IMG/VR virus record: IMGVR_UViG_3300020050_007388
Coordinates: 15,730 to 79,729 of that record
DNA: 64,000 nucleotides
DNA from: a virus
Taxonomy: Duplodnaviria > Heunggongvirae > Uroviricota > Caudoviricetes
Direction: 5' to 3' (one strand)
The position numbers were made by a program, and so were the translations under genes. Positions 1-64,000 of this stretch are shown one piece after another; position 1 is the first letter of the stretch, and every line of letters starts with the position of its first letter. Under the pieces are notes generated by a model. The model did no database searches and had not been told where the DNA came from. It saw only the letters and a list, made by a program, of their open reading frames with translations.

Positions 1-290
1 AGATGGATGAAAACATTGGTGGTTATGGTTATGGTTTATTAGGTATTAACAGTTCAACAGGTAATGGTGCAGCTAATGTAATGACAGATAGTCAAGGTAG
101 ACAGATATTGGTTCCTGCTGTAGGTCAACCCAATAAGTTTGTTTATAACTCTACTGATGCTGCAATGAAAGATCGAGTTGCTAAAGGTATTTTATCTACA
201 ACTCCTGTGGAAGTAACAGAACGTAAAGTTAATCGTAGTGGGTCATCCACTTCAAAAACTGAAATTACAAAAACTTCAAAATCTCAATAA
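1..290 (+). CDS. 3' end of an upstream gene (partial; C-terminal 95 aa visible), probably virion structural
   Basis: ORF 3..290 runs to the window edge. Its stop TAA overlaps the ATG of the next gene (TAATG at 288-292), typical of a coupled structural operon. Confidence 0.4.
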   Translation, partial: MDENIGGYGYGLLGINSSTGNGAANVMTDSQGRQILVPAVGQPNKFVYNSTDAAMKDRVAKGILSTTPVEVTERKVNRSGSSTSKTEITKTSKSQ

Positions 291-3200
291 TGGGAAAATA
301 TAGATTAGACAATCCAGCAAACACACCCTTAGATCCTTTTGCATTTGAGAAACAATTTGCTCAACCTAATCTTAACAATCCTTCACCTTTTTCTGGAGTA
401 GCAGGTTCTTTAGAAGTTGTTGCTCCAGATAGGGTGGATGATGGTTATGGTACAATGGGTAATTCTGGTTATGCCGTGCAAGTTATTAATGAAGCAAAAG
501 CTAGAAATCAAGGATCAGGTGAACTTATAGCTAAGGGTTTAGGTAATGTAGTAAAAACTATTGGTATAGAGATTGGTAAAACTCCAGGTTATCTTGGAGG
601 AGTAGTAGGTGCAATTGGAAATGAGGTTTTAGGAGATGGTAAACAATCTATGAGTATGATTGTAGATAATGGTTGGGTAAATGCTTTTGAAAGTTTAGAT
701 CAAGCTACAAAAGAAATGATGCCCATTTACATATCTCAACAAGTTCAGGAAGGTAATCTATGGGATAAAATGGGATCTGGTGCATGGTGGGCTTCCACTG
801 GTGCAGATGGAGCAGGATTTATGTTAGCTATGTTTGCACCTGGAGCTGTAGCCAAGGCTTTGAAGGTTGGTTCTGGTATTGCTAGAGTTGGTGAAGGTCT
901 AGCTAATGTAGCTCCTAAATTAGGTAAGTGGGCAACCGGTAAAGGATTGTTGGAATCAGTTGGAGACAGTTTTGCTTATACACAAAAGTTTGCTAGAAAT
1001 GCAGATGGTTATGCTTCAACGGTTCTTAATACAACTATCGAATCTTCTGCTGAAGCTGCTAATACTTTTGATAATTTAAAAAGTAAATATATAGCTGAAG
1101 GTTTATCAGAAGATCAAGCCAGTCAGAAAGCTGGTGAAGGTGCTGCTGCTGTATTCAAAGGTAATATGGCACTCTTAGCAGTATCTAATTACTTAGATGA
1201 AATGTGGATATGGAAAACAATTGGATCTGCAGGTTCTAAAGAAGCTGCTCAATCTGTGTTAAACAAAGTAATTAAAGATGGAGTAATAGATACTGAAGCA
1301 CTTAAGAATGTAGCAAAAGAATTTACAAGAGGTTCAGTCCTTAAAAAGGTTGGACAAAACATTGGTAAAAATATTTTAAAAGAAGGTTTCTATGAGGAAG
1401 GTTCACAAACTACTTTACAACAAAATATTGAAGAAGAAGGATCTAAAGGTTTCTTAGGTAACTTGGTTAATATTGGGGCATCTTATTTTGATGACTTTGC
1501 TAATAATACTGAGTTACACGAATCCATATTTCTTGGTGGACTTTTAGGAGGTAGTGCTTCTATAATTGGAACTGTTCAAGAAAACAACGCACTTAAAGCT
1601 GCACTAACTGGATCTAAAGGTAGAACTGCTGATAACTTCTGGACCAAATATGGTATCTTACCACAAACTAGTCCACAGAAAGGTTTAATTAATTTGGTTA
1701 ATGAAAATCACATTAAGCAATTTAGATCTTATAAAGACTTTCTGGAACCTGATGGTAATGGCTCATTTGTTTTGAACGAACAGAAATTAGCTGATGCTCA
1801 ATTAGAGCAAGTAGATAATCTACGAACTAACATTCTTTATGATATTTCTGTTGCAGAAGGTGATAAGTTGGGTCAAGAAATATATGGTCAATACTTAGCA
1901 GCCAATTATGCTCAGTCATTTTTAGGTCAAGAAGGTGGACAAGAGATATTTAATCAACATGTTCAAGATCAAGTTTTACCAGCTTGGAGAAAAAGGTTTG
2001 AAGATTCATTTGGTAGACCTGCAACTTCTAAAGAGGAATCAGATTACACAGCTAGTTTTAAACAATCTGGAGAAAGAGTTTTTAAAGCACATAACACAGC
2101 TTCAGAAACTAATTATCCCGAAAGATATTACAAAGAGAATAATCCTGATTATGCAGATTTCAGAAATGAATACTTCCATAATAAGTTCGAGACGTTAGTT
2201 ACCCTGGATGCTTTAAAAGAAAGAAGATCTCAAGTCAATAAAGATTTGATGGATGCAGGAGTTACCATTATAGATCTTGAAGATTTAAACACCATTAAGG
2301 ATCCAGTTAAGAAACAGTTAGCTCAACAAATTAAAAACGAGTTAGATCAAATTGATAAATACGAAGAATTATTAAATATACAGTATCCTAAATTCTTTTC
2401 CAAAGCTGGAGTTAAGGAAATGTATGAAAAGTTTAAAGCTCGTAAGAATAGATTTGAAGAACTATCGAAAGAAGCTGCACAAGAAAATCAAGAACTCAAG
2501 CAGGAAGTTGACTTTTTACCTGCAGCTAACCAAGCTGAAATTGATAGATTGATTAATGAGTCTAACTCTAATAATACCTCAATTCCACTTAAAGGGTCTA
2601 ATGGTAAAAACTATTCCTTAGTTAAGGATGAAACTACTGGTGAGAATAAGGTGTTTGATGAAAATGGTGAAGAAGTTACAACTAAACTATCTGATCTCAA
2701 ATTATCTGTCAATGATGTTTCTAAAGAGGACTTTGATTCATTCAAAGAAACTTCAGAAGCATCTGATGAAGTTCTTCAGAGAATTGCTGAAAAGTTAATT
2801 AATGGTGAACCTCTTTCAGATAATGAAAAGTTAATTGCTCAAACTGAAAAAGCTAAACTTCAAGATTTATTTAATAAAGAGAAAGCTAAAATTGCAGAAA
2901 GATTAGCTAAACAAGAAGCTGTTTCTACTTCAGTTGAAGATGATTCAATAGATGCTGATGAATCAATATCTCAAGTATCTGAAAAGAAAGGTGTTAATTT
3001 ATATCCATCTACTGGTAGGAATTTACAACAAGATTTGACAGAAATTAAACCTGGAGTATTTGTAGAAAAGATGACAGATAAACCTAGTCAAAAGTTATGG
3101 TTTGAAACTCTAGATCAAATTAAGAACCCTCAAGATTATACTGTTCAAGTTGTAAGAAAGGACGATAGATCCAATATGGATTTGTTTAACCAAATTGATA

Positions 3201-4852
3201 GAGATAGTAATGAGAATTCTAAGGTAGATGATCTATATGTTGTTCTTTATAAAAATGGTAAACCTGTAACTAAAGATGGTAACTATATTTTTACTGGACT
3301 TTGGAGACCTAATACACTTTACCCAGTTAAAGATGGTAAACCAAGAGATTTCATGTTGGCTGAAAAATCTATTTTAGATAACTTCTTATTTGATGTTAGA
3401 TTACCAAAACTTAAGTTAGGTAAGTTAACTAAAAATGATAAAGAAGTACTCACACAAAATGGGGTTACAGATTTCTCGGAACAAGGTATAATGACAGCAG
3501 CATTCTTTCATGCTAAAAAAGAATATCAAGAATGGTATCAATCTCTACAAGAGAATCCTGGTCAACTACAAGTTGCTGGTATTACTAAAGGTCATGCTGT
3601 TAAAGGTTACACTTCTAAAGATAAGTCTTCTAAATATTGGGGATCTCCATTTAATATCCCAGGTTTAAAACTAAGACCTAATCCAAAGTTAAACTCTGCG
3701 GATTTAGTTGGTGGTAAATTTGAAATGTCAATTGATGGAACTATTAAGGTTGGAGATGAAACTTACACTATCTCACAAGGTGATGTGGTTATTGTAGATG
3801 ACCAAAATAATGTTCATCCAATGAAAGCTAGGAATATAAATGAGGATGAAGTTAAGACTATCTTGTATCTATTAAGTTTAAGAACTGGAAACCAACCTAC
3901 TGAAACTTTTAAAATTAAACCTCCTAATGGAATCAGGTTTGGAAATACTGTTGTAAAGGACGTTCCCATATTCTTTAATGAATCTACTAAACGTAGACAA
4001 ACTAGAGCTAATTTAATTGAAACATTAATTTCATTTGGATCAAAGAATGGTGGTAAAGGTGAGATTTACTTTAATCAACAATCTGTGAATGATGGTAAGC
4101 CTGAATTAGTATGGACAGATTTTGAAGGCAATACTAAAAACATATCTGTTTCTCTCATTGAGAATGCTGTACAGAATAATGACTTCAGTCAGATTGATGA
4201 TTTAGTTTTATTTTTGCAGCAGAAAAAGTTTAATGTAAATGAACATCTATTGAGCAATCCTACATTTGTAAAACCTCAGTTAGTTTATAAAAGAGATCAG
4301 AATGGGAAACAGGTTCCTGAACTAGAATGGAATGAAGATCAATCTTATTATGAAGTTTTACTTGGTGATGTTCTAACTACTACTACACTTGATCTTCCAG
4401 GTTACCCATCTAGGGTTCAAAGAAATATGTGGTTTAATAAAGAGCCTTTATCTCAAGATGTTAAAATAGATGAAGTTTCAAATACTACAGGCTTAGAAAA
4501 CTTAGGTTCTGTTAATAGTGAAAAGGCTATTATGAAAGCAGATGTCGAGAGTAAAGGTGAGTTTAAAATAAATCTTACAGGTGCTTCAAAAGAGCAGTCC
4601 GATAAAGCCTGGAAAGATGCTAATGAACTAGTAAGCGAAGAAGATTATGAACTAGTTCTTATTGGATCTACTAACATTCTCACATTATCTAAAAAGCTTA
4701 AAATCTCTGCAAAAGAAAAACTTGCTGAAAAAATTAGAAATAGAAAAAATTCTTTAGACAGTTTTAAAGAAGATATGGATAAAATTCTTACAACTTCAGA
4801 TCTATTAAAGATGAAGATTCAAAATGGAGAAATCATTCAGAAATGCAAATAA
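290..4852 (+). CDS. giant virion-associated protein (1520 aa), unknown function; Gly-rich N-terminus and long charged coiled-coil-like central part
   Basis: Uninterrupted 4.5-kb ORF in an AT-rich genome. Start overlaps the previous stop (TAATG). First of three contiguous giant ORFs. No catalytic motif recognised. Confidence 0.7.
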   Translation: MGKYRLDNPANTPLDPFAFEKQFAQPNLNNPSPFSGVAGSLEVVAPDRVDDGYGTMGNSGYAVQVINEAKARNQGSGELIAKGLGNVVKTIGIEIGKTPGYLGGVVGAIGNEVLGDGKQSMSMIVDNGWVNAFESLDQATKEMMPIYISQQVQEGNLWDKMGSGAWWASTGADGAGFMLAMFAPGAVAKALKVGSGIARVGEGLANVAPKLGKWATGKGLLESVGDSFAYTQKFARNADGYASTVLNTTIESSAEAANTFDNLKSKYIAEGLSEDQASQKAGEGAAAVFKGNMALLAVSNYLDEMWIWKTIGSAGSKEAAQSVLNKVIKDGVIDTEALKNVAKEFTRGSVLKKVGQNIGKNILKEGFYEEGSQTTLQQNIEEEGSKGFLGNLVNIGASYFDDFANNTELHESIFLGGLLGGSASIIGTVQENNALKAALTGSKGRTADNFWTKYGILPQTSPQKGLINLVNENHIKQFRSYKDFLEPDGNGSFVLNEQKLADAQLEQVDNLRTNILYDISVAEGDKLGQEIYGQYLAANYAQSFLGQEGGQEIFNQHVQDQVLPAWRKRFEDSFGRPATSKEESDYTASFKQSGERVFKAHNTASETNYPERYYKENNPDYADFRNEYFHNKFETLVTLDALKERRSQVNKDLMDAGVTIIDLEDLNTIKDPVKKQLAQQIKNELDQIDKYEELLNIQYPKFFSKAGVKEMYEKFKARKNRFEELSKEAAQENQELKQEVDFLPAANQAEIDRLINESNSNNTSIPLKGSNGKNYSLVKDETTGENKVFDENGEEVTTKLSDLKLSVNDVSKEDFDSFKETSEASDEVLQRIAEKLINGEPLSDNEKLIAQTEKAKLQDLFNKEKAKIAERLAKQEAVSTSVEDDSIDADESISQVSEKKGVNLYPSTGRNLQQDLTEIKPGVFVEKMTDKPSQKLWFETLDQIKNPQDYTVQVVRKDDRSNMDLFNQIDRDSNENSKVDDLYVVLYKNGKPVTKDGNYIFTGLWRPNTLYPVKDGKPRDFMLAEKSILDNFLFDVRLPKLKLGKLTKNDKEVLTQNGVTDFSEQGIMTAAFFHAKKEYQEWYQSLQENPGQLQVAGITKGHAVKGYTSKDKSSKYWGSPFNIPGLKLRPNPKLNSADLVGGKFEMSIDGTIKVGDETYTISQGDVVIVDDQNNVHPMKARNINEDEVKTILYLLSLRTGNQPTETFKIKPPNGIRFGNTVVKDVPIFFNESTKRRQTRANLIETLISFGSKNGGKGEIYFNQQSVNDGKPELVWTDFEGNTKNISVSLIENAVQNNDFSQIDDLVLFLQQKKFNVNEHLLSNPTFVKPQLVYKRDQNGKQVPELEWNEDQSYYEVLLGDVLTTTTLDLPGYPSRVQRNMWFNKEPLSQDVKIDEVSNTTGLENLGSVNSEKAIMKADVESKGEFKINLTGASKEQSDKAWKDANELVSEEDYELVLIGSTNILTLSKKLKISAKEKLAEKIRNRKNSLDSFKEDMDKILTTSDLLKMKIQNGEIIQKCK

Positions 4853-4858
4853 TAAAAT

Positions 4859-7800
4859 ATGGCAGATTGTACTTTTGTATATAAAGGGAAATCATACTCT
4901 AAAGATCGGATTACTCGACTTTTAGTAGATGAACTTCCAGTAAGAAGTCAACAAGAAGGAATCAACTTCTTGAAAGAATTTTTAGGAATGACTGATGATG
5001 AAATCATAATCATTAAAGGTTTAATTGATGGAAAATCAATTGGTAGGTTTAAATCTGATGGTAAAATATTACTGTCAGATTTAGCCGAAACTGGAGTTGC
5101 TTATCATGAAGCATTCCATAGAGTCTGGAGAATGTTTTTAACTAATGAAGAAAGACTTCAAGCAATTAAAGAAGTAAAAGCTAGAAAGAATATTCAATTA
5201 ACCATTGATGGCTACAGAGAAGTTTATCCAAAGCTAAGTGAAAATGAATTGATTGAAGAAATTTTAGCTGATGAATTTTCAGACTTTAAGATGAATGAAG
5301 ATTATAAGACCGAACTTCCAATTAAAACCTTTTTCCAAAGATTGTGGAATTTCTTGAAAAAATTAGTTGGTCTTAAGACTTCTGATGTTCAATTGATTTA
5401 TGATAAGATTTTAAGTAAAACTTATAAGACTGCTCCTCAATCTGTACAACAGTATTTAAAAGATGCAGATAAAGTTTTAATTCAAGGTCATGAGTTTTCT
5501 GTTGAAGAAAAGAATGAGTTAATTCAAGTAATGACTCAACAGTTTGTTAAAGCAATGTTGGATCTTAACGGTAACATAGATGTATTCTTAAATTCACCAA
5601 CTGTTAAAATGAAACAATTGGTTGAGGACTATGTTATAACAAATATGTTATCTGACATGATGGATGCTGGAGTAAATGAAGATTTAGTTTCTGCAGTATT
5701 TCAAGATGTTGAAGCTTGGGTTGAGTCAAATAAATTTGAAGATTCCATATTTGTAAACGGAATGGTTCAGAACTTAAAGTTGATAGGATTAGTCATTAAA
5801 GATGATTCAGAAGATTTATCTGAAGGAGCTTTAGAAGGTGAAGAAAAACAAGCTAGAGAATATGGAGCTTCCATTGAGATTGACCCTAAATCTAAAATGG
5901 GTAAGAAGATTAAACTCTTATTGTCCAGTTTTTCAGATCCTAATGAAAAGACTACAAACTTTGGATTCCCAAAACCTGTAGGTTGGACCAAAGCTTTTGT
6001 TCAAATAGCCACTAAGATGGCAGGAATACCCACGTCTGTTTTTAGAGAAGAATTAAAAGCTCTAAATGTTCCATATATTCAAGACTTAATTGAAATCTTG
6101 GAAAAAGATGTAGTCTTTGGAAATGAATTTATCTCAACAATGGCCATGACTGAAAATAAATTCATGAAGATGAATTATAAGAATGGTGATATTTATTTCT
6201 TTGATGCTAACTCAGGAACTCGTAGAGACAAATTGGTTGGAGAATGGAAAAACAACTTAATCCGTAAAGTAGAGAATTGGGATGAATGGAAAGCAGAAGC
6301 TGCTGAATTAGAAAGAAAGAAGGGATCTGTTTCTGATGAAGAAATTATGGATCACTTTGGTTTAGTCCTTAATTTCCAAATTCCAGATCTACGTTCAGAC
6401 TTGAACTTCATTTTAAGTTTAGTAGATAAATATAAAGGAGATAAACCAGATCCTTCCAGGTTGTTTGAGCAATTAGGTATCAAAGGTTATGTCAATACTT
6501 TAGCAGAAAAACAATCTGCTTATGAAGATCATGTTGACTTGATGGTAATGTTGGGTTCTAAAAAGTTATATACGCTTGGATTAAATACTCAACAAACTCA
6601 AGTTGTAAATGGAGTTAAGTATGCTCAATCTAAGTTTACTCCAGATATGACTACAAGTCAAAAGATAGAGTTACTTAAAGAATTTGCACCATTTCAGGTC
6701 TCAGAGTTTAATATAACGAAATTAGAATCTGGAGAATACTTGATTCATAATAAATGGTTGGAAAAGATTCTAGAAGGTGAAAAACTGGAGTTGGTAATTC
6801 CTTATCAAGTAGATACTCAATCTGGAGAAGATTCTGAAATTGCTAAATTGGAAGAATCTGACTTAATGGCTTTACACTTAAATGGAGCTTTACAAGGAGT
6901 AAACATTAGCATGAAACATGCTGATCGTGGAACTTTCTTTGCTTATACATTTGGTAATAATAAACCTCTTTATACTAAGCAGGGTAATGTTGCAGATACT
7001 CTTAAGATCTTAGAAAGAAATATTATCGAACAGATTGAATTGGAAGCTAAGTTTTATAACAATATGTTGGAACGAAATATTCCAGTTCAATATATTGGTG
7101 AGCAAGACATTGATAATAAAAATGTTGATAAGCAAAAGTTTGGAGCATTTTCTAAAGATATTATTGGTGTAGATGATTTTAAAACATTATTAGCTACTGG
7201 TGAAGTTCCTAACAAATCTAAGATAACAGAGTTTGTAAGTAAAGCTTTTGAAGATTACAAAAAAAGTGTTGAAGCTTATGGATTGTTAGGAGAGTTCTCA
7301 GAACCCGTTTATAAAGATGGTAAAAGAACTGGAGAAATCAAGAAACTAAAAGGTGTTAATAATAACTTAAGGTTTCAATATGCCAATCTTGATTTGCTTT
7401 TAGCTTCAGCATTTACCAATGAAGTCTCTAGTCATATTTTTGAAGTAAGATTCTTTTCTGGAGACGTAAGGTCTTTTAAGTCTGGTACTGACTTATTCAA
7501 ACGTTTAGCTCCACAAAGTTCTACTGGTAATTTAACAGTTACAGATAATGTAGCTAATGAGGATGTTAGAGTAAAGTTAGATCAAGATTTTGAAATACTT
7601 AATCCAGTTACTGGAGAAACTGTAATAGTTAACCCAAGTAAAAATATTGGTGAAGGAAAAGATAAATACTTTAGGGCTGTAACTGGAGCTGAAAGATCTA
7701 ATTATAAAAGTCACTTACTAGAACCTGCATTAAGTTCTACTGGTAAACCTTTAGTATCTAAACTAACTGGAAATAATGAGTCTAAGTTATTCATGATGTT

Positions 7801-10800
7801 TGAGGATGGTTTTATTAAAGACTTTCCAAATACTTCGTTAGATGAACTTAAGAAAACATATCTTCCAAAGTTTAAATTATATGAAGAAAAGTATGCTGAT
7901 GTAAATGAAAATGATGGTATCAGCTATATGGTTTTACCAGCATTTAAAAACTTTATGTTAAAGCAGGGCAAGTGGACTGAGGGAATGGAAACTGTTTATC
8001 AAACAGAAATGAAAATTGCTCAGTTAACTAACATCAACGACATTGCCAATATAGAAATTACGGTTAAAGGAGTTACCTTTAAACCATTTGAGATTAAATC
8101 TGAAGAAGTAAATGGTAAGAAAGTAGATGGTTGGAAAAAAAGAGTTGTAAATGGTAAGCTAATTTCTTTAGAAGCTGTTCACACACTTAAAACACAATTT
8201 GCAGGTTACTCAACACCAGAGGAATATTTTGACGAAGCTAAGTCAGAATTAGAATATTGGTTTAATACTATCTTTAAAACTTCTCAACATTTACTTTTAC
8301 CCTCTGCTATTTTAGGTACTAACTTACAACTGATGAACTTTAGTTTGCTCAGTAATGGTATAGATATATATCATATGGGTTCAGCTAATAAAGTTGGTGG
8401 GGTTGATGCTAAATTGGCAGCCAAAAATATAACTTCAAACAATGATGATATTCGGAATACTCGTAAGTTTCTTCCTGATATTCAGGAACGAGGATTAGAC
8501 TTCTATAATAAAGAAGGATTCTTCAATCATGAAGCTCTAACAGAAAACTTAGATATATTATCTTACCTATCTGCTTGGGATAATCAGAAGAACCAGGTGC
8601 AAATTGGTAACAAAGTTAAAGATGAAATTAAAGGCTCTACTCAGAGTTTAAAGATTTTACTTTCTAACTTGGTTGTCAATTCTACAGAAAGATTTGTAGG
8701 TGCCAAGCAATTGATAGATGATTACAAAGAAGTAGTTAGTTTAATGGTCCAAGGTAATCATACTAACTTACTAAATAAGATTGGATTTAATTATGATAGT
8801 AATGAATTTGAAAGTTTAGATAAACTTAAGAAAGCTGTTCTAGAATCCAGTCAAATGCAATCTGCACCAGAGAATACTCGTAATGCAGTAGAGAATTTCT
8901 TTAATGATCCTAGTTTAGGTATAGAAGCTGTACCTATGAAGAATAAGATTGAAAATGTTCTTTATGCTCTTATTACAAATGGTATTATCAGTTTTGATAG
9001 ACCTGGATCAAGTTATCCACAAGCTGCTGTTACTGGTTATGAGAAATTAGGATCTAGAACATTTAATGAAGATGGAACTCAAAGAACTAATCAAGATACT
9101 TTGAAGTTTTACAATCCTATTTTTGATGAGGATGGAAATGTAACTGAGATGGAAGCTGCAGAAGTTATAATGCCACTCCCTGATTATTGGATTAAACCAT
9201 TATTAAGATGGGCTAAAACAAATAACTTGGTTAAGGCTTTGGAAAAACTAAATTCAGATATTCCAAATAGACCTGAATTATTTCAATTCAAAGGTCTACG
9301 CATTCCTAACCAGCAGTTGAGTTCTAATGACTTCTTTCAAGTAAAAAGATTTACTTTACCAACGATGCAGAATTATATTATAATTCCGTCAGAGATGGTT
9401 ACAAAAACTGGTGGAGATTTTGACATTGATTCCATCAAATTATATTGGGCTTCAGATACAGAATCTAAGATTTTCAGTAAAATAACTGAAGAAGAAGTTC
9501 AGGATAAATATGAGAATTATCTGGAAACCAGTGAAGATGAAAATCCTTTAACGTATGAAGAATTTAAAGCTTTTTACAATTCTACTTTAGACAGAGTTTT
9601 ATTGGAACAAGAAAAGAACTTACTTTTACATCCTAGAAATGCTCATCACTTACTAATGCCTTTAACTGATGAAATCTTTGTAAAAGATATTTACAATGAA
9701 TTGGTATCAGAAGGTTTAATTGAAGAACCTGCAAAGTCATTCTTTGGTGCTATGTTACCAACAACTAATGTAAAGAATGCAGTAATCTTTGTTAAAGGTA
9801 AATATGGTGTAGGTCCAGTAGCTTTAGGTATTACTAACTCAGCAACCAACCAAGCTGACACATTGTCAATATCTCAGAACTATGTAAATCAAGATAATGT
9901 AGCTAGGCCAACTAAACTTTTATTTGAAGGATTAGAAGAAACTTATACTCTAGATAATTATACTGACAATAAAGGAACTGTTATATCTGAAATCTTATCT
10001 CAGCTCTTAACTACTCAAGTGGATAATGTAAAGAATCCAACTGCAGTTCTTATGAACATTAATATGCAGACTTTGGGAGTTATGCTGTATTTGATTAGAA
10101 GAAAGGTTAATCCTAAATCTGTAGTTCTCCTTTTACAACAACCTTTAATTAAACAGTACTTAATTGCTCAAAGGCAGAATGAATCTCTATTCAACAAGAA
10201 TGCTGATTCAGTAAGTAATGCTAAAGGAAACCGTAAAGCAGAATTAAGTAAGAAGGATTTAATAGCTAAACTTTTGAGTGAGAATGGATATTCTGAAACA
10301 GAGTTAGTTGATCCATATTTAGTAATAGGATCTACTTCTGTAGAAACAGAAGGTCTTCAAGTATTTCGAGATGAATCGGGAAACCTTATTTATGATGAAT
10401 CCAACATCAATGTGGTTCTTACTGATAAACTCTGGAGTATGTCTGACAGAAATATGATGAGTGAGGCTAAAGCTAAATCACCTAATAAGCAACAACAGCT
10501 TCTTTATTTATCTTACTTTGTAGATGAACTTCAACCTCAAGCTAGAGCATTTTCTGATTTTCAACAAACTCAGAACTCAGATACTAAAGGGTTGAAGGAT
10601 AAACAAATGTTGGATGAATCAGATGTTATTTATGGAAGAACACGATTGTCTGGAATTATTGCAAGTTGGGATGTATCTAGATTAAATAATACTGGAGTTA
10701 TTTCTCCATTCTATCAATTTGGTAGAAAGTCTTATAGAATCTACGATAGGTTTTATTCTCTGTTAAGCTCTCCATTTGCTGGAGTTCTTACAGATTTTAA

Positions 10801-13800
10801 AAACAAAGCTGCTGCAATTGCTCCATCTGCTTCTAAAGATAGAGTAAGGCAAACTATTGAGAATGACTTTATATTATTCTTAGTTCACAATTACATCTTA
10901 ACTAAGGATGAGTTTAATAGGTTAATGAAAGGAGATGAAACTACTAAATCTGTAGCTCTCAGGGTTAAAGATTTAAAATTAGTTTTACCTTCCAATTTAG
11001 TACTTAAAGCATTCTTTCCAATGTTAAGTAACTCTATAGATCAGCTAGATAATAAAAGAGTTGATAACTTACGTTTATTTGAAAAGGAATTAAATTCTTT
11101 GGACAACAATGACTTGAGATTATCTTTGGAAGAAATTGCTGAAACTGATTTAGATCTTTACACAGATATTGTAAAACTGTTGATGTTCCAAACTGGATTA
11201 AACATTAGTCCGTTTAACTATAGATCTGTGATACCAGTTGGTTTAGATCAAAATAGAACTGAGTATAATGAGTATCAATACTTGTATGCAGATATTCTTA
11301 AGAATGCAGTTAAAACAATGGAATCTAAAGTTAGAAATCAAAAAGAAGCTGAATTAATCTTCAAAGATTTTCAAACTTTATTTGCTGCTAATAATCCACA
11401 ATTCTTAAGAAAGAATTTCTATCATCCACTTTACCCATATCCTTTAGCTAGATCTTGGGATAGAAAGACTCAGATGTTTACTTTACACCCAAATGATGGT
11501 AAAGGTTTACCAAATACAAATATTACTCAACCTACATTAGGTAATGCTTATATGAAGCAATATTTCCTATCTGGAAAGATTACCAATTCTAAGAATCCTA
11601 ATGTAGAAAAGGAAGCTTTAAATAAGACTTTTGAGCAGACTGTGTTTAATGAGGAAACTGAAGTTACTACAAATTCTCCACAAGCTGAAGTTCTAAGTAA
11701 ATATGAACTATTTCCTGGAGTATTTGCTAACCAAGGTCAAACAGAAGCTTTAGATAAATTAGTTACTTTCCTAAGCTCTAATGAGCAAGAGTTTACTTTA
11801 ATAGGTAGAGGTGGTACTGGTAAGACAACTATTATTAAAAAGATTCTAGAAACTCAAAAGGGTAAATCTATTCTGGGTATTACAGTAGCTCACAAAGCCA
11901 AAAAGATTTTAGGTAGATCAATTGGTAAAGATAAAGTGAAAACTGTAGCCTCAGCTCTAGCTATTAAGTTAGATGAATCAACAGGTGATTTTGTTCCAGA
12001 CCAATTTGCTAGAGAAAAAGGTAGGGTTCCAATTAAGTATGCGGATATTATTATTGTAGATGAAGCTTCTATGATTTCTCCAAAAATTTATGCTGAGATA
12101 ATGTCTTTAAAAGCTAGAGGTGCTAAGGTTATATTTATGGGAGACAATGCTCAATTGCCACCAGTTGGTGAAGATGTGGATAGTCCTGTATTTGGAATTA
12201 AAAACCAATACACGTTGGTTGAAAAAATGAGACAAGCTAAAACAAGTCCTATTATTAATGTAGGATCTATTGTGGCTGACAACATTGAATCTAAAGAGGT
12301 TAAATTAGTTGCTATTCCAGATTCAGAAAGAAAGAATAAATTTGACAACATTAGTCGAAGTCAAATTATATTTACTTCTAATGAAGATGAAGCTTTAGAG
12401 TCCTTGGTGTCAGATTTCTTAGGCTCTGGAGGAATAAACCCGGATACCGTTAAAGCAGTAACTTTCAATAATGAGAAACATAATGCTCCACAAAGTGTTA
12501 AAAATCTTAACGATAAAATTAGGATTAAGCTTTGGGGAGATCAAGTTAAAAATCAATTTAATGAAGGGGAACTATTAACTGCATATGATAGTTATTCTAG
12601 AGATATTGGGGCAAGTGAAGATGAAGTACCAGTACATAACTCGGATGACTTTATTGTAACTGCAATAGAAACAAGAAAATCTGAAAAGATTAAAGTTTTT
12701 GCAGTTAGTCAAAAAATGGGCCGAAGAGAATTTACTACTACTTATGATGTAATTTATCTTAATCTATTAGACAGTGAAGGTAAAGAGGTTCCTGGTGGAA
12801 TTCCTGTTATAGCTAATTCTAGCAAGGAAAAGTATAACGAAGATATGGCCCAACTATGGCAATCAGATAAACAATTAGCATTTGTACTTAAAAATCAATT
12901 TGCTAATTTGCAGTATGGTTATGCTATTACAAGTCATAAAGCTCAAGGTTCTACATACACTAACACATATGTCTTTGAAGATAATATCTTAGGTAGAACA
13001 AATGCTGGAGATGCTATTACAAAGAATAAGAGTTTATATGTTGCTGTATCTAGACCTACTGATAAGTTAGTTATGATCTCTGAAAGGAACGAAGGATCAA
13101 CAGATCCAGTTACTCAACCTAAAGTTGAAAAAACTATTGATTCTGTTGTTAAAAACTTTGTTAAGCAAGATATATTAAAGGTATCTCCTATACAAGCTGC
13201 TGATAAAAAAGCGGTTGTCAAAGCAAGTATTTCTAATAAATTTATTGGTTTCGCAGAAGGTATTCCTGGAAGTTCGACAGAAGAATATAGAAAGCAAACT
13301 GGAACACTTGCTAATACTGGAGATTATAATTCTAAGGATATTATATTTGTATCAGTACCAGGAAATAGAGGTTCTGAAACTACTAGAAAAGTTCAACAAG
13401 ATAGAACTATTAAAGAGGCTATTAAAGCATTGGAATCTGGAGCAACAATCATTGTTGATAATAAAGCTTATATAGATAGTAGTTCTTATAATTCTGGAGA
13501 GAAAAGATTAGCTCAGAATTTAGAAGCTAAAGGGTTCATATATTCAGAAATCACTGTTGATAATCAACTATTAGGTGTATGGAATAAACAAGCTGTGGAA
13601 GACTGGAGTGATTTTCAATCAATCTTTGAATTGGATAAATCTCAATCTAACTATTCTCCATCTCTTAAAATGTATGAAGGATTTATTAACTTAAATCAAT
13701 TATATATAGGAGATGAAATTCTACCATTTATTGGTGAATCAGAATATTATAGGTACTTAGTCCCAATGTTGTTAAATATGAATCCTAAGGCTCAAACAAT

Positions 13801-14476
13801 GTTTACTGATAATCTCAATAAAGCTGCTGTAGCTGAAGGTATTCGTCAAGATCTTCCAATAGACTATCTGCTAGATGTTAGTAACTTAGGTTTAAAACGT
13901 TCTGTTAGAGGAGCATCATTTAATACTATGAATACAAATTTCATAAAAGATAGAGCTAAGACTAAGACTGTTGTTCATGAATTGGTTCACTTAACTCTTC
14001 AAAAAGAATACGAAAAGAACGGTGAATTTAAACAGAAGATAGATGAACTATGGAGTTATTCTGATGATAGAGCTAAATCTGATAGTTATGGATTTACAAG
14101 TCCTAAAGAGTTTTTAGCTGAAGCTTTAAGTAATCCTGATTTTATGCAAGAGTTAAATGAGATTCAATACAAAGAAGAAACTATCTGGTCATATTTAATG
14201 ACTTTAGTATCTGACTTTATTAATAATTTGTTGAATGTAGAACTAAAATCAGATTCAGTATTAGCTGAAGTTGTAAGACTTTCAGAACAAGTATTAAACA
14301 ATAACGTCAAGGAAATGTCTAAAGATAAACCAATTGAAATATCTTCAGTAAAAAGTGAAATCTTAGACAATTGGGATAATTATTTCCCAAGATATTCTTG
14401 GATGAATGATACACAAAAACAAATGACAGCCAAACTCGTAGAGGAAGGTAAAATCAATTTAACTTGTAAAATATGA
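4859..14476 (+). CDS. giant multidomain 'polyvalent'-type protein (3205 aa): N-terminal HExxH zincin-like motif, central RecD/Pif1-like SF1 helicase domain, second HExxH near the C-terminus
   Basis: HEAFH at aa ~83 (nt ~5105). Walker A GRGGTGKTT (nt ~11806), Walker B IIIVDEASM, GDNAQLPPVG and ITSHKAQGSTY (nt ~12930), the characteristic RecD/Pif1/TraA (AAA_30 + UvrD_C_2) motif set in the right order. VVHELVHL at nt ~13967. Stop overlaps the next start (ATGA at 14473-14476). Confidence 0.8.
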   Translation: MADCTFVYKGKSYSKDRITRLLVDELPVRSQQEGINFLKEFLGMTDDEIIIIKGLIDGKSIGRFKSDGKILLSDLAETGVAYHEAFHRVWRMFLTNEERLQAIKEVKARKNIQLTIDGYREVYPKLSENELIEEILADEFSDFKMNEDYKTELPIKTFFQRLWNFLKKLVGLKTSDVQLIYDKILSKTYKTAPQSVQQYLKDADKVLIQGHEFSVEEKNELIQVMTQQFVKAMLDLNGNIDVFLNSPTVKMKQLVEDYVITNMLSDMMDAGVNEDLVSAVFQDVEAWVESNKFEDSIFVNGMVQNLKLIGLVIKDDSEDLSEGALEGEEKQAREYGASIEIDPKSKMGKKIKLLLSSFSDPNEKTTNFGFPKPVGWTKAFVQIATKMAGIPTSVFREELKALNVPYIQDLIEILEKDVVFGNEFISTMAMTENKFMKMNYKNGDIYFFDANSGTRRDKLVGEWKNNLIRKVENWDEWKAEAAELERKKGSVSDEEIMDHFGLVLNFQIPDLRSDLNFILSLVDKYKGDKPDPSRLFEQLGIKGYVNTLAEKQSAYEDHVDLMVMLGSKKLYTLGLNTQQTQVVNGVKYAQSKFTPDMTTSQKIELLKEFAPFQVSEFNITKLESGEYLIHNKWLEKILEGEKLELVIPYQVDTQSGEDSEIAKLEESDLMALHLNGALQGVNISMKHADRGTFFAYTFGNNKPLYTKQGNVADTLKILERNIIEQIELEAKFYNNMLERNIPVQYIGEQDIDNKNVDKQKFGAFSKDIIGVDDFKTLLATGEVPNKSKITEFVSKAFEDYKKSVEAYGLLGEFSEPVYKDGKRTGEIKKLKGVNNNLRFQYANLDLLLASAFTNEVSSHIFEVRFFSGDVRSFKSGTDLFKRLAPQSSTGNLTVTDNVANEDVRVKLDQDFEILNPVTGETVIVNPSKNIGEGKDKYFRAVTGAERSNYKSHLLEPALSSTGKPLVSKLTGNNESKLFMMFEDGFIKDFPNTSLDELKKTYLPKFKLYEEKYADVNENDGISYMVLPAFKNFMLKQGKWTEGMETVYQTEMKIAQLTNINDIANIEITVKGVTFKPFEIKSEEVNGKKVDGWKKRVVNGKLISLEAVHTLKTQFAGYSTPEEYFDEAKSELEYWFNTIFKTSQHLLLPSAILGTNLQLMNFSLLSNGIDIYHMGSANKVGGVDAKLAAKNITSNNDDIRNTRKFLPDIQERGLDFYNKEGFFNHEALTENLDILSYLSAWDNQKNQVQIGNKVKDEIKGSTQSLKILLSNLVVNSTERFVGAKQLIDDYKEVVSLMVQGNHTNLLNKIGFNYDSNEFESLDKLKKAVLESSQMQSAPENTRNAVENFFNDPSLGIEAVPMKNKIENVLYALITNGIISFDRPGSSYPQAAVTGYEKLGSRTFNEDGTQRTNQDTLKFYNPIFDEDGNVTEMEAAEVIMPLPDYWIKPLLRWAKTNNLVKALEKLNSDIPNRPELFQFKGLRIPNQQLSSNDFFQVKRFTLPTMQNYIIIPSEMVTKTGGDFDIDSIKLYWASDTESKIFSKITEEEVQDKYENYLETSEDENPLTYEEFKAFYNSTLDRVLLEQEKNLLLHPRNAHHLLMPLTDEIFVKDIYNELVSEGLIEEPAKSFFGAMLPTTNVKNAVIFVKGKYGVGPVALGITNSATNQADTLSISQNYVNQDNVARPTKLLFEGLEETYTLDNYTDNKGTVISEILSQLLTTQVDNVKNPTAVLMNINMQTLGVMLYLIRRKVNPKSVVLLLQQPLIKQYLIAQRQNESLFNKNADSVSNAKGNRKAELSKKDLIAKLLSENGYSETELVDPYLVIGSTSVETEGLQVFRDESGNLIYDESNINVVLTDKLWSMSDRNMMSEAKAKSPNKQQQLLYLSYFVDELQPQARAFSDFQQTQNSDTKGLKDKQMLDESDVIYGRTRLSGIIASWDVSRLNNTGVISPFYQFGRKSYRIYDRFYSLLSSPFAGVLTDFKNKAAAIAPSASKDRVRQTIENDFILFLVHNYILTKDEFNRLMKGDETTKSVALRVKDLKLVLPSNLVLKAFFPMLSNSIDQLDNKRVDNLRLFEKELNSLDNNDLRLSLEEIAETDLDLYTDIVKLLMFQTGLNISPFNYRSVIPVGLDQNRTEYNEYQYLYADILKNAVKTMESKVRNQKEAELIFKDFQTLFAANNPQFLRKNFYHPLYPYPLARSWDRKTQMFTLHPNDGKGLPNTNITQPTLGNAYMKQYFLSGKITNSKNPNVEKEALNKTFEQTVFNEETEVTTNSPQAEVLSKYELFPGVFANQGQTEALDKLVTFLSSNEQEFTLIGRGGTGKTTIIKKILETQKGKSILGITVAHKAKKILGRSIGKDKVKTVASALAIKLDESTGDFVPDQFAREKGRVPIKYADIIIVDEASMISPKIYAEIMSLKARGAKVIFMGDNAQLPPVGEDVDSPVFGIKNQYTLVEKMRQAKTSPIINVGSIVADNIESKEVKLVAIPDSERKNKFDNISRSQIIFTSNEDEALESLVSDFLGSGGINPDTVKAVTFNNEKHNAPQSVKNLNDKIRIKLWGDQVKNQFNEGELLTAYDSYSRDIGASEDEVPVHNSDDFIVTAIETRKSEKIKVFAVSQKMGRREFTTTYDVIYLNLLDSEGKEVPGGIPVIANSSKEKYNEDMAQLWQSDKQLAFVLKNQFANLQYGYAITSHKAQGSTYTNTYVFEDNILGRTNAGDAITKNKSLYVAVSRPTDKLVMISERNEGSTDPVTQPKVEKTIDSVVKNFVKQDILKVSPIQAADKKAVVKASISNKFIGFAEGIPGSSTEEYRKQTGTLANTGDYNSKDIIFVSVPGNRGSETTRKVQQDRTIKEAIKALESGATIIVDNKAYIDSSSYNSGEKRLAQNLEAKGFIYSEITVDNQLLGVWNKQAVEDWSDFQSIFELDKSQSNYSPSLKMYEGFINLNQLYIGDEILPFIGESEYYRYLVPMLLNMNPKAQTMFTDNLNKAAVAEGIRQDLPIDYLLDVSNLGLKRSVRGASFNTMNTNFIKDRAKTKTVVHELVHLTLQKEYEKNGEFKQKIDELWSYSDDRAKSDSYGFTSPKEFLAEALSNPDFMQELNEIQYKEETIWSYLMTLVSDFINNLLNVELKSDSVLAEVVRLSEQVLNNNVKEMSKDKPIEISSVKSEILDNWDNYFPRYSWMNDTQKQMTAKLVEEGKINLTCKI

Positions 14477-17400
14477 ATTGTACAACACCAGATGATTTCA
14501 ACTCAGCAATTGAGTTTGGTAGAATTATTAATGAAACAAAGCCTAATCAAGCAGCTGAAGTAACCGTTACATTCCTGGATAATACGTCTGGGAATGTAAC
14601 TAAACTTGATAAATCATATCAAGCTATTGGTGGAACAGCTAAGATTAAGGAGAGTGTTACAGAGAAAGCTGGAAGATTAAAACCTTTTAGAGGTAAAGCT
14701 AATCCACTGTTGGATCAGCAGGCTGATCTTGGACAATATGTTCACGATGTATCAGAAATGATTACTCAAGATATTGTGAATGCAATTGGTGATAAATCTA
14801 ATGACTATGCACTAACTTATGTCAAGAACATAAATACCATTGACGAAGAAGGTTTAAAAAAAATAAATCAAATGTATGGAAAAACTTTAGATAATAAATC
14901 TAAAGTTAGAGTTTTGGAAGGAGTTAAAGAGAATTTGTTAATTATTTACCGTCAACAAAGAACCATTAACAAACTAACTGGAAAAGAAGGTAAAGTAACT
15001 ATCAGATTAAAACAAATAGTTATTGATCCAAAAAACGGAATTGGTGGAACCATAGACTTCTTAGCTATATTTTCAGATAATACTGCAGCTATCATAGATT
15101 ATAAAACCAAAATTGTTACATCAAGCAATCAAGATGCTTTTGGAAATATTATCAATATTGACAAAGTAATTTATCCTCAAGCTGTTGAAAAGTATAAACT
15201 ACAAACTGGTGAATATGGTAGGATCTTAAGAGAATCTTATGGAGTAAAATCTATTGCTAATATAACTATTATTCCAATTAAGATTAATGTTAAATTGGAT
15301 AAGAAGTTAGGTAAGTATGGAAACAAAATTGAGAACTTAGCTTTTCCTGGGCAAGATCCATTGTTAGAGAAAATCTTACCTTTTAGTAACTCAACCAGAT
15401 TTAAATCTTTAGATGAATTTATTCGAGCAATTGATGAGCGTATTCAAAAGTTGGAACAAAAAATTAAGTCTAATCCTAGTCAAAGAGAGGAACTTTCCAA
15501 AAGAATTAAAGAATTGAATAACGGAAGAAAAGATATTCTCATTAACCATAACATGGATACCATCCTAAATTACGGTAAGAGTTTGTCAGAGAAGGTTAAA
15601 AAAGGGGAAATGGGAGAATTAAGTGTTTCTGAATTACAAGATTTAATTCATGAAATGCAGCTGTTAGCCAGTATTGCAGAATCTACCTATGAATATCGTA
15701 AGAGTTTAAAAGGAACTACCAAAGAGAAAGATCTGGATGAAATAGAACAAAAAATTGGATTAATTACACGAGAATTAAAAGATAGAATTGAAGAACTAAA
15801 AGTAGTTTTATTTGAAGACAAGATTACCAAACTAATTGAGATTCACACGGGTTATAAAATAACAGATGATTTTGGAAATTACGTTCCATTTGCTCAAGAA
15901 GGTTATATGGGAAAATGGTTTTATCAGTTAAGTCAATATGATAATCCAATCTTTAAAACTTTAAGATCTATCTTAGATGACATTAATTACAAAGTAAGAC
16001 AAAAGACAGAAGCTGTAGTTGAAAATATTAAAGAAACGGAGGATAAAGTTTATACTTGGTTAAACAATACTGGTAGATCATTTGAGGATTTAATCACAAT
16101 TATGATTAATCCAAAAAATGATAACTTTTGGGGCAAGTATAGTTCTGAATACTTTGATAAAATTAATTCAGCAAAACCTGAAGAACTACATACCTTTTAT
16201 GAACCTTCAGAAACATATGAAGAATGGTATACTCAAGCTTTATTCAAAAAAGCTAATCAGTTAAAAGATGAAGGAGTTACAGGAGAAGAATTGAATAAGC
16301 TTATTAATAGTTGGGTTAGTCAAAATGATTTGTCTGTAGTGGATGGTGAAGCTGTACATCCTGAAGCTTGGGAACAAGCTAAAAGATTTAACAGGTTACA
16401 TCTAAAAGACAATCCAAAAGCTTATAATGAAAATTATAAATTTATCATGTCTGTTCCTGAACTGAAAGCGTACTATGAAATGTTTGAAACTTATAATAAA
16501 GAGTTTAGAGGTATGTTAGGTGTTGATTATAATCAATTACCTAATAACTTCTTACCTAATATTAGAAAGTCAATGACAGAAAGAGTAGCTGAACATGGTG
16601 CTGGAGGTCTACTAACTGGAGTCCAAGATTACTTGAAGGATTTTTCAATTAGGGAAGAAGATAGATCAGCAGATTCTACATACAACTCTAATTCTCAAAT
16701 TCCAATCTTTTTCTTAAATCCGTTTAGAGCTGAAGATAAAAGTTTAATGATTGGTGAAAAGTCATACCAGTTTGGTAGATCTTTAGCAATCTTTGCTAAA
16801 ATGGCTTATAATTATGAAGCTTCTACAGAACAGGAAGCTAATATCTTAGCACTACAAGAATTCTTAAGTACTGAAGCTGAACAACTAACTCAATCTAGAG
16901 GTAGAAACCTGATTGATAAAATGGGTAATAATTTGACAGAGAAGTTACAAGCTACAGAATTACCAGAGATATTTCAATCTTTTGTTGATATGTACTTGTA
17001 TAGAATTAATGTTAAATCTATTATTGGTGATAAGTCAGGTAAGGCTGAAAAAATGTTATTAAAAGCCAAAGAATATTTTACTTTAAAAGTCTTAGGTTTT
17101 AACGTTATTGCAGGTTTAGGTTCTCTAGCTACTGCTAAGATCAACTCTATGATTGAAGCTAACAAAGGTATTATTTTTAACAAAGATAATTACACAGAAG
17201 CTATGAAAGCTTCATGGTCTGAAAGAGATAAGTTTTTAGCTATCAACGCATACTTTGATCCAATGTCACATCGCTTAAATAATCCTGCTATTGGAGGAGA
17301 AAAAAAATATGGTGAAAGACAATATGGAGATCCTACCATGAGAGGTTGGGTAAACAAATATGTTAATGCTAGAATGTTGATGAACACATTTTCTATTGGT

Positions 17401-18474
17401 GATGAATACATTGAGGAAATGATTACTGCAGCTATGGCTAAAAATTATTACTTAGATAGTTTAGGTAATTTCCGAAGAGTTAAAAATGAAGCTGATAGAC
17501 AATTAAATGAGAAAAGATTAATTTGGAATTTATTTTCTTATTCTAAAGAGGATGGTGCTAAATTAGATTTGACTCCTGAACAAACTGAAATAGCTTTTAA
17601 GAAGTTTAGAAGAGCTGTACAAGCTGGACAATCTAGGATTAAAGGTACTATTCCAGAAGAAGATAAAGCGCATTGGCAGAATAATATTGTAATGCAATTA
17701 GTAATGCATTTCAAATCTTGGATGCCAGGTATTATGTTTGAAAGATTTGGTAAGGTTAAATTTGATGATAGAATTCAAAGCATTTATCTTGGAAAATATG
17801 TTGCTTTAGGTAAGGAATTAATTATACCTGAAGATATGGTATTTCAAGAATACGTTAAAAAGATACTATTACCTAAACTTAGCAAGTTAACTGCTCATGT
17901 GTTGACTTTTGGTATATTTGGTAAGACTAAATTGAATGATGTTCACAATAAGCAGTTGTTTTTTGAAAAGTGGTTGGAAGCCAATCCACATTTTAAGGGT
18001 GAAGTATCTTTTGAGGATTTCAATGAGGTGCAGCAAAAGCAGTTAAAGTCTGTTGTTCAGGAACTTAGAGTACTAATAATGTTTACAATACTAGCTTTAC
18101 TTATGATGGGTGATTGGGATGATGATAATATTCCTGACTACCGTAAATATTTGTTAACTAGAAAAATAGTAAGTGCTCTTTTAAAAACTCAACAAGAACT
18201 TAGTTTTGTATTTGATCCAGCTTCCTTTGCATCTATGGTAAAATCACCTATTCCATCAATAGGGCTTATAATTGATGCTCAGAAGACTATTGTCAATACT
18301 TTTGATGAACTTTTTGATTTAGCTTTTGGGGAGGAAAGATTAATTGGTGGGACTGACGGTAAGGACAAAACTCCAATTGGGTCACAATCAATTAAGTGGG
18401 TGCCTGGACTTGGAGGTTTTGCTCGTTTTATAGATTTTTTTAATGCTGATACTCAATATTTAAATACGCAATAA
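14473..18474 (+). CDS. giant virion-associated protein (1333 aa), unknown function
   Basis: 4-kb ORF translationally coupled (ATGA) to the 3205-aa ORF. Probable hydrophobic segment near aa ~1190 (VLIMFTILALLMMG). No recognised catalytic motif. Confidence 0.7.
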   Translation: MNCTTPDDFNSAIEFGRIINETKPNQAAEVTVTFLDNTSGNVTKLDKSYQAIGGTAKIKESVTEKAGRLKPFRGKANPLLDQQADLGQYVHDVSEMITQDIVNAIGDKSNDYALTYVKNINTIDEEGLKKINQMYGKTLDNKSKVRVLEGVKENLLIIYRQQRTINKLTGKEGKVTIRLKQIVIDPKNGIGGTIDFLAIFSDNTAAIIDYKTKIVTSSNQDAFGNIINIDKVIYPQAVEKYKLQTGEYGRILRESYGVKSIANITIIPIKINVKLDKKLGKYGNKIENLAFPGQDPLLEKILPFSNSTRFKSLDEFIRAIDERIQKLEQKIKSNPSQREELSKRIKELNNGRKDILINHNMDTILNYGKSLSEKVKKGEMGELSVSELQDLIHEMQLLASIAESTYEYRKSLKGTTKEKDLDEIEQKIGLITRELKDRIEELKVVLFEDKITKLIEIHTGYKITDDFGNYVPFAQEGYMGKWFYQLSQYDNPIFKTLRSILDDINYKVRQKTEAVVENIKETEDKVYTWLNNTGRSFEDLITIMINPKNDNFWGKYSSEYFDKINSAKPEELHTFYEPSETYEEWYTQALFKKANQLKDEGVTGEELNKLINSWVSQNDLSVVDGEAVHPEAWEQAKRFNRLHLKDNPKAYNENYKFIMSVPELKAYYEMFETYNKEFRGMLGVDYNQLPNNFLPNIRKSMTERVAEHGAGGLLTGVQDYLKDFSIREEDRSADSTYNSNSQIPIFFLNPFRAEDKSLMIGEKSYQFGRSLAIFAKMAYNYEASTEQEANILALQEFLSTEAEQLTQSRGRNLIDKMGNNLTEKLQATELPEIFQSFVDMYLYRINVKSIIGDKSGKAEKMLLKAKEYFTLKVLGFNVIAGLGSLATAKINSMIEANKGIIFNKDNYTEAMKASWSERDKFLAINAYFDPMSHRLNNPAIGGEKKYGERQYGDPTMRGWVNKYVNARMLMNTFSIGDEYIEEMITAAMAKNYYLDSLGNFRRVKNEADRQLNEKRLIWNLFSYSKEDGAKLDLTPEQTEIAFKKFRRAVQAGQSRIKGTIPEEDKAHWQNNIVMQLVMHFKSWMPGIMFERFGKVKFDDRIQSIYLGKYVALGKELIIPEDMVFQEYVKKILLPKLSKLTAHVLTFGIFGKTKLNDVHNKQLFFEKWLEANPHFKGEVSFEDFNEVQQKQLKSVVQELRVLIMFTILALLMMGDWDDDNIPDYRKYLLTRKIVSALLKTQQELSFVFDPASFASMVKSPIPSIGLIIDAQKTIVNTFDELFDLAFGEERLIGGTDGKDKTPIGSQSIKWVPGLGGFARFIDFFNADTQYLNTQ

Positions 18475-19140
18475 ATGGATACTTCAGGAGTTTATAGAAT
18501 TAAAAACTTAGTCAACAATAAGATCTATATTGGTTCCAGTGTAACTGTAGAAAAGAGATTGTTAAAACATAAAAATGAGTTACTTAAAAATATTCATTGC
18601 AACAATCATCTTCAGAATGCATATAATAAATACGGGTTAGAAAATTTTATATTTGAAAAACTTGTAGATTGTCCCAGGATTATTAAAGAACTTCGTGAGA
18701 TGGAACAATATTTAAAAGATTTTTATCAAGCTGAATATAACATTCGAGATAAAGTTGATTCTAATGAAGGTATGAAATTCTCAGACGAACATAAAGCTAA
18801 AATTAGTGCTGCTCATAAAGGTAAGACTTTATCAGAAGAAACTAAAGAAAAGCTGAGGATCATTAATACTGGTAAGAAAGCTTCAGAAGAAACACTGTTG
18901 AAGAGAGGTCTTATTTTCAAAGGTAGAAAACAAAATCCTGAATGGATAGAAAAAAGAGCTAGTTCTAAAAGAATTCCTATTTATCAATTTGATAAAGCAT
19001 CAGGTTTTATAAAAGAATTTCGATCCATTGCTGATGCAAGTAGAGAGTTGGGTATTCAACACATTAATATTATTAAGTGTGCAAAAAGTCAAAGAAACCA
19101 TGCAGGAGGATTTATTTGGAAATATGAGAACGTACAATAA
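18475..19140 (+). CDS. GIY-YIG homing endonuclease (I-TevI/Seg-like) with NUMOD-type C-terminal repeats
   Basis: N-terminus GVYRIKNLVNNKIYIGSS ... RLLKH ... NAYNKYGLENFIFE matches the GIY-YIG catalytic core. Repeated K/H-rich segments (KISAAHKGKTLSEETKEKLRI) follow. ATG is immediately after the giant ORF's stop. Confidence 0.8.
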   Translation: MDTSGVYRIKNLVNNKIYIGSSVTVEKRLLKHKNELLKNIHCNNHLQNAYNKYGLENFIFEKLVDCPRIIKELREMEQYLKDFYQAEYNIRDKVDSNEGMKFSDEHKAKISAAHKGKTLSEETKEKLRIINTGKKASEETLLKRGLIFKGRKQNPEWIEKRASSKRIPIYQFDKASGFIKEFRSIADASRELGIQHINIIKCAKSQRNHAGGFIWKYENVQ

Positions 19141-19156
19141 AAGGTTAAATTTTTTA

Positions 19157-19198
19157 AAGGGATGTCTAGCTGTAATGGCTAGCATCCCTTTTATTTTA
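19157..19198. terminator. bidirectional rho-independent terminator between convergent plus and minus gene blocks
   Basis: GGGATG(T)CTAGC-tgtaatg-GCTAGCATCCC hairpin. A-run on the 5' side (tttttaaa) and T-run on the 3' side (ttttatttt). Sits between the stop of the + strand HE (19140) and the stop of the minus ORF (19196). Confidence 0.7.
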
Positions 19199-19666
19199 AT
19201 ATAATCTATCATACTCGGAACTTGTTAATCCATAATCAAACAAAACTTTCCTCTTACCTATTAATCCAAATTGGTCACAATCTCCTCTAATAACTTCAAA
19301 ACAATCTACTAAATACCTTTCAAGTTCAGGAGAAGCTTCTAGTACTTCATAATTATCATTTCGTTTTTTAATTCCTGAAACTCTTTTTTGAATTAACCAA
19401 GTTCCATTAATTGCATCTGCTTTTTTAACTTGTGCTAAAAAACGTTTATAATAAACCGGCATATCTCTATAAACTCGATATTCATTTAAGTTTTGAGAAA
19501 TACCTTTTTCATTATAAGCAACTTTTAGAACATATTGGTCATTTATTGGAATAACAATTCTAGCACTACCTTTCCTCTTCCTTGTTGTTGGAAAAGATTT
19601 AGAAATAATTTTTTTAACTGCTGTGTAAGATTGAGCTTGTTCAATTTGTTTTAACAATTCTTTCAT
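19196..19666 (-). CDS. hypothetical protein (156 aa)
   Basis: ORF. Last gene of the minus-strand block. No motif recognised. Confidence 0.5.
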   Translation of the reverse strand: MKELLKQIEQAQSYTAVKKIISKSFPTTRKRKGSARIVIPINDQYVLKVAYNEKGISQNLNEYRVYRDMPVYYKRFLAQVKKADAINGTWLIQKRVSGIKKRNDNYEVLEASPELERYLVDCFEVIRGDCDQFGLIGKRKVLFDYGLTSSEYDRLY

Positions 19667-20115
19667 TATAAAATTCCTTTTTGAATTAACAGTTTTTCAA
19701 TTTCTGCCCAATCTGCAAATGGTCTGTCAGATACAGTTGGAACAAATTTAAGTGGACATCCTAAAGCAGCATCATCTATATAAAGTTGAGCATAACATTT
19801 TGGACTTGATGTCCAATTATCTTGGCTAGGATTTCTTTGTATTCCATATAATGGAATATCATTATCTTCAAACCATTTAATAGCTTGAGCTAAATAGTCT
19901 CCTGCATGAATTTCATATTCACTTGCAGATGTAGATTGTTCTTGTCCATCACATCTCATTGTCCATAAAATTAATTGGTGCCCCTTATCTACTAATTGTC
20001 TTAGTACATGTTGAGCACCAATACTTACACCTAATTCTGGAAATGAATGTGTAACACAAGTTCCATCAAAATCTACTGCTATTGTCATTTCATCCAAAGT
20101 AAATAATGAGTTCAA
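19666..20115 (-). CDS. HAD-superfamily phosphatase (small, 149 aa)
   Basis: IAVDFDGTCV matches the HAD motif I DxDGT, as in the T4 Pnkp 3'-phosphatase (DVDGT). Downstream GHQLILWTMR and KxxxD-like region. Confidence 0.45.
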   Translation of the reverse strand: MNSLFTLDEMTIAVDFDGTCVTHSFPELGVSIGAQHVLRQLVDKGHQLILWTMRCDGQEQSTSASEYEIHAGDYLAQAIKWFEDNDIPLYGIQRNPSQDNWTSSPKCYAQLYIDDAALGCPLKFVPTVSDRPFADWAEIEKLLIQKGIL

Positions 20116-20128
20116 CAGGATCTCTCAT

Positions 20129-20800
20129 TTAGATACTATTCCTAATTTCATAAGTAAAGAATGCTTGTAGCAACTTGTAAAACTCAGAATTTGGTTGACC
20201 TAAGATGTAATGCATATCTGGTGTACCATTCTCTGCAATATACTTAGCAATAGTATTTCTAAGATAAGGTTTAGCCATATCTTTAATATTAACCAAAGTT
20301 CCTTTATTTTTACTCAAGTGCTTACCTGCTGGTACACGAATCCAAATCTTATGATTATCTGAGGTGTACTTACCACTAAATTGTAAACCAAGTTGGTTAA
20401 ACAATTCTTTAAAATTATCCAATGGAAAATCATTTTTTCTTACAATACTTTTAAGAGCTACTTTTGTAACAGGTTTACCAGCATTTATTAAAGAGTCACA
20501 ATATAGACCCAAAATAGAAACCGTTAGTGGTTGAGGAATTGTATAAATTCTATATCTACGATCATCAGATACTTCATATTCTAAATCTAAACTTTGAAGA
20601 AATCCTGAAACCCATTGTTGAGACCAGTACTCATTAGTATAATTTGTGATTAAATAATTTTTAAAATCCAACGAGGTAATCGTTGAATTAAATGTTGACC
20701 ATTGGTCAAATGCTTCAGTTGCTTGTTCTGTCTTTGTCATTACTATTTTGTTTAATTTGATCTTGTCTGATTTCCCATTGCCGTCTACAAGCAATTCCAT
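20129..20800 (-). CDS. hypothetical protein (223 aa)
   Basis: ORF only. Confidence 0.5.
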   Translation of the reverse strand: MELLVDGNGKSDKIKLNKIVMTKTEQATEAFDQWSTFNSTITSLDFKNYLITNYTNEYWSQQWVSGFLQSLDLEYEVSDDRRYRIYTIPQPLTVSILGLYCDSLINAGKPVTKVALKSIVRKNDFPLDNFKELFNQLGLQFSGKYTSDNHKIWIRVPAGKHLSKNKGTLVNIKDMAKPYLRNTIAKYIAENGTPDMHYILGQPNSEFYKLLQAFFTYEIRNSI

Positions 20801-20915
20801 GAGCCATTAAATGTAATGCACTCCCAGTAATTAATTGTTCACAATATGGACATCTAATTGTTTGAGTATCATCTCCTGAGCCATATTGTAATTCCATTTC
20901 TCCAAGTGTTCCCAT
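20715..20915 (-). CDS. small Cys/His-rich putative zinc-binding protein (66 aa)
   Basis: CPYCEQ ... HLMAHGIAC pattern. Overlaps the start region of the 223-aa ORF, so one of the two start assignments is probably shorter. Confidence 0.3.
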   Translation of the reverse strand: MGTLGEMELQYGSGDDTQTIRCPYCEQLITGSALHLMAHGIACRRQWEIRQDQIKQNSNDKDRTSN

Positions 20916-21997
20916 TAAGGTATATAATCTATAATTGTTTTAACTGTAGGAAATCTTAAACTATTATCTTCAGTTTTTCCAAAGAATTTAATTGTTGCTT
21001 GCTTTCCTATGATTTTATCTCGATCTCTCCAAACAGCTCTCATGTATTCTTCAGTACCAGTCATAGTTGGAAAACATGAACCTTCATCTAATTGAATACT
21101 AAGCATATTTGCACAACCTGCTCTATTCCCCTTACCTTCCAATATATCAACAATTTTAAACTCGGCATCTTGCCAATCTTTATATTTAAGAAGTTGTTTA
21201 CTACGTTTATTCTCATAGCCACCTAAATCCATTCTAATAATAGATCCTTCATAACCTTGCACAATAAACTGTTCATGGTATTGTTTAAGTTCTTCCATAG
21301 ATTTAATTTCATATGTAGGAACAAGTTGAAAAAAAGATCCTGGGTAGCACCAACTAGCAAAATCATTTTTTAACATCTCATACCTTTTTGAAAAAACTTT
21401 ATCCGATACATAAGGATAATCATACATCCAGTATTGAATTAACTTTTCAGATTCAGCAAGATCTGCTAACTCAGGTTTAGTTTTTCTTACCAAACTTATG
21501 ATCTTATTAAAATCTGATCTTAATTCATGATTGTATAATTCTCCATCTAAGCCAAACAAATTAATTTCTAGATGAGGGCAACTAACAATGGGTTTACCAG
21601 CTCTTGTCATCAACTTTTTATCATTAAGGTAACACCTAACTCCATCCAATTTAGGTTGAATAAACGTAGGAACTGTAAATAGAAGTTTCTCATATTTAGA
21701 AAATTCAAATGCTAACATTGGTTCAAAGAATTTCTTTTCTGCAGTTAATACTTCATTATAACCTGAATCCAACTTCTTTTGCCATTTAGCTTGAGCTTCC
21801 AATTGAGCTTGTTGCTCATCAGTAGTTTCATTAGATCTACCTACATTCTTACCAGTGCAATAGGTAGGACTAGAGGTGGTTAACTTACCACCTTGAATCC
21901 CTTCTATTGTATAGAAATAATTTTCACCTGAAGGAACAATAATCTCCCAAGATTGAACTTGTCCCCTAGTTGTGTATTTATACAGCTTTGGTAGCAT
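20915..21997 (-). CDS. ATP-dependent DNA ligase (T7-like size, 360 aa)
   Basis: Motif I KLDGVRCY (KxDGxR), EGSIIRMD-like motif IV and a K-rich motif V region. Size and order are consistent with phage ATP-dependent ligases. Confidence 0.75.
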   Translation of the reverse strand: MLPKLYKYTTRGQVQSWEIIVPSGENYFYTIEGIQGGKLTTSSPTYCTGKNVGRSNETTDEQQAQLEAQAKWQKKLDSGYNEVLTAEKKFFEPMLAFEFSKYEKLLFTVPTFIQPKLDGVRCYLNDKKLMTRAGKPIVSCPHLEINLFGLDGELYNHELRSDFNKIISLVRKTKPELADLAESEKLIQYWMYDYPYVSDKVFSKRYEMLKNDFASWCYPGSFFQLVPTYEIKSMEELKQYHEQFIVQGYEGSIIRMDLGGYENKRSKQLLKYKDWQDAEFKIVDILEGKGNRAGCANMLSIQLDEGSCFPTMTGTEEYMRAVWRDRDKIIGKQATIKFFGKTEDNSLRFPTVKTIIDYIP

Positions 21998-22235
21998 TCT
22001 GTAACAGTTCTATTTCAGACATCATTACGTCTGGTCTATCTTTTAAATCCGTGAACATTCTCATCAAACCTTTTAAAACAATTTCTTTGTCTTCTTGTGT
22101 AGAAGACATACTGTGTGTATGAAAAGTAATTAGGTTCGCCAATACAATTTCACATTGTTCAATTGGGGTTCTACCTTTTAAGTTTTCTATTAATCCTGCA
22201 ATAAATTGCACATCATGTTGTTCTATTGTACTCAT
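21978..22235 (-). CDS. hypothetical protein (85 aa)
   Basis: ORF only. Confidence 0.4.
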   Translation of the reverse strand: MSTIEQHDVQFIAGLIENLKGRTPIEQCEIVLANLITFHTHSMSSTQEDKEIVLKGLMRMFTDLKDRPDVMMSEIELLQNATKAV

Positions 22236-22318
22236 TTTATAACTTTAAGAATTAGCTACAAGTATGTTGTGATCCAGGAATAATTTGTGCCCCACAATGT
22301 TTACATCTAGGGTAAGCT

Positions 22319-22630
22319 CTAAACCTTTTCCAAAGTTGAATTAATTTCTTTCTCATTTCTTAATTTTAGTTCTAAAATAGCTAAAGTATTCCAAGCTAAA
22401 GCTGCTAAGTGATCTAATTCAGTTTCATTTTCTTCACCATCTTGCATTAAATGGCGAACTAAAGCATCTTCATATTGTTCAATTGGAAACTTGGTAAAAC
22501 CCTGCCAATCTTGGTCAATATCTGAATATTTTTCATGACCCAATTCAGATCTTTTAGCTACAGATTTAATAGCTAATGGAAATTGTTCAACTATTGTTTT
22601 GAACATTCTAGGTTTTTCGTGTTTTTTCAT
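22319..22630 (-). CDS. possible MazG-like nucleotide pyrophosphohydrolase (103 aa)
   Basis: Small all-helical protein with acidic EExE/D-rich segments (DGEENETELDHLAALAWNTLAILE) resembling the MazG/HisE fold. Weak. Confidence 0.3.
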   Translation of the reverse strand: MKKHEKPRMFKTIVEQFPLAIKSVAKRSELGHEKYSDIDQDWQGFTKFPIEQYEDALVRHLMQDGEENETELDHLAALAWNTLAILELKLRNEKEINSTLEKV

Positions 22631-23012
22631 TTCTATATTTTAGTTCGTAAAGAAATATTAAGTGATAAGCTTTCCATTGAGTTTGAATTACTTCTGGTGG
22701 AAGTAGTTTTTGTGTAAAATAAATTAAGATTCCTAAAATATGATCTGAATCAAGATCTTTTAATAATTGATATTTTGTTTCAGGTAACCTATTATTAGCT
22801 ATATCATAGTTTTGACCCCACTTAAACTGTTCTCTAATATCTCCAATCAGGTTCCAGATAGTATCTGTTTTTAATTCTCCACTAAATCGAGTATAATCAA
22901 ATCCACCATCAATAAACTCACCAGATTCAAATTTTTGATAATCATATCTATGGAATGAAAACAGTTTAACTCCATCTTTTTCAATATAAGAAATTTCCAT
23001 AGATTTAACCAA
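22608..23012 (-). CDS. hypothetical protein (134 aa)
   Basis: ORF only. Confidence 0.45.
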   Translation of the reverse strand: MVKSMEISYIEKDGVKLFSFHRYDYQKFESGEFIDGGFDYTRFSGELKTDTIWNLIGDIREQFKWGQNYDIANNRLPETKYQLLKDLDSDHILGILIYFTQKLLPPEVIQTQWKAYHLIFLYELKYRNEKTRKT

Positions 23013-23226
23013 TATGTCGATTCTTTTTTACAATCTCAACATTGTTTTGCATTATTACACGAACCAAATCTGACTGTATAATTTGTTTTGTAGGTTCGGT
23101 TTTAACTTCAGTTTGTTTAGTGCTCTCTTTCTTCATTTGGAATTTCTTTTTTAATATCATGCATCCATTTAGGAACTTCTTTCTTTTGACAAGAACATAA
23201 TTCATTCTTGTAAATAATTTTATCAC
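23005..23226 (-). CDS. hypothetical protein (73 aa)
   Basis: ORF only. Confidence 0.3.
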   Translation of the reverse strand: MIKLFTRMNYVLVKRKKFLNGCMILKKKFQMKKESTKQTEVKTEPTKQIIQSDLVRVIMQNNVEIVKKNRHIG

Positions 23227-23315
23227 AATTAGGACATTGAATTGTGTCTTCTTTTACTTCTTTAACTTCTTCTTCCATCCTTCTATAAAACTGATTAAAT
23301 TAATTAATGCTTTCA

Positions 23316-23618
23316 TTATTTTCCAGTTGAGCTAAAGTTTGAAACTGTTTTACAAAAATTGATAAACTCTTTATCAGATAACATACCTTTCATTTTATTT
23401 ATGTCTTTATGAACCCATTGAATATTATCAGTTGTGTAATTCTTCTTACTATCTTTTCGATCAATAGACGCAGTTTGAACAACTTTTGTTTTCCTACCGT
23501 TATTCTGATTTGACCATTGAGGATTTAATATAATGTCAAGTCCACTTAAAGCACATTTCTTGTTTTGTTTCAGAAATAAACTCCAAAGAAAAGTCATTGT
23601 TACATCATCACTAAACAA
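23316..23618 (-). CDS. HNH endonuclease (short, possibly N-terminally truncated)
   Basis: CALSG ... ASIDRKDSKKNYTTDNIQWVHKDINKMKG matches the HNH core (ASIDRxD...N.Q.V...N..KG). Followed by ~250 nt with no ORF (23619-23875). Confidence 0.6.
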   Translation of the reverse strand: MFSDDVTMTFLWSLFLKQNKKCALSGLDIILNPQWSNQNNGRKTKVVQTASIDRKDSKKNYTTDNIQWVHKDINKMKGMLSDKEFINFCKTVSNFSSTGK

Positions 23619-23875
23619 TTTACCTTTTGATTTCCGACTATATTTAAAAGATGTATAATAAGATTTAGATAATTCTCCTACACATTCTGCTTTAAAACGA
23701 CCTACAGTATTAGTACAACCACAACTTTTTGATTTATTGTTATTTAGTTGTCAAGTGAGTACATTTCTTACTGTACCACAAATATACTCGCAAGTATTTT
23801 TATATACGCCATTTTCCTTAAATCTATCTGAAATAATTCTCCAATTGCCAATTTGGGTTCCTATTTTTATATTCA

Positions 23876-24337
23876 TTAAGTCATCCCCGTACTGCCAAAA
23901 CCACCTTCACCTCGTTCAGTAGAAGATAATTCTTCTACCACATAAAGTTCAGGTTGTTCTATTTTATTAAATACTAATTGTGCAATTCTATCTCCATGAT
24001 TAATCGGATAATAATATTGGTCGTTGTTATTTTTCAATAAAACACAAATTTCTCCCCTATAATCAGAGTCAATTGTTCCAGGAGAGTTAGCTACACAAAT
24101 TCCTTTACTTGCCATACCAGATCTAGTTCTTACTTGACATTCATAACCTACAGGAATTTCCATGTAAATACCTGTTGGAATTTTATATGTAGCTCCTGGA
24201 GGAATCTCTGTGTAGGTTGTAGGTTCATCTGTACTTGGATCAAATACTAGATTTGCACAAATATCCATACCTGCACTACCTTGAGTTTTAAACTCAGGTA
24301 ATGGGTTAGACGACTTATTTACTATTTTAACTATCAT
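23876..24337 (-). CDS. dut: dUTP pyrophosphatase (dUTPase)
   Basis: All five trimeric dUTPase motifs: AGMD, RSG, GTIDSDYRGE, GDRIAQLV, RGEGGFGSTG. Confidence 0.9.
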   Translation of the reverse strand: MIVKIVNKSSNPLPEFKTQGSAGMDICANLVFDPSTDEPTTYTEIPPGATYKIPTGIYMEIPVGYECQVRTRSGMASKGICVANSPGTIDSDYRGEICVLLKNNNDQYYYPINHGDRIAQLVFNKIEQPELYVVEELSSTERGEGGFGSTGMT

Positions 24338-24522
24338 TTTCTTGTTCTTTTAGCAGTTCCATCTTCTGGAATTAATTTACCAGGTCGATGTTCATTAAAT
24401 GTTTTTTCAAATTCAGTACCTTGAAATCTTTCTCTTTCAAGTTCTAGAGGATCCATATTATTAATTATCTCTCCTAGGTTTTTTTTCGATATATCCTCTT
24501 CCAAGTATGTTCGTTTTTTCAT
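24334..24522 (-). CDS. hypothetical protein (62 aa)
   Basis: ORF only. Overlaps its neighbour's start. Confidence 0.3.
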   Translation of the reverse strand: MKKRTYLEEDISKKNLGEIINNMDPLELERERFQGTEFEKTFNEHRPGKLIPEDGTAKRTRK

Positions 24523-25078
24523 AATTCAATATTTCTTGGTTCATACACGGGGGAATGTCATATTGACTAATTGGAACACTAATTCCATTTGGTCTAGACT
24601 CCAACGTTTCAATTGAATGTCGAGTATTAAACCATTCATTTAGTAAATCTACGTAAACTTGTTTATATTCAGGATCTCTAGTTAAAACCTTTTTAGTTTT
24701 ACCTGAAGTACTAAATGCTAAGTTAATTTGATCTTCTAAATAAATATCTGAATACCGACCTTCTTCAAACGCTGCATAATTTAACTCAGGTCTTACTTCT
24801 ACAGCATATACATTTTCATTATGCATGTAATCATCAATATATTCATTGTTTTGTTTTAAAGTTTTAATTAACTCATGTATTGCAATAGTATTTTTCCTAT
24901 CATAATACAAAACAATTTTCTCATTCTTATAGGAACAACATAAAAAATTATCTTTTAAATTTGTTAATGCTGGTCTATAAGATTTCATCAGTACTATTGC
25001 AGGATAAAGATAATATCTAGTTCTATTTAGATACCCTTTCTCTACAATAAACTGTTCCTTATTGTCGTATTTAATCAT
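24461..25078 (-). CDS. hypothetical protein (205 aa)
   Basis: ORF only. Confidence 0.5.
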   Translation of the reverse strand: MIKYDNKEQFIVEKGYLNRTRYYLYPAIVLMKSYRPALTNLKDNFLCCSYKNEKIVLYYDRKNTIAIHELIKTLKQNNEYIDDYMHNENVYAVEVRPELNYAAFEEGRYSDIYLEDQINLAFSTSGKTKKVLTRDPEYKQVYVDLLNEWFNTRHSIETLESRPNGISVPISQYDIPPCMNQEILNYEKTNILGRGYIEKKPRRDN

Positions 25079-25081
25079 GGA

Positions 25082-25483
25082 TTAAATTTCTGGATTATTG
25101 GTTTCATAGTTTTTAATTAACTCTAGAAAGAAAGAGTATTCAATGGTAACCTGATTCATTTCTGGCTGACTCTGTTTACCTCCTTTAATCCTATTTAGTT
25201 TATTAATTAAAACATATGGTAAATTGTGCACTGGATGTGCTTTAGGAAAATTCTTTTCTACCAAAGCTTTCATTTCTAAATAAAGAACTTCAAATTTTGG
25301 TCTTGATTTATTATAACCTGCTTTACACTGAATAAGTAATGGTATACCTGTCAAATCAATTTTACAGTCATCCAACAATCTACTAGTTTGTCTTGCAGTT
25401 TTACAAAATGGAAACTTAGATCTTAAATCTTTGGCTACAGTTTGTTCTAGAACATTACCTTTTACTTTATTTGGGTGTGCCAT
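25082..25483 (-). CDS. hypothetical protein (133 aa)
   Basis: ORF only. Confidence 0.5.
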   Translation of the reverse strand: MAHPNKVKGNVLEQTVAKDLRSKFPFCKTARQTSRLLDDCKIDLTGIPLLIQCKAGYNKSRPKFEVLYLEMKALVEKNFPKAHPVHNLPYVLINKLNRIKGGKQSQPEMNQVTIEYSFFLELIKNYETNNPEI

Positions 25484-25642
25484 TAGTGTTTGTAATTAAA
25501 GTAGAAGTAAACATGACATTTTTGAAATGTAGTGAAACTCTAAAATCTCCATCAACATATAACAAGTGTTCTATTCTTAAATACTTACTAAGGTATTCTC
25601 TAAAGAATACCTGTCCATTTTCACTTTCCAAAATAGTTTTAA

Positions 25643-25969
25643 TTACATCAACTGACGCTTGATCCACTTCTTGAGCCATGAGTCTTCTGGTTTAATTGTT
25701 ATTTCGTAATTAGGTAAATATCCATAGGATTTAATATATCCACGAACCCCATTCTCTTCAGAAAGCATTATAAAGTGAGTTTGAGATAGTTGCCTCACAA
25801 TATATTCATGAAACCAACGTTTACCACTTCTACTTTCCAATACAGTTTTAAATATTTCAAGGGTTGCTGGGTCTATATCATCTGGTTCAAACATGGGACT
25901 TGGTATTAGTGGATATTCTTTAACATAAGGTGTTCTAGCCATACGAGGATCACAATTGGTCATATCCAA
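25643..25969 (-). CDS. hypothetical protein (108 aa)
   Basis: ORF only. Confidence 0.45.
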   Translation of the reverse strand: MDMTNCDPRMARTPYVKEYPLIPSPMFEPDDIDPATLEIFKTVLESRSGKRWFHEYIVRQLSQTHFIMLSEENGVRGYIKSYGYLPNYEITIKPEDSWLKKWIKRQLM

Positions 25970-26673
25970 TTAATTTGTTCTTGTCCAGATTCCAACAAAT
26001 AAGCATTAACTTCTTGATAGAATCCTGTGAATTTATTACTTCCATGACTTTCTGCTGCTGGATGGTACCTAGATAATTTATAATGTAACTTTTCATTAAC
26101 CAAGTTAGAATATAGTTGAGCTTGTGCTCCTAAGAATACAAATACTAAACTAGTCATCTCCTTTCTAGTTATTTTAAAGTCATTTAAAACTTTAATTAAT
26201 CCTGCCATAAAATCTTCCCATAATTTACTGTGACTTCCAGATTTAAAAGCTTCACAACTCAAACTAGAATTTAGAAGTAAAACTCCTTGTTCTTCCCATT
26301 GAGTTAAAGTAGAATCAAATAATTCAGTATCACAATCAGGGTACTCTATTTGTAACTCTCTAACCAACATATTTAAACTAGGTTGTCTTTTTTCTCCATA
26401 CTTAACTGCAAATGACAAACCTGTAGCCACTCCAGGTTGAGGATATGGGTCTTGCGAGCAAATAACAACTTTAATTAAATCAGGATTCAATCTTAGACAT
26501 CTTAAAATCTTATCTGGAGTATCAGGACACAATGTTCCACCTTTATTGATTACTGAAACAATTGTTCTATCTAGAATATCCATTAAAGACTCAGTTTCAT
26601 TAGCTGGAGTATTGAGTAAAGTCTTCCATCCAGGATGTATTCCTGCTACTGCTAATTCTGTTACTTTATGCAT
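25960..26673 (-). CDS. ung: uracil-DNA glycosylase, family 1 (UNG-like)
   Basis: Collinear with E. coli Ung. [24 protein letters not shown] matches [35 protein letters not shown] matches [24 protein letters not shown] matches [24 protein letters not shown] matches [20 protein letters not shown] matches HPSPLSAHRG; C-terminal INWI matches IDWMP. Confidence 0.85.
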   Translation of the reverse strand: [237 protein letters not shown]

Positions 26674-26933
26674 TATCCAAATGATTTTCTAGCGTCAACT
26701 TCATTATCAAATAATCTACAACCCCAAATAGTCCAATTATCAATTGGTTTCGTAGTTTCAGAATCAAGTAACCCACCTTTTACCGCACTTACTTTACCGT
26801 ATTTTTCAACAGCTTCTTGATTTAATTTTTCAACTGCTTCATCAAAACTATCTGCTTCATATTCACCAATCATTTGTGCATCACTTTGATTTCCAGTAAC
26901 TGCATAACCTTCCATCCAAATTTCATATTTCAT
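26673..26933 (-). CDS. hypothetical protein (86 aa)
   Basis: ORF only. Confidence 0.4.
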   Translation of the reverse strand: MKYEIWMEGYAVTGNQSDAQMIGEYEADSFDEAVEKLNQEAVEKYGKVSAVKGGLLDSETTKPIDNWTIWGCRLFDNEVDARKSFG

Positions 26934-27877
26934 AATATTAATTTTTTTGTATTTTCTATTCCAAACTTACTAATCATTTCAAATGGATCTTTAACATCAC
27001 ACTCTATGACTTTATAAGGATAACCATATTTTTCACTTAACTTTTGAGCTTGTAAAATTCCAGATATATCATTATCATATAAGAAAGATATATCTTTAAA
27101 ACTTACATCTAAATCTAAAGCTATTTCATCAGGTAAATAACAACCTTCATTTTGCAAAGCTATACTTGGAATACCAATAAAATAACCTAACATCAATCTA
27201 TCTTTCCCTGATTTGGTTATTATAAGTTTGTCGGAATAGGATTGATAATATTTTATTTTATGGTATCCAAATATATCTTGTGTACTGCAATTGGAATACC
27301 ATTTATTCTCCAACTCATTTGGAAAATAAAGTTTCACATGATTAGTTTCTGGAAAAAAATATGCTATAGTTAGAGTTTTATTTGGGTCATGAATACTGTT
27401 TTTGAACCAACCACCTTTTGTTTTTATCCAGTAGTTCTTGACCTTAAATACTAACTCTTTCTCCAGAATATCTCCAGACAACATAAACATGTTAGGTTCT
27501 TCCCAAGGTTGTTTTTCAAACCTAATTTCTGGAACAAATGTTTTGTTTGGAATAACTTTACCTACTTTTACTGGAAGAGATTTTTGCCAAAGTATATCTA
27601 AAGCTTCTTGAAAGCTACAATTCTTAACATACATTACTACATCAATACAAGACCAATATAGTTTGTTGTTAAACATTGTATTTTCAACAAAATAAAGAAT
27701 CCCGGAATACCATATAAAACGGCATCCAGGATTCTTATCATTTGCTCTAAATGGAGACTTAAACCTTTGGCTCAAATCAGGGTATATTCCAAGATATTCT
27801 GAAAAGACTTGCTCTTGAGAAATCTGGTTCAATACCTCTGAACTCTTCCTATATGTTGGTCTAAGTCCTTTAAACAT
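26930..27877 (-). CDS. putative DNA primase (TOPRIM-like C-terminal domain)
   Basis: C-terminal ALQNEGCYLPDEI ... FLYDNDISGILQAQK resembles the TOPRIM conserved Glu plus DxD(xxG) motifs of DnaG-type primases. The Cys-containing N-terminal region may bind zinc. Confidence 0.4.
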   Translation of the reverse strand: MFKGLRPTYRKSSEVLNQISQEQVFSEYLGIYPDLSQRFKSPFRANDKNPGCRFIWYSGILYFVENTMFNNKLYWSCIDVVMYVKNCSFQEALDILWQKSLPVKVGKVIPNKTFVPEIRFEKQPWEEPNMFMLSGDILEKELVFKVKNYWIKTKGGWFKNSIHDPNKTLTIAYFFPETNHVKLYFPNELENKWYSNCSTQDIFGYHKIKYYQSYSDKLIITKSGKDRLMLGYFIGIPSIALQNEGCYLPDEIALDLDVSFKDISFLYDNDISGILQAQKLSEKYGYPYKVIECDVKDPFEMISKFGIENTKKLIL

Positions 27878-28726
27878 TTAGTTCCAGCTTCCTCCAGCTT
27901 GTGGTGTAGGATTGTTAGGTACGTTATTAAAGCAATCAGCTTTATTAAAGTCTTGATACTTGATGGTAAACAAGTCCTTTATTAAAGGATATGCTTGAGT
28001 TTGTCCAGCACCAACTTCTAAAGATTTTTCATATCTTTCAAGAAGTTTCTTTTCAGCCCAATCTGTAACAGGCCCTGAAAACCATGTTTCAGATGCACCA
28101 GAAACTCCTTGATAGTTCTTAGTTGTAGTGTTACCATCAGTACCTACTACATCTTTTTCACGAACTACCAATACCATTGAAATCAATTTACCATTTTCAG
28201 CAGCCCAAGCTGCAAGTTGATTCATACCTTTGTATGAAGCATTATACAAACTTACTACGTCTACACCTTGCTCTGTAAGTTGATTATACAGATTTTCTCC
28301 AGACTTATAGTCAAAGTTAATCAATTTTGCAATAAAATTAATTACATCAGCTTCACCAATTTTAAGTGGTTTATGATCTGCAAATTCTGGTTTAACAACT
28401 CCACCTTTTTTAGCCCAAACTACTGTACCTGTACTGGTACATACTTGATAGTTACCAGATTTAGCAATGGCATCATCTTGACCAACGTTAATTCTAAAAT
28501 TAACTACAAGACCATCTTCATTTTTAAGATAAATGTTAATTGGTCTAACTTGATGCTCTCTACTGTAATCATCAGTAATGTCATAGTTTGGATCCTGAAC
28601 ATTTTCTCGTCCAGTCCATTCTTCAATTTGTGCTGCTGTTGGATTTACTCCTAAAAATGTAAATGCTGTTAAACCGGTTTTGAGATATGAACCGTTTGAG
28701 TTTCCTGTTTTTGTTCCTGTAAACAT
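27878..28726 (-). CDS. hypothetical protein (282 aa)
   Basis: ORF only. Sits between the primase-like and Sak4-like genes. Confidence 0.5.
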   Translation of the reverse strand: MFTGTKTGNSNGSYLKTGLTAFTFLGVNPTAAQIEEWTGRENVQDPNYDITDDYSREHQVRPINIYLKNEDGLVVNFRINVGQDDAIAKSGNYQVCTSTGTVVWAKKGGVVKPEFADHKPLKIGEADVINFIAKLINFDYKSGENLYNQLTEQGVDVVSLYNASYKGMNQLAAWAAENGKLISMVLVVREKDVVGTDGNTTTKNYQGVSGASETWFSGPVTDWAEKKLLERYEKSLEVGAGQTQAYPLIKDLFTIKYQDFNKADCFNNVPNNPTPQAGGSWN

Positions 28727-28740
28727 TGATTAAATTAAGA

Positions 28741-29046
28741 TTAAGGATTATTAAAGTTGATTGTTGCTTTTGTTAGAATACTGTCTTTAGGGCTTACACT
28801 CAAAGAATTAATTGGTGCTGCAAGAGTCCCGTAATAAGGTTTGTTCCAAGGATTCCAATACGGATTCCTATAAACTTCTTTTTCTACAATAATTTCTTTG
28901 TATTTAATGGTTTCCACATATGGAATGAATTTCCATTGTTCCCAATCTTCTGGAAACCAAGATATTAAATAATTAAAAACAGTTGCCACTTGAGCTTGAC
29001 CTTCAATAGCAACTGTTTTATCTTCAGTGTTTACATGTAATTTCAT
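28741..29046 (-). CDS. hypothetical protein (101 aa)
   Basis: ORF only. Confidence 0.45.
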   Translation of the reverse strand: MKLHVNTEDKTVAIEGQAQVATVFNYLISWFPEDWEQWKFIPYVETIKYKEIIVEKEVYRNPYWNPWNKPYYGTLAAPINSLSVSPKDSILTKATINFNNP

Positions 29047-29849
29047 TTAACAAAAACTTTATCCCAACTATCCTTAAAGATCTTATTCTGACCTGTTGTA
29101 GTATAATCTGGATTTGTTAGTTCTAAAATTACAAACTCTTGGTTACTTAAGTGTGCAGGTCTAGCTCCAGTAGCCAAATCCTGTTCATGCGTTTTAAAAC
29201 TTAAAATAGTTTGATTCACATTTTGAGGATTTCTATACATGTAACCAATTGCATCTGCTCCAGCACAAGTAATTTGTTTGATCTTACCTGTGAGTGCCAA
29301 ATCCTTAGCAGCTAAGTCCTTACCTTGTTTATTAATACTTGAGTCTTTTGTATGACTTACCAAGATAAAACATGTATTACACTTACCTTCTAAAGGTTCT
29401 AACAACTTTTCAAAAGCTTTTCTCAACCAACCATAACCTGCTCCATTTGGGAGTTCTGATATAACGTCTGTTCCAGGAAAACTTTTACCCATAGGTGTTT
29501 GCTTATAAAGTACTGTTGCAAATTTAGTAGCATATTCTTCTAATGCAGATGTAGTATCCACAGTCAAGAAATCATATTGCCATCTTCCATTTGCTTTATA
29601 ATACTTTAACAATTCATCACCAATACTTTGAAACACAGCCATTGGATTGGTATCATTATCTCGTAAGATCTTTTTAATATCAATCTTCATGGCTTCTACA
29701 TACTCTGAACCTTCTTCTAGATCCAGAATTAAATTGTTAGGAAGCTTTGACAGGGCCTCTGTTTTACCCACCTTAGTATGAGCAAAGAAAACTGCTCTGC
29801 GTGGATTTTGTGATTTGACTTTTTCTACCTCTGTTGGTAAAGTAAACAT
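29043..29849 (-). CDS. putative RecA-fold Sak4-like recombination ATPase
   Basis: N-terminal Walker A FFAHTKVGKTEA followed by LPNNLILDLEEGSE, matching the Sak4 pattern GxxGxGKT...L.iDtEgG. 268 aa. Confidence 0.4.
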   Translation of the reverse strand: MFTLPTEVEKVKSQNPRRAVFFAHTKVGKTEALSKLPNNLILDLEEGSEYVEAMKIDIKKILRDNDTNPMAVFQSIGDELLKYYKANGRWQYDFLTVDTTSALEEYATKFATVLYKQTPMGKSFPGTDVISELPNGAGYGWLRKAFEKLLEPLEGKCNTCFILVSHTKDSSINKQGKDLAAKDLALTGKIKQITCAGADAIGYMYRNPQNVNQTILSFKTHEQDLATGARPAHLSNQEFVILELTNPDYTTTGQNKIFKDSWDKVFVK

Positions 29850-29897
29850 TATTGATTAAATTTAAGATTAAAGGAATCGGTTCTTGGGATTTGATAA

Positions 29898-30155
29898 TTA
29901 TACCAACTCTTCTGTTTCCAACGCTACATTACTTGTAGTAGGTGCTTCAGATACAGTATCATCAATTACAGTGATCCAGCTTGTACTAGATTTACGTGCT
30001 CTAGAACGTAGATTGAAACCATTTGCTTTAAACAGTTCATGTACCATTTTAACAGATACTTCTACACCAGCCTCAATACTGAAATCAGCTGCAATTTCTT
30101 CCCATGTTTTTCCACCGTTAAAGATGGATGTTAGTTGTGTTTTAGTCACTTTCAT
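29898..30155 (-). CDS. hypothetical protein (85 aa)
   Basis: ORF only. Confidence 0.4.
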   Translation of the reverse strand: MKVTKTQLTSIFNGGKTWEEIAADFSIEAGVEVSVKMVHELFKANGFNLRSRARKSSTSWITVIDDTVSEAPTTSNVALETEELV

Positions 30156-30832
30156 TTTTTAATTAATTTTATTAATTTGATTTGTTCCAATGTGATAGTG
30201 GTTACCATTAATGCATCTAGTAACCTGGCTGCGGATGGTTCTCTTGTTTTCCAATCTAGTTGATAACTATTTGCAAAATTAGACCATCCATTTAACTTAC
30301 TTAAATTTCCTCCAAATATGGAGCTATGATAATAAAGTGTTATTGCATGTAACAACAATTCAATTCCTGTCCAATCAATAGTCATTAGTGTATGAACTGC
30401 TAATCGAACATTGATTTTGTTACTTGAATCAGATAACATTTGAGCAATACTTAAATACAATTCTGGTGTAAATTCAATCTTAGGTTTTGATTCAACTTTG
30501 AACTTACGAACCGCTTTAACAAAATCTTGTAAATCAACATATTTGTGTCTATTTAAAAGTTCAGTAGGTACTGACTTAGGTTTTTCTTCAGTTATCCCAA
30601 AATAAGGTCTGTGACCAACAATTTTATCAGCTTCTTCAGTTGTATTAACTCTAGTACATCCAATAGATTCTAAATACGAAGCTGTTATTTTAACACCTTC
30701 ATTGTAAGGTTTGCTTATATAAACTTTATCTCCATGAGAAAGTTCGTTGTGAAACTCAAGAAGGATCTTATCTTTAACAACCCAAAAAGGCTTGGAATAA
30801 TTACGAATTTCAAAGAAATCATCTACTTCCAT
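30152..30832 (-). CDS. hypothetical protein (226 aa)
   Basis: ORF only. Confidence 0.5.
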   Translation of the reverse strand: MEVDDFFEIRNYSKPFWVVKDKILLEFHNELSHGDKVYISKPYNEGVKITASYLESIGCTRVNTTEEADKIVGHRPYFGITEEKPKSVPTELLNRHKYVDLQDFVKAVRKFKVESKPKIEFTPELYLSIAQMLSDSSNKINVRLAVHTLMTIDWTGIELLLHAITLYYHSSIFGGNLSKLNGWSNFANSYQLDWKTREPSAARLLDALMVTTITLEQIKLIKLIKK

Positions 30833-31650
30833 TCAAATTCAATATTAAAACTTCCTAAATATGGAGCAAGTTTTTCAACTGCTGTATCTAACTCTTTATT
30901 TAAAAACTCTGAAGCTTTTGCTGCAATTCTAGTTTTAATCCAGGGAATTTGTATCATGTCTTTAAAACTTAATTCAGATACACCACTTCCACAATTTCTA
31001 GTTCGCAAATATCTTGGAACATTTTCCAATCTCATTGTAAGCATTCGATTTTCTGAATTAAATCCGTTTTCAAAATACAAAAGGCATAAGATAAACAAGA
31101 ATGATTTTTCTATATCACATGTATCAATCATTTTTGAAACAATACCAATATCAGATTTTATCAAATCTATAATACTATCATAATTTGATTCATCAATTAC
31201 AATACCTGAGTTGATATACTTAGTAACTTCTGATTCAAATACAACTTTAGGTTTATGATTCAATTGACTAAACCAAAACCATTGTTGTATAGTTGTTAAA
31301 TACTCTACTCCAAACTTACTAATATTGAACATCACATCTTCAGCCTCATGTAATGGAATATTAGGACTAATTTTATTTCCAATCATCCCTAATCCTTCAT
31401 GAGGAAATATTAGATTTGGATTTACAACAATAGTATTAGCCTTGTCTAATTTAATAACTCTTTGGAATTTACCTTCAGCAATATCCAATAGATCTCTTCT
31501 AAATTTTACATCTTTAAAAAAGAAAATATTGTCATTAGGTGTGATTTCACCAGATTCAGCACTTACATACTGTTTGATAAATCTTATCAAACTAAGATTT
31601 ACATATACATCTCCAGACGACTGAAGTGAAATTAATTTAGGTTCTGCCAT
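30823..31650 (-). CDS. hypothetical protein (275 aa)
   Basis: ORF only. Confidence 0.5.
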   Translation of the reverse strand: MAEPKLISLQSSGDVYVNLSLIRFIKQYVSAESGEITPNDNIFFFKDVKFRRDLLDIAEGKFQRVIKLDKANTIVVNPNLIFPHEGLGMIGNKISPNIPLHEAEDVMFNISKFGVEYLTTIQQWFWFSQLNHKPKVVFESEVTKYINSGIVIDESNYDSIIDLIKSDIGIVSKMIDTCDIEKSFLFILCLLYFENGFNSENRMLTMRLENVPRYLRTRNCGSGVSELSFKDMIQIPWIKTRIAAKASEFLNKELDTAVEKLAPYLGSFNIEFEWK

Positions 31651-32882
31651 TATGCCATTATTCTTTTAAGGATTTCAGGATGCACAGGGATATTCTGTAA
31701 TTTAGCACTTTGTTCTTTTGCTTTTGGAGTAATAAATTGTCTAGCCATAAAAAACTTTAAATCATCTGAGAAACAAGTATGTAAGATCATATCAATAACT
31801 TTCTGATTTTCATCTTTTCCCCATTTATCATGATTTCCATAAATAACGTAGTTGGTAATACGAGATGCCATAATACTTGCTGTAGCTGGATTATAAGCAT
31901 CTTTTGTAGTATAATTACCACAAACTTTATTTAACATACCCAAAGCTTCTTTAGATTCTGCTTTAAGTAGATCTTTTGGATGAGGTAGTTGGTCTAAACG
32001 ATTATTAACAAAACTGATAAAATGATCTGTAAAAGCATTACCTACAGCACCATCTCCACAAATTTTAACATAACTCAAACTTTCAGAAAAGTTCTTTAGA
32101 CAACCAATATCATTAAAGAACTTAGTCATACTTCTTGCATTATAATCTTTAGATCCACCAATACCATCATGTTTTTCACTAAACAATTCTGCATTGTTTA
32201 AAACAAAGTTTATACATCTTCCATCCAAATTAACAGACTCAGCCCATTGTGCCCAAGATTGAACATCAAATACCATCTCTACGTATCTCATACGAGTTTT
32301 CTGAGCTGTATCTAAACTGGCTACAGAATATTCTCCATTATCTGGATTTGTAGTCAAAATAATAACTGTATTTTTAGGTAACTCCCAACTACCATATCTA
32401 TATTCTTCTACCAAAGTCATACATGCTTGCATAACCATTGGAAAACCTCTAGTAAAATCATCCAGTAAAAGAATAAACTTTTCTTCAGGATTCACATTCT
32501 TCAACCAATGAGGTTCAGCATATGCCATTCTAGTTTCTCCGGTAAACACTCCTGTCTTAGAAGCATCATCTGAAAATTCTGCAGGAACCCAATTAAAATC
32601 CCCATCATGATCTTTAAACCTAAATTGTTTTTCTGGAAATCCAGTTAAGTGACCCAAATCATCTATCATTGCAGCATTAATTTGGTGAAAAGCATATCCC
32701 TTTTCCTTAGCTATTTGTTTAATAAGAGATGTTTTAGCAATACCCGCTTTACCTTCAATACAAATAGCTGAAGGTCTATCCCCTTTTGATATTTGATGCT
32801 CGCAGTTACTAAGATACTGCATCAAGTGTTCATGTGTTTGTGCAGGAGTTAATTTGATTCTAGAGCCTTTTTCCTTACTCAT
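31650..32882 (-). CDS. MoxR/CobS-like AAA+ ATPase
   Basis: Walker A IEGKAGIAKTSLIKQIA, Walker B ILLLDDFTRG, and the following region (LVEEYRYGSWELPKNTVIILTTNP) typical of MoxR/CbbQ/CobS AAA proteins. Adjacent to a VWA protein. Confidence 0.6.
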   Translation of the reverse strand: MSKEKGSRIKLTPAQTHEHLMQYLSNCEHQISKGDRPSAICIEGKAGIAKTSLIKQIAKEKGYAFHQINAAMIDDLGHLTGFPEKQFRFKDHDGDFNWVPAEFSDDASKTGVFTGETRMAYAEPHWLKNVNPEEKFILLLDDFTRGFPMVMQACMTLVEEYRYGSWELPKNTVIILTTNPDNGEYSVASLDTAQKTRMRYVEMVFDVQSWAQWAESVNLDGRCINFVLNNAELFSEKHDGIGGSKDYNARSMTKFFNDIGCLKNFSESLSYVKICGDGAVGNAFTDHFISFVNNRLDQLPHPKDLLKAESKEALGMLNKVCGNYTTKDAYNPATASIMASRITNYVIYGNHDKWGKDENQKVIDMILHTCFSDDLKFFMARQFITPKAKEQSAKLQNIPVHPEILKRIMA

Positions 32883-32926
32883 TTTCTAAATTTTGTTCGT
32901 TATATTTAAGTTGTTATAAAACCAAT

Positions 32927-34138
32927 TTATTTTTCAATAATTAATTTTTTACCATTATGCTCCCTAATGGCATTAGGACTTCCATTGCTACTAATAACCC
33001 ACAACATAGGTCTTACAGCATTAGGTGGACATTCAGCATATCCATCTGTAAAGTATATCATACAGCTATATTCTGTATGTGCATTAAAATATTCTAATTG
33101 AGGTGTGAAATAAGTTCCACCTCTACCATGAATCACAATATCACTTTGACCTTTATAGACATAAGGATCATAAATTTGTGTATCAGCACACAAAATAGTA
33201 ATTGTATGTCCAAACTTCCACAAGTTGTAAATCTCTGACATAAACTCTCCCAATTCTCTATTGGAAACTGAACCTGATGTATCTATACAACACAAGACAT
33301 TCTGTTTTAGTTTAATCTTATTACTTGGAGTTCCTGGAAAATATGGATTTGGTTTAAACCTAGTAGGTTTAACATAAACCTCTTGTGAATTACCAGTCCA
33401 TTGACGCAGAAATTTTTTCCAATCAAATCTAGGTGGAATCTTTTTAAGAGCAATTAATCCGGAGATTTCTCCAGGTGTTGAACCAGGTCTAATTTTCTCA
33501 CATTCTTGTGAAACATGATCCATTAAGTACTCAATTTGATTTTGCACCACAGCTTTATCTGCATCAGATAGTTCATCAAACTTATCCCAAAAGTGCTCAT
33601 TATTACCTAAGTCATAATCTTCTTTTACTTTTCCATCTAAAGCTTTATAATAATAATCTCTACCTTGTTTCTCAAGAAGATTTAATCCAAATTCATTCTT
33701 TAATAATTCTAAGGTAATTCCGCCTTTAGGTAAATGTTTTGGATTAATATACTGATTAATCTCGGCATCTGTGGCTATATTATCCCTTTTATGATCTGCA
33801 TATTTGTCTTGTGTTACAAGATGCATAAAACATAGGTGTAACATCTCATGTTTACATACACCAAATCTTTCATCAAGACTCAAACTAAACCAAAATTCTG
33901 GATTAATGTATAGTACCACATTTATTCCATTTAAACCTACAGCTAAAGTTGGAACTTCTGCAGTCTCTTGTTTGTCCAAAGACATCATAAACATTCCATA
34001 ATATGGATCTGATGTTAATAATTTTTTTAGGACGTATCCTACATTTTCATATAACGATTCTTTCATTTTGGATAAAATGGTAAATTTATTAATCTTCGTT
34101 TTACAACTTTTTTCAAAGTAGATCCTACAATAGGACAA
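32927..34138 (-). CDS. VWA-domain protein with N-terminal putative HExxH metallopeptidase domain (DUF2201/CobT-like)
   Basis: CKHEMLHLCFMH (HExxH) in the N-terminal half. MIDAS-like CCIDTSGSVSNRELGEFMSEI (DxSGS) in the C-terminal half. Partner of the upstream AAA protein. Confidence 0.6.
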   Translation of the reverse strand: MSYCRIYFEKSCKTKINKFTILSKMKESLYENVGYVLKKLLTSDPYYGMFMMSLDKQETAEVPTLAVGLNGINVVLYINPEFWFSLSLDERFGVCKHEMLHLCFMHLVTQDKYADHKRDNIATDAEINQYINPKHLPKGGITLELLKNEFGLNLLEKQGRDYYYKALDGKVKEDYDLGNNEHFWDKFDELSDADKAVVQNQIEYLMDHVSQECEKIRPGSTPGEISGLIALKKIPPRFDWKKFLRQWTGNSQEVYVKPTRFKPNPYFPGTPSNKIKLKQNVLCCIDTSGSVSNRELGEFMSEIYNLWKFGHTITILCADTQIYDPYVYKGQSDIVIHGRGGTYFTPQLEYFNAHTEYSCMIYFTDGYAECPPNAVRPMLWVISSNGSPNAIREHNGKKLIIEK

Positions 34139-34395
34139 TTGGAATAAAAACTTACGTAAAATCTAATTCTTAATCCTGTTAACTTAGACTTTTCTTCTCT
34201 AATGAGATCTAAGCTTTTATTCATTTGTTCCAATAATACCTTTTCTTGAGGTGTAATTAATGGATGGCTTAAATCAACATTCCAACCCCTAATTACTTTA
34301 TAACGGATATAGTTTCTAGCTTTATTGATAGCTTGTACAGAAGTATAAACTCTTGGTTCCTTTACAACTTCAGTTGTTTCAAATTCTCTAAGCAT
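34063..34395 (-). CDS. hypothetical protein (110 aa)
   Basis: ORF. Overlaps the start of the VWA gene by ~75 nt. Confidence 0.35.
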   Translation of the reverse strand: MLREFETTEVVKEPRVYTSVQAINKARNYIRYKVIRGWNVDLSHPLITPQEKVLLEQMNKSLDLIREEKSKLTGLRIRFYVSFYSNCPIVGSTLKKVVKRRLINLPFYPK

Positions 34396-35423
34396 TATTT
34401 CCCTTTACTTTTTAAGAAATTATCTATATCTATTTTTTTATCTGGGCTTGGTAATTCTTCATACTTAGAGCTACTACCATGAAAATACATTCCTTTTACA
34501 ATACCTTCATCACCGTCTCTATGTTTGAGAATATATACCAACCTTAAATTTTCACTTAAACGTTTAATATCATATCCTCCATCAGGACTACCTTTAATTC
34601 TATGAGGACCAAATAAACCTAAGACAACAGCATATTCTTGTTGCACTATTTTATTTACTCCTAACTTATCTAAAGTCGGTTCAGGTGTTCCAAATCTCAT
34701 ATTCTCAGTGCTTCCGGCAGTTGCTTCTTGTTGATGAACAGCTAAAAATATAATATTGTATTTTTTACAGATAAACTTTACTGCATACTCAGCCAATTTA
34801 TTTATTGCATCAAAAGTAGTATTTACCTGACTATAAGGATTCTTTTCTGGAGTAACCAACTTCATATGATCTACAATAACCATTACTTGGGTATCAGGAT
34901 CATTATATGTGTAATCAAAACTATTCCATTTATTTCCAAATTCATCAGTATCTGTAATACCTTCCGTTTTAGTACCAATTGTGGCCATAAACTTAGCTAT
35001 AGTTTTATAGATACCTGTTGGATTACTTACATAATCTATTGGAATAATACATTTTTTCATTTCTTGTAACTCAGGTTCAATATCTCTTAATGCTTGAGCA
35101 TGAGCTTCTGTAAATCCTTCGTGATAACCCTTATACTGATAATAAGTTAGTTGTAAACCATATCTTTCAACAATTAGATCACATTGAATGGTGATCCAAA
35201 ACTTTTCAATAGATTCTTCTAAGCAAAAATATAAACAATAAAAAGGCATGTCATTGGCTTTACAATAATTATATCCATGAAACAAAAAAGCATATTTACT
35301 AAACTTAGTTTTACCAACACCTGATCCTGCAGTTACACAATGAAATATTCCTTTTAACCATCCAGGAATAACCTTAAACAAATCTGGGAATAATCCCTCT
35401 ATACTTATAAACTTAGGTTTCAT
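34395..35423 (-). CDS. DnaB-family replicative helicase (RecA-like C-terminal domain only)
   Basis: Walker A TAGSGVGKTKFS, Walker-B-like MVIVDHMKLV, AVHQQ (H3-like), and ILKHRDGDEG resembling the DnaB H4 motif KHRNG. Confidence 0.5.
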   Translation of the reverse strand: MKPKFISIEGLFPDLFKVIPGWLKGIFHCVTAGSGVGKTKFSKYAFLFHGYNYCKANDMPFYCLYFCLEESIEKFWITIQCDLIVERYGLQLTYYQYKGYHEGFTEAHAQALRDIEPELQEMKKCIIPIDYVSNPTGIYKTIAKFMATIGTKTEGITDTDEFGNKWNSFDYTYNDPDTQVMVIVDHMKLVTPEKNPYSQVNTTFDAINKLAEYAVKFICKKYNIIFLAVHQQEATAGSTENMRFGTPEPTLDKLGVNKIVQQEYAVVLGLFGPHRIKGSPDGGYDIKRLSENLRLVYILKHRDGDEGIVKGMYFHGSSSKYEELPSPDKKIDIDNFLKSKGK

Positions 35424-35701
35424 TTTAAGGGATGTCTTTTTACAAAATGTTTATATGCATGGAAATAAGAACTATTAGAACTTTCAAGCAATTTTCGATC
35501 TCTTCTAACATTCCAATACTTAAACCGTTTTTGTATACTTTTTCTAAAATTAGAAACTTTATATAACTCTGAAATTTCACCAGCTTTTACAATTTGTAAC
35601 ATTAATTCATCTTCAGGTTCTAAAGTCGAAGATGCATAATTAAGACCAAATCTGTAATAATTTAGATCTTCTATAAATTCATAATACTCTCGGTCCTTCA
35701 T
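35420..35701 (-). CDS. hypothetical protein (93 aa)
   Basis: ORF only. Confidence 0.4.
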   Translation of the reverse strand: MKDREYYEFIEDLNYYRFGLNYASSTLEPEDELMLQIVKAGEISELYKVSNFRKSIQKRFKYWNVRRDRKLLESSNSSYFHAYKHFVKRHPLK

Positions 35702-36008
35702 AATATTTTAATCTTTCTTTTAAAGCATTTCTGAATACATAGTTATTATGTAACTGTATATGAGGAATGTTCTGAATAAGTTCTACTAAAAATTTATCAT
35801 CTTCAGGTACTCTATCTGAATTCACATACATAGGATCAATCAGCTCTCTAAATCCAGGGCTGTATGTGAATGAATCATACACTCGCAGCTTAGTATCAGG
35901 TAGTTCTTTTAAATAACTTATGTATTTTTTCAAACTACCTATAAACTTAACTACCTTAGCGATTCCAGCTCTTCTTTTCTTCCTTAGTTTACTTCTAGAA
36001 TAACTCAT
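35679..36008 (-). CDS. hypothetical protein (109 aa)
   Basis: ORF only. Confidence 0.4.
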   Translation of the reverse strand: MSYSRSKLRKKRRAGIAKVVKFIGSLKKYISYLKELPDTKLRVYDSFTYSPGFRELIDPMYVNSDRVPEDDKFLVELIQNIPHIQLHNNYVFRNALKERLKYYEGPRVL

Positions 36009-36562
36009 ATCATCTTATAGGTTCTTTCTGTAGATTGACTAGACATATCTTGTTCTTCAAAAGCTATCTTTAGTAGACTAATTTCATTACCTTCTTTATC
36101 TAATTTACTAATAAAATTATCTGCATTAGAAATAACTTTAAAATCAGTATAAGACATATAGGCTTTGGTAACTAATAATACGTCGTCAAAAGATTTTTGA
36201 TTCTGGATACAGAATTGAGTTAACATAGTAATCACCTTCTGTTTCTCTCCAATACTACCAGATCTAATACCTTTAAACATAGATCTATACTCATCTATTC
36301 TTTCTCGAACTTCTTGTTCTATAACTGCTTCATAATCAACATTTAACTCTACAACCTCACCATCATAAATTCCCACTAAAGGAATTATAGTATTAGTCAT
36401 AAAGTTTAACTTAATCATTTTTTCTTTATCTAGAAACTGAAAAGTTTCTTCTGAACATCTATATTTTAAACCATGTCTACAAGCCAATAAATACAAAATG
36501 CATTCATCAGCATTCTGACCTTTAGATTCAAAATACGGTTTTAATTTATCATCTAATTTCAT
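36005..36562 (-). CDS. hypothetical protein (185 aa)
   Basis: ORF only. Confidence 0.5.
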   Translation of the reverse strand: MKLDDKLKPYFESKGQNADECILYLLACRHGLKYRCSEETFQFLDKEKMIKLNFMTNTIIPLVGIYDGEVVELNVDYEAVIEQEVRERIDEYRSMFKGIRSGSIGEKQKVITMLTQFCIQNQKSFDDVLLVTKAYMSYTDFKVISNADNFISKLDKEGNEISLLKIAFEEQDMSSQSTERTYKMI

Positions 36563-36863
36563 TGAAGTCTAAATCTTTTACAACTTGATCTATAAATAAT
36601 AGTGCTCTTTCATATAATACATCTGATTCAATAATCATTCGACTGTTTATATCAAAAAACAATTCTATAATTAAAGCTGCATCAAAGTAAGTACTATTTA
36701 CATGTTCTTGTCCCATCATGGCTTTTGACATATTAAAACACCTGAGAAATAACATGGAAATTTCATTTTTTGGTTGGTCTATTGATAATAAATACCCGAT
36801 TCCATTTGGATACCTTTCTCTGAAAAAGCGTAAATAAGAAGCACTCGTCAAATCTTTTCTCAT
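36549..36863 (-). CDS. hypothetical protein (104 aa)
   Basis: ORF only. Confidence 0.4.
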   Translation of the reverse strand: MRKDLTSASYLRFFRERYPNGIGYLLSIDQPKNEISMLFLRCFNMSKAMMGQEHVNSTYFDAALIIELFFDINSRMIIESDVLYERALLFIDQVVKDLDFNEIR

Positions 36864-36865
36864 AA

Positions 36866-37183
36866 CTATTTTTTTGCTAAATCCATGTAATCTTCATCTC
36901 CAACAACATTGTTAAACATTTTCCACCAAAGTTTGAACATTCTCCAATATAACGTATCATTCTTGTTCATAATTTCAAAATCTAAGTTTTTAATTATGTC
37001 TAATAGAACAATATCACTTTCTGTAAAATCTAATGTATAATCGTCTTCAAATTCTTCAATACCATCTTTACAAAGATCTACAGCAACAGTTTTTTGATTA
37101 AGTGTAAATAAAATAAATGTTATAATTAATATAATGGATTTTGAAAATATTTTTATCAAATAAAATTTAAGTATGTACGGCAT
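36866..37183 (-). CDS. small membrane/secreted protein (105 aa)
   Basis: Hydrophobic N-terminus ILIITFILFTL. Confidence 0.4.
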   Translation of the reverse strand: MPYILKFYLIKIFSKSIILIITFILFTLNQKTVAVDLCKDGIEEFEDDYTLDFTESDIVLLDIIKNLDFEIMNKNDTLYWRMFKLWWKMFNNVVGDEDYMDLAKK

Positions 37184-37204
37184 TTTAAAATAATTTATGA
37201 AAGA

Positions 37205-37513
37205 TCAATCTTTAAATAAATAATTGTATGTGCTTAAGCTTGCAAAAAACCTATACATAGACTCAAACTTTCTCATAAGCTCTTTGTTTTCCAATATTAT
37301 TTCTGGATCCACACTTTGTAATATTTCCATCAATAGTTTATCGTCAGAAGTTATAAAATAATCACTTGCGTGCACCTTTTGTTTAAAAATTGAAAGTAAT
37401 ACATTAAAACTGTTTACTGTTTTAGGTGTAGACCAAACAATCATTCTGTCTAACCGAATTTGTTGACCTCTTAAAACAATTGTAAAACATCTAGTAATAT
37501 CAGGTGTAAACAC
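37205..37513 (-). CDS. hypothetical protein (102 aa)
   Basis: ORF only. Confidence 0.4.
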   Translation of the reverse strand: MFTPDITRCFTIVLRGQQIRLDRMIVWSTPKTVNSFNVLLSIFKQKVHASDYFITSDDKLLMEILQSVDPEIILENKELMRKFESMYRFFASLSTYNYLFKD

Positions 37514-39122
37514 TGTAACTCAACTTTTTATTAACAATCCAAATAGACATCAATCTTTCTAAAATAAAAGTGTGAAATGGATAGTAGTCCAACCCTGTAT
37601 ACTTCTTTAAGTCTTCAGAGTTTAATCCAGTTTTATAACCAGCATCTTTCCAACATAATTCTCTAATTTCAGAATCTGTTTCCATTATGTCAATAGCTTT
37701 CTTAAGAACTTCTACATAATCTTTGTACACATTTGCTTTGGCTGCAAAGAAATTAGAATATATTGTCAGAATATTATCTGGCGGAATTACTAGTTCCAAC
37801 TTTTGACAAACCTTTATAAATATATCCATAAATCCAGGATGTTGTTGTTCGGTCCACAATAGATAGTTGTCTGATTGATTACAAAATACAACTACGTCTG
37901 AATCTTCATTATTTAAAATTTCTTCAACATACTTTCTGTAAAATCCAGTTTTATGTGGAAACTTATGACTAAAAAATGCTAAGTAGGAATCTTTACTATA
38001 GGTTTCCCAACATTCTACATATTCTATAATCTTATTATACTCAAATAGATAACTCTTTTCGTCTATTGTTGAAATATGATTATTAATTCTTTTATATTCA
38101 ACGTTTTGTTTAGAATTATAAGTGATAGAATATAAGTCGTGTTTATCTTCCAACTTAGGTTGTATTTTATTAAAGACTTCTAATCTAGAATCAACACAGT
38201 CTTTTTGATAATTTAGCTTAGACATGTACATGGCTCCCTTTAAGATATTCTCCTCTAATCTACTTGCGATAATTTCAAGTCTGTTATTATGATAAAATGC
38301 AAAGGTGGCAAATAGTTTTAAACTATAAGCATTTTCCCAACCAGTTTTATCTTCATACTCATCACTTACTATTGGTACAACACCTTTAGTAAAACATTCC
38401 AAAATCTTTACACCGCTTCTACCTTTATTAATGTTTGTATCTAACAAAGGCATTAACATATAATCTAAGTTGTCATACAAAGACATGTATTCTTCTGGAG
38501 ATTTAGCTTTATATATTTTACAAGTTTTAAACATTTTACTAACATCCTGCCACTTAGGATTTTTAGCATCATATCCAATAATTGCAAATTCACAATTCTT
38601 TTTAAACCATTTATCTTTTTCTAATTCTTTAATTAATTTAGACAAAGACATATAATCTTCATAATGACTAATACTCCCACCAATTCCAAATACTAATTTA
38701 GAATTAGTTTTAACAGGTTTAGGTGTAAACTGTCCATGACCTACAGGAATTAAGTTTGGAATAACAGTTATATTTTTATTCCATTCCATTATGTCTTGTA
38801 CTAAATATTCAGTGCTGCAGATTACATGATCTGCTAACAGACACAAGTGTTGACTTAAAAATACAGAATATGTAAATTTTTCACCTAACTTCCAAGTATC
38901 ATCAACATCTGCTATAATTTTAAATCCATATTTTTCACGCCAAATACTCAATTGAGTAAGAGCTGTTTTACTATTCCAGTGAATGTAAAGAATGTCACAA
39001 TTGGAAACTAACTCTTCAGTTAATTCTTGAACAAGAGTAACATTCTCTACAAACTCTGACCACAGTTTAACTCTATGATAAGATCCTCCTGATTTAGGAT
39101 TGTAAACTGCTGTTATTTTCAT
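37500..39122 (-). CDS. glycosyltransferase, GT-B fold (GT4-like N-terminal domain) with C-terminal extension (540 aa)
   Basis: GRSGVKILECFTKGVVPIVSDEYED resembles the GT4 E-x7-E / G-x-P-V-I signature. ~280-aa C-terminal domain of unknown function. Confidence 0.4.
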   Translation of the reverse strand: MKITAVYNPKSGGSYHRVKLWSEFVENVTLVQELTEELVSNCDILYIHWNSKTALTQLSIWREKYGFKIIADVDDTWKLGEKFTYSVFLSQHLCLLADHVICSTEYLVQDIMEWNKNITVIPNLIPVGHGQFTPKPVKTNSKLVFGIGGSISHYEDYMSLSKLIKELEKDKWFKKNCEFAIIGYDAKNPKWQDVSKMFKTCKIYKAKSPEEYMSLYDNLDYMLMPLLDTNINKGRSGVKILECFTKGVVPIVSDEYEDKTGWENAYSLKLFATFAFYHNNRLEIIASRLEENILKGAMYMSKLNYQKDCVDSRLEVFNKIQPKLEDKHDLYSITYNSKQNVEYKRINNHISTIDEKSYLFEYNKIIEYVECWETYSKDSYLAFFSHKFPHKTGFYRKYVEEILNNEDSDVVVFCNQSDNYLLWTEQQHPGFMDIFIKVCQKLELVIPPDNILTIYSNFFAAKANVYKDYVEVLKKAIDIMETDSEIRELCWKDAGYKTGLNSEDLKKYTGLDYYPFHTFILERLMSIWIVNKKLSYSVYT

Positions 39123-39450
39123 TACATCTTTCTACAAACTTAATTACTGTTTGCCATGTAGCATCTATTTTAGATACAGATTCTTGAGCAATTGTTTCAT
39201 ATAACAATAAATCTCCTTCAGCTACATGTTTAATACAGCAATATTGTTGCTCAATAATAACCATGTACATTCCACGAATTTCAATTTCTTCAATTCTTTC
39301 AACCACAGGCATTAGCCAATCCCAAGATGAATGATATTTTAATTGAAATCTTGGATAATAACCTTTTTGTCCAGGAAAAGACCAGCAATGTTGTTTATAA
39401 ACACCACCCATAAAATCAGCAATTAATCTGTTTCCTTCTTCTATACTCAT
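39094..39450 (-). CDS. hypothetical protein, paralog of 39613..40128
   Basis: Shares W-L-[MI]-PVVE-[RV]-IE and ATW..V..F[VI]E blocks with the 171-aa ORF two genes upstream. Confidence 0.45.
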   Translation of the reverse strand: MSIEEGNRLIADFMGGVYKQHCWSFPGQKGYYPRFQLKYHSSWDWLMPVVERIEEIEIRGMYMVIIEQQYCCIKHVAEGDLLLYETIAQESVSKIDATWQTVIKFVERCNENNSSLQS

Positions 39451-39677
39451 AATTTATATTCCTTTATTAATTCTTGAATCATCTCTTTATACTTAATCAT
39501 ATGAACTTCAGAAATTCTATATTGTTTCCAATCTGTAGTTTCATGTCTAAATATACAAGATGATATAATAAGATACTTTATTAGATCCTGTTCTTTAGCT
39601 ATTAGACAAAACTTAAATAATTGTGTTGTCTCCATTATGTATATCAGGCTTAAGATACCATTTATAAACTTCTTCAT
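39447..39677 (-). CDS. hypothetical protein (76 aa)
   Basis: ORF. Overlaps the 171-aa ORF's C-terminus by 65 nt, so uncertain. Confidence 0.3.
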   Translation of the reverse strand: MKKFINGILSLIYIMETTQLFKFCLIAKEQDLIKYLIISSCIFRHETTDWKQYRISEVHMIKYKEMIQELIKEYKL

Positions 39678-40128
39678 TTATCGGAAGTATTAAATTAATT
39701 TCTTTCCACAATTTTATAAACTCTACAACAGCTAACCATGTAGCTTTAACTTTAGTTTCTGCTGTAAAATTGCAATATTCTCTAGTTCTATCTTCAGCAT
39801 GATAAATTGTACAATTTGTATAATCAATTAAAACTCTAAAAGAATTATCTTGTAAAGTTTCAATAACTTCTACTACTGGTATCAACCAACCTAAATTATA
39901 GTGAAATTCAAATTCATCATCTCTTACACGTTGTGTAATATCTTTTGATTCAAATCTTCCATCAGTACTAACACTAGTCATAGCACTTACATATAGTGAT
40001 TGGTCAAATTTAGGAAATTTCTTTTGAAAACGAAAAACATTACAATCTTTCATATTAGGATAAGTTGGAGTAAACCCAACAAATTTTGCGATGAGAACAT
40101 TATTCTTTATAATTTCTTCAGGTGTCAT
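39613..40128 (-). CDS. hypothetical protein, paralog of 39094..39450
   Basis: See the paralogy blocks listed for 39094..39450. Confidence 0.5.
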   Translation of the reverse strand: MTPEEIIKNNVLIAKFVGFTPTYPNMKDCNVFRFQKKFPKFDQSLYVSAMTSVSTDGRFESKDITQRVRDDEFEFHYNLGWLIPVVEVIETLQDNSFRVLIDYTNCTIYHAEDRTREYCNFTAETKVKATWLAVVEFIKLWKEINLILPINEEVYKWYLKPDIHNGDNTII

Positions 40129-40984
40129 ACTTAATCCAATTTTTAGGATAATAATGTTCTGTGTTTATATGTCTCATATTTCCAGTATCACTAAATACTT
40201 TACCTGAATGGATCACTTTATTATATGTATTGTAAGTAGCCAACCATGCTTGCCACCAACTAAATGTTGAATTACCAATAATAAAATGATTCATTAATGA
40301 TCCAAGTATCAAATGTTCAGATGCATCACCATGATAATATTTGAAATTATCAGCATGAGTTTCTGTTCCATTTGGTTCAGCATATTGAAATGGAAAATCT
40401 TTAAAAATCTGTTTAGCCATCTTAATATCATCTGAAAATATAACAACAATATTTTCTTCTTCCCAATTTGGAAAATAAGTATTGAGTGCTGATATATACC
40501 AATCTGGATCTATTTGGTAAAAGTCTCCATGACCAATAAAGTCACCCAATCTAATACCTATACCAATTTGTTGTTTACCATGACCAAATAAGTGACCATA
40601 TTTCCAAATAACATCTGATTCAGCTTTATCTGTGAAATACAAATGATCTCTAACTCTATGTCTATAATTTTCAAACCATTTTTCAGATTGAAAAAATGAA
40701 TCTAAACTAACCACACAATTTCTATCTTTTTTAACAAGATTGTTGATTCTAATTTCTTCCTCCTTAGACCACTCCCAATCAGATTTAATAAAACTTGAAT
40801 CTGGAACAGTATCTGAATAATTCATTTTAAGAACTGGTGGCTGTCTTAAATATTGCCACAAATAGTATTCTTGTGGGTATGTAGTTACTTCTCCAAACTG
40901 TTCTTTCTTGGCCACAGACCAAGCGTACTTAAATAAGAAATTTCCTAAACGAAGCACGGAACCAAATTTCTCATGATAAATCAT
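40118..40984 (-). CDS. GT11-family glycosyltransferase (alpha-1,2-fucosyltransferase-like)
   Basis: GT11 motifs in order: LRLGNFLFKYAW (GGLGNQMFQYA-like), IGIRLGDF (HVRRGDY-like), NSTFSWWQAWLA (STFSWWAAWL-like). Confidence 0.65.
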   Translation of the reverse strand: MIYHEKFGSVLRLGNFLFKYAWSVAKKEQFGEVTTYPQEYYLWQYLRQPPVLKMNYSDTVPDSSFIKSDWEWSKEEEIRINNLVKKDRNCVVSLDSFFQSEKWFENYRHRVRDHLYFTDKAESDVIWKYGHLFGHGKQQIGIGIRLGDFIGHGDFYQIDPDWYISALNTYFPNWEEENIVVIFSDDIKMAKQIFKDFPFQYAEPNGTETHADNFKYYHGDASEHLILGSLMNHFIIGNSTFSWWQAWLATYNTYNKVIHSGKVFSDTGNMRHINTEHYYPKNWIKYDT

Positions 40985-41023
40985 ATCGTGTTTGTTTTAA
41001 AATTAAAGTGTTCTGTATATTTA

Positions 41024-41218
41024 TCATATTTTCTCTTTAGAAATATTTGGCCTTCCAAAAAGTTTATCCATTGTAGGTCTTGCCCAACAATGTTTTACTT
41101 TATAACCAAATTCTGGACCAAATTCTTCAATAAATTCTTGCTCTGTTTTAAATCTAAATTTCGTTTCCGGACTCATGAGGAATATATTTAAACATTTTTT
41201 TATTAATACACCAACCAA
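41024..41218 (-). CDS. small protein, tandem paralog of 41154..41462 (possibly one gene disrupted by a frameshift)
   Basis: KFRFKTEQEFIEEFGPEFG ... LFGRP repeats RFRIKTEEEFIEEYGENW ... LFGRD of the neighbour. The two ORFs overlap by 65 nt in different frames. Confidence 0.35.
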   Translation of the reverse strand: MVGVLIKKCLNIFLMSPETKFRFKTEQEFIEEFGPEFGYKVKHCWARPTMDKLFGRPNISKEKI

Positions 41219-41462
41219 GAACTCTTAAGTCTGCATTTAAACCCATAAATTTTTGAAGAGCTTTTGAATTTTCACTAATCGGAATATCTCTACCAAATAA
41301 ATGTCTATCCATTCCATTAACCCAAGCAGGAACTTGCTTTCTCCAATTTTCACCGTATTCCTCTATAAATTCTTCTTCAGTCTTAATTCTAAATCTTAAA
41401 TTATCTAATGTTAACCCTATTTCTAATTCCATTTTCATAATAATCTTTATGTATAGATTCAT
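41154..41462 (-). CDS. small protein with EEFIEEYG motif (102 aa)
   Basis: See the repeat described for 41024..41218. Confidence 0.4.
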   Translation of the reverse strand: MNLYIKIIMKMELEIGLTLDNLRFRIKTEEEFIEEYGENWRKQVPAWVNGMDRHLFGRDIPISENSKALQKFMGLNADLRVLGWCINKKMFKYIPHESGNEI

Positions 41463-42150
41463 CTAGTTCATAATGAAAATTCCATCCCATTTTTTTAGAA
41501 TGCTCAGAACGTCTTTTAGCTAATAATCTGGCTCTTTCAATACCATTAGTCCAACTTCGCCATTTAGTGTGATACATGTTAGGTTGACCTTTACTCCAAA
41601 TAACAATAAGACTTTCAATTCCAATTGGATTTGCAGAATGACTCCCTGGAGCCAGATTAATTTCCACCAATCTTTCTGGTTGAAACAATACTGGTTTACA
41701 ATAACCTGCTGATTTACAGCCTTGGGTTAGAGTATTAATAGTATCTTCTTCTGTACCAAACATTTCATATCCTTCACAGTGAAAAATGTCAACAAGTGGT
41801 TTTTCTTCTAAAAATTTTGTATTAATATCAACTAGTTCATCAGCATCAACAACTAGACACCATTTAGCTTTAGATTGTTTCCAACAACTATTTCTAATAT
41901 TCATTAAAGTTTGTTCATCCATATAACCGCCTGTGTCATATGGAATAACTTTACACTCATTGTCTAGTGCTATCTCAACAGTTTTATCATCAGACATGTT
42001 GTCATAAACTGTTATTGCACAATTTGGAACTCTAGATCTGTACCATTTAATAAAGTCTAATAAGATCTTTTCCTCATTCCATGTACAAACAAATACTTCT
42101 AATAAAGGATTCATTTGATCTGGAGTTAATGGGTGGTTTAATTCATTCAT
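41401..42150 (-). CDS. GT2-family glycosyltransferase (GT-A fold)
   Basis: FVCTWNEEKILLDFIKWY ... ITVYDNMSDDKTVEIA (GT2 N-terminal signature) and DxD-like CLVVDADELV. Confidence 0.5.
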   Translation of the reverse strand: MNELNHPLTPDQMNPLLEVFVCTWNEEKILLDFIKWYRSRVPNCAITVYDNMSDDKTVEIALDNECKVIPYDTGGYMDEQTLMNIRNSCWKQSKAKWCLVVDADELVDINTKFLEEKPLVDIFHCEGYEMFGTEEDTINTLTQGCKSAGYCKPVLFQPERLVEINLAPGSHSANPIGIESLIVIWSKGQPNMYHTKWRSWTNGIERARLLAKRRSEHSKKMGWNFHYELDESIHKDYYENGIRNRVNIR

Positions 42151-42301
42151 ATTTTTAAAATTAAACTAACCCAATCTATCACTAGAAAGGGTTAGTTATA
42201 TTATTTCTTTTTTAAAGTATCGTTAACATCGTTAACAGCCTTAATAAGTTGGTCAAGTCCAAACAATATTAGAATTGTGCAAACAAAAATAGTAAATGCA
42301 G

Positions 42302-43600
42302 TCATTCTACAACCTCCTCTTCTTTATCCAAAGCTTTAGTTTCCATTTCAAGGAAAGCTTTAGATTTTAATTTGTAGGTCATTTTATTTTCAGATTCATT
42401 TCTAATGCAAATACCTTCTGCAGGAACCTTCTTAGTACAATATGTACAATTTTGTTCAAGATAAACTCTTTTTAAAGATTCCAAAAAGGTTTCTCCAATA
42501 TTAGAATTTTGAACACACCAACCTTTGATTGTTCCATAAAATAATTCTGGAACATGTTCCAACTGATGTTCTCTACAGAAATCTTTAATTTCATCCCATG
42601 AGTATTCTAATACTGCTCCCATACGAGTTGTCTGAGTTATTCTGTAAACTAAGAACTTATGTTCTCCTGGCTTACAACCATAATCATAACCAGCTTGAAT
42701 CATCTTCTCTCCAGTATAACCTACAATTTCTCCATAAATAGTATAACTTTGGAACAGTTTGTCTTTAATCTCTTCAAACACTTTCCCCCAAATATCAGAG
42801 TTATAATATCCTCCTTCAGGTGTATTGTATTTACCTTCAACAGATTTAATAACTGTTCTACTAGAATACATCTTAGAATACTCTTTAGTTTTTACATCAG
42901 AACCAAAGAATTTTTTAACTTTTTCCCAAAATGAAAGTTTTCTTTTAGTTAGAAGATTGGAGAATACTGCTGAAGTTCCATGCCATTTATCTGTAATAAC
43001 AATTTTATCATCTTCATTCTGAAACTTCCAAATATTATCTTGAAGTTTAGAAGTACTGTAATGGAAGTTAAACTGTCCTGGAATAAGGATGTCATTTACT
43101 TTAAGTATTTTCTTTTCTCCAGTTCCACCACCAGATCTAACTTCTTTAATTACAGGAACATATTTTTGGCAGATAGTATAACCATCTATTGTGTCAAACT
43201 CTTGGTTTATAAATTGTTGAGCTTCTCCAATAATGTCTAAATATGAGATACCTAAAACATTCATTATCTCGGAATAAGGTAAAACCATTCCTTCAGACAT
43301 TATTCCTCTAAGTTTTACAGCTCTAACCCTACCAGTCTTATGAACATAACCTGCTATATTCTTATCTTCATTCAAATCTTTATCTGAAAACAAATTCATT
43401 TTAGATAGAATCTTTTGATCTATCTGACATTCAATTGGAAAATAGATACATATATCTCCAGATTGTCTAGACATATCAGTGATAATTTCATACCCATTAA
43501 CGGAAAATATCTGTAAACGATTTGCATTAGGATGGACTTTAGGAATACCTAATTGTACAACTTTTGCAAGATAGTTAGAGGGTGTGTTAATTGTTAGCAT
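42302..43600 (-). CDS. Rnl2-like RNA ligase (covalent nucleotidyltransferase) with ~200-aa N-terminal extension
   Basis: Motif I KWHGTS (KxHGxN/S, RNA-ligase type rather than KxDG), motif III TIYGEIVG, motif IV EGICIR, motif V KLKSK, in canonical order and spacing. Confidence 0.55.
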   Translation of the reverse strand: MLTINTPSNYLAKVVQLGIPKVHPNANRLQIFSVNGYEIITDMSRQSGDICIYFPIECQIDQKILSKMNLFSDKDLNEDKNIAGYVHKTGRVRAVKLRGIMSEGMVLPYSEIMNVLGISYLDIIGEAQQFINQEFDTIDGYTICQKYVPVIKEVRSGGGTGEKKILKVNDILIPGQFNFHYSTSKLQDNIWKFQNEDDKIVITDKWHGTSAVFSNLLTKRKLSFWEKVKKFFGSDVKTKEYSKMYSSRTVIKSVEGKYNTPEGGYYNSDIWGKVFEEIKDKLFQSYTIYGEIVGYTGEKMIQAGYDYGCKPGEHKFLVYRITQTTRMGAVLEYSWDEIKDFCREHQLEHVPELFYGTIKGWCVQNSNIGETFLESLKRVYLEQNCTYCTKKVPAEGICIRNESENKMTYKLKSKAFLEMETKALDKEEEVVE

Positions 43601-44264
43601 ATTTTGTTATTTTATATTTTTTAGAAGTACCTCTTTGCATAATGTGTAAAACACCTCCATATGAAAGATTTAAACACTCTGCTATATTTTTAAGAGAATC
43701 GTGCATTATAAATACTCCATGTTGATAAAAGAAAAATTTCTGAGACCTAACATTTTCCCGTTTTGCAAAATTAAACGTCTTTATAATTTTTCTAACAGTA
43801 ATACGATTAATACCTAACTGTTTTGAAATTTCAATAATTTTTAAATCTTTATTATAAAGATCGTAAACAGCATCTTTATAATTTTCTATAAATTGTTTTT
43901 TGGTTAATGCAATTTTACTAATTGTACTAGGAGAATGTTTTAACCCTAAAATCCCTCTACCTCCATCAGTGAGGTTAACCAAAGACCCCGTTTTTATATT
44001 TCTTCTTCCGTATAACTTAATAAACTCTCTTTCTTTTATATCAAGAAAATTATTATCGCTGGTTTCAAAAATAATCTCTACTCTATATTTAGTTTTAGCA
44101 ACAATTCTATTCCAGAAAACACCTCGCCTTGTAGAAATAAATGCTCTAGCATAAAGATTTCTATAAGAGTTGTCTCTCTTACTTTTTGTGCCAATTCCAA
44201 TATAAAACGGAACATTTTTATCTAATCTAATGTGACGATAAATAAAATATTTATCCTCTTCCAC
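43587..44264 (-). CDS. GIY-YIG homing endonuclease with C-terminal HTH-like DNA-binding region
   Basis: YFIYRHIRLDKNVPFYIGIGTK ... R ... NLYARAF matches the GIY-YIG core. C-terminal KQLGINRITVRKII is helix-turn-helix-like. Confidence 0.6.
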   Translation of the reverse strand: MEEDKYFIYRHIRLDKNVPFYIGIGTKSKRDNSYRNLYARAFISTRRGVFWNRIVAKTKYRVEIIFETSDNNFLDIKEREFIKLYGRRNIKTGSLVNLTDGGRGILGLKHSPSTISKIALTKKQFIENYKDAVYDLYNKDLKIIEISKQLGINRITVRKIIKTFNFAKRENVRSQKFFFYQHGVFIMHDSLKNIAECLNLSYGGVLHIMQRGTSKKYKITKYANN

Positions 44265-44269
44265 GATAG

Positions 44270-44563
44270 TTACTTTGATTTTTTATTATTAACATTTAGA
44301 TATTCACCGTTTATTAAATATTCAAGTACTTTATACCGAGCTTCTTTTAAAGAGATTTCAATTGGTCTTCCCACACTTTGTTTAGATGTAGTCATTCTCA
44401 AAGTAGAAACTTTTCCATTATTGAAATAAAAAAATCTAGGGTAACCATCCAATTCAGTATTTCTAAGTGAAACACCCAATGTCTTTTTACCTCCATCGTT
44501 CCTGACAACTTTAATTCTAAGCTTAAATTTACTATCGTGAATTGTTGGATATAGCTTTTTCAT
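44270..44563 (-). CDS. hypothetical protein (97 aa)
   Basis: ORF only. Confidence 0.4.
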   Translation of the reverse strand: MKKLYPTIHDSKFKLRIKVVRNDGGKKTLGVSLRNTELDGYPRFFYFNNGKVSTLRMTTSKQSVGRPIEISLKEARYKVLEYLINGEYLNVNNKKSK

Positions 44564-44565
44564 AT

Positions 44566-44847
44566 TTATCGTCTTTCATTTAAAAGATAGTTTAAAATTA
44601 ATCGTTTAGCTTCTTTAGATTTATGTTCTCCAGTTACAGTAACAGAATAGTCTCCAAGAATTAATTGCCATTGTATTATTACATATCTCGGTTTATAAAC
44701 TTTTAATGTAATATCTCTAACATCATAATCCCTACTGGAAATTCTTAAATATGCCGTATGCTTACTATTTGGATAAACACTCGTATATCTATCAAAACTT
44801 AAAGTATATTTTGTATCTCCAAGTTCAAATTGTTTAAAAGTTCTCAT
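44566..44847 (-). CDS. hypothetical protein (93 aa)
   Basis: ORF only. Confidence 0.4.
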   Translation of the reverse strand: MRTFKQFELGDTKYTLSFDRYTSVYPNSKHTAYLRISSRDYDVRDITLKVYKPRYVIIQWQLILGDYSVTVTGEHKSKEAKRLILNYLLNERR

Positions 44848-45121
44848 TTAATAATCTTTCTATAGTTAACAATTGAGCTTGTTTTCTAGTAATATCAACT
44901 TTATAAATAGCTGTAAATGGAGATCTATATTCATAAATAGCCCCATATTTAATACAAGATCTATAAAATGCAAATCTAATGGTCAAATCATTTAAATATT
45001 TAACTGGAGTCAAATGTAAACTATAGGCTCTATCAGGATGACCTTTTACAGTAAACTCAATTTCCCATTCTAAGTCATGAATGAAAATTCTTTTCTTTAA
45101 AACAGTAATATTTGGTTGCAT
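44834..45121 (-). CDS. hypothetical protein (95 aa)
   Basis: ORF only. Confidence 0.4.
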   Translation of the reverse strand: MQPNITVLKKRIFIHDLEWEIEFTVKGHPDRAYSLHLTPVKYLNDLTIRFAFYRSCIKYGAIYEYRSPFTAIYKVDITRKQAQLLTIERLLNENF

Positions 45122-47046
45122 CTTTCAATCTCAGCTATAATTGTGTTTACTTTAGACAAATAAAACTTATAGTCAATATTATAATTTTCTAACTCTTGAT
45201 GTTGGTTATAAATCATAATACCTGTATCACTTAACATATGAGACCTTGTATAAATATTGTCTGTAATTTTAGTCTTTTTATTCAACCTTTCAACCCATCT
45301 ACATTTATATAAATATCCACCTTTAGTAGAAGCATAATATCTATTCAATCTTTGTTGTTTAACTCCTTTCCATTCAACAGTATAACTTCTATCTACCTTT
45401 TGGCTAGCACAGAAATCATAAATATGAAATTTACTCCAATCAACATCTTCAGGCTTAATCCCTTTAACAAAATATTCTTCCAGTAATTTAGGAATAATTA
45501 AGAAATCAGAGCTGTTGCCCAACTCAGGTTGAGTGACAAACATTCCTTTTTTCTTCAATTGCCCATTTTCTAAAATTGCAATATAATCATTAACAGAGCT
45601 ATAAATGATACTTCTGTAATTTTCACTTTCAAATTGAACATTAAACTTTTCCTCAACTTCTTTAACTAATTGGAAATAAGTTTGCATTTTATCATTAGGT
45701 ACAATAACCTCCAAACCATCAGTATTTAGACTAAGTACTTTGAAGCCATTTAAAATACATTTTTCCATTAGAAGTAAAAGAATTAATTGTCCTCCACATC
45801 TAACTTTCATAATCCCTTCAGAGTTAAACAACCATGAATACTCTAAATCCAATAAACCTGAAACACCATTTAAAATTAGTTTATAAAACAAATCTTGCTG
45901 GAAGAAGTTAGTCCATTCAGGAGAACCTTTGGAGTGTTGTTTCATTCCAGGTTTGGTTTCTGTAATCCGTTTAGTTTTAAAAGACTTATAGATATTTAAA
46001 ACTTCTGGAAATCTGAATGCATTCCAATTCTCAATGTTAGTTGGGTACATTGCAGCCACATCCGAAGTCAAGATTGTATGTGTATCTGTAGTATGATATA
46101 TTTCATTATTATTTACTGAATGAATACCACCTACACCACATGTAACTTGTATTGGATGATCTTTAGTACCAGTAAGAAATGTTTTATTAAATGTGTCCAC
46201 TGAATTACACCATTCAGAATATAGCTGTTTTAATTCAGGTAATTGAAACTCTATATTTAGATCTTTTAAAAGTCTTCCAAAATGTATTACAGGACGATCA
46301 AATCTTAGATCTCTTGTACTCTTTTCATCCTTCTTGGTAATCTTACAGTATTCTTTTAATAATGTCTCTGAAGCAATTTTAGGGCCATCCATAGACCATG
46401 CATTAATACCATAGTCTTTAACAACTTGTCCTCTTAATTGTATAGTTCCCAAGTTACCTAATGGAACTTTACTTTTACCTTCAAAAGCTTCTGTCAATAA
46501 CCTAAGAATACCTAAATCATGTTGAAGATTATAGTTCTTTAATTCAGCTCTTTGATCTTTATCTAGAATCATACTAGGATCAAACGGTAATTCCTGTATA
46601 GTATGATAACCTAACTGAATTCCCAACCCCTTCAAACTAATCTTTTTAGATTGTCTTAAACCTTTACTCCAATAAAGATATAAATCTACATTAGTAAACT
46701 TCCAATTAAAATATTTGTAAGGTTTAAGAGATTCAAAATTACCTTCTTCATCATTAATAATTTTATCTGAAAAGTTTTTCAAGTTTCTACATACTTCATA
46801 CCATCCTACACCTGGCCACCATCTATTTTTCTGACCATAAGCAAGAACCATATTGTCATAATGTAAACCATTAAAACTAATCCAAAAACCACTGTATTGG
46901 TTTAAGAATTTATATAGTTCTTGCCTTTGATCTATATCCTCAGCTATCTCAAAACTAGTTTTAATACCAGTTTTATAATCTTCAACACCTAATAAGAAAT
47001 ACTGAGGAAAAACTTCACAATCTATAAGTAACTGTTCCATAATCAT
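45097..47046 (-). CDS. DNA polymerase, family B-like, with 3'-5' exonuclease domain (compact, 649 aa)
   Basis: Exo I LIDCEVF (DxE), Exo II FNGLHYDNMVL, Exo III YNLQHDLGIL, motif A SDVAAMYPTNI (DxxSLYPS-like), motif B KLILNGVSG (Kx3NSxYG-like), motif C SLNTDGLEV (DTDS-like). Confidence 0.6.
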   Translation of the reverse strand: MIMEQLLIDCEVFPQYFLLGVEDYKTGIKTSFEIAEDIDQRQELYKFLNQYSGFWISFNGLHYDNMVLAYGQKNRWWPGVGWYEVCRNLKNFSDKIINDEEGNFESLKPYKYFNWKFTNVDLYLYWSKGLRQSKKISLKGLGIQLGYHTIQELPFDPSMILDKDQRAELKNYNLQHDLGILRLLTEAFEGKSKVPLGNLGTIQLRGQVVKDYGINAWSMDGPKIASETLLKEYCKITKKDEKSTRDLRFDRPVIHFGRLLKDLNIEFQLPELKQLYSEWCNSVDTFNKTFLTGTKDHPIQVTCGVGGIHSVNNNEIYHTTDTHTILTSDVAAMYPTNIENWNAFRFPEVLNIYKSFKTKRITETKPGMKQHSKGSPEWTNFFQQDLFYKLILNGVSGLLDLEYSWLFNSEGIMKVRCGGQLILLLLMEKCILNGFKVLSLNTDGLEVIVPNDKMQTYFQLVKEVEEKFNVQFESENYRSIIYSSVNDYIAILENGQLKKKGMFVTQPELGNSSDFLIIPKLLEEYFVKGIKPEDVDWSKFHIYDFCASQKVDRSYTVEWKGVKQQRLNRYYASTKGGYLYKCRWVERLNKKTKITDNIYTRSHMLSDTGIMIYNQHQELENYNIDYKFYLSKVNTIIAEIERCNQILLF

Positions 47047-47735
47047 TTATATTTCCAAGATTTGGGATTATGTTTTGACGGAAGTTTTTGTTTACCCCTT
47101 AAAACAAGACTTAAATGTTTATAGGAAAGATTATTTATCTTACACATCTCTGTGAGAGATTTGTATTCTTTAACTACTGTACCATTTTCCATTTCTAATA
47201 CAGGTTTTGCCCTCATTCCTTCAATAGATTTCCAATTTTTAGGTATCTTACCTTTTAATGCAGCACTTACTTTTTGACTTATAAGCCTCCTTGTTTCTAG
47301 TGGTATAATTCCACCTCCTGTGTGTCCATCATGAGAACAGTTGAATCCTAACTTAACACAATTAAATTGCTTAATATAAAATTCTTCTCTTGATCTTGAT
47401 ACTGATTTATCACATAATTCAACAATTTCAAATACTAAATTCTCAAAACCATATTTGTTTACATAATTTTGTAATTTTGGGGAGTGATGTGTTCCAGCTC
47501 GTAAAGACATAATATGGTGATACAGTCTAATATAAAATCCAACCCTAAATTTTTTATATCTACCTGAATTAGTTTGTATTGCACTTCCAATGTAAACTCT
47601 TTTCTTAACATCATTACTAAAATAAAGTTTGTATATTCCAGTAGCAGATATTAATTTAGGATCTTTTGGCAATAACTGTAAAACCTTATCTTTTACAGAA
47701 AAACACTCTATATCAATTAGCTTCTGTTCCATCAT
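47043..47735 (-). CDS. GIY-YIG homing endonuclease; first 12 aa mimic the DNA polymerase N-terminus
   Basis: TGIYKLYFSNDVKKRVYIGSA ... R ... H matches the GIY-YIG core. N-terminus MMEQKLIDIECF compared with polymerase MIMEQLLIDCEVF. Confidence 0.65.
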   Translation of the reverse strand: MMEQKLIDIECFSVKDKVLQLLPKDPKLISATGIYKLYFSNDVKKRVYIGSAIQTNSGRYKKFRVGFYIRLYHHIMSLRAGTHHSPKLQNYVNKYGFENLVFEIVELCDKSVSRSREEFYIKQFNCVKLGFNCSHDGHTGGGIIPLETRRLISQKVSAALKGKIPKNWKSIEGMRAKPVLEMENGTVVKEYKSLTEMCKINNLSYKHLSLVLRGKQKLPSKHNPKSWKYK

Positions 47736-47925
47736 GACTTGGAAAATGTAAACTTAAAATAGAATCTCTATCTAAAACATGGGAATATTCTTTAATTACA
47801 ACTTCTAAACATTTCCTAACATACCATTCAGCATACTCTTTCATACATAAATCTATACATTCTTCATAATCAGTATAACCTCCTTCTAAAATAATACGTT
47901 CTTTTATTTCTTCAATTTTTGTCAT
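47713..47925 (-). CDS. hypothetical protein (70 aa)
   Basis: ORF only. Confidence 0.35.
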   Translation of the reverse strand: MTKIEEIKERIILEGGYTDYEECIDLCMKEYAEWYVRKCLEVVIKEYSHVLDRDSILSLHFPSHDGTEAN

Positions 47926-48260
47926 ACTATGTCTAATATTTTATTTGAAAATAAGATACTTGATATTTCAGTTCCCTGATAAATAATCGGATCAAATTTT
48001 ATCTCTAAAAATTTAGTTCCTGTTCCTCTACCAGTAATTGATTTAATCACTACATCAATGTCTTCTAAATTAGTATAATCATACCAATTATTAGGATCAC
48101 TAAACTCTTCCTTAGTTGTAAATACCTGATATTTATAATGGGTGCCAAAATTACTTTTTGGTCCATATTGTGCAAACCATAACTTTACAGTTTTACCTTC
48201 ATACAATCTTTTCAACTCATTATTAATTAATGTCTTCCAACTTGATATTTTTATTCTCAT
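47922..48260 (-). CDS. hypothetical protein (112 aa)
   Basis: ORF. ATG overlaps the stop of the upstream helicase exon 2 (ATGA at 48257-48260). Confidence 0.5.
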   Translation of the reverse strand: MRIKISSWKTLINNELKRLYEGKTVKLWFAQYGPKSNFGTHYKYQVFTTKEEFSDPNNWYDYTNLEDIDVVIKSITGRGTGTKFLEIKFDPIIYQGTEISSILFSNKILDIV

Positions 48261-48406
48261 AGTTTATCTAACAACTGTTTAAGATTACTGCAATATATAA
48301 ATGGAGCATTTAACTCTTCCGTCATACTTTCAAACCACTTTTCTTCTTGAGTTCCTGCAGTTAAATGAATTATAACATTACCTACTTGTTTGTCCTGTCT
48401 TAGCCT
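48257..48406 (-). CDS. SF2 helicase, proposed exon 2 (motif VI arginines plus C-terminal tail)
   Basis: In-frame RLRQDKQVGNVIIHLTAG...; an in-frame TGA lies ~17 codons upstream at ~48458. Joining to exon 1 after ...QMVG recreates motif VI QMVGRLRQ. Confidence 0.45.
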   Translation of the reverse strand, partial: RLRQDKQVGNVIIHLTAGTQEEKWFESMTEELNAPFIYCSNLKQLLDKL

Positions 48407-49289
48407 CTTTTTGTCAATACAGTTATTTCTCTCAGATGTCAACCTGGACTGTATTCCTACTTTTCAATAGGGATCGGACTATATCTTTATTCAGAGTACT
48501 CTGAATATCTACTGTTTCAGAAAGATTGACTTCTTTCCTACCCTTATTACTAAGGTATTACTTAGATATTTTATATTCCATTGAAGGAATAATAAAATTA
48601 CGAATAACATTTGCTAATTTTCTACCTTCTTTTAATCTACAAACCAAAGCAAAATTATTTTTCATTTTTCTCTGTCCAAACTGAACATCATATTTAGATT
48701 TAAACCAATCAATTATTATTTGATTATCTTCTTTTGATATACAAGTAGACAATGTTGAAATTGAAGACCGAATATTGTTATTAGGTTTACAATATTCCAT
48801 GCTACAACTACCATCATCCATCCACCATATTGCTATATGAATAGGTTCTAGCTTGTTTAAAATCTTTTGAGAAATAACTTTTTTGTTATCTGGATATAGA
48901 ACTCTTCTAAGAAGTTTAGTGTAATCTGATATTTTAACTCTAAAACCAACTTGTTTAAAGTTTCCAGAATCTCTATATAATACACCAGAATGAGTAAGTA
49001 ATGGTCTAATTAAATCGGCTTTATATTTCACATACTCTTCCTGATTAATAGAATGCCACACTTCAATTCTACCATTTTTATCAATACTTCCGTCTCCTAT
49101 ACACATTGATAAAAGCAAATGTCTATGTTTTTTTGTAATTTTCATATCTCTTACGCTATTGCGAAGTTTAAATTGTAATTTTAGTCTCTACACACGCCCG
49201 GAATATAAATTCCTGCTTGGCTCGGTATTCCCATATCATTTTTTGACTTAGGGTTCACCGAATTAAATAGAATTATGGGCAAGCTATTC
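48407..49289 (-). mobile_element. putative group I intron (~883 nt) carrying a LAGLIDADG homing endonuclease ORF, inserted in SF2 helicase motif VI
   Basis: Helicase ORF ends abruptly at ...TQMVGE* right at motif VI; continuation is in-frame 0.88 kb downstream. A double-motif LAGLIDADG ORF lies between. Proposed 5' exon ends in U (ggu) and the intron ends in G (aaaag), as group I introns require. The ORF-free flanks carry palindromes (e.g. cagagtactctg at ~48491). Confidence 0.5.
48558..49145 (-). CDS. LAGLIDADG homing endonuclease (two-motif, monomeric type)
   Basis: LLLSMCIGDGSI (motif 1) and IAIWWMDDGSC (motif 2) about 95 aa apart, typical of double-motif LAGLIDADG enzymes. Confidence 0.75.
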   Translation of the reverse strand: MKITKKHRHLLLSMCIGDGSIDKNGRIEVWHSINQEEYVKYKADLIRPLLTHSGVLYRDSGNFKQVGFRVKISDYTKLLRRVLYPDNKKVISQKILNKLEPIHIAIWWMDDGSCSMEYCKPNNNIRSSISTLSTCISKEDNQIIIDWFKSKYDVQFGQRKMKNNFALVCRLKEGRKLANVIRNFIIPSMEYKISK

Positions 49290-50372
49290 ACCCACCATTT
49301 GAGTAAAATCTTTGTTCTTACTATAATATGCCAACAAAACAACATTATCTAATCCAGGTATATTCTCACCTTGTTTAAGAATCCTATTAGATCCTGTTAA
49401 CTTTGTTTTACCAGCTTTAAAATCTGCCAAATCCTGAACATAATTAGGATTATCTGACACAATAGATGTTGGGCATATATCTAACAAAGTAGCACTATCT
49501 TGACCAAATACTAAAGTTTTACCTGGCAACTTACTTATTAGATCTTTACATAGTTTTATTTTACTTGGTAAACTGTAAAGAAACCTAGCTCTTCTAGTTG
49601 CTACTTGAATAGTTCTAAACTTCTTTTCTTCAGCAGTTTTATACTTTGCAAACATAGCATCTCTAACAGACTTATCTAAATAACTATAGTTTAACTTTTC
49701 AGTAGTCCAGAATGTTTGACCTTTAGCTCCAGCTTGAATATTTCTATTAACATCATCTAATTGATGTTTAAGAACAAAAAACTTAATATCCCTAGTTGTC
49801 TTATTATCCATTGACTCTTGTAAAGAGTATGTATAAACAACTGGGCAGAACTTTTTAAGTAAATCAAACTTAGTAATCTCTTGACCTTGAATAAGATATT
49901 GAGTTTTCTTATCTATTGTAGCCGATAAACCTAACTTCGCATAAAGTGTAAATGTTCCATGATAATGAGAGTTTGAGTTATTAATAAACTCAATTCTTTT
50001 ATCACTAAGAATATCATGAATCTCATCCATGACAATAATTGTATTATCTACTACCGCATTGGGAAAGTAATCCCATAAGTTATATTTGTAAGCCCCTTGA
50101 TAAGTTGCAAATTTGAACTTGTAACCTTTCAGTGGATCCACACCATAGAATTTCTTATATTGTTGAGCATCTTGTAGAACAGTATTCTCCCTAACTACAG
50201 TCTCAGCTAAAAATAAAACATTGCTGCCTTTAGGCATACTTAAAATACACTTAAAAGCAACAAATGTTTTACCAGTGCCTGTAGCTTGTTCTATGGTTCC
50301 TATTTTACCATTATTTAACCAAGCCTGATGTGCTTCAGTTTGGACCTTTTCTTTAACTTTGTTGAGCATCAT
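49284..50372 (-). CDS. SF2 (DEAH/SNF2-like) DNA helicase, exon 1
   Basis: Motif I ATGTGKTFVAF, motif II VMDEIHDI, motif III LGLSATIDKK, motif V QGENIPGLDNVVLLAY. Ends TQMVGE* where motif VI (QxxGRxxR) should continue. Confidence 0.7.
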   Translation of the reverse strand: MMLNKVKEKVQTEAHQAWLNNGKIGTIEQATGTGKTFVAFKCILSMPKGSNVLFLAETVVRENTVLQDAQQYKKFYGVDPLKGYKFKFATYQGAYKYNLWDYFPNAVVDNTIIVMDEIHDILSDKRIEFINNSNSHYHGTFTLYAKLGLSATIDKKTQYLIQGQEITKFDLLKKFCPVVYTYSLQESMDNKTTRDIKFFVLKHQLDDVNRNIQAGAKGQTFWTTEKLNYSYLDKSVRDAMFAKYKTAEEKKFRTIQVATRRARFLYSLPSKIKLCKDLISKLPGKTLVFGQDSATLLDICPTSIVSDNPNYVQDLADFKAGKTKLTGSNRILKQGENIPGLDNVVLLAYYSKNKDFTQMVGE

Positions 50373-50967
50373 AATCTTTTTTAAATTTCCATAAATATCC
50401 TCCTAAACTTGCTCGTTTACCCAAAGCCACTTGACTTAATGACCCAGAACTTAATTTACAAACCAACCCTGCTTCTTTTATACAGCTAAATTCTGCAAGA
50501 ACTTTATGAGTCATCATATCTATTTTATATATTGGTTTACGATTAGAAGTGTGCTTTCTAGCATATTGAGCATCACTCATTCTTTTCTTGGATTCAATAC
50601 TTCTTTTCTTACCTGTATTTGCTTTTATTAATTTAGCTATTGATTCTTTACTTAATTTTCTTCCTAAACGGCTTCCTGCAATCTTTAATGCGTTATATTC
50701 AGGTTTATAATTATTTATGAAGTATTGTTCAATTCTAATTAAATGTTCCTTAGGACAGGTAAATAATATTTCAAACATGAAATTATCAGAACCATATTTA
50801 TTCCAACTTCTCTGTAAATATTTGGAATGATGCTTATTTTGTCTTAAATCATATCTATGAACTCCCCACCGAAGCCTAATATTTATTGCTGAACCAATAT
50901 AACACTTTCTTGTAGTTATATTAGTGATCTTATAAATACCTGAAATGGAATTTGATAACTTAATCAT
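50353..50967 (-). CDS. GIY-YIG homing endonuclease
   Basis: SGIYKITNITTRKCYIGSA ... R ... H ... YLQRSWNKYGSDNFMFEIL. Its 3' end overlaps the helicase start by 20 nt. Confidence 0.75.
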   Translation of the reverse strand: MIKLSNSISGIYKITNITTRKCYIGSAINIRLRWGVHRYDLRQNKHHSKYLQRSWNKYGSDNFMFEILFTCPKEHLIRIEQYFINNYKPEYNALKIAGSRLGRKLSKESIAKLIKANTGKKRSIESKKRMSDAQYARKHTSNRKPIYKIDMMTHKVLAEFSCIKEAGLVCKLSSGSLSQVALGKRASLGGYLWKFKKDYDAQQS

Positions 50968-50973
50968 AGAATA

Positions 50974-51201
50974 TCAAGCATGGATTATACTTTTAATGTG
51001 AAAATATACACAGCTCTCAATTGGTGTATTGGGTAAATAGCAAACACAAGTAAGTTTGTTTTGTTTTGCTAAAATAATTACTTCTTTAGGAGTTTCTCCA
51101 ACTAACCATATTAGATTGGAGAAACTCTCTATTGGATGTGTATGATTAAGTTTTAACTTTCTCACGATATAATTGCTAAAAGTAACATAAACATAGCCCA
51201 A
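50974..51201 (-). CDS. hypothetical protein (75 aa)
   Basis: ORF only. Confidence 0.3.
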   Translation of the reverse strand: MGYVYVTFSNYIVRKLKLNHTHPIESFSNLIWLVGETPKEVIILAKQNKLTCVCYLPNTPIESCVYFHIKSIIHA

Positions 51202-51264
51202 TAGAAAGTTATTTCACATAACTCTCCGGCATTAATTTCTGGTTCTACATGATATGTAGGTTTA

Positions 51265-51699
51265 TTAATTTTCAATTGTTCCTTCATCTCCTGATGAAAT
51301 TGATTTCTGATAACTTTCATATTCTTCTTTTGTTGATGGTAAATAAAAAAATAAATGTGTCCAAGTTTCACGTTCTTGAAACATCTTTCCTGTAAAAACG
51401 GTTCCACTAAACCCTCCTACTTTCTTTACAACTTTTACAATTTCATTTCTAGATATAAGTTTAAGATAATCTGGAATATCTTCAACCTTCCTTTCTTCCC
51501 ACCATTCTAACTTTTTAAATATTGCTGGATATTCGTCTGGGCAAAAAGCATCAAATGGATGAGGTGAAGTATAAAAAGTTCCATCACCAGACCAATGATC
51601 TTGCCCAACAATTATTTCTCCAATATTAAAAGTTCCTTGATTTCCAGGAAAATCAGCAATAACCTTCCACCTTGGTTTCATTAATTCTTCTGTACTCAT
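51265..51699 (-). CDS. hypothetical protein (144 aa)
   Basis: ORF only. Confidence 0.5.
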   Translation of the reverse strand: MSTEELMKPRWKVIADFPGNQGTFNIGEIIVGQDHWSGDGTFYTSPHPFDAFCPDEYPAIFKKLEWWEERKVEDIPDYLKLISRNEIVKVVKKVGGFSGTVFTGKMFQERETWTHLFFYLPSTKEEYESYQKSISSGDEGTIEN

Positions 51700-52235
51700 T
51701 TGAATAAATGTATAATTTGTTTAGGAAGTTTTCTATGAACTCTTTTCATCCATTTCCCGTGAGCAGTTGTATGATCGCAAGGACCTGCCCAGTAGAAAAT
51801 TGTATCTGTACAAAATCTATTACCCTCAATAATAGATTGAGCCATTTCCCTATTTTGAACACTAATACTATCATGTGTATCAAATTTAAATTGTTCAGGA
51901 TTATATTTCCACAATCCAGTAAACTGTTCTGGAGCTAATAGTTGTTCCTTAACTGTTGTTCCATTATTGTTAAAATTATAAATAATTCGGTTATGAAAAG
52001 CTTCCATAACTAACCAACGTTCTAACTTACTTAAGTTAAAACATTCATGATAAGCAACTGCAGCCATAACCTCATCTAAAGGATATTGGTTTACTGAATC
52101 TTTATCTAACTCATAACTATAACCTAACTCAATTTCTGGAATACTTATATGAGTTTCAGACTTAGGTTTATATAGGATTAGAATTAATCCCAACACTAAT
52201 GACATTTTCATTACTACTTTGCATATTGTATACAT
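51696..52235 (-). CDS. putative cell-wall hydrolase (SleB/Hydrolase_2-like) with N-terminal signal/TM
   Basis: Hydrophobic N-terminus MSLVLGLILILY. MAAVAYHECFN ... VMEAFHNRI resembles the SleB-family AVA...NR core. Weak. Confidence 0.35.
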   Translation of the reverse strand: MYTICKVVMKMSLVLGLILILYKPKSETHISIPEIELGYSYELDKDSVNQYPLDEVMAAVAYHECFNLSKLERWLVMEAFHNRIIYNFNNNGTTVKEQLLAPEQFTGLWKYNPEQFKFDTHDSISVQNREMAQSIIEGNRFCTDTIFYWAGPCDHTTAHGKWMKRVHRKLPKQIIHLFK

Positions 52236-52791
52236 CTTTTTGTAGTTTGGTGAACAAATTTGGAAACTGTTGTTTCCATTCCTTAAATCTTCTCCTAATA
52301 ACTAAATTAGGATTTTCCTTCATCATTAACTTTAGTCTAATACCAACAGCATAATTGGTATCCTGTACTTGAGAATCTAAATCTCTTAATTTATGAATCT
52401 GTTCAATGTGTCTATCTTGAACAATGTCTAAATGAAAGTTCATTCTATCTCGATTTCCTGTATACCAACAAGAATAATGATCCAGTAGGCTTGTTACTTC
52501 ATTACCATCATAGATTACTTCCTTTCTATCAGAATTAACATATTCTTCTGGAAGATCTAAGAATACGTAGATGGGGACCTTTTTAGTTTCTACAAAACCT
52601 GTATTTAAATTTAAACATTCCCAAACTTCATAATAAACATGATCTCTACCATCTTCCAATACAGCAGATGGTTTAACAGAAACTACTCTGACACCATCTG
52701 ATTTTCTCCTCCATTCCCCTAAATAGGATAAGAGTTCATACTTTGTATCCTCCTTACCTAAAGTCAATAACTGTCCTACTTTATAGTTCAT
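52168..52791 (-). CDS. hypothetical protein (207 aa)
   Basis: ORF only. Confidence 0.5.
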   Translation of the reverse strand: MNYKVGQLLTLGKEDTKYELLSYLGEWRRKSDGVRVVSVKPSAVLEDGRDHVYYEVWECLNLNTGFVETKKVPIYVFLDLPEEYVNSDRKEVIYDGNEVTSLLDHYSCWYTGNRDRMNFHLDIVQDRHIEQIHKLRDLDSQVQDTNYAVGIRLKLMMKENPNLVIRRRFKEWKQQFPNLFTKLQKDVYNMQSSNENVISVGINSNPI

Positions 52792-52796
52792 ATTAA

Positions 52797-52967
52797 ATTA
52801 TTTATTTTAGATTTAATAAGTCTCCAAATAAATAGATTATTGTAAAACTCTTCCTTTGTTTTAAACTCATTATTGAGTAAACCAAGAACAGCCATAATTG
52901 GAGTCATTATAACTGCAAGAAATAAAAATGTTGCTAAAAAAGCAAGTATTATAACTAAAATTTTCAT
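52797..52967 (-). CDS. small hydrophobic membrane protein (56 aa; absent from the ORF track because it is under 60 aa)
   Basis: Hand-translated: MKILVIILAFLATFLFLAVIMTPIMAVLGLLNNEFKTKEEFYNNLFIWRLIKSKIK. One long TM segment. Confidence 0.35.
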
Positions 52968-53033
52968 ATCAAAAAAGGTTTAGAAAAAAGTGAACAATCT
53001 GAATCTTGGAAACAAATTGTCCACCTTAGTTAT

Positions 53034-53522
53034 TTAAAATTTCTCTTGTTGCTCGTTATGCCGAACCCAAAGACTGTTTGGATCAGCACCTGTCAACACT
53101 TTTTCCAAATCTGCACACTTTTTATTCCAATAAGTGTATGCAGTTTGATTATCTGGATCTCCTCTACGACCAATTTCACCCAATAGAGCATAAATAGCAC
53201 CCATCAAACCTGTATCAGTTAGATTTTGTGCCATATGAGTGAATGAAGGATTCCGAGGAATTACATTGGTAATACGCTTAATCAAATCATCTACAGAAGT
53301 ATTAGATCCTTTTTGCAAATAATCAATACCTGCAGTTGTTGGAACCAATCCATTTTCAGATTCTTTGATAAAACCAGCTTCAATTAATTCATCTTGTTGT
53401 GGTTTCAAGTCTTTATTTTCATCCAACACCCATTCAACAAATGCTTGATCTGGATGTGTTTGAGCTGCCAAATTTACCAATAAAAAGTTGGCTCTTTTAC
53501 TTAAGTTTTTTTTCTTAATCAT
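53034..53522 (-). CDS. hypothetical protein (162 aa)
   Basis: ORF only. Confidence 0.5.
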   Translation of the reverse strand: MIKKKNLSKRANFLLVNLAAQTHPDQAFVEWVLDENKDLKPQQDELIEAGFIKESENGLVPTTAGIDYLQKGSNTSVDDLIKRITNVIPRNPSFTHMAQNLTDTGLMGAIYALLGEIGRRGDPDNQTAYTYWNKKCADLEKVLTGADPNSLWVRHNEQQEKF

Positions 53523-53787
53523 GTGTTACCTGTTTAAGTGTTGCTTGATAATGATTTTTACTTCCCTTCCCTACTCTCGCAGCCTTTCTTCTTGGAGCAT
53601 AACCTACAGTGGTAAATACTCGATCACATTTAATTTCCCAAATATGAATATTCCCATTTGGACATGTGCAAATAAATTTCTCTCCTAATTTAGCTCCATG
53701 TTGAAGCTTGAGCTTAAGACCTTGGATAGTAGAAGATGGCGCTCGTGTAATACCATCAGCTAGTTTAATTTCCTTATATGATTTCAT
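53515..53787 (-). CDS. hypothetical basic protein (90 aa)
   Basis: ORF only. K/R-rich. Confidence 0.4.
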   Translation of the reverse strand: MKSYKEIKLADGITRAPSSTIQGLKLKLQHGAKLGEKFICTCPNGNIHIWEIKCDRVFTTVGYAPRRKAARVGKGSKNHYQATLKQVTHD

Positions 53788-53897
53788 GTACTAATTAATT
53801 TTAAAAATTAAAGTGTGGAATATCTCATTTAATAAGGTTCTAACCTTAAACGCTCTCACGGCTAATTAAAATATTAATAAACCACACTTTAAAAGTT

Positions 53898-54761
53898 TTA
53901 GCGAGGTACTCCTAACATCATACCAGCTTGAGCGCCAGTAATATATGTAGGTAAAGCACCATCCCATTTGTCAATCCACCATTCTTGTAGAAGAAGTGGA
54001 GTAACAGCTTCACGTCGGTTTTTCAAAGCTTCAGCTTCAGCTCTACTTGTAACAAGCATTGCTTCTGCATTAGCCTTTGCTCTAGCAATTAAGACAGCTG
54101 CTTCAGCATTTGCTTTAACTGTTTCTGCTTTAGCTGTAAATACTGCTTGAATTGACGCATTCTCAGCTTCCTTAGTTTTCAAAATTGATTCTGGTGGTCT
54201 AACACCAGTCACAAAATTGTTCAAATGAAATCCTAAGCGGGCAAATCTAACTCTAATTGAATCTTCAATAACTTGAGCAATACCCATTTTATCATTCATC
54301 ATTAAAGTATCTCGGTTTTTACCAATAATCTCGACATAAGTATTATTGACAATTGGAACCAAGAAATGTTGACCAACATCAGCTAAAAAACTATCCTTTC
54401 CTTCTGACAAATAAGAATTAAACATATGACACACAACAGGTGCATCTTTCCGAATAATACTAAATGTCATACTTGGATCAACTTCCCATTTACCATTTTC
54501 TTTTGACAATACCTGACGAAAAGGTAAATCAATAGTCCAAGGATTACCAGGAAGAATGAATGATTTAGTAGCTGGAGTGAAATCAAATGGGAAAGAACCT
54601 TGCCACAATTTGTAATCTGGAATACCGTTATATCCACCATTCACCATGTAAATCCCGATTTCATCAGGTTGTACATATTTGTAGGATGCTAAACGAATTA
54701 CACCATAAGAAAACAATAGTGTTAATGCAGTAATTAAACCGAATTTTAAATATTTATTCAT
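53898..54761 (-). CDS. SPFH/band-7 (prohibitin/stomatin-like) membrane protein
   Basis: N-terminal TM LITALTLLFSYGVI. C-terminal alanine/glutamate-rich coiled coil AKAETVKANAEAAVLIARAKANAEAMLVTSRAEAEALKNRREA, typical of SPFH proteins. Confidence 0.55.
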   Translation of the reverse strand: MNKYLKFGLITALTLLFSYGVIRLASYKYVQPDEIGIYMVNGGYNGIPDYKLWQGSFPFDFTPATKSFILPGNPWTIDLPFRQVLSKENGKWEVDPSMTFSIIRKDAPVVCHMFNSYLSEGKDSFLADVGQHFLVPIVNNTYVEIIGKNRDTLMMNDKMGIAQVIEDSIRVRFARLGFHLNNFVTGVRPPESILKTKEAENASIQAVFTAKAETVKANAEAAVLIARAKANAEAMLVTSRAEAEALKNRREAVTPLLLQEWWIDKWDGALPTYITGAQAGMMLGVPR

Positions 54762-54873
54762 AAAAACTAATTAGTTACAATTTATAGTACCCCTGACAGG
54801 GGATGATCCTGCACGGACTTCACAGTCCAAAAGGGTTTAAACCTTTCTCGGCTTCCAGTTACGACACAGGGGC

Positions 54874-55710
54874 TTATTGTTTAACTTGATCTAATATTCC
54901 GTATCTTATACACCATTTTCTAACCGCATTATCACTAACGTTAAAATGTTTTCCTACTTGTAAAAAGTTTTTATGGATTTTAAATGCTTCAAGTAAAGTT
55001 TCATATGTAGGAACTTTAATAGACGCAGCTATATTTTTACATTCATATGAACAATATACATTTCTAGTTCTAGTAAGAATGTTATCACAAACCTTACAGT
55101 GTTTCAACACTACCGTTTTAGCAACTTTTGGTAAAACTATCTTTTTATTTACTAAAACTTCAGTAGTGTCACGATTATTATATTTTTCTAATCTTAATTT
55201 AGAAACAAAGCTTGTTTGATTCTTTCCCCTAAAAGTTGGTGTTTGAGAATGACAATTTGGACACAGTAATTCTAAATTTGAAATTAAATTATTTGTGTTT
55301 TCCCCATCAATGTGGTTAAGCTCTAATGTAATATTAGAGCCATTCCAATTAGAAATACCACATTTATTACATTCGTATTTAACGTGACCACCATCCAAAA
55401 GATTCCTTTTTACAGTTTTATTAGATGTACACTTTGAATCTTTAATAAATAATTCTTGAGGACTATAAGTTTTTGCAAAATTTTTATATCTGACCCCTAC
55501 ATTCCAACCTTGTCCTGTGAAATGTTCAGTAGAAATGCCAAACTCAATAAATTTCTTTTTTAAAGTTCTGTAGTTTCCCCCAAGAGGTCTCAGATTTAAC
55601 TCCCTACAAACTTGTGCTGTTGATAAGCTTTTGTTAACAGCTTCTTGTAATTGTTCTTTCGTAATTTTGTATCTCATGTTTATATGATTGTGTGAGACAC
55701 AAAGATACAC
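54874..55710 (-). CDS. HNH homing endonuclease
   Basis: CNKCG ... LELNHIDGENTNNLISNLELLCPNCHSQT matches the HNH ββα-Me zinc-finger core. Confidence 0.7.
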   Translation of the reverse strand: MYLCVSHNHINMRYKITKEQLQEAVNKSLSTAQVCRELNLRPLGGNYRTLKKKFIEFGISTEHFTGQGWNVGVRYKNFAKTYSPQELFIKDSKCTSNKTVKRNLLDGGHVKYECNKCGISNWNGSNITLELNHIDGENTNNLISNLELLCPNCHSQTPTFRGKNQTSFVSKLRLEKYNNRDTTEVLVNKKIVLPKVAKTVVLKHCKVCDNILTRTRNVYCSYECKNIAASIKVPTYETLLEAFKIHKNFLQVGKHFNVSDNAVRKWCIRYGILDQVKQ

Positions 55711-55860
55711 TATGATTTACGAGTTTTAAACAATTTAGAAATAAATCAAGTACTTTATCGACTAACAATACTTATTTATCGACGAACTACATAAAATCAT
55801 CGACATAAATATTTTATAAGTGTGACATGTATAGCAGTTCCATCACCGGACCAAAAACAT

Positions 55861-56067
55861 TTACTTTTTATCTTTTACTTCTTTCTTTTCAGAATCTTTC
55901 ACTTCTTCCTTCTTTTGAAAATCCTCTTGAGCTTTTTTCATACAAGTATTTTTATGATAACCACAACCACAATCACAAATATGATCGGGTTTTTCATAAT
56001 GGTGCTTTTCTAAACTCATACGTTCTTTTTTAGTTAACTTTTTTCTATCTGGTAAATTCTTACGCAT
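55861..56067 (-). CDS. small Cys-rich protein (68 aa)
   Basis: HICDCGCGYHKNTC cluster. Confidence 0.35.
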   Translation of the reverse strand: MRKNLPDRKKLTKKERMSLEKHHYEKPDHICDCGCGYHKNTCMKKAQEDFQKKEEVKDSEKKEVKDKK

Positions 56068-56281
56068 AACTAAATAATTTAAAATTGATAGGGATGCTTG
56101 CTTACCTATCTTCCTCCCGCATACTTAATTGTATTGGAGATTGCTCTACTTAAACACGGATAGAGTGCCTACATTACTGTGTTACCACAGTTATAAATTA
56201 CAGATCTAGTAGTTTTAACATAAGTAACTCCTAGCATTTCTCTAAATGGAAAAGGTGGTGTTAACCCTTCTGTATTTATTC

Positions 56282-56647
56282 TTACTTCACTTCTTCAGCT
56301 CCAACTCCAGCTGTAGCCAATGCTTGCTCAAAGTCAAAACCAAAATCAGCAGCAGTTGCACGTACAGCAGAGGTCAAAGGACTAATGCTGATAATTGGCT
56401 CATTTGGACGATCTTCAGTAAATACGACATTGCACAAATAATCAGTACCAAGTTTAATACCTTTGTCCAAATTTGCTTTGTAGCAAATTGCTGACCGGGT
56501 TTTCCCTTCAAAGGAAATAGAACCTACTACATACTCTGTTCCATTACTGTTTTCCAATAGTGTATCACCAAGTGATACTACTGTTGCTTTAATTTGACCA
56601 GTAAATTGTTTTCTGGTTGCATCGAATTCAAGATTTTCAATTTTCAT
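56282..56647 (-). CDS. hypothetical protein (121 aa)
   Basis: ORF only. Confidence 0.5.
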   Translation of the reverse strand: MKIENLEFDATRKQFTGQIKATVVSLGDTLLENSNGTEYVVGSISFEGKTRSAICYKANLDKGIKLGTDYLCNVVFTEDRPNEPIISISPLTSAVRATAADFGFDFEQALATAGVGAEEVK

Positions 56648-56697
56648 TGTTAACTTTGTTTAAATTATTTAAATTTGTCAATAATACAACTGACTTT

Positions 56698-56772
56698 GTG
56701 GTGAGAGAAGATTTTGAGCCTCCGACCTGTTGTGTTTCAAACAACCGCTCTTACCATCTGAGCTACCTCACC
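56698..56772 (-). tRNA. tRNA-Phe (anticodon GAA)
   Basis: Reverse complement GGTGAGG-TA-GCTC-AGATGGTAA-GAGC-G-GTTGT-TTGAAAC-ACAAC-AGGTC-GGAGG-CTCAAAA-TCTTC-TCTCACC-A folds as a cloverleaf. Anticodon loop TT-GAA-AC. T-loop is atypical (C at position 54). No encoded CCA. Confidence 0.65.
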
Positions 56773-56785
56773 TACACATCTTTTA

Positions 56786-57379
56786 CTATAAAGGTTTATA
56801 AGCATTATTTATGCCATACATGGATGTATCATTTCCTTTTACCATATATGAATCCTTATCTGTATGTGGATTAATAACTATTTGAGATACAATACCTAAA
56901 TACTTAAATATATGTGTATTAGATCTTCTAAAGACTTCATCTCCAACTACAGGAATAAACTTTTCGTAGTATTTATTTTGTCTTCTAGGCCATTTACAAG
57001 TATGACCAATACAAGTGTATATATTAGATTCACCAAATCCTGGTTCATTTTCTTCTCCAGGTAATCTAGAACCCTTTTTCTGATTACATTTATAACACAT
57101 TGGTTGTTTATTATCCAAACCTTCACCACCACCTCTTGATTTAGGAATGATATGGTCCACAGTAAGTGGATAAAAATCACTTGTGTAAACATCCCAATGT
57201 TTACCAGCCTTTTTTCCCTTACCTTCTCCTAATGCAATTTGTGTAGCTTCAATACCACACTCAACACATTTGCATCCTTTCAGATGAAAGACTTTAAGTC
57301 TTGGATGCTCTTTAAATTCTTCTAAAGCCGTGATAGGTTTAGTTTCTAGAATTTTATAATGAAAAAATTGTGCTCTCAT
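56786..57379 (-). CDS. HNH endonuclease
   Basis: CVECG ... VDHIIPKSRGGGEGLDNKQPMCYKCNQKKGSRL is a classic HNH motif. Confidence 0.7.
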   Translation of the reverse strand: MRAQFFHYKILETKPITALEEFKEHPRLKVFHLKGCKCVECGIEATQIALGEGKGKKAGKHWDVYTSDFYPLTVDHIIPKSRGGGEGLDNKQPMCYKCNQKKGSRLPGEENEPGFGESNIYTCIGHTCKWPRRQNKYYEKFIPVVGDEVFRRSNTHIFKYLGIVSQIVINPHTDKDSYMVKGNDTSMYGINNAYKPL

Positions 57380-57598
57380 AAATAATTTAAAGTTTTAAAA
57401 ATAACTCTGCCAGTTTCAGTCTGGAACCATAAAATGTTATCTTCACTCCTAATATACCGTGTATGCCTACTCAGCAAGGTGGTTACTAATAGCATTATTA
57501 TATCTTCTCCATAAACAATGACGCTGAAACGTCTCTTATACACTGATCCTATAAATAGGGTAGATTTAGTGTTTACTTCAAAGCAGAGTTATATATTA

Positions 57599-57823
57599 TT
57601 ACCAATGTGTTTTACCAGTGGTATTACGTTTAACCTTTTTAGGTTTATCTTTTGGCTTTTCACCTATAAATTGAATATCTTTCAATTCATTTGGATGAGG
57701 AACTTGTTGTACATTAGCAATACTTTGTATAAAAGTTGTTCTTGTAACAACTGTATCAATTACTGTTTGAGCTGACAATTGAAAACTAACAATTGTCAAT
57801 ATTGCAATAATCAAATTTTTCAT
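57599..57823 (-). CDS. small secreted protein (74 aa)
   Basis: Signal peptide MKNLIIAILTIVSFQLSAQ (Bacteroidetes-type SAQ cleavage context). Confidence 0.45.
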   Translation of the reverse strand: MKNLIIAILTIVSFQLSAQTVIDTVVTRTTFIQSIANVQQVPHPNELKDIQFIGEKPKDKPKKVKRNTTGKTHW

Positions 57824-58071
57824 TTTAAAATTTCAATTTCATTTAACATGTAAAGTTCTGGACGTTGTGATCCTAAAACTGTTGGTCCATCATAAACAAC
57901 AATACTATCAGCTGGACGAATGATGGAATCAGGTTCACACTTAATAGGTTTTAAACCTAAGAATTTACCCTCAAACATTTGAGTTTCTTCAGGGGTTTCT
58001 TTGGTATTATAGTATTTCCAATTACTAGATTGAATAGTAATACCTTTGTAGATAAATTTAATTTCAGTCAT
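57820..58071 (-). CDS. hypothetical protein (83 aa)
   Basis: ORF only. Confidence 0.4.
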   Translation of the reverse strand: MTEIKFIYKGITIQSSNWKYYNTKETPEETQMFEGKFLGLKPIKCEPDSIIRPADSIVVYDGPTVLGSQRPELYMLNEIEILK

Positions 58072-58093
58072 TATTTAAAAATTTAATGTTTAG

Positions 58094-58165
58094 TTGCGCA
58101 GCCGGGATATGCACCCAGGTCTCAAGGTTATGAGCCTCGCGAGTTAACTACTTCTCTACCGCGCA
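58094..58165 (-). tRNA. tRNA-Met/Ile2 (anticodon CAT)
   Basis: Reverse complement TGCGCGG-TA-GAG...CTC-G-CGAGG-CTCATAA-CCTTG-AGAC-CTGGG-TGCATAT-CCCGG-CTGCGCA-A. Anticodon loop CT-CAT-AA. 3-bp D-stem. No CCA. Confidence 0.55.
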
Positions 58166-58290
58166 ATTTAATAATTAATTAGGTAGGACTGATTACCTAC
58201 ATGTAGACCTTACGTATTATCTACCAGCCATAGAGTCGAACTATGTTGATTGCCCCTACTGTATGTCTAAATTCCATCACTAATTAATTG

Positions 58291-58365
58291 TGACCCGTAC
58301 TGGACTCAAACCAGTGACCTACAAATTAGAAATTTGTTGCTACTATTCAACTGAGCTAACGGGCC
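58291..58365 (-). tRNA. tRNA-Arg (anticodon TCT)
   Basis: Reverse complement GGCCCGT-TA-GCTC-AGTTGAATAG-TAGC-A-ACAAA-TTTCTAA-TTTGT-AGGTC-ACTGG-TTTGAGT-CCAGT-ACGGGTC-A. Anticodon loop TT-TCT-AA. No CCA. Confidence 0.65.
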
Positions 58366-58602
58366 GTTTAATAAAAAGAAACTCAAGTATGAGTAAGTCT
58401 TAGTAGACACTGGCTACTGCCAGTTTCCGGTACTCTCGGACTATTGTCCAGTGACTTGAGTTTCTAGTTTTGTATTCATTTGATAGGGAGAATATAATTC
58501 AGGTGTAACCTTTTCCTGACCCGAAGTTACCTACAATATTACATCATAGACTTCTTTAAAATACATTATTACAACGTATTTCAACTTAACTTAATTTCTT
58601 TT

Positions 58603-58902
58603 TTAAACTGCTTCAACTGGAAACAACTGAGCAAATGCTTTCAATGCAATATCCAAACCACGAGTAAAGCCCTCAATTTGATCTGTACAAGTAATAATAG
58701 CTTGTAGATCTGCATTACGATAAGCATTGTTCAAATTTTGTTCTGCACGAGCAAGTGATGCACGTGTTTTGCTGATGTTAACTTCCCAGCTGGATTTTAC
58801 TTCTTGCACACGATATTGCAACTCCTCTTGGAGCTGTTCCGTAGGTGACTGTTGAAGAAATCCTAGGTAGGATAGGTTCGTAGGTGTGACTTTCTTTGCC
58901 AT
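58603..58902 (-). CDS. hypothetical coiled-coil protein (99 aa); start uncertain
   Basis: ORF overlaps the 3' end of the 425-aa ORF by 125 nt, so the true start is probably an internal alternative start codon. Confidence 0.35.
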   Translation of the reverse strand: MAKKVTPTNLSYLGFLQQSPTEQLQEELQYRVQEVKSSWEVNISKTRASLARAEQNLNNAYRNADLQAIITCTDQIEGFTRGLDIALKAFAQLFPVEAV

Positions 58903-60055
58903 TGTGTTGTGTATTTAAATTTAAATTAGTTTCAATTACATCTGTTATATTAAATATCCAATATTTATCGCCTCCAGTGAATGAATCTTTATCATCCCTG
59001 AGAGCCTTTTCATATCTTTTTACATCACTCTTTGCTAGTTCTTGCCCACAATATTTCTCCATATTATGTACCCAACCACCAGGAATTCTTCCACCAAATT
59101 CCTCTTTTGTTTTAAATCTGTACTTCTTTACAGTCGTTACAGTCTCTGGAGTTGTAATTCTTTTTAAATGTTTCCAAAAAACATATATGAGTTTCCCGGT
59201 TCTTTTATTCAAGAACTTTGGCCATTTTGATTGATCGTTATAATGATATTTTACTATATCTCCAGTTGTGTAACTATCATCTTCTATATCATGGTCAACA
59301 CATTCATATTCAGTCCCAATTATTTCATTAGGTTGCGGTTCATTTGAAAAATCTGAACTCGCTACTTGAACATATGTAAGTTTACACCAACTAACCCAAA
59401 ATTCTTTTCCAGTTTCCGGATTTCTAAATTTTGGATTAGGAGATCCATCATTTATTATTAATGTAACAATATCTCCAACATTAAAATAATGTGACGCTTC
59501 TAGAACAACCTTATATTTGCTACCAACTTTTTCATTTGGACGAGCTTCATCTTTAAAACATTTATCCGAACTCATGGTTGATTTAGTTTCAATAGGTTTT
59601 AAATAAGACCATGATAAATACATAAGTTTATCATTAGGAAGTCTAAATTCAGGCATATCTGACCCATCATCTTCATGAAGAATTACAATGGATCCAATAG
59701 TCAATTCCATGTCTTCCAAAAATTTTGATCTATCCTCTCCTGAAAAATAACAGTTATAAACTACTTCAAACTTGCTATTCTTTTGAATGTTTTTAGGAGC
59801 CTTAAAATAATGTTGTTGCCAAACTTTCTTTGGATACTTTTCAAAAAATACGTCAAAATTTTGCTCATTCATTACCTTTATCCAAAAATCAAATCCTTCT
59901 GGTGAACTATTGTAACTAAATGCTGAAATTGTTGGTAAAGCTCCATGAGTAGCATAATGCGCACTAATCACTTCTTCATCATAAGGTTTAGATAGTTCTT
60001 TAATCCTATTCTTGATTTCAATTGGAACATCTTTGTAACTTATTCTACTCATCAT
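58778..60055 (-). CDS. protein with three tandem ~35-aa internal repeats (425 aa), unknown function
   Basis: Repeats GSIVILHEDDGSDMPEFRLPNDKLMYLSWSYLKPI / GDIVTLIINDGSPNPKFRNPETGKEFWVSWCKLTYV / GDIVKYHYNDQSKWPKFLNKRTGKLIYVFWKHLKRI. Confidence 0.55.
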   Translation of the reverse strand: MMSRISYKDVPIEIKNRIKELSKPYDEEVISAHYATHGALPTISAFSYNSSPEGFDFWIKVMNEQNFDVFFEKYPKKVWQQHYFKAPKNIQKNSKFEVVYNCYFSGEDRSKFLEDMELTIGSIVILHEDDGSDMPEFRLPNDKLMYLSWSYLKPIETKSTMSSDKCFKDEARPNEKVGSKYKVVLEASHYFNVGDIVTLIINDGSPNPKFRNPETGKEFWVSWCKLTYVQVASSDFSNEPQPNEIIGTEYECVDHDIEDDSYTTGDIVKYHYNDQSKWPKFLNKRTGKLIYVFWKHLKRITTPETVTTVKKYRFKTKEEFGGRIPGGWVHNMEKYCGQELAKSDVKRYEKALRDDKDSFTGGDKYWIFNITDVIETNLNLNTQHNGKESHTYEPILPRISSTVTYGTAPRGVAISCARSKIQLGS

Positions 60056-60359
60056 TTTCTTTATTTAGAGTGATAAAGTAAATATGTTTTTGTGGTGAAA
60101 CATAAACATAAAAATAATATCCTTGTTCGTCTAAGTATACAGGACAAGAAATCTGATCTCTTGTACCATATCTAGCGTATAACCTTACACAGTCTTCAAC
60201 ATTATCTTTAAAATAAGATTGTTGTAGGCTATCAAGAGTTGAAATAATATCTTCAACTTGTATAGCTCTTTGAGCAGAACAAATAGAAGATAAAAACAAT
60301 AATGTAAAAATAATTAAATTTTTCATAATTTTAATTTTTAAAAATATCAGATAAAACAA
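60045..60359 (-). CDS. small secreted protein (104 aa)
   Basis: Signal peptide MKNLIIFTLLFLSSICSAQ, near-identical to that of 57599..57823. Confidence 0.5.
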   Translation of the reverse strand: MFYLIFLKIKIMKNLIIFTLLFLSSICSAQRAIQVEDIISTLDSLQQSYFKDNVEDCVRLYARYGTRDQISCPVYLDEQGYYFYVYVSPQKHIYFITLNKENDE

Positions 60360-60454
60360 CTAGAGCCTGTGTTAACAAGCATTACCCTAATTGGAAAACT
60401 CCTGATATAACCAACGCGTTCCACAACGGATTGATTAGTTTTCTGTGGAATTTC

Positions 60455-61021
60455 TTACTTCCATTCAAGTTCAACTCCATTGCTGAAGCTAACCTTAATC
60501 TCAATACCTGACTCAGTACGAAATACATCATGTGCATACTCATAGAGTACACATATGATTGTTTCAGCGGGAGTCAATTTTGGTTTTACAGATTTAACTT
60601 TACCATCTACTTTTGTGTAGGTAGTTTTTTTACCTGTCACAAATTCAATGGTTCGTGAAGTTATATCAATAAAAAATGTATCTTCAGAAACATTTTTAAT
60701 CAACGTACTGGAGTTCTTCAAAAACTGTTGAGGTTCTTTAATTGAATAAACTTTCAACTTACTATAACGAGTTGTTCGAGCAATCTTACTAAAAGATTCT
60801 TGCCTACGAATAACACCGTCCAGCTTTTTATCTGATACTGGAATACCAATACCACGAATGTCAAAACCTTCCAAACCTGCAAATGGTTTTTGAGTAGCAA
60901 TTTCACCCACACATAGTGGGCTAGCAGTTCCGTTGATTGTGAGGGTTGCCAACCCTGTGCACATGGTTACCGCTTTATTTGAAGTAATCATAATTTCTAT
61001 TCTGGAATGTTTCCACCCCAA
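60455..61021 (-). CDS. hypothetical protein (188 aa)
   Basis: ORF only. Confidence 0.5.
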   Translation of the reverse strand: MGWKHSRIEIMITSNKAVTMCTGLATLTINGTASPLCVGEIATQKPFAGLEGFDIRGIGIPVSDKKLDGVIRRQESFSKIARTTRYSKLKVYSIKEPQQFLKNSSTLIKNVSEDTFFIDITSRTIEFVTGKKTTYTKVDGKVKSVKPKLTPAETIICVLYEYAHDVFRTESGIEIKVSFSNGVELEWK

Positions 61022-61230
61022 CCAGCTTCTTTTAATTCTTCAGTAGTAAATACTTCAGTAATCGCACGATTACCTTGTACTCCTAATCTATCAACCAATC
61101 GAGCAGTTTTAATTTCAGATCTATTCATTCGATCTGCAATTTCAAATGCTCTTTCTGGATCTGGAGTCCTACCTACAAGAACAGTCTCGTGTTCACTTAC
61201 AGGTTTCTTAGTTCTAAAAATGTGAAACAT
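60997..61230 (-). CDS. hypothetical protein (77 aa)
   Basis: ORF only. Confidence 0.4.
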   Translation of the reverse strand: MFHIFRTKKPVSEHETVLVGRTPDPERAFEIADRMNRSEIKTARLVDRLGVQGNRAITEVFTTEELKEAGWGGNIPE

Positions 61231-61278
61231 AATTAAGATTTTAAAGTTTAAGTTACTCTATTACTAGAGTCTGCACAA

Positions 61279-61902
61279 TTATTTATATTTCCACTTGTAA
61301 CCATAAGCGGAAGTTCTTTTACCTTTACAGCATTTGCTTATTTCAGAAACATTTTTATTTGTTTTACCTATAGCTAAACAAGCTTCTGTTATGCTATTAT
61401 ACACATTGATTGTTTTTCCTAATAGATCTAATTGCTCAACAGATTTTATTTTATAGTCGAAAGAATTCTTTTTTCTATATTTAAATAAACTTCTTTCTTT
61501 TAATATTGTCCTCACTGTGATTATAGAAATATTTAATTTGTCTGCTATTTTTCGAGTGGATTTTAGATCCACATATAAATCTGGAATAATATCTTCATAT
61601 TTTCTTTTTCTTGTACAACCTTTACATCCTTCTCCACCTTTTGTAAGATTATATCCATTTCTATAAGAATTGTATTTCCTTATATAATAAATCTCTTTTT
61701 CATCTAATAATTCAGGTTTTGTTTTTTCAACTATTTCAAATGTAAAATTTTCCAAACCATATTTCAGTATTGCTGAATAAATGGCACATTTATACTTTTT
61801 TGGTTTAATGTGTTGTTTCCATCTAATATTAGGTTCTTGGACCGTTTGCCCAATATAACATTTATTATTTAAATGATTTGTAATTTTATAGATTATTGCC
61901 AT
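61279..61902 (-). CDS. GIY-YIG homing endonuclease
   Basis: MAIIYKITNHLNNKCYIGQT ... RWKQH ... ILKYGLENFTFEIVE. C-terminal Cys cluster CCKGKRTSAYGYKW. Confidence 0.75.
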   Translation of the reverse strand: MAIIYKITNHLNNKCYIGQTVQEPNIRWKQHIKPKKYKCAIYSAILKYGLENFTFEIVEKTKPELLDEKEIYYIRKYNSYRNGYNLTKGGEGCKGCTRKRKYEDIIPDLYVDLKSTRKIADKLNISIITVRTILKERSLFKYRKKNSFDYKIKSVEQLDLLGKTINVYNSITEACLAIGKTNKNVSEISKCCKGKRTSAYGYKWKYK

Positions 61903-62692
61903 AACTAAGATTAATATTTACACTCTGTATTTATAGAGGCTTGTGACTCTCATCGAATTGATGGCTACATTACTAAACAGATTATTGCTAATCTGCTTAT
62001 CCCATTTAAGGACTTACATTCTCTGTTTCCAGGAAATATTATGGTGAGGTTATTTATAACTGGTAACTCACCGCTCCAGGAACTAAATTGTCGACCAATT
62101 TAATCTTTTACTTCAACAACTTCTGCAAATCTTCTCAAAAATATCTTGATATTATAATCAAGATTATTAATGAGAGGATTTGAGTGCTCTACCAGACTGA
62201 GCTATTTCTCGATTTAAACTTATTTAGAATAAGTTTGTACAATCATGTCCACATTTCTTCTATCAACTGTTAATCCTGATTCAGTTAACAATACTTCCAC
62301 AATTTATGTATAGAACTTCCATACATAAATTGTTCACCGAGAAGTTGTGCACACATAATGTCTACAACTGTAAGTTTCGTTTTCATATTTTTATTTTAAA
62401 ATGGTTAACGGTTTAATCCAGTTTCATCACCGTAAGTTTTATATCACACTGGAACTTTGACAAACCTACTATATCCTGATTATAGAATCAGTCAATTTCA
62501 GTCTTTAGATAATAGATTAGAGAATCGCAAGCTCACAATATCTTATTTCTAAGACCCAAAGTTACAGGATGACCCATTCTCTTTTTACAGTAGTGTTAAA
62601 GCTTTGATCTATTATCATCAGTCATATTAAGAAACAAGTCTGACTGGCAGTAAACTTGTTAATCATAAGTAAGATCGACTAGTATGCTGTAC

Positions 62693-63130
62693 TTATAGTT
62701 TTAATGTATCAATTTCACTTTTCAGATACTTAATGATACCAGGAATATTTGCATTCTTAGTACAAATATATCCTTCTAAAGCAGAAAGATATGAAAAATT
62801 TCTTACTTGCAAACCAGCATTTCTCCAAGTTTGTTCACTATACTCTCCATTGATAGCAAATTCTTCTGATTCAATATCAACATCATCAATACTATCAGTT
62901 CCTCCATCATCAAGATGCATTACTCGAATACAGGACAAATCCATTAATTCTTTTGCCCTTGGTGATTGACAATTACCTGTCATTTGACCATAAATACAAC
63001 TTGTTTGGGAATGTTCCCAAAATGTATCTAGGTTAAGACCTGCAATTTCTTCTGGAGTTCCATGCTGTTTAAGCATGTTAATTTCATGCATTACATCTGC
63101 TAGAAATTGTTCTTTGCTGATTTTACTCAT
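62693..63130 (-). CDS. hypothetical protein (145 aa)
   Basis: ORF. Translationally coupled (ATGA) to an unlisted 55-aa ORF at 63127..63291. Confidence 0.5.
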   Translation of the reverse strand: MSKISKEQFLADVMHEINMLKQHGTPEEIAGLNLDTFWEHSQTSCIYGQMTGNCQSPRAKELMDLSCIRVMHLDDGGTDSIDDVDIESEEFAINGEYSEQTWRNAGLQVRNFSYLSALEGYICTKNANIPGIIKYLKSEIDTLKL

Positions 63131-63291
63131 GATATTTTACCGTGTTTAGGTGTACCTATTGAGCCATGTTTAGCTTTGATGTAGGTTCCCAATGAATATG
63201 AATTCCAAATTACACGTCTACCTGGTTTAGGTTTTTGTTGTAACAAGAATCGTTCAATTGATTGTGGGGATAATTCAAAGTTATTTTGCAT
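63127..63291 (-). CDS. small protein (55 aa; hand-found, below the ORF-track size cutoff)
   Basis: MQNNFELSPQSIERFLLQQKPKPGRRVIWNSYSLGTYIKAKHGSIGTPKHGKIS. Stop overlaps the downstream ATG. Confidence 0.3.
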   Translation of the reverse strand: MQNNFELSPQSIERFLLQQKPKPGRRVIWNSYSLGTYIKAKHGSIGTPKHGKIS

Positions 63292-63325
63292 TGTGAATCT
63301 TTTTAATGATTGATAATAATTTTAT

Positions 63326-63514
63326 TTAAAATTTAACTGCTGTATCAGTGTACCAATCAAATGTATAATCTGAATAAGTACTACCTAATCCAGAACTATG
63401 TTGACCAAGAAATACATCTCTAAGCCACATTTGAGCATTGTATAAAGATGAGTGACCATCAGATAATTGTTTTTTAGTATTTTTATGAACAATTCTCCAC
63501 AATGTAACATTCAC
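63326..63514 (-). CDS. hypothetical protein (62 aa)
   Basis: ORF only. Confidence 0.3.
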   Translation of the reverse strand: MNVTLWRIVHKNTKKQLSDGHSSLYNAQMWLRDVFLGQHSSGLGSTYSDYTFDWYTDTAVKF

Positions 63515-63633
63515 GATTGTTTATTTAAAAGTAATCACTCCTAATATTACATCGGGAGATCATGATAAGTTTTAATTGCCATCATACAGTAAGGAAAGTG
63601 ACTGTTTGAATTGATGGACTTGGAATGCCGGGA

Positions 63634-63942
63634 TCAAATAACTTCACCTGAAGGCTGACACTCTTCAGAATGATCCGGTATATTTTCTATAGATTCTGTA
63701 AGAGAATCTACTAACGTTTCAAGTGCATTTTTTGCCAACTTCAATTCAAAAATTTCCTTTTCAAGGAGTTCTTTTTGAACTTTTAGCTCGCGAACAATTT
63801 TACGATTGTTAAACATAATGTCTAACAATTGAGAAATTGTTTCATTGTATAATCCACCTACTTCTTTGAAGTGGAGAACTTTGTTTTTACTTAGATTTCT
63901 CAGACACTTTAGTAGTGTTAGGAACATCAATAATTTTTTCAT
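63634..63942 (-). CDS. hypothetical coiled-coil protein (102 aa)
   Basis: ORF. Heptad-like KELLEKEIFELKLAKNALETLVDSL. Confidence 0.45.
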   Translation of the reverse strand: MKKLLMFLTLLKCLRNLSKNKVLHFKEVGGLYNETISQLLDIMFNNRKIVRELKVQKELLEKEIFELKLAKNALETLVDSLTESIENIPDHSEECQPSGEVI

Positions 63943-64000
63943 TGTTGTTAAATTTATAACATTAACCGACCATTTTCAAAATAGAGAATATCGTCTTTAA

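Follow-up and report, generated by a model that had tools for sequence, protein, structure and literature searches.

A probable virion RNA polymerase polyprotein with an embedded Dda/RecD-like helicase in an uncultured crAss-like phage

The 3205-residue protein encoded by ORF2 very likely serves an uncultured crAss-like phage as the DNA-dependent RNA polymerase that is packaged in its virions, and is built as a polyprotein. The gene lies in the analysed stretch of 64 kb (the window) and is, by ORF list and translation, one unbroken frame from ATG to TGA, as the initial annotation had stated for this 9.6-kb ORF. From N- to C-terminus, the polyprotein comprises a junction cysteine, a zincin-like domain with the motif HEAFH, a two-double-psi-beta-barrel polymerase with the catalytic motif DFDID, a payload slot, a zincin-like domain of gp65 type with the motif HELVH and a cysteine-containing tail; here the slot holds an SF1B Dda/RecD-like helicase and a small alpha/beta module, named X (Table 1). 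The coupling of three giant ORFs described before was found again, with 6 nt between the stop of ORF1 and the ATG of ORF2 and an ATGA overlap of ORF2 and ORF3. The source lineage is environmental, has a GC content of 31% and finds its nearest relatives among uncultured contigs, 105-112 kb in length. The DNA of the ORF gave zero megablast matches among 50,697 phage records, so that the lineage is at best a distant relative of the phages deposited there. As ORF2 is a crAss-like signature gene, its presence mainly marks the window as a crAss-like genome of an environmental low-GC lineage.

Table 1 Features of ORF2 and its two neighbours in the window
Feature	Residues	Position (nt)	Strand	Basis or remark
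ORF1	1520 aa	290..4852	+	phi14:2 gp67 orthologue (virion cargo protein); BLASTP
ORF1 single Cys	C-terminal	codon 4844-4846	+	
ORF2	3205 aa	4859..14476	+	probable virion RNA polymerase polyprotein; ORF translation, profile match to 6VR4
N-terminal zincin-like domain	1-~200	4859..5458	+	
ORF2 Cys4	4	codon 4868..4870	+	one of two ORF2 Cys
HEAFH	83-87	5105-5119	+	
E133/E134	133-134	5255-5260		
Two-barrel RNA polymerase core (by homology)	~848-2250	7400..11608	+	collinear with phi14:2 gp66; BLASTP, profile
Catalytic DFDID	1520-1524	9416-9430	+	invariant; aligned to gp66 motif
SF1B Dda/RecD2-type helicase cassette	2266-2780	11654..13198	+	Pfam, PHROG, PDB, motifs
Helicase Walker A		11804-11830	+	
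Module X	2786-2915	13214..13603	+	small alpha/beta domain
C-terminal zincin-like domain, gp65 type	2916-3140	13604..14278	+	BLASTP to gp65, invariant residues
HELVH	3040-3044	13976-13990	+	
C-terminal tail module	3141-3205	14279..14473	+	ends ..EEGKINLTCKI
ORF2 Cys3203	3203	codon 14465-14467	+	nearly invariant
ORF3	1333 aa	14473..18474	+	C-terminal half gp65-homologous; N-terminal PD-(D/E)xK-like motif
ORF3 single Cys	3	codon 14479-14481	+	

A profile of ORF2 and 20 homologues was compared with the PDB and gave a sole match, 6vr4_A, which is gp66 of phage phi14:2 (E 8e-32, chain residues 1132-1764). The family profile was needed to find the polymerase because a direct phmmer search of ORF2 alone against the PDB returned helicases only and no polymerase; no Pfam or PHROG model matched the polymerase region. 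By BLASTP, residues 848-932, 992-1074, 1137-1526 and 1709-1766 of ORF2 were aligned with residues 859-936, 941-1016, 1024-1367 and 1599-1656 of gp66, at an identity of only about 25%, in segments. Taking the landmarks of gp66 (catalytic motif and domains) from the preprint (10.1101/2020.03.07.982082), BLASTP and profile revealed, at the sequence level, collinear homology over the end of DPBB1, the Connector, DPBB2, the bridge helix and the trigger-loop region. In the BLASTP alignment the DFDID of ORF2 fell on the catalytic 1361-DFDID-1365 of gp66, the trigger-loop region aligned too, and D1520, D1522, I1523 and D1524 were invariant in 21 sequences. Domain and motif had been overlooked in the initial annotation. 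A tblastn search with residues 1100-1780 against the 50,697 phage records matched 37 records, each of which belonged to Crassvirales or was an unclassified gut contig of crAss type. Judged by this homology, the ~1,400 central residues (~850-2250) are a crAss-like two-barrel virion RNA polymerase.

ORF1 was 30% identical to gp67 (BLASTP, E 4e-33) and ORF3 matched residues 713-1409 of gp65 (hhalign probability 96.5%, E 8.6e-10). From these matches in the same gene order, gp67-gp66-gp65 being kept as ORF1-ORF2-ORF3, the trio can be recognised as a hallmark crAss-like cargo/transcription block, and the earlier view that the architecture belongs to no recognised named family is superseded, since the profile matches solely gp66 (6VR4) and the flanks match gp67 and gp65. 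The block runs convergently with the replication module, and in relatives the order is muzzle (PF25731, crAss_MUZ), two cargo genes and then the trio. Neither ORF1 nor ORF3 had a Pfam or PHROG match above cutoff. The PDDEXK_1 match on ORF3 was below cutoff, yet is supported by D195, D209 and K211, which are invariant, as is C3; a Cas2 match on ORF1, weak and below cutoff, was rejected. The family HMMs of ORF1 and ORF3 were too narrow to classify most of the divergent giants.

MS/MS detected all three phi14:2 proteins (gp65, gp66, gp67) in virions, according to sequence-record notes, and the giant RNAP-associated cargo proteins gp47, gp49 and gp50 of PhicrAss001 were found in virions as well (PMC10172136). 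Virion presence, injection and rifampicin-resistant early transcription are known for these two phages only; gp66 transcribes early genes (10.1101/2020.03.07.982082). With its homologues found in virions, ORF2 is very probably packaged and injected, and from the orthologues we infer packaging, RNA synthesis and proteolysis alike. As in phi14:2 and PhicrAss001, the protein would be made late, packed into the capsid alongside ORF1 and ORF3 and released into the cell together with the DNA, where it would transcribe the early genes of the minus-strand replication module; once delivered, the polyprotein may be processed or activated by its zincin domains. The helicase would be a co-delivered accessory, most likely opening or clearing the incoming duplex for the polymerase, with counter-defence as the main alternative. 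The initial annotation had proposed an injected anti-restriction or DNA-protection effector: injection is very probable through the homologues detected in virions by MS, but the main function would be early transcription rather than anti-restriction, because the ~1,400 central residues are those of a crAss-like virion RNA polymerase.

ORF2 shares with gp66 of phi14:2 the DFDID motif, the collinear homology, the three-gene block with its orientation and the terminal-cysteine pattern. However, gp66 has 2180 aa and contains neither an HExxH motif nor a helicase, whereas ORF2 adds an active-looking N-terminal zincin, the helicase and module X; moreover, the gp65-type zincin opens the third protein in phi14:2 but closes the second one here. 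The HEAFH zincin, DFD(I/V)D and the junction cysteines of the trio are also present in gp47/gp50/gp49 of PhicrAss001, gp14 of cr118_1 and gp059 of cr50_1, at 22-25% identity; these are gut Bacteroides phages, in contrast to the environmental lineage described here. gp14 of cr118_1 (4946 aa), annotated as 'exonuclease V / DNA helicase', matches residues 30-2744 of ORF2, helicase included. Break points differ: in PhicrAss001 the end of gp47 carries HEAFH, and in cr118_1 and cr50_1 a single protein corresponds to ORF1 plus ORF2.

Both HExxH motifs reported before are above chance and conserved in homologues. Since ORF2 holds just 27 His, the expected number of HExxH motifs is 0.018; among 20,000 shuffled versions, a fraction of 5e-5 had at least two. 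H83, E84 and H87 together with E133/E134 were invariant in alignments of 21 and of 34 sequences. The N-terminal domain has the elements of the zincin fold (beta-sheet, HExxH helix and Glu helix) and is similar to zincins of the lethal-factor type and of the type of ArdC, an antirestriction protein; no curated peptidase model of Pfam or PHROG matched residues 1-380. For the C-terminal domain, BLASTP aligned residues 2961-3117 with residues 186-334 of phi14:2 gp65 (E 4e-8), where the motif is HEIMH; the gp65 region is described in the literature as a zincin-like protease. H3040, E3041, H3044 and E3084 were invariant in 16/16 sequences of an alignment that was built from tails, the full-length alignment of homologues having scattered the first 160 residues. 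The structural model of this domain was poor (pLDDT 58.7) and had no Foldseek match below E 0.05; a likeness to Rossmann methyltransferases, at E 0.05 or worse, was not significant and was discarded. The profile of the C-terminal region found nothing in the PDB, even at E 10, and residues 2747-3205 matched no curated peptidase model (Pfam, PHROG). The tail module is kept even in the zincin-less relatives P0030, P0031, P0036 and P0042.

Judged by motifs and profiles, the helicase of ORF2 is genuine and of the SF1B Dda/RecD type. A complete SF1B helicase had been claimed at residues ~2310-2700 and, indeed, motifs I, II, III, V and VI are intact (GRGGTGKTT 2316-2324, DEASM 2401, GDNAQL 2428, TSHKAQG 2691 and YVAVSR 2727). 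The Pfam search over residues 2291-2740 bore this out with matches to AAA_30 (73.2 bits, E 3e-20, cutoff 27), AAA_19 (60.3 bits) and PIF1 (28.5 bits, cutoff 25.9), while UvrD_C_2 remained narrowly under its cutoff (26.9 vs 27.4 bits); PHROG 325, 'Dda-like helicase', matched with an E-value of 1.5e-68, and the best PDB sequence matches include 3upu (T4 Dda) and 3e1s (RecD2). Within the helicase clade, 59 of the 149 best representatives examined, out of 150 listed, sit in proteins of at least 2000 aa, and 37 of these giants carry DFDxD; such fusions also occur in the RefSeq crAss genomes cr118_1 and cr50_1. Close relatives of 61-65% identity (P0002, P0008, P0009, P0015, P0016 and P0022) have no helicase and neither has gp66 of phi14:2, so the helicase cannot be required for polymerase function.

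The slot between polymerase and gp65-type zincin varies among relatives: it contains a helicase, NADAR, DUF7831, cpYpsA-SLOG, a GHKL ATPase (HATPase) or an extra zincin, or is empty, and its contents are reshuffled in combination though the protein cores are 52-68% identical. The C-terminal third of ORF2 is a shuffled effector slot. The label 'polyvalent' given before applies to this third; the main domain is that of a crAss-like RNA polymerase. As in polyvalent proteins, unrelated catalytic domains and zincin MPTases are combined in one polypeptide whose architecture varies among orthologues. Module X (model pLDDT about 55-89) had no significant Foldseek, Pfam or PHROG match; it is common to P0022 only (about 60% identity), where it follows directly after the polymerase in a protein without helicase, and is weakly matched (30%) in P0001. 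The paralogous extra zincin of P0004 gave only a sub-threshold SprT-like match (19.4 bits). An anti-defence role is possible solely for the payload part of ORF2 and is putative. The variable slot suggests that crAss-like phages diversify counter-defence by module swaps on an injected polymerase.

The trio contains 4 cysteines in 6058 aa, compared with ~105 expected, and all four are located at protein-protein junctions. A cysteine at position 3-7 was found in nearly all homologues that share the start point of ORF2; the C-terminal cysteine of ORF1 is present in 63/67 homologues and is the sole one in 62, and all 47 ORF3 homologues have a cysteine at position 3-5. The pairs track the break point wherever it is placed in different crAss lineages, both cysteines of a pair are absent where relatives fuse the two proteins, and a fully fused relative of 5801 aa has zero cysteines. 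Split inteins were rejected as an explanation, since only 0-2 residues separate the cysteines from the C-terminus and 3-5 from the N-terminal end, and there are no intein-sized segments; a lipobox was rejected because a signal peptide is absent. The pattern suggests a disulfide-linked 'split polyprotein', in which the C-terminus of ORF1 would be bonded to Cys4 of ORF2 and Cys3203 of ORF2 to Cys3 of ORF3, and a chain of ~6,000 residues would thread the tail in fixed order and come apart by cytoplasmic reduction. That the trio is joined head-to-tail in the virion by two disulfides and, in addition, that the C-terminal slot of the polymerase serves as a bay in which effectors for injection (helicase, NADAR, SLOG, GHKL ATPase) can be exchanged is a conjecture to which we give a chance slightly below even. 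The cysteine pattern yields a physical model of how about 0.7 MDa of cargo protein would be put in order, ejected and set free. The pattern itself seems to be undescribed in a literature that was covered in part.

Two other readings of the whole protein have to be weighed against a packaged polymerase. Phage P1 DarB, which guards DNA against type I restriction, contains a DNA methyltransferase and an SF2 helicase; it is, as ORF2 very probably is too, a large virion-delivered helicase protein, and the initial annotation had drawn this comparison. A counter-defence effector of DarB type or of a generic polyvalent type, which would work in anti-restriction or DNA protection through its peptidase and helicase and have no role as a polymerase, would fit the two conserved zincin-type motifs that flank the helicase, the resemblance of the N-terminal domain to ArdC and lethal factor and the presence of NADAR, which has proven anti-DarTG activity in phages (PMC11825919), in the helicase-adjacent slot of relatives. 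It is nevertheless very unlikely: the ~1,400 central residues share homology with an RNA polymerase proven by experiment, their catalytic motif being invariant, and the peptidase and helicase parts make up less than one third of the protein. Besides, neither Pfam nor PHROG detected a methyltransferase, the helicase is SF1B and not SF2 and a polymerase is present, so that ORF2 is not a DarB member. Just as improbable is an unpackaged protein of an intracellular replication/transcription factory that merely resembles the crAss vRNAP. ORF2 does adjoin the replication module, but its place is the end of the late/structural block on the plus strand, where it has the orientation of the gp67- and gp65-like cargo genes and is translationally coupled to them; all orthologues characterised so far are virion components, and these packaged orthologues show the same extreme depletion of internal cysteines alongside conserved terminal ones.

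For the helicase within the packaged polymerase two roles compete. Tentatively, with somewhat less than an even chance, it is a transcription co-factor which unwinds or strips the entering duplex so that a polymerase preferring ssDNA can initiate. gp66 was active on ssDNA and denatured DNA but not on M13 dsDNA, and weak on native phage DNA; its authors drew the analogy to QDE-1, which needs the QDE-3 helicase and RPA (10.1101/2020.03.07.982082). The helicase would arrive within the polypeptide of the polymerase, at the same moment and site, no second SF1 helicase was found within the 64-kb window, and fusion of the clade to DFDxD giants recurs widely. On the other hand, the helicase is dispensable in close relatives and phi14:2, it sits in a shuffled slot beside conflict-type domains and the zincins may cleave it away from the polymerase. 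Slightly less likely is that helicase and module X are an injected accessory effector for counter-defence or host takeover, like NADAR in relatives, for example by clearing host proteins or nucleases off the incoming DNA, by serving as a RecD-like decoy or by giving replication a quick start. This would agree with the cassette-like presence and absence and the combinatorial shuffling of slot domains on similar cores, with the standalone relatives of the helicase (450-530 aa) and with the polyvalent-protein framework (PMC5512222). However, no defence-related model matched in the Pfam and PHROG searches, and module X is tied to no function. No helicase of Dda/RecD2 type is known to act against a defence system.

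Iyer et al. 2017 (PMC5512222) themselves developed the polyvalent-protein concept from a virion RNA polymerase with fused zincin peptidases; their text mentions neither 'crAss' nor 'Cellulophaga'. Like N4 vRNAP in that work, ORF2, the delivery of which we infer from orthologues, would be one huge injected polypeptide with an enzyme that jump-starts transcription, zincins between modules and variable conflict-type domains. In contrast, the N4 polymerase is T7-like and single-subunit, whereas that of ORF2 would be two-barrel, and no curated zincin model matches the ORF2 domains. The kind of gene, a crAss-like vRNAP, is already known; the helicase add-on and the conserved terminal cysteines appear to be unstudied. 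T4 Dda and Deinococcus RecD2 have all conserved helicase motifs in common with the ORF2 helicase, but they are free-standing proteins of 440-740 aa made in the cell, whereas the ORF2 helicase is embedded in a probable virion protein. Relatives with and without helicase are matched pairs on the question of how a polymerase that is ssDNA-dependent in vitro starts on injected duplex DNA.

ORF2, a single uninterrupted protein of 3205 aa, carries a complete set of helicase motifs (I to VI, aa 2316-2732) flanked by two HExxH motifs (HEAFH, aa 83-87; HELVH, aa 3040-3044), as the initial annotation had described. With 27 His in 3205 residues, 0.018 HExxH motifs are expected in ORF2, and at least two occurred in 5e-5 of shuffles. 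The RecD/Pif1-like SF1 assignment of the helicase was corroborated: an HMM check against Pfam gave AAA_30 (E 3e-20), AAA_19 and PIF1, with UvrD_C_2 slightly below cutoff, aa 2267-2777 matched PHROG 325 "Dda-like helicase" (E 1.5e-68), and the relatives in the PDB include T4 Dda and RecD2. ORF2 is indeed the middle member of a coupled trio of giant ORFs, separated from ORF1 by a junction of 6 nt (TAA TAA AAT ATG) and overlapping ORF3 by ATGA.

The main function appears to lie elsewhere in the protein. A tblastn search of phage genomes with ORF2 gave no close relative, and the best distant matches were all crAss-like phages; among them is the 4946-aa gp14 of cr118_1, which carries the annotation "exonuclease V / DNA helicase" and aligns with aa 30-2744 of ORF2. 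A family profile built from ORF2 and 20 homologues had a sole match in the PDB, 6vr4_A (E 8e-32), the entry for gp66, the virion DNA-dependent RNA polymerase of Cellulophaga phage phi14:2. BLASTP aligned ORF2 and gp66 in collinear segments, one of which superimposes DFDID on the catalytic 1361-DFDID-1365 and another of which spans the trigger-loop region (landmarks of gp66 from preprint 10.1101/2020.03.07.982082). When ORF2 is aligned with 20 homologues from metagenomes, D1520, D1522, I1523 and D1524 are invariant and F1521 nearly so. Furthermore, aa 1100-1780 match 37 phage records, all Crassvirales or unclassified crAss-type gut contigs, among them the crAss002 "putative RNAP catalytic subunit" and phi14:2 g066. 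The nearest relatives of the window are uncultured contigs of 105-112 kb with identities in ORF2 of at most 68%. By motif, homology, synteny and distribution, all read from sequence, ORF2 is a member of the crAss-like virion RNA polymerase (vRNAP) family, and not an architecture outside any named family, as first thought.

Features of the window and domains of ORF2 (positions in the window unless marked aa)
Feature	Position	Strand	Remarks
ORF1	290..4852	+	1520 aa
ORF2	4859..14476	+	3205 aa
ORF3	14473..18474	+	1333 aa
Cys codons of ORF1, ORF2, ORF2 and ORF3	4844-4846, 4868-4870, 14465-14467, 14479-14481	+	
GIY-YIG + NUMOD1/NUMOD3 homing-endonuclease ORF	18475-19140	+	end of plus-strand block
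Sign change of GC skew	19000-20500		
HNH endonuclease-type ORF	32927-34138	-	403 aa, TTG start; PHROG 1314, E 2e-55
Four tRNA genes (Leu-TAA, Phe-GAA, Met-CAT, Arg-TCT)	54787-58365	-	among minus-strand genes
ORF2, zincin-like domain (predicted)	aa 1-~200	+	AlphaFold model
ORF2, two-barrel polymerase	aa ~850-2250	+	6vr4_A profile and gp66 BLASTP homology
ORF2, payload slot	aa ~2250-3140 (11609-14278)	+	polymerase core to C-terminal zincin
ORF2, SF1B helicase	aa 2266-2780	+	Pfam, PHROG and PDB matches
ORF2, module X, alpha/beta domain	aa 2786-2915 (13214-13603)	+	homologue comparison, model
ORF2, gp65-type zincin-like domain (predicted)	aa 2916-3140	+	gp65 BLASTP and invariant motifs
ORF2, conserved tail ending ..LTCKI	aa 3141-3205	+	homologue comparison

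The neighbours of ORF2 correspond to those of gp66. In phi14:2 the order is g067, g066, g065 and then a converging replication module; ORF1 aa 70-442 resemble gp67 (30% identity, E 4e-33), ORF2 aa 2961-3117 with the C-terminal HExxH align with gp65 around its HEIMH (E 4e-8), a region that the literature names a zincin-like protease and that may activate the polymerase, and hhalign relates the ORF3 family to the C-terminal half of gp65 (probability 96.5%, E 8.6e-10). Upstream of the trio, relatives encode the crAss muzzle (PF25731) and two cargo proteins of smaller size. Apart from the trio and the homing-endonuclease ORF, all ORFs of at least 150 aa lie on the minus strand, including a replication set of ligase, primase, AAA ATPase, DnaB-like helicase, family A polymerase and RNA ligase. 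Where the plus and minus blocks converge, at ~19-20 kb, GC skew reverses, as does AT skew; the flip marks a convergent transcription boundary. The gp67/gp66/gp65 correspondences, the muzzle and cargo context in relatives and the replication set mark the window as part of a crAss-like genome. The HNH endonuclease-type ORF sits within the replication module, between the AAA ATPase and DnaB-like helicase genes, and three of the four tRNA genes were reported by Rfam at the gathering threshold.

Both ends of ORF2 carry conserved zincin-type motifs. H83-E84-A85-F86-H87, E133 and E134 are invariant among ORF2 and the 20 homologues, and AlphaFold models the N-terminal domain (mean pLDDT 77.5) with three strands, a helix bearing HExxH and another bearing the Glu, consistent with a zincin-like domain. 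At the C-terminus, the putative zincin-like domain has an HExxH and, further on, an EFLAE that are both invariant among the aligned sequences, although its structure model gave no confirmation of the fold. Across all homologues, aa 1-2250 form a conserved core. The payload slot, compared with P0001-P0053 (homologues of ORF2), is combinatorially shuffled from helicase (HEL), NADAR, DUF7831, cpYpsA SLOG, HATPase, an extra zincin and the small modules A and X. It holds HEL-X in ORF2, HEL-A in P0001, A in P0002, NADAR in P0003, HEL-NADAR-extra zincin in P0004, A-HEL-NADAR in P0005, HEL-DUF7831-NADAR in P0007, X in P0022, cpYpsA SLOG in P0017, HATPase in P0041 and nothing in P0009, P0015 and P0016. 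Module A (~115 aa) recurs among slots and has no Pfam match; module X had no significant match in domain and structure libraries, and relatives were detectable only in P0022 and, weakly (30%), in P0001. ORF2 belongs to a known family; the HEL-X combination was seen in ORF2 alone among the homologues retrieved.

ORF2 has the architecture of a polyvalent protein as defined in PMC5512222 and is not of the DarB type. The initial annotation, which had proposed an injected polyvalent effector of counter-defence, was right about the polyvalent character, the peptidase-type and helicase modules and, judging from model phages, probably injection, but it overlooked the polymerase and therefore misjudged main function and novelty. 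NADAR hydrolases undo DNA ADP-ribosylation by DarT, and those that phages carry as orphan copies neutralise DarTG1 (PMC11543638, PMC11825919); therefore, at least one established counter-defence activity is found in the slot of relatives.

A full HMMER scan with the ORF2 helicase found 13,688 relatives, and contexts were counted for 149 of the best 150 representatives. Among these 149, 59 reside in proteins of at least 2000 aa (37 of the 59 with DFDxD) and 53 are free-standing (<700 aa). With 59 of 149 in giants, and RefSeq crAss genomes already having it, the fusion is widespread and of a common kind; no discussion of it was found in the accessible literature searched. One tentative reading is that the helicase opens the template or clears the road as an accessory of the polymerase, since QDE-1, the eukaryotic cousin of gp66, requires a helicase and RPA (10.1101/2020.03.07.982082). 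However, phi14:2 and close relatives lack the helicase, so that it cannot be essential to the polymerase. That it is a counter-defence or takeover payload is an almost equally tentative reading, and we slightly prefer the accessory role because of the needs of QDE-1.

The trio contains four Cys: one in ORF1 (penultimate residue), two in ORF2 (Cys4 and Cys3203) and one in ORF3 (Cys3), all at most four residues from the ORF1/ORF2 or ORF2/ORF3 junction. From the 1.73% Cys of the window's other 36 ORFs, ~105 would be expected in 6058 residues (Poisson P ~1e-39). The Cys at either end of ORF2 is nearly invariant among ORF2 and the 20 homologues, and nearly all full-length homologues have exactly two Cys, one per end. 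A C-terminal Cys is present in 63 of 67 ORF1 homologues (sole Cys in 62), and one at position 3-5 in 47 of 47 ORF3 homologues (sole Cys in 43). The same pattern is found in phi14:2 (gp67 ..TIC; gp66 MAC.. and ..ECK; gp65 MSC..) and in PhicrAss001 (gp47 ..RCNS; gp50 MSKRC.. and ..ICGANTLYEL; gp49 MAKKC..), despite gp47 lying on the other strand, as well as in Suoliviridae genomes, Steigviridae cr108_1 (second genome of the family) and Intestiviridae phage crAss002; loci L004, L008, L010, L011, L001, L002, L005 and L006 also bear on it. In PhicrAss001 the HEAFH zincin closes the first protein, whereas in the window it opens the second; the gp65-type zincin opens the third protein in phi14:2 but closes the second in the window. 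Each of these breaks is flanked by the Cys pair, so the Cys track break points and not domains. In ORF1-ORF2 fusions neither the junction Cys nor the tail motif remain, and an ORF2-ORF3 fusion (crAss002 gp33) lacks the C-terminal Cys. The fully fused P0215 (5801 aa; DFDxD at 2812, helicase 4013-4483, ORF3-like C-terminus, hhalign 98.5%) has zero Cys, as predicted beforehand for such a fusion. The simplest reading of these sequences would be a head-to-tail disulfide chain standing in for the peptide bond, which would form in the virion and be reduced in the cytoplasm. Inter-subunit disulfides are known from tail and portal proteins of the PhicrAss001 virion (PMC10172136). No mention of the junction pattern was found in the accessible literature searched. 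ORF2 would gain in interest if this model or that of helicase-assisted transcription were true.

Gp65, gp66 and gp67 of phi14:2 (record notes) and gp47, gp49 and gp50 of PhicrAss001 (PMC10172136) are virion components, and gp66 enters the host by injection and transcribes early genes (10.1101/2020.03.07.982082). Beside the module identities, conservation, synteny and cassette behaviour of ORF2, which were observed directly, model phages suggest by analogy that ORF2 would be synthesised late, packed alongside ORF1 and ORF3 and ejected together with the DNA, that it would transcribe the early, minus-strand genes and that the zincins would process or activate the polyprotein. ORF1 aa 70-440 (window 290-1700), the part conserved with gp67, are hydrophobic and Gly/Ala-rich (GLGNVVKTIGIEIGKTPGYLGGVVGAIG...) and may be membrane-active, as would suit a protein that leaves the tail first. 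In ORF3, D195 and D209-x-K211 (GGTIDFLAIF ... AAIIDYKT; aa 160-215) are invariant, as are H91 and Q162, which suggests that a virion cargo protein carries a PD-(D/E)xK nuclease-like site; the corresponding Pfam match is below cutoff and missing in seven homologues. The GIY-YIG/NUMOD ORF begins at the first base 3' of the ORF3 stop codon.

The polymerase gene of many relatives is broken exactly within the catalytic motif, between ..GGD and FDID... On the P0024 contig, a ~1-kb insert at this site (L010:14545-15572) encodes a LAGLIDADG endonuclease and looks like a group I intron; the motif is also interrupted at the ends of P0018-P0050 and cr108_1 gp054 (L002). In the window, Rfam found no intron and ORF2 is uninterrupted. 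The exact ORF2 sequence is present in a collection of 15 billion proteins, where it comes from a JGI contig of 79,729 bp and its 90% cluster representative is a 348-aa fragment; homology searches therefore miss it, and giant proteins can stay hidden behind such short representatives.

Follow-up and report, generated by a model that had tools for sequence, protein, structure and literature searches.

The window considered here, a stretch of 64 kb (64,000 nucleotides; G+C 31%) of a Caudoviricetes genome, carries on its minus strand a DNA polymerase gene (45097–47046; 649 aa) that opens with ATGATTATGGAACAGTTACTTATAGATTGTGAAGTTTTT, encoding MIMEQLLIDCEVF, and directly upstream of it a GIY-YIG open reading frame (47043–47735; 230 aa) that opens with ATGATGGAACAGAAGCTAATTGATATAGAGTGTTTT, encoding MMEQKLIDIECF. 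The stop codon of the latter and the start codon of the former overlap as ATGA. On the far side of the GIY-YIG frame lies a 70-aa ORF (47713–47925, minus strand), a homologue of a 68-aa ORF (MTKIEEI...KDSIL...) at the locus L129 of a relative, which we use as the native left-flank marker. The GIY-YIG frame itself divides into a 12-codon leader (47700–47735; ATG ATG GAA CAG AAG CTA ATT GAT ATA GAG TGT TTT) and a body (47043–47699; residues 13–230 plus the stop), and it closes on TGG AAA TAT AAA TGA (47043–47057; WKYK and the stop), within which GGAAA is purine-rich and Shine-Dalgarno-like. In relatives the W-x-Y-K-stop ending is kept together with the ATGA overlap or a close abutment, and L002 and L005 have GGAGG at this place.

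The polymerase matches the DNA polymerase family phrog_1252 (E=5e-97); a Pfam search with it matched no family. Its AlphaFold model (pLDDT 89.2, pTM 0.82) has a family-B fold, with archaeal PolB and Pol alpha as the top Foldseek matches (E=1e-15 to 1e-12). Residues D9 and E11 do not vary among 32 homologues, and the model places both on the first beta-strand (residues 5–13); on position and conservation we assign this D-x-E as the probable Exo I motif. The polymerase has ~3,300 homologues; the nearest annotated polymerases in a protein search are those of crAss-like phages, at ~30% identity, and a nucleotide search of a phage collection with the 3.3-kb region gave a single 104-nt match, so that this collection contains no close cultured relatives.

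For the upstream frame, the prediction of a GIY-YIG homing endonuclease holds. The catalytic domain (GIYKLYF...RVYIGSA...R...H...E...N; 47331–47639, minus strand) is indicated by PHROG homing-endonuclease families, which match from residue 33 onward, by a comparison of the family profile with the I-TevI catalytic domain (1ln0, 1mk0; E=2.5e-6), by a 98.3% hhalign probability to a Pfam-positive GIY-YIG ORF of the same window, and by the invariance of G33, I34, Y35, Y48, G50, R70, H74, E117, and N132 among nine homologues. Pfam PF01541, searched with single sequences, does not match the window ORF at E<=0.01, nor its homologues P0003, P0006, and P0009 at E<=0.1; the protein belongs to a divergent GIY-YIG subfamily visible only to profiles and PHROGs. 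The C-terminal half is conserved across the family and includes a weak NUMOD-like segment, a putative DNA-binding module (47085–47174, minus strand), whose match to PF22083 (I-HmuI NUMOD-like; E=0.0076) lies under the curated cut-off. The dN/dS ratio of the endonuclease is 0.11–0.22. The 32 residues N-terminal to GIY comprise the 12-residue polymerase-derived leader and a 20-residue family-specific extension; since an internal TTG (codon 22) is a possible alternative start, translation of the leader is only putative.

It had been noted in the initial annotation that the endonuclease ORF begins with a copy of the polymerase N-terminal peptide and that the DNA of the two copies is only moderately similar, and both points are borne out. 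Aligned from the methionine of MEQ, leader and polymerase agree at 8/11 residues and 22/33 nucleotides. In a six-frame scan of the 64 kb, a match of >=7/11 to MEQLLIDCEVF is reached only by the polymerase itself and by the leader; none of 100 first-order Markov shuffles reaches 8/11; and among ORFs of >=100 aa in the window, the GIY-YIG ORF alone has its first 12 residues recurring within 3 kb. The leader still carries the Exo I motif in its D-I-E form. In the polymerase the x position of D-x-E is TGT (Cys; 47017–47019, minus strand), where the leader and the endonuclease-free relatives have ATA or ATT (Ile). Apart from the coding duplication, a repeat finder gave nothing meaningful at the flanks of the insert, whether inverted or direct. 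A candidate 8-bp inverted match (TTTCCAAG/CTTGGAAA) was seen by eye.

Which copy is the original can be read from relatives at which the site is empty. A single intact start was expected of relatives lacking the endonuclease, and L129, L130, and L132, from which the endonuclease body is absent, each have one (MEQKLIDIECF or MNQLLIDIEVF). At L129 the homologous small upstream ORF leads directly into a polymerase starting MEQKLIDIECF|P, encoded as ATGGAACAGAAACTAATAGATATTGAATGTTTC|CCTACT. Aligned to it, the window matches through the leader, ceases to match after TTT, the Phe codon, and matches again from CCT past the insert. The leader agrees with the L129 and L130 polymerase starts at 28–29/33 nucleotides, the 4–5 differences all being synonymous, and it is identical at 11/11 residues to the true polymerase N-terminus of the close relatives P0014, P0015, and P0043. 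The upstream ORF ends in CATGAGTAATGG at L129 vs CATGATGG in the window; because the stop codon seen in the relative has been lost, its 3' end enters the leader by 23 nt.

The L129 layout implies that the endonuclease's 12-codon leader is a relic of the native polymerase start, and that what was inserted is the body of the endonuclease together with the ~15 codons with which the polymerase now begins. The alignment shows the insert between polymerase codons 11 and 12, where it consists of the endonuclease body, its stop, an overlapping new ATG, and a fresh copy of the first ~11–15 codons. By the same alignment the start codon of the original gene and its first 11 codons remain upstream, in frame, as the N-terminal leader of the endonuclease ORF and its present 5' end, and the polymerase is read, on its predicted frame, from the rebuilt start. 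In other words, a selfish nuclease gene has entered a phage DNA polymerase gene within its first dozen codons, such that the old start is kept by the nuclease and a rewritten replacement start is supplied to the polymerase. This agrees with the initial suggestion of an insertion footprint in the polymerase 5' end with duplication of the target. Of the further proposal that the endonuclease is fused in frame to a duplicated polymerase leader, the fusion fits the data; the leader, however, is the native start and not the duplicate.

The downstream copy, in turn, is the imported and recoded one. We refer to it as the 5' patch (46996–47046, minus strand; MIMEQLLIDCEVFPQYF), which supplies the polymerase's working N-terminus. 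Over its 51 nt the window agrees with the relative L001 at 46/51 positions and differs from L129 at 15–16. L001 and L129 agree at just 35/51 nt and then at 172/183 nt, whereas L001 and the window agree at 46/51 nt and then at 141/183 nt. Likewise, codons 1–9 of the window polymerase match L002 at 26/27 nt, with the remaining 5' region just 57–60% identical. A patch common to the window, L001, and L002 on different backbones points to a foreign origin. The same pattern is seen at the protein level, P0048 and L050 agreeing at 29/45 aa and then at 344/347 aa, and L002 and P0021 at 71/100 aa and then at 524/536 aa. These comparisons show that the rebuilt 5' patch moves horizontally between polymerase backbones that are otherwise nearly identical, and differences so confined to the 5' end are the signature expected of homing with co-conversion. 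L001 has lost both endonuclease and leader and retains the downstream-type polymerase start. Its intergenic region resembles sequence upstream of the window leader; flank homology accounts for this less well than does a 26-codon GIY...YIGS remnant left by a deleted endonuclease. Candidate sources of this remnant are a window-type endonuclease and the helicase-adjacent type found in L050.

Rebuilt starts usually read D-C-E rather than D-I-E (ATA -> TGT/TGC). Cys occupies the x position in 6/9 endonuclease-adjacent alleles vs 4/60 others (Fisher p=1.2e-4, uncorrected for phylogeny), and on the polymerase tree the Cys alleles are scattered, each having an Ile allele as its nearest neighbor. The residue is neither necessary nor sufficient for endonuclease carriage. 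L009 and L014 (D-I-E) and L013 (D-V-E) have the endonuclease without Cys, and L051/L054, L096, and L133 have D-C-E without a nearby endonuclease. A prospective prediction, that D-C-E in P0049 would signal an upstream endonuclease, failed (L133); L051/L054 and L096 lack an adjacent endonuclease too.

There are nine full-length homologous endonuclease loci, all of them directly upstream of a polymerase and all of the close ones found by exact-protein look-ups; scans with the endonuclease alignment gave only distant GIY-YIG genes in other contexts from IMG/VR (<=39% identity) and no matches from metagenomes. The leader is fused to the endonuclease in the window, L002, L005, and L008, is ended by a stop in L012, L013, and L014, is degenerate in L011, and is lost in L009. 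In L005 and L013 its motif is broken (DIK and DID, respectively). While leaders decay at some loci, the rebuilt polymerase copy keeps D and E at every one. At L012 the leader, MYSNKVLIDIEV followed by a stop, equals the N-terminus of the endonuclease-free relatives P0040 and P0098, and the working polymerase has a new MGIQVNGK start encoded across the endonuclease 3' end. In L011–L014 the endonuclease has its own start with a TAnnTTTG promoter-like box in front. The sole further duplicate, at L070, involves an unrelated NUMOD4/HNH endonuclease with the leader MKILYDVE in the same kind of fusion. Presence of the endonuclease gene at the site is variable, the gene being absent from L129, L130, L132, and ~60 other alleles. 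A duplicate apart from any endonuclease would have spoken against the initial annotation; a second copy of the polymerase start occurs in none of ~60 distinct alleles without an adjacent endonuclease, and the L070 duplicate is again fused to a homing endonuclease. Taken together, these loci show the duplication to be a conserved architecture of the whole endonuclease family rather than a one-off scar; an HNH endonuclease independently displays it. A simple model of native leader and foreign patch nonetheless seems an incomplete account of L008, L013, and L014, in which leader and rebuilt copy have lineage-specific residues in common. The L002 leader differs from the N-terminus of P0021, its nearest endonuclease-free relative. 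Endonuclease divergence (55–74% aa) is about as large as polymerase divergence, which suggests that descent may have been largely vertical within lineages and that homing may have been limited to close relatives.

Might the likeness of the two peptides be fortuitous, two AT-rich ORFs each happening to open with Met-Glu-Gln and a D-x-E-like peptide? The modest 22/33 identity of the DNA speaks for this, yet the 64 kb contain no other such pair, shuffled sequence does not reproduce it, the leader is identical to the polymerase N-termini of relatives and occupies the syntenic position of the polymerase start in the empty-site relative, and the same duplication recurs at eight further endonuclease loci; the empty-site alignment already refutes chance, to which we assign a negligible probability. 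A group I intron, its endonuclease ORF an in-frame extension of exon 1, deserves more thought. Splicing of codon 11 to codon 12 would give MMEQKLIDIECF|PQYF..., a perfectly good polymerase with an N-terminus identical to that of P0014 and P0015, the downstream copy then being part of the intron; organelle intron ORFs are commonly joined in frame with the exon upstream (PMC8393795), and this phage group is rich in intervening sequences. Nevertheless, Rfam finds no match at E<=1 across 44000–51500, although a helicase insert also goes unmatched and the sensitivity of this search to phage introns is therefore unproven. A conserved protein ORF fills the insert, leaving only 40 nt outside it and no space for a ribozyme core (P3–P9). 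Moreover, an ATG of its own opens the downstream copy, in which D and E persist in every relative, while several leaders, the putative exons, contain stop codons (L012, L013, L014) or broken motifs (L005, L013), and L001 retains the downstream-type start after losing endonuclease and leader. We consider an intron very improbable, and we find no evidence of an “exon 1” either. An intein is rejected, given that a stop codon closes the endonuclease ORF and the polymerase has a start of its own. We thus regard the endonuclease gene as free-standing, outside any self-splicing intron or intein.

Two further alternatives concern why the parts of the insertion persist. The leader may be kept for a function, as a duplicate of the polymerase's translation-initiation or regulatory region that matches the timing of endonuclease expression to that of the polymerase, or as a homology arm for homing. 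In its favor, all differences from L129 and L130 are synonymous, the in-frame fusion is kept in four lineages, the HNH endonuclease has the same fusion, and in organelles the fusion to an upstream exon is thought to lend intron ORFs the host gene's expression signals (PMC8393795). On the other hand, the leader is stopped or degenerate in L011–L014, where the endonuclease has its own start after the TAnnTTTG box, it is lost in L009, and a recent insertion equally predicts synonymous-only differences, all of which makes a retained function improbable. The Cys codon, for its part, could be a neutral hitch-hiker from the founding donor lineage, with protection conferred by other differences or by disruption of the site upon insertion. 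It lies ~25 nt from the endonuclease stop, so that nearly every homing event would co-convert it whether functional or not, and exceptions exist in both directions, endonuclease without Cys and Cys without endonuclease. Against this, the complete 5' end has been rebuilt beside an unchanged remainder, so that avoidance of self-cleavage needs some recoding; ATA -> TGT/TGC alters all three bases of a codon within an otherwise conserved catalytic motif; and the change has outlasted the divergence of the endonucleases to 55–63% identity. On this balance hitch-hiking is rather unlikely, though it is the strongest of the alternatives considered.

We therefore favor, with a probability of about 0.8, the reading that a family-B polymerase gene harbors within its first dozen codons a free-standing GIY-YIG homing endonuclease gene, with the target duplicated and recoded. 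We infer what the enzyme recognizes and where it cuts, as well as a protective effect of the Cys codon. The endonuclease would cut endonuclease-free (D-I-E type) polymerase 5' ends close to the insertion point, and repair from an endonuclease-bearing genome would copy the cassette in, in homing with co-conversion. Since a duplicating insertion would restore an intact target, the rebuilt copy would have to be recoded, most visibly by ATA -> TGT/TGC; this Ile-to-Cys change in D-x-E, together with the splitting of the leader copy, would protect carriers from self-cleavage. The founding junction between leader and endonuclease may have formed by one-sided, illegitimate double-strand-break repair, a route known from T4 intron homing (Parker et al., 1999, summarised in PMC2988022). 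Translation of the endonuclease would begin at the former initiation region of the polymerase; the polymerase itself would be translated by coupling, or else from the purine-rich endonuclease 3' end. A more ambitious version, to which we would give somewhat less than an even chance, is that of a self-contained “duplicate and recode” cassette, comprising endonuclease and ~50 nt of rewritten start, which cuts an essential polymerase gene at its start, inserts in frame behind the native start and takes that start for its own expression, and rebuilds the polymerase with an immunity-giving Ile to Cys; such a cassette would have arisen at least twice here (GIY-YIG, HNH) and would be horizontally spreading an unusual Exo I Cys in a large clade of uncultured phages, distant kin of the crAss-like phages.

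The closest precedent is that of the fungal mitochondrial endonuclease “gene hybrids”; our literature search found no phage report of such a layout, which is known from fungal mitochondria. There, endonuclease ORFs bring a foreign end of the target gene and the native end remains as a duplicate (PMC3630166, PMC7315562). Such mobile ORFs (“mORFs”) form gene hybrids in Allomyces macrogynus atp6 (Paquin et al., 1994, as cited in PMC3630166) and in Glomus atp6, atp9, cox2, and nad3 (PMC3630166), and inserts with N-terminal duplications are described in Tremella (PMC7315562). Here, too, the imported copy replaces the working end and the native end persists as a duplicate that is nearer to relatives than the imported one is (Glomus atp6, 91% vs 64% nt; here, 85–88% vs 67%), with synonymous-only differences in both systems; in-phase fusions with the host gene are likewise seen in fungal mORFs. 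The present case departs from these in its setting, a phage instead of an organelle genome; in its short duplication of 33 nt; in a catalytic-motif codon that the imported copy rewrites; in the overlapping stop and start (ATGA); and in the use of one site by two endonuclease families. Because it is the 5' end that is affected, the relic supplies the endonuclease start instead of trailing as a pseudogene.

Among phage systems, the T-even Seg and Mob endonucleases (GIY-YIG and HNH; “intronless homing,” PMC2988022) are similar in that the gene lies between conserved genes or abuts them, occurs in some relatives and not in others, co-converts flanking markers, and has a modular build with an I-TevI-like catalytic domain. 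Carriers of Seg and Mob genes are protected by target sequence differences, and the same protection may apply here. These genes are described as inserted between genes, whereas ours sits inside a coding start, and the review describes no duplicated, recoded target piece or target-derived leader (“duplicat” is absent from its text; PMC2988022). With the intron-encoded I-TevI of T4 td, the endonuclease has in common the homology of the catalytic domain and a two-part build with a likely DNA-binding C-terminal region; it differs in lying outside an intron, in having 32 residues before GIY vs about 2, and in a C-terminal region unrelated in sequence, the weak NUMOD-like match aside. The T4 mobA plus gene 60 cassette (Bonocora et al., PNAS, 2011) and the Aeh1 nrdA split by mobE (Friedrich et al., PNAS, 2007) reportedly leave the host gene in two polypeptides or dependent on translational bypass. 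As is reported for both of these, a cassette inside an essential gene carries extra sequence that keeps the host gene functional and, here presumptively, shields the carrier. By rebuilding the 5' end, the present insertion leaves the host gene whole, unlike mobA/gene 60 and nrdA/mobE.

The practical consequences bear on annotation, in that the endonuclease ORF could pass for a polymerase fragment, and on polymerase-based phylogenies, which are also affected. The insertion explains the mosaic polymerase N-termini of this phage group and the Cys at a catalytic-motif position. Natural “before and after” alleles (L129 vs the window, L129 vs L001, and P0021 vs L002) place the insertion point with codon precision and confine the co-conversion tract to a few tens of bases, and they lead to testable predictions of the enzyme's target and of a single-codon change conferring immunity. 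More generally, an arrangement known from fungal mitochondria is now extended to phages, in which a selfish nuclease gene can occupy the coding start of an essential gene harmlessly by duplicating and rewriting its target.

Every gene in the part of the window that carries the GIY-YIG endonuclease and the DNA polymerase lies on the minus strand. The GIY-YIG ORF (47043..47735, 230 aa) begins ATGATGGAACAGAAGCTAATTGATATAGAGTGTTTT (MMEQKLIDIECF), and the polymerase ORF (45097..47046, 649 aa), whose start overlaps the GIY-YIG stop in an ATGA, begins ATGATTATGGAACAGTTACTTATAGATTGTGAAGTTTTT (MIMEQLLIDCEVF). Aligned from the methionine of MEQ, the two starts have 8/11 residues and 22/33 nt in common, against a window G+C of 31%. 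Scanned in six frames, the full 64 kb matches MEQLLIDCEVF at 7/11 or better in two places only, the polymerase start and the GIY-YIG leader (the first 12 codons of that ORF). Of the other window ORFs of 100 aa or longer, none has an N-terminal 12-mer that recurs within 3 kb. With an 8/11 match reached by 0/100 first-order Markov shuffles of the window, the claim of the initial annotation that the GIY-YIG ORF begins with a copy of the polymerase D-x-E start is borne out.

The 649-aa protein has no Pfam match; it does match phrog_1252 "DNA polymerase" (E=5e-97), its closest annotated relatives are the DNA polymerases of crAss-like phages (~30% identity), and a structure comparison of its AlphaFold model (pLDDT 89.2) gives family-B polymerases at E=1e-15. 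All 32 homologues keep D9 and E11, both of which lie on the first beta-strand of the model; position and conservation make this a putative Exo I motif. The 230-aa protein as a single sequence does not reach the Pfam GIY-YIG threshold, and PHROG homing-endonuclease families match it from residue 33 on. A profile built from this protein and eight homologues finds the catalytic domain of I-TevI (E=2.5e-6) and aligns, at 98% probability, to another window ORF that is Pfam-positive for GIY-YIG. The GIY-YIG catalytic residues are invariant in the family, and pairwise dN/dS values of 0.11-0.22 among its members indicate that these are maintained genes. Residues 1-12 fall outside the homologous region of the family; residues 13-32 form an N-terminal extension specific to it.

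In the close homologues P0014, P0015 and P0043 the polymerase opens with MEQKLIDIECF, residue for residue the leader of the endonuclease, and there is no endonuclease at their loci. At the level of sequence, the decisive empty-site comparison is with L129, the locus of P0015. Here a 68-aa ORF, homologous to the 70-aa ORF of the window (47713..47925), is followed directly by ATGGAACAGAAACTAATAGATATTGAATGTTTC, running on into CCTACTTAC. The window matches L129 without a break across the upstream ORF and leader (ATGGAACAGAAGCTAATTGATATAGAGTGTTTT); beyond the leader the match breaks into TCTGTAAAAGAT..., the endonuclease, and homology restarts at CCTCAGTATTTC, after ...TGGAAATATAAATGATTATGGAACAGTTACTTATAGATTGTGAAGTTTTT. 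These breakpoints place the insert between polymerase codons 11 and 12, its content being the endonuclease body, a fresh start codon (ATG) and a repeat of polymerase codons 1-11. The initial annotation had proposed just such an insertion into the polymerase 5' end with target duplication, and had pointed to endonuclease-free relatives as the comparison to make; in L129 the MEQKLIDIECF start indeed continues directly from the upstream ORF. The leader is identical to L129 and to L130, another endonuclease-free locus, at 28-29/33 nt, and its differences are without exception synonymous, as would be expected of sequence that was the polymerase N-terminus until recently.

Nine loci with homologues of the window endonuclease were retrieved, and in 9/9 the endonuclease is immediately upstream of the polymerase, in most with a stop/start overlap. 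These loci differ in how much is left of the upstream copy, which spans the first ~11 polymerase codons. It is fused in frame in the window, L002 (MRQLLIDIEVF), L005 (MEQLLIDIKKQ) and L008 (MKQTLADIEVP), is a short ORF ending in a stop in L012 (MYSNKVLIDIEV), L013 (MILADIDLWF) and L014 (MKQTLIDIEV), is degenerate in L011 and is gone in L009. The L012 leader equals the N-terminus of the endonuclease-free relatives P0040 and P0098, and the working polymerase there opens with a new MGIQVNGK..., whose codons span the 3' end of the endonuclease gene. Because D and E are kept by the working copy at all loci and lost from some leaders (L005 DIK, L013 DID), the upstream copy is the decaying relic and the downstream copy the functional one. 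A duplicate in endonuclease-free relatives, which would have spoken against the original reading, is absent: a second copy of the polymerase start occurs in 0 of ~60 distinct alleles without an adjacent endonuclease. The single further locus with a duplicate, L070, has an unrelated endonuclease directly upstream of its polymerase (2972..3514; NUMOD4, E=1.4e-12, and HNH_3). This ORF begins MKILYDVE, the polymerase N-terminus of the relatives P0069 and P0127, and L070's own polymerase starts MKILFDVEVY; the same solution thus arose independently with a second endonuclease family.

A conserved stretch, GTTCTGAAC...TTTTTTGTA..TTTG, which includes TAnnTTTG, follows the stop-terminated leader and precedes the start of the endonuclease in L011 (~150-192), L012 (~680-725) and L013 (~2960-3000). 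It resembles the Bacteroidota -7 promoter box, a hint that the host belongs to the Bacteroidota and that the unfused endonucleases have their own promoter.

Chance resemblance of the two starts is excluded by the window scan and shuffles together with the L129 alignment. A group I intron with its ORF fused to the exon is unlikely: the insert has no Rfam match and is coding throughout, it is the downstream copy that is conserved, with a start of its own, and leaders of relatives contain stops. The leader may be functional in the fused subfamily, timing expression or acting as a homology arm, but this is not general across the endonuclease family.

The enzyme probably targets polymerase starts of the D-I-E type, at and near the point of insertion. 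The leader of a carrier would keep only the left half of the recognised region, and the rebuilt copy with the unchanged remainder would restore the full target unless recoded. D-I-E (GAY ATW GAR) is the form of all eight leaders, decayed to DIK in L005 and DID in L013, and of most endonuclease-free alleles; the working copy is D-C-E (GAT TGY GAR) in 6/9 endonuclease-adjacent lineages, D-V-E in 1/9 and D-I-E in 2/9. The change from ATA to TGT/TGC is a good candidate for a protective change, since all three bases of one codon differ in an otherwise constrained motif. Cys is present in 6/9 endonuclease-adjacent alleles versus 4/60 other distinct alleles (odds ratio 28, Fisher p=1.2e-4, uncorrected for phylogeny), and Cys alleles are dispersed on the polymerase tree, the nearest neighbour of each being an Ile allele. 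One of the four Cys alleles that lack an adjacent endonuclease, L001, still has 26 codons of a deleted one (GIY...YIGS) directly upstream. Its 76-nt helicase-polymerase spacer (2103..2183) encodes MNKQLNSGVYCIYNKQTYKFYIGSNK and a stop, the endonuclease N-terminal GIY...YIGS being joined to the last codon ahead of the polymerase ATG, and is to all appearance an internally deleted endonuclease beside a D-C-E polymerase. A serious alternative to immunity is that Cys is a neutral hitch-hiker. Cys is neither necessary (L009, L013 and L014 have the endonuclease and no Cys) nor sufficient (L051/L054, L096 and L133 have Cys and no endonuclease), and the prediction that the D-C-E polymerase P0049, at L133, has an adjacent endonuclease failed. 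At 3500..3560 of L133, the end of an upstream 66-aa ORF reads TGTGGAAAATATAAACAG..., like the TGGAAATATAAATGA with which the endonuclease gene ends; this may be a fused endonuclease remnant, or else chance.

Three near-identical polymerase pairs have localised 5' mosaicism: L001 versus L129 (35/51 nt in the 5' patch, 172/183 in the remainder), P0048 versus L050 (29/45 and 344/347 aa) and L002 versus P0021 (71/100 and 524/536 aa). Against the window, L001 matches at 46/51 nt in the patch and 141/183 in the remainder; window and L002 are identical at 26/27 nt over codons 1-9, with 57-60% in adjoining sequence. Such mosaicism is what homing is expected to leave when flanking markers are co-converted, tract ends varying in length. 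Endonuclease divergence is as large as polymerase divergence, so that long co-residence with homing among close relatives only is just as likely as frequent long-range transfer. Lineage-specific residues common to both copies in L008, L013 and L014 suggest that the copies sometimes exchange sequence, or that conversion tracts are partial.

The founding codon 11/endonuclease junction could go back to a recipient whose polymerase start was broken and then repaired from a donor in which a free-standing endonuclease closely preceded the polymerase; repair could proceed by homology on the right side and by illegitimate joining on the left. One-sided illegitimate repair is documented in T4 (Parker et al., 1999, as summarised in PMC2988022). 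The window endonuclease would take over the old polymerase initiation region, with translation of the polymerase probably by ATGA coupling or from the conserved, purine-rich TGGARRTAYAAATGA at the endonuclease 3' end (GGAGG in L002 and L005). An internal TTG at endonuclease codon 22 is a possible alternative start, and leader translation is therefore only putative.

The helicase gene of the window is split (49284..50372, 362 aa, and 48257..48442, 61 aa; minus strand) by a ~840-nt insert containing a LAGLIDADG ORF (48558..49145, minus; PF03161, E=7e-23), and is intact in L001, L130 and L050 (408-412 aa). The insert, which matched no Rfam family, resembles a homing-endonuclease intron. Two more endonuclease-like ORFs share the same 8 kb with the GIY-YIG/polymerase pair, a Pfam-positive GIY-YIG/NUMOD3 ORF (50353..50967, minus) overlapping the helicase start and a GIY-like ORF with an HTH domain (43587..44264, minus) downstream of the polymerase cluster; neither has a duplicated neighbour leader. 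In L050 an I-TevI-like GIY-YIG ORF (2472..3185; MKSGIYQI...WKYK, then a stop) starts on the helicase stop codon, with a 107-aa ORF between it and a D-I-E polymerase, so that endonucleases of this phage group have a second landing site at the helicase 3' end. The polymerase frame, uninterrupted in the window, stops near codon 322-335 in L001, L005, L009 and L013 and is followed by GIY-YIG ORFs (L005 2231..2923; L009 2249..3022; L013 4830..5534; two in L001, 3322..4257 and 4529..5473), probably a recurrent intron or endonuclease site. All polymerase genes of a sister clade (N-termini ...HFEVS...) stay in frame only with a +1 shift at NNN-C-GGN, close to codon 25 (L014/L015 ~3675-3690; L056/L057 ~3495-3505; L071 ~3500-3510), with variants ACT CGG TGA, ACA CGG TGA and TCC CGG AGA; the in-frame relative L058 is without the site. 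Its conservation across diverged contigs from different samples makes it a candidate programmed frameshift rather than an assembly error.

The closest precedent is endonuclease-borne gene-end replacement in fungal mitochondria, with C-terminal duplications in Allomyces atp6 and Glomus atp6, atp9, cox2 and nad3 (PMC3630166) and N-terminal ones in Tremella (PMC7315562); in these cases the native end is nearer to relatives than the imported end in use (PMC3630166; PMC7315562). The homing logic is common to the free-standing T4 Seg and Mob endonucleases, but a duplicated, recoded piece of the target is not described for them in the review PMC2988022. A full-text literature search, incomplete in coverage, found no phage examples of such replacement. 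The phage case is well supported as a variant on known gene-end replacement, moderately surprising, with predictions that are clean and testable.

Follow-up and report, generated by a model that had tools for sequence, protein, structure and literature searches.

Group I introns in core genes have already been reported for crAss-like phages, and LAGLIDADG 'endonuclease maturase' domains are named in a figure legend of the same work (Yutin et al., 2021; PMC7886860). Those introns come from the same host lineage as the one analyzed here. They were recognized via protein domains, whereas we describe the RNA structure, the exact splice sites and an allelic series for an intron in the window, by which we mean the whole stretch of 64,000 nucleotides under analysis.

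Further points of comparison, drawn in part from a review (PMC3984707), are the self-splicing introns of phage T4 (td, nrdB and nrdD(sunY)) and of the DNA polymerase genes of Bacillus phages SPO1 and SP82, all of subgroup IA2 and with homing endonuclease genes. Like the window intron, they lie in phage genes of DNA metabolism, each within the codon block of a conserved catalytic motif. Common to all of them are an early stop past the 5' splice site, the P7.1/P7.2 helices added between P7 and P3', and an endonuclease ORF that is free-standing and loops out from the ribozyme. Unlike them, the window intron has no P2, with a gap of 1–3 nt between P1 and P3, and its ORF lies between P7 and P7.1 instead of in P6 or P9.1. 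Phage introns mostly carry GIY-YIG, HNH, PD-(D/E)xK or EDxHD enzymes (PMC3984707), whereas the enzyme encoded here belongs to the LAGLIDADG type. By sequence, the closest solved structure is I-SceI (E 9e-6, residues 76–193), likewise a two-motif single chain of the LAGLIDADG_2 family encoded inside a group I intron. This similarity is low and confined to the C-terminal half; the window protein has 195 aa compared to 235 aa in I-SceI, and the host of I-SceI is mitochondrial rDNA whereas that of the window enzyme is a phage gene.

Judged from the sequence, the window very probably holds a mobile group I intron of subgroup IA type in the SF2 helicase gene of a crAss-like phage. The helicase is nearest to that of Crassvirales phage phi14:2, and the DNA polymerase of the window is nearest to those of uncultured crAss-like phages.

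A helicase gene interrupted within motif VI

A preliminary description of this DNA had proposed that a helicase gene is split in motif VI by an intron of about 883 nt. All the elements it described are present on the minus strand, and the intron measures exactly 883 nt when U49290 is taken as the last base of exon 1 and G48407 as the last base of the intron (Table 1). The exon 1 ORF runs on to 49284 (50372..49284, minus strand) and encodes 362 aa with the C-terminus ...TQMVGE*. It matches Pfam ResIII (E 8.6e-12) and DEAD (E 3.8e-8), and it contains the SF2 motifs I (GTGKT), II (DEIH) and III (SAT). The frame resumes in exon 2 with RLRQDKQVGNVIIHL and ends at a stop at 48257. The in-frame TGA said to bound exon 2 upstream is found at intron positions 824–826.

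Joining of the exons gives a 410-aa SF2 helicase, a single polypeptide in which motifs I, II, III and VI follow one another in order. At the predicted ligated junction, ...AUGGUGGGU is followed by AGGCUAAGA... (also written as ...CAAAUGGUGGGU followed by AGGCUAAGACAG...). Alignment of the 410-aa product with the intact helicases of Cellulophaga phage phi14:2 (g056) and Flavobacterium phage FpV4 (gp61) is gap-free over the junction, where KDFTQMVG-RLRQD of the spliced product stands against KDLIQRLGRLRIN of the intact homologues, so the restored frame is not due to chance. Motif VI (QMVGRLRQ), whose restoration by splicing had been anticipated, is colinear with that of both phages and is restored solely by splicing. 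Exon joining improves the match to Pfam Helicase_C (13.6 bits before, 17.9 bits after), which is still below the Pfam cut-off of 23.5 bits. Uninterrupted metagenomic homologues are numerous (79–84% identity), and one intron-less allele (L006) reads CAAATGATTGGA before and AGGCTCCGG after the insertion site. On these alignments, the insertion point is between the Gly and Arg codons of motif VI of an SF2 ('SNF2-family') replication helicase gene.

Table 1. Positions of the helicase exons, the intron and its structural elements in the window.
Feature	Position	Strand	Basis or remark
Helicase exon 1	49290..50372	-	361 codons, end ...TQMVG; ORF list, Pfam, homologue alignment
Group I intron	48407..49289	-	883 nt; GAAUAG... 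to ...ACAAAAAG; exon alignment, P1/P10, Rfam half-matches
Internal guide sequence	49275..49286	-	sequence; both-side changes in P1 and P10
Ribozyme 5' half	49183..49271	-	RF00028 model positions 57-150, 22.3 bits; helix tables
P3 5' strand	49271..49266	-	
P4	49261..49257 paired with 49226..49222	-	
P5	49253..49230	-	
P6/P6a	49221..49196	-	
P7 5' strand GAGACU	49188..49183	-	
Pre-ORF hairpin CUUCGC-AAUA-GCGUAAG	49150..49166	-	just upstream of the endonuclease start codon
LAGLIDADG homing endonuclease gene	48558..49145	-	195 aa; Pfam, PHROG, I-SceI match, dN/dS
Ribozyme 3' half	48407..48555	-	RF00028 33.6 bits, E 1.6e-6; helix tables; ORF-deleted fold
P7.1	48555..48542	-	
P7.2	48538..48519	-	
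P3 3' strand	48513..48508	-	
P8	48506..48489	-	
J8/7 and P7 3' strand (S element AAAGAUAUAGUCC)	48488..48476	-	
P9, GAAA loop	48471..48456	-	
P9.1	48455..48416	-	
Helicase exon 2	48257..48406	-	49 codons and stop; starts RLRQDKQVG, completes motif VI (QMVG-RLRQ)

Ribozyme fold and covariation among sister introns

What had been called a 'group-I-like' intron is a real group I intron. Its ORF-free flanks, estimated earlier at about 140 and 150 nt, measure 144 and 151 nt, with a G+C content of 36.8% and 34.4% compared to 26.9% in the endonuclease ORF. Group I elements occur in both: the classical P, Q and R are in the ribozyme 5' half and S is in the 3' half. The Rfam covariance model that had been suggested as a check, RF00028, matches both flanks, the weaker 5' match having an E-value of 0.004. 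The 624-nt insert, which holds the ORF, divides the model and thereby keeps the window intron below the RF00028 gathering score of 50. A related phage has an ORF-less intron, L008, at the identical site; it measures 306 nt and matches at 75.1 bits (E 1.7e-19, model positions 1–253), and the window intron is 95% identical to it over the 5' 108 nt and 91% over the 3' 82 nt. In gathering mode, Rfam reported no intron in the whole window nor in L008, L010 and L012. This is a filter effect, as the L008 intron reaches 75 bits in 'evalue' mode on a short stretch; an 'evalue' scan of the whole window missed both half-matches too.

The group I core is found, with P3–P9, P/Q in P4 and R/S in P7, and in the window copy each of the core helices is paired (hand-registered table). 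Folding of the ORF-deleted intron recovered the local helices (z -3.56). The pairing of the guide sequence with exon 1, which had been suggested as a check, is present: GCCCAU (49280..49275) and the last 6 nt of the exon, GUGGGU (49295..49290), form P1 with a U.G at the 5' splice site. The adjacent UAGCUU (49286..49281) pairs with the first 6 nt of exon 2, AGGCUA, to form P10, and the 3' end of the intron (...AAAAAG) carries the terminal G. The splice sites set by P1 and P10 coincide with those predicted in the preliminary description (exon ending in U, intron in G). Both P7.1 and P7.2 are present between the P7 5' strand and the P3 3' strand, and P2 is absent; the fold assigned from these helices is of subgroup IA type. 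Searches of the window for a second intron copy, using S and P elements with mismatches, returned the known copy, and other matches were at chance level.

Introns at the identical helicase site were found nine times, in different phages. With exon 1 as query, IMG/VR gave nothing but alleles lacking the intron and the window's own contig in a truncated copy. Among 50,697 deposited phage genomes, a nucleotide search gave no 'near' match and, as 'distant' matches, only a 53-nt core in Rheinheimera phages. The structure counts given here come from seven of the nine introns, all of them mutually related sequences. The hand-registered table covers 66 helix positions, 32 of them with both-side changes, and 456 of its 462 cells pair. 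An unfitted MAFFT alignment showed 90.9% of cells pairing compared to 31–45% when the partners were slid, and it contained 27 both-side-changed pairs compared to 9.3 ± 2.3 in shuffles, a number reached in none of 500.

The two helices that involve the exons change together with them. For P10 there are four covarying versions (UAGCUU/AGGCUA, CAGCUU/AGGCUG, GCAUUU/AGAUGC and AAUUCU/AGAAUU), with both-side changes at four of six positions. P1 likewise follows the exon in its changes (GUGGGU/GCCCAU, AUAGGU/GCCUAU and GUGGU/GCCAC), both sides being changed in L012 and L018, and the Gly codon at the site is GGU in every intron-containing allele examined while it is GGA or GGG in intron-less alleles. 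For P7.1 and P7.2 (helices 9 and 10), which MAFFT mis-registers between the window and the other forms, we used the hand-registered table: 35/35 and 40/42 cells pair, with both-side changes at five and four positions, in a register that for P7.1, as for P8, matches hairpins by position and not by demonstrable homology. P4, P6 and P7 are invariant among the homologues and therefore give covariation evidence neither way. By eye, AUUAC 5' of the ORF and GUAAU just after its stop could form a stem closing the ORF; the three LAGLIDADG-form introns are identical there, so this stem has no covariation evidence.

The endonuclease gene and its mobility

The ORF in which the preliminary description had noticed a double LAGLIDADG motif matches Pfam LAGLIDADG_2 (E 7.2e-23, profile positions 8–167 of 168) and PHROG 11023, 'homing endonuclease with LAGLIDADG motif' (E 4.6e-28). 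Its two motifs, LLLSMCIGDGS and IAIWWMDDGS, stand on a single chain and both keep their acidic residues (GDG, DDG). Compared to an 88%-identical allele in L038/L039, the dN/dS is 0.097, by which measure the ORF is under purifying selection. The ORF does not occupy a terminal loop; the P7 5' strand precedes it and P7.1 follows it, and an insert of 624 nt beside P7 could slow folding. The hairpin preceding the ORF is kept, with an exchange of CGC/GCG for CAC/GUG, in LAGLIDADG-bearing introns of other genes (L040, L041 and L049), and we infer that it may control translation of the ORF. A search of IMG/VR with the pattern of this hairpin gave seven loci, all unrelated chance matches without a LAGLIDADG ORF.

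Comparison of alleles reveals traces of horizontal transfer at the population level. Between L038 and L039, about 750 nt of the intron interior including the ORF are 100% identical, while the exons are about 70% identical and the helicases 66%; identity falls sharply near the intron edges. Conversely, L039 and L010 have helicases that are 98% identical and endonuclease modules that differ. From residue 161 to the C-terminus, the intron-containing L038 and the intron-less P0002 differ at four positions, three of them directly 3' of the insertion site, where L038 equals the window (RLRQDKQVG compared to RLRGDKNIG). This patch beside the insertion site suggests the pattern expected of co-conversion.

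This one site is occupied by three forms of the intron: one whose LAGLIDADG ORF lies between P7 and P7.1, one that has a GIY-YIG-like ORF in P8, and one that is ORF-less. The GIY-YIG-like ORF continues past P8 across the S element, P7 and P9, and the third form keeps only its 3' remnant. The position of the LAGLIDADG ORF, the IA-type fold and the GIY-YIG-like and ORF-less versions refine the first reading of the locus. The LAGLIDADG cassette and its leader hairpin recur in related introns, two in the Walker A motif of the terminase and a third adjoining a family A DNA polymerase gene. Tentatively, and with slightly more doubt than confidence, we regard the endonuclease genes as cassettes that move independently of the ribozyme and are swapped by recombination within the conserved core, among phages with helicases that are 98% identical.

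Following the known pathway of group I introns, we propose that the helicase gene would be transcribed as a single precursor, in which the guide GCCCAU would pair with the last six bases of exon 1 and place the U.G wobble of P1 at the 5' splice site. The attack after U49290 would come from a free guanosine occupying P7. The adjacent guide segment would then hold the first six bases of exon 2 in P10, the terminal G 48407 would enter the G site, and ligation of the exons would yield an mRNA for the 410-aa helicase with motif VI intact. The LAGLIDADG enzyme would most likely cut the intron-less helicase alleles of co-infecting relatives at the conserved insertion site, and repair of the break would copy in the intron and a short piece of flanking exon, that is, homing. 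The intron is an ordinary kind of mobile element and leaves the knowledge of the group I mechanism unchanged.

Alternative explanations and significance

It is extremely unlikely that the ribozyme is inactive, the helicase being made as two polypeptides or left as a pseudogene after an endonuclease-bearing insertion. The window's intron does score below the Rfam gathering threshold and has a large insert near the catalytic P7, but every core helix is intact in the window copy, and P1 and P10 track the exon across homologues, which is relevant solely if splicing occurs. The intron cores are 90–95% identical in five of the six compared copies (76–83% in L018) where the exons are 67–82% identical, and the arrangement is kept in phages whose helicases have diverged to 66%. 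Moreover, the essential motif VI would be halved, and for exon 2 alone no start is plausible, the sole in-frame candidate being a TTG within P9.1. We also consider it very improbable that the intron splices and is inherited vertically with a LAGLIDADG protein that is inactive or a maturase only. Maturases of the LAGLIDADG type are known, including a cited case in a bacterial intron (PMC3984707); the dN/dS of 0.097 indicates a maintained protein, though it fits a maturase equally. Against this stand the acidic residues of both motifs, an ORF segment that is completely identical where the exons are at about 70%, with the sharp drop near the intron edges, and the co-conversion-like patch.

The window is a metagenomic contig, which could raise the suspicion of an assembly artefact or chimera, but the architecture was assembled independently from several samples and sources (JGI, ENA and Logan). 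We give practically no credence to this reading or to another element such as an intein or a group II intron. The insert has host-frame stops immediately past the junction, the first of them one codon on (GAA UAG), and is therefore not an intein; the Pfam search found no Hint domain. A group II intron was rejected since neither a reverse transcriptase gene nor an Rfam match to group II was found, whereas group I elements were.

Taking the locus as a mobile group I intron, gene callers give a truncated 362-aa helicase and, in related contigs, an orphan 65-aa ORF. The same mis-annotation affects at least eight other metagenomic phage contigs, and the exact splice sites lead to the true 410-aa protein. 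For meganuclease engineering, a LAGLIDADG enzyme as compact as this one (195 aa), with a presumed natural target site, may be of interest. The locus offers a natural example of homing intron spread in uncultured crAss-like phages that is useful for the life cycle of intron endonucleases, and its three forms at one site are also useful for studying possible phage competition. If the proposed exchange of endonuclease cassettes is true, wild crAss-like phages would hold a live allelic series of the cycle of gain, degeneration and loss of homing endonucleases, and the intron could be a weapon between co-infecting relatives.

An interrupted helicase gene

The preliminary description held that an SF2 helicase gene is apparently split at motif VI by an ~883-nt group I-like intron encoding a double-motif LAGLIDADG endonuclease, and both the observation and its interpretation proved right on the gene anatomy, the matches to Rfam RF00028 (group I intron) and the covariation of the P1 and P10 helices. 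Judged from its sequence, the intervening piece is a genuine, mobile group I intron. The helicase ORF (Pfam ResIII, E 8.6e-12; DEAD, E 3.8e-8) ends in ...KDFTQMVGE followed by a stop, and its frame resumes downstream of the LAGLIDADG ORF as RLRQDKQVGNVIIHL..., running to a stop at 48257. When U49290 is taken as the end of exon 1 and A48406 as the start of exon 2, exactly 883 nt intervene, beginning with GAAUAG and ending with AAAAAG. The joined exons encode a 410-aa protein that matches single uninterrupted helicase genes of Flavobacterium phages and of Cellulophaga phage phi14:2, a member of Crassvirales in which the gene is annotated 'SNF2-family helicase'. The alignment crosses the junction (slash) without a gap (KDFTQMVG/RLRQD versus KDLIQRLGRLRIN and KDLIQRIGRLIRF), and splicing would, as had been predicted, restore motif VI and yield a normal helicase. 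Full-length homologues with 79-84% identity are numerous in a large protein collection (including P0002 and P0004), and others are cut off at the same point, Q-x-x-G then E or K (P0023, P0027, P0031, P0032, P0036, P0039 and P0050).

PHROG 11023 ('homing endonuclease with LAGLIDADG motif') is a further match of the 195-aa LAGLIDADG ORF, in which the GDG and DDG motifs are both intact. Two metagenomic phage loci with the same intron, L038 and L039, carry an allele 88% identical in protein sequence; dN is 0.065 and dS 0.676, a ratio of 0.097, which shows purifying selection on the protein.

Features of the window and of the compared loci
Feature	Location	Strand	Details
Helicase ORF, exon 1 side	50372..49284	minus	
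Window intron	49289..48407	minus	883 nt; LAGLIDADG ORF
LAGLIDADG ORF	49145..48558	minus	Pfam LAGLIDADG_2, E 7.2e-23, almost whole profile
RF00028 match, 5' part	49264..49180	minus	22.3 bits; model positions 57-150; P, Q, R elements
RF00028 match, 3' part	48603..48455	minus	33.6 bits, E 1.6e-6; P8, S element AAGAUAUAGUCC, P9
Free-standing GIY-YIG gene	50967..50353	minus	overlaps helicase start by 20 nt
Free-standing GIY-YIG gene	47735..47043	minus	overlaps DNA polymerase gene start by 4 nt
DNA polymerase gene	47046..45097		PHROG 1252
tRNA Leu(UAA)	54787..54873	minus	
tRNA Phe(GAA)	56698..56772	minus	
tRNA Met(CAU)	58093..58165	minus	
tRNA Arg(UCU)	58290..58365	minus	
Candidate twister ribozyme	61917..61976	minus	type P1, RF03160; 52.2 bits, E about 4e-11
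207-aa ORF	61902..61279		
L038 intron			878 nt; LAGLIDADG ORF
L039 intron			876 nt; LAGLIDADG ORF
L010 intron	L010:4084-5183		1100 nt; GIY-YIG-like ORF, about 263 aa
L012 intron	L012:4081-5175		1095 nt; GIY-YIG-like ORF, about 263 aa
L018 intron	L018:4015-5096		1082 nt; GIY-YIG-like ORF, about 263 aa
L008 intron	L008:4081-4386		306 nt; no ORF
L015 intron			288 nt; no ORF
L016 intron			273 nt; no ORF
Terminase large-subunit introns	L040:2850-3850, L049:2330-3330		group I; LAGLIDADG ORF 56-57% identical
Intron upstream of family A DNA polymerase gene	L041		LAGLIDADG relative

Ribozyme structure and covariation

At the family cut-off (gathering mode), Rfam reported only tRNAs and no intron in the window. 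Without that cut-off (E-value mode), both of the expected ORF-free flanks (144 and 151 nt; G+C 36.8% and 34.4% versus 26.9% in the ORF) matched RF00028, each below the gathering score of 50 because a 624-nt insert splits the model. Locus L008, the contig of P0023, holds an ORF-less intron at the identical helicase site, to which the first 108 nt of the window intron are 95% and the last 82 nt 91% identical. A 351-nt stretch of L008 searched in E-value mode gave 75.1 bits (E 1.7e-19, model positions 1-253), yet gathering mode on the whole loci reported no intron in L008, L010 or L012, even though the L008 copy reaches 75 bits against a gathering score of 50. The Rfam speed filters hide such A+T-rich introns, which may therefore be under-counted in scans.

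Structure counts were made on seven introns (window, L008, L010, L012, L015, L016 and L018). In the hand-registered table of 66 helix positions, 456/462 cells are standard pairs, with both-side changes at 32 positions. In an unfitted MAFFT alignment the paired fraction is 90.9% of cells, versus 31-45% with partners slid by 1-3 columns, and both-side changes affect 27 pairs versus 9.3 +/- 2.3 after shuffling (0/500 shuffles reach 27). P1 and P10, which set the splice sites, both covary with the exons (P1: GUGGGU/GCCCAU, AUAGGU/GCCUAU, GUGGU/GCCAC; P10: UAGCUU/AGGCUA, CAGCUU/AGGCUG, GCAUUU/AGAUGC, AAUUCU/AGAAUU). Compensatory changes also occur in P3, P6a, P8, P9 and P9.1; P4, P6 and P7 are invariant and thus uninformative either way. 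The glycine codon is GGU in every intron-containing allele examined, in line with the need for a U.G pair at the splice site, and GGA or GGG in intron-less alleles.

Thermodynamic folding of the ORF-deleted intron (z = -3.56) recovered P1, P4/P5, P6a, P7.1, P7.2, P8, P9 and P9.1; P3 and P7 cross, so a nested fold is unable to show both. The window coordinates of every structural element were checked. P2 is absent, and two hairpins, P7.1 and P7.2, lie between P7 and the P3 3' strand, a hallmark of subgroup IA. The LAGLIDADG ORF sits between the P7 5' strand and P7.1.

Alleles and mobility

Nine introns were located at this helicase site, and this allelic series is the most useful by-product of the analysis. 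Between L038 and L039, identity is only 66% for the helicase proteins and about 70% for the exons at the nucleotide level, versus 100% over about 750 nt of the intron interior, ORF included, with a sharp drop near the intron edges. L039 and L010 share 98% identical helicases and 97-99% identical outer intron parts with different ORFs, which implies that the central module was exchanged by recombination within the conserved core. From residue 161 to the C-terminus, L038 and the intron-less P0002 differ at four places, three of them directly 3' of the insertion site, where L038 equals the window (RLRQDKQVG versus RLRGDKNIG); co-conversion would leave such a pattern. P8 of L008 retains a stretch of about 55 nt that is homologous to the L010 GIY-YIG-like ORF at its 3' end, and this intron therefore looks like a deletion derivative, a loss step of the endonuclease cycle. 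Together, these comparisons point to horizontal transfer.

In the sister introns of L010, L012 and L018 the GIY-YIG-like ORF lies in P8 and stays open beyond it, reading on across the P8 3' strand, the S element (AAAGAUAUAGUCC, translated K-D-I-V-R/Q-S), P7 and P9 until it enters P9.1, so that translation must compete with folding of the ribozyme.

Genomic context and relatives

The window is a crAss-like phage replication module: the best deposited relatives of its DNA polymerase are from uncultured crAss-like phages, and giant plus-strand ORFs of 1520, 3205 and 1333 aa are present. On each side of the helicase gene lies a free-standing homing endonuclease gene of GIY-YIG type; the related contig L008 lacks an endonuclease-sized ORF at both positions. 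The four phage-encoded tRNA genes of the window include no suppressor. The twister candidate, below its gathering score of 67.2, aligns at the conserved core nucleotides and sits 15 nt upstream of the 207-aa ORF start.

LAGLIDADG relatives (49-57% identity) occur in same-architecture introns of other genes. Those of L040 and L049 interrupt the Walker A glycine run (...FFGG/GGGGKSW, insertion at the slash) and share the window layout (P7, leader hairpin, ORF, P7.1, P7.2, P3'). Common to all is a hairpin directly before the start codon (CUUCGC..GCGUAAG or CUUCAC..GUGUAAG), with its 3' strand coinciding in part with a purine-rich, Shine-Dalgarno-like stretch. By analogy with I-TevI, for which a role in translation timing has been described, it may serve the same purpose.

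The intron region has no close relative in a set of 50,697 deposited phage genomes. MK719701 and another 111 Rheinheimera phage Barba records contain, at about 48541-48594, a 53-nt stretch matching the P3-P5 core; it lies inside a gene annotated 'hypothetical protein' and possibly marks an unannotated group I intron. In crAss-like cr118_1 (MT774379 / NC_055872, 46981-49142) the DNA polymerase matches in two pieces around a 'hypothetical protein', and this gene is therefore probably also interrupted. The 18-nt P4/P5 element AATTCGGTGAACCCTAAG occurs in 19 IMG/VR contigs; L031 and L035 contain the L012/L013 helicase intron itself, and about 14 others (among L019-L034, most of which bear numbers in the style of isolate-genome entries) hold group I introns of another set, some with ORFs, with very similar P1 and guide sequences (AUGGGU/GAAUG..UUGCCCAU).

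In phage DNA-metabolism genes, group I introns that carry a homing endonuclease gene are classical, and insertion at conserved catalytic codons, as anticipated for motif VI here, is a known pattern (PMC3984707); the group I introns that PMC7886860 reports from crAss-like phages were found through endonuclease domains. Mildly unusual are the SF2/SNF2 helicase host gene broken in motif VI, the ORF between P7 and P7.1, and the LAGLIDADG enzyme, as the enzymes of phage introns mostly belong to other endonuclease families (PMC3984707). The window intron would add one more example to an already known sort of mobile group I intron.
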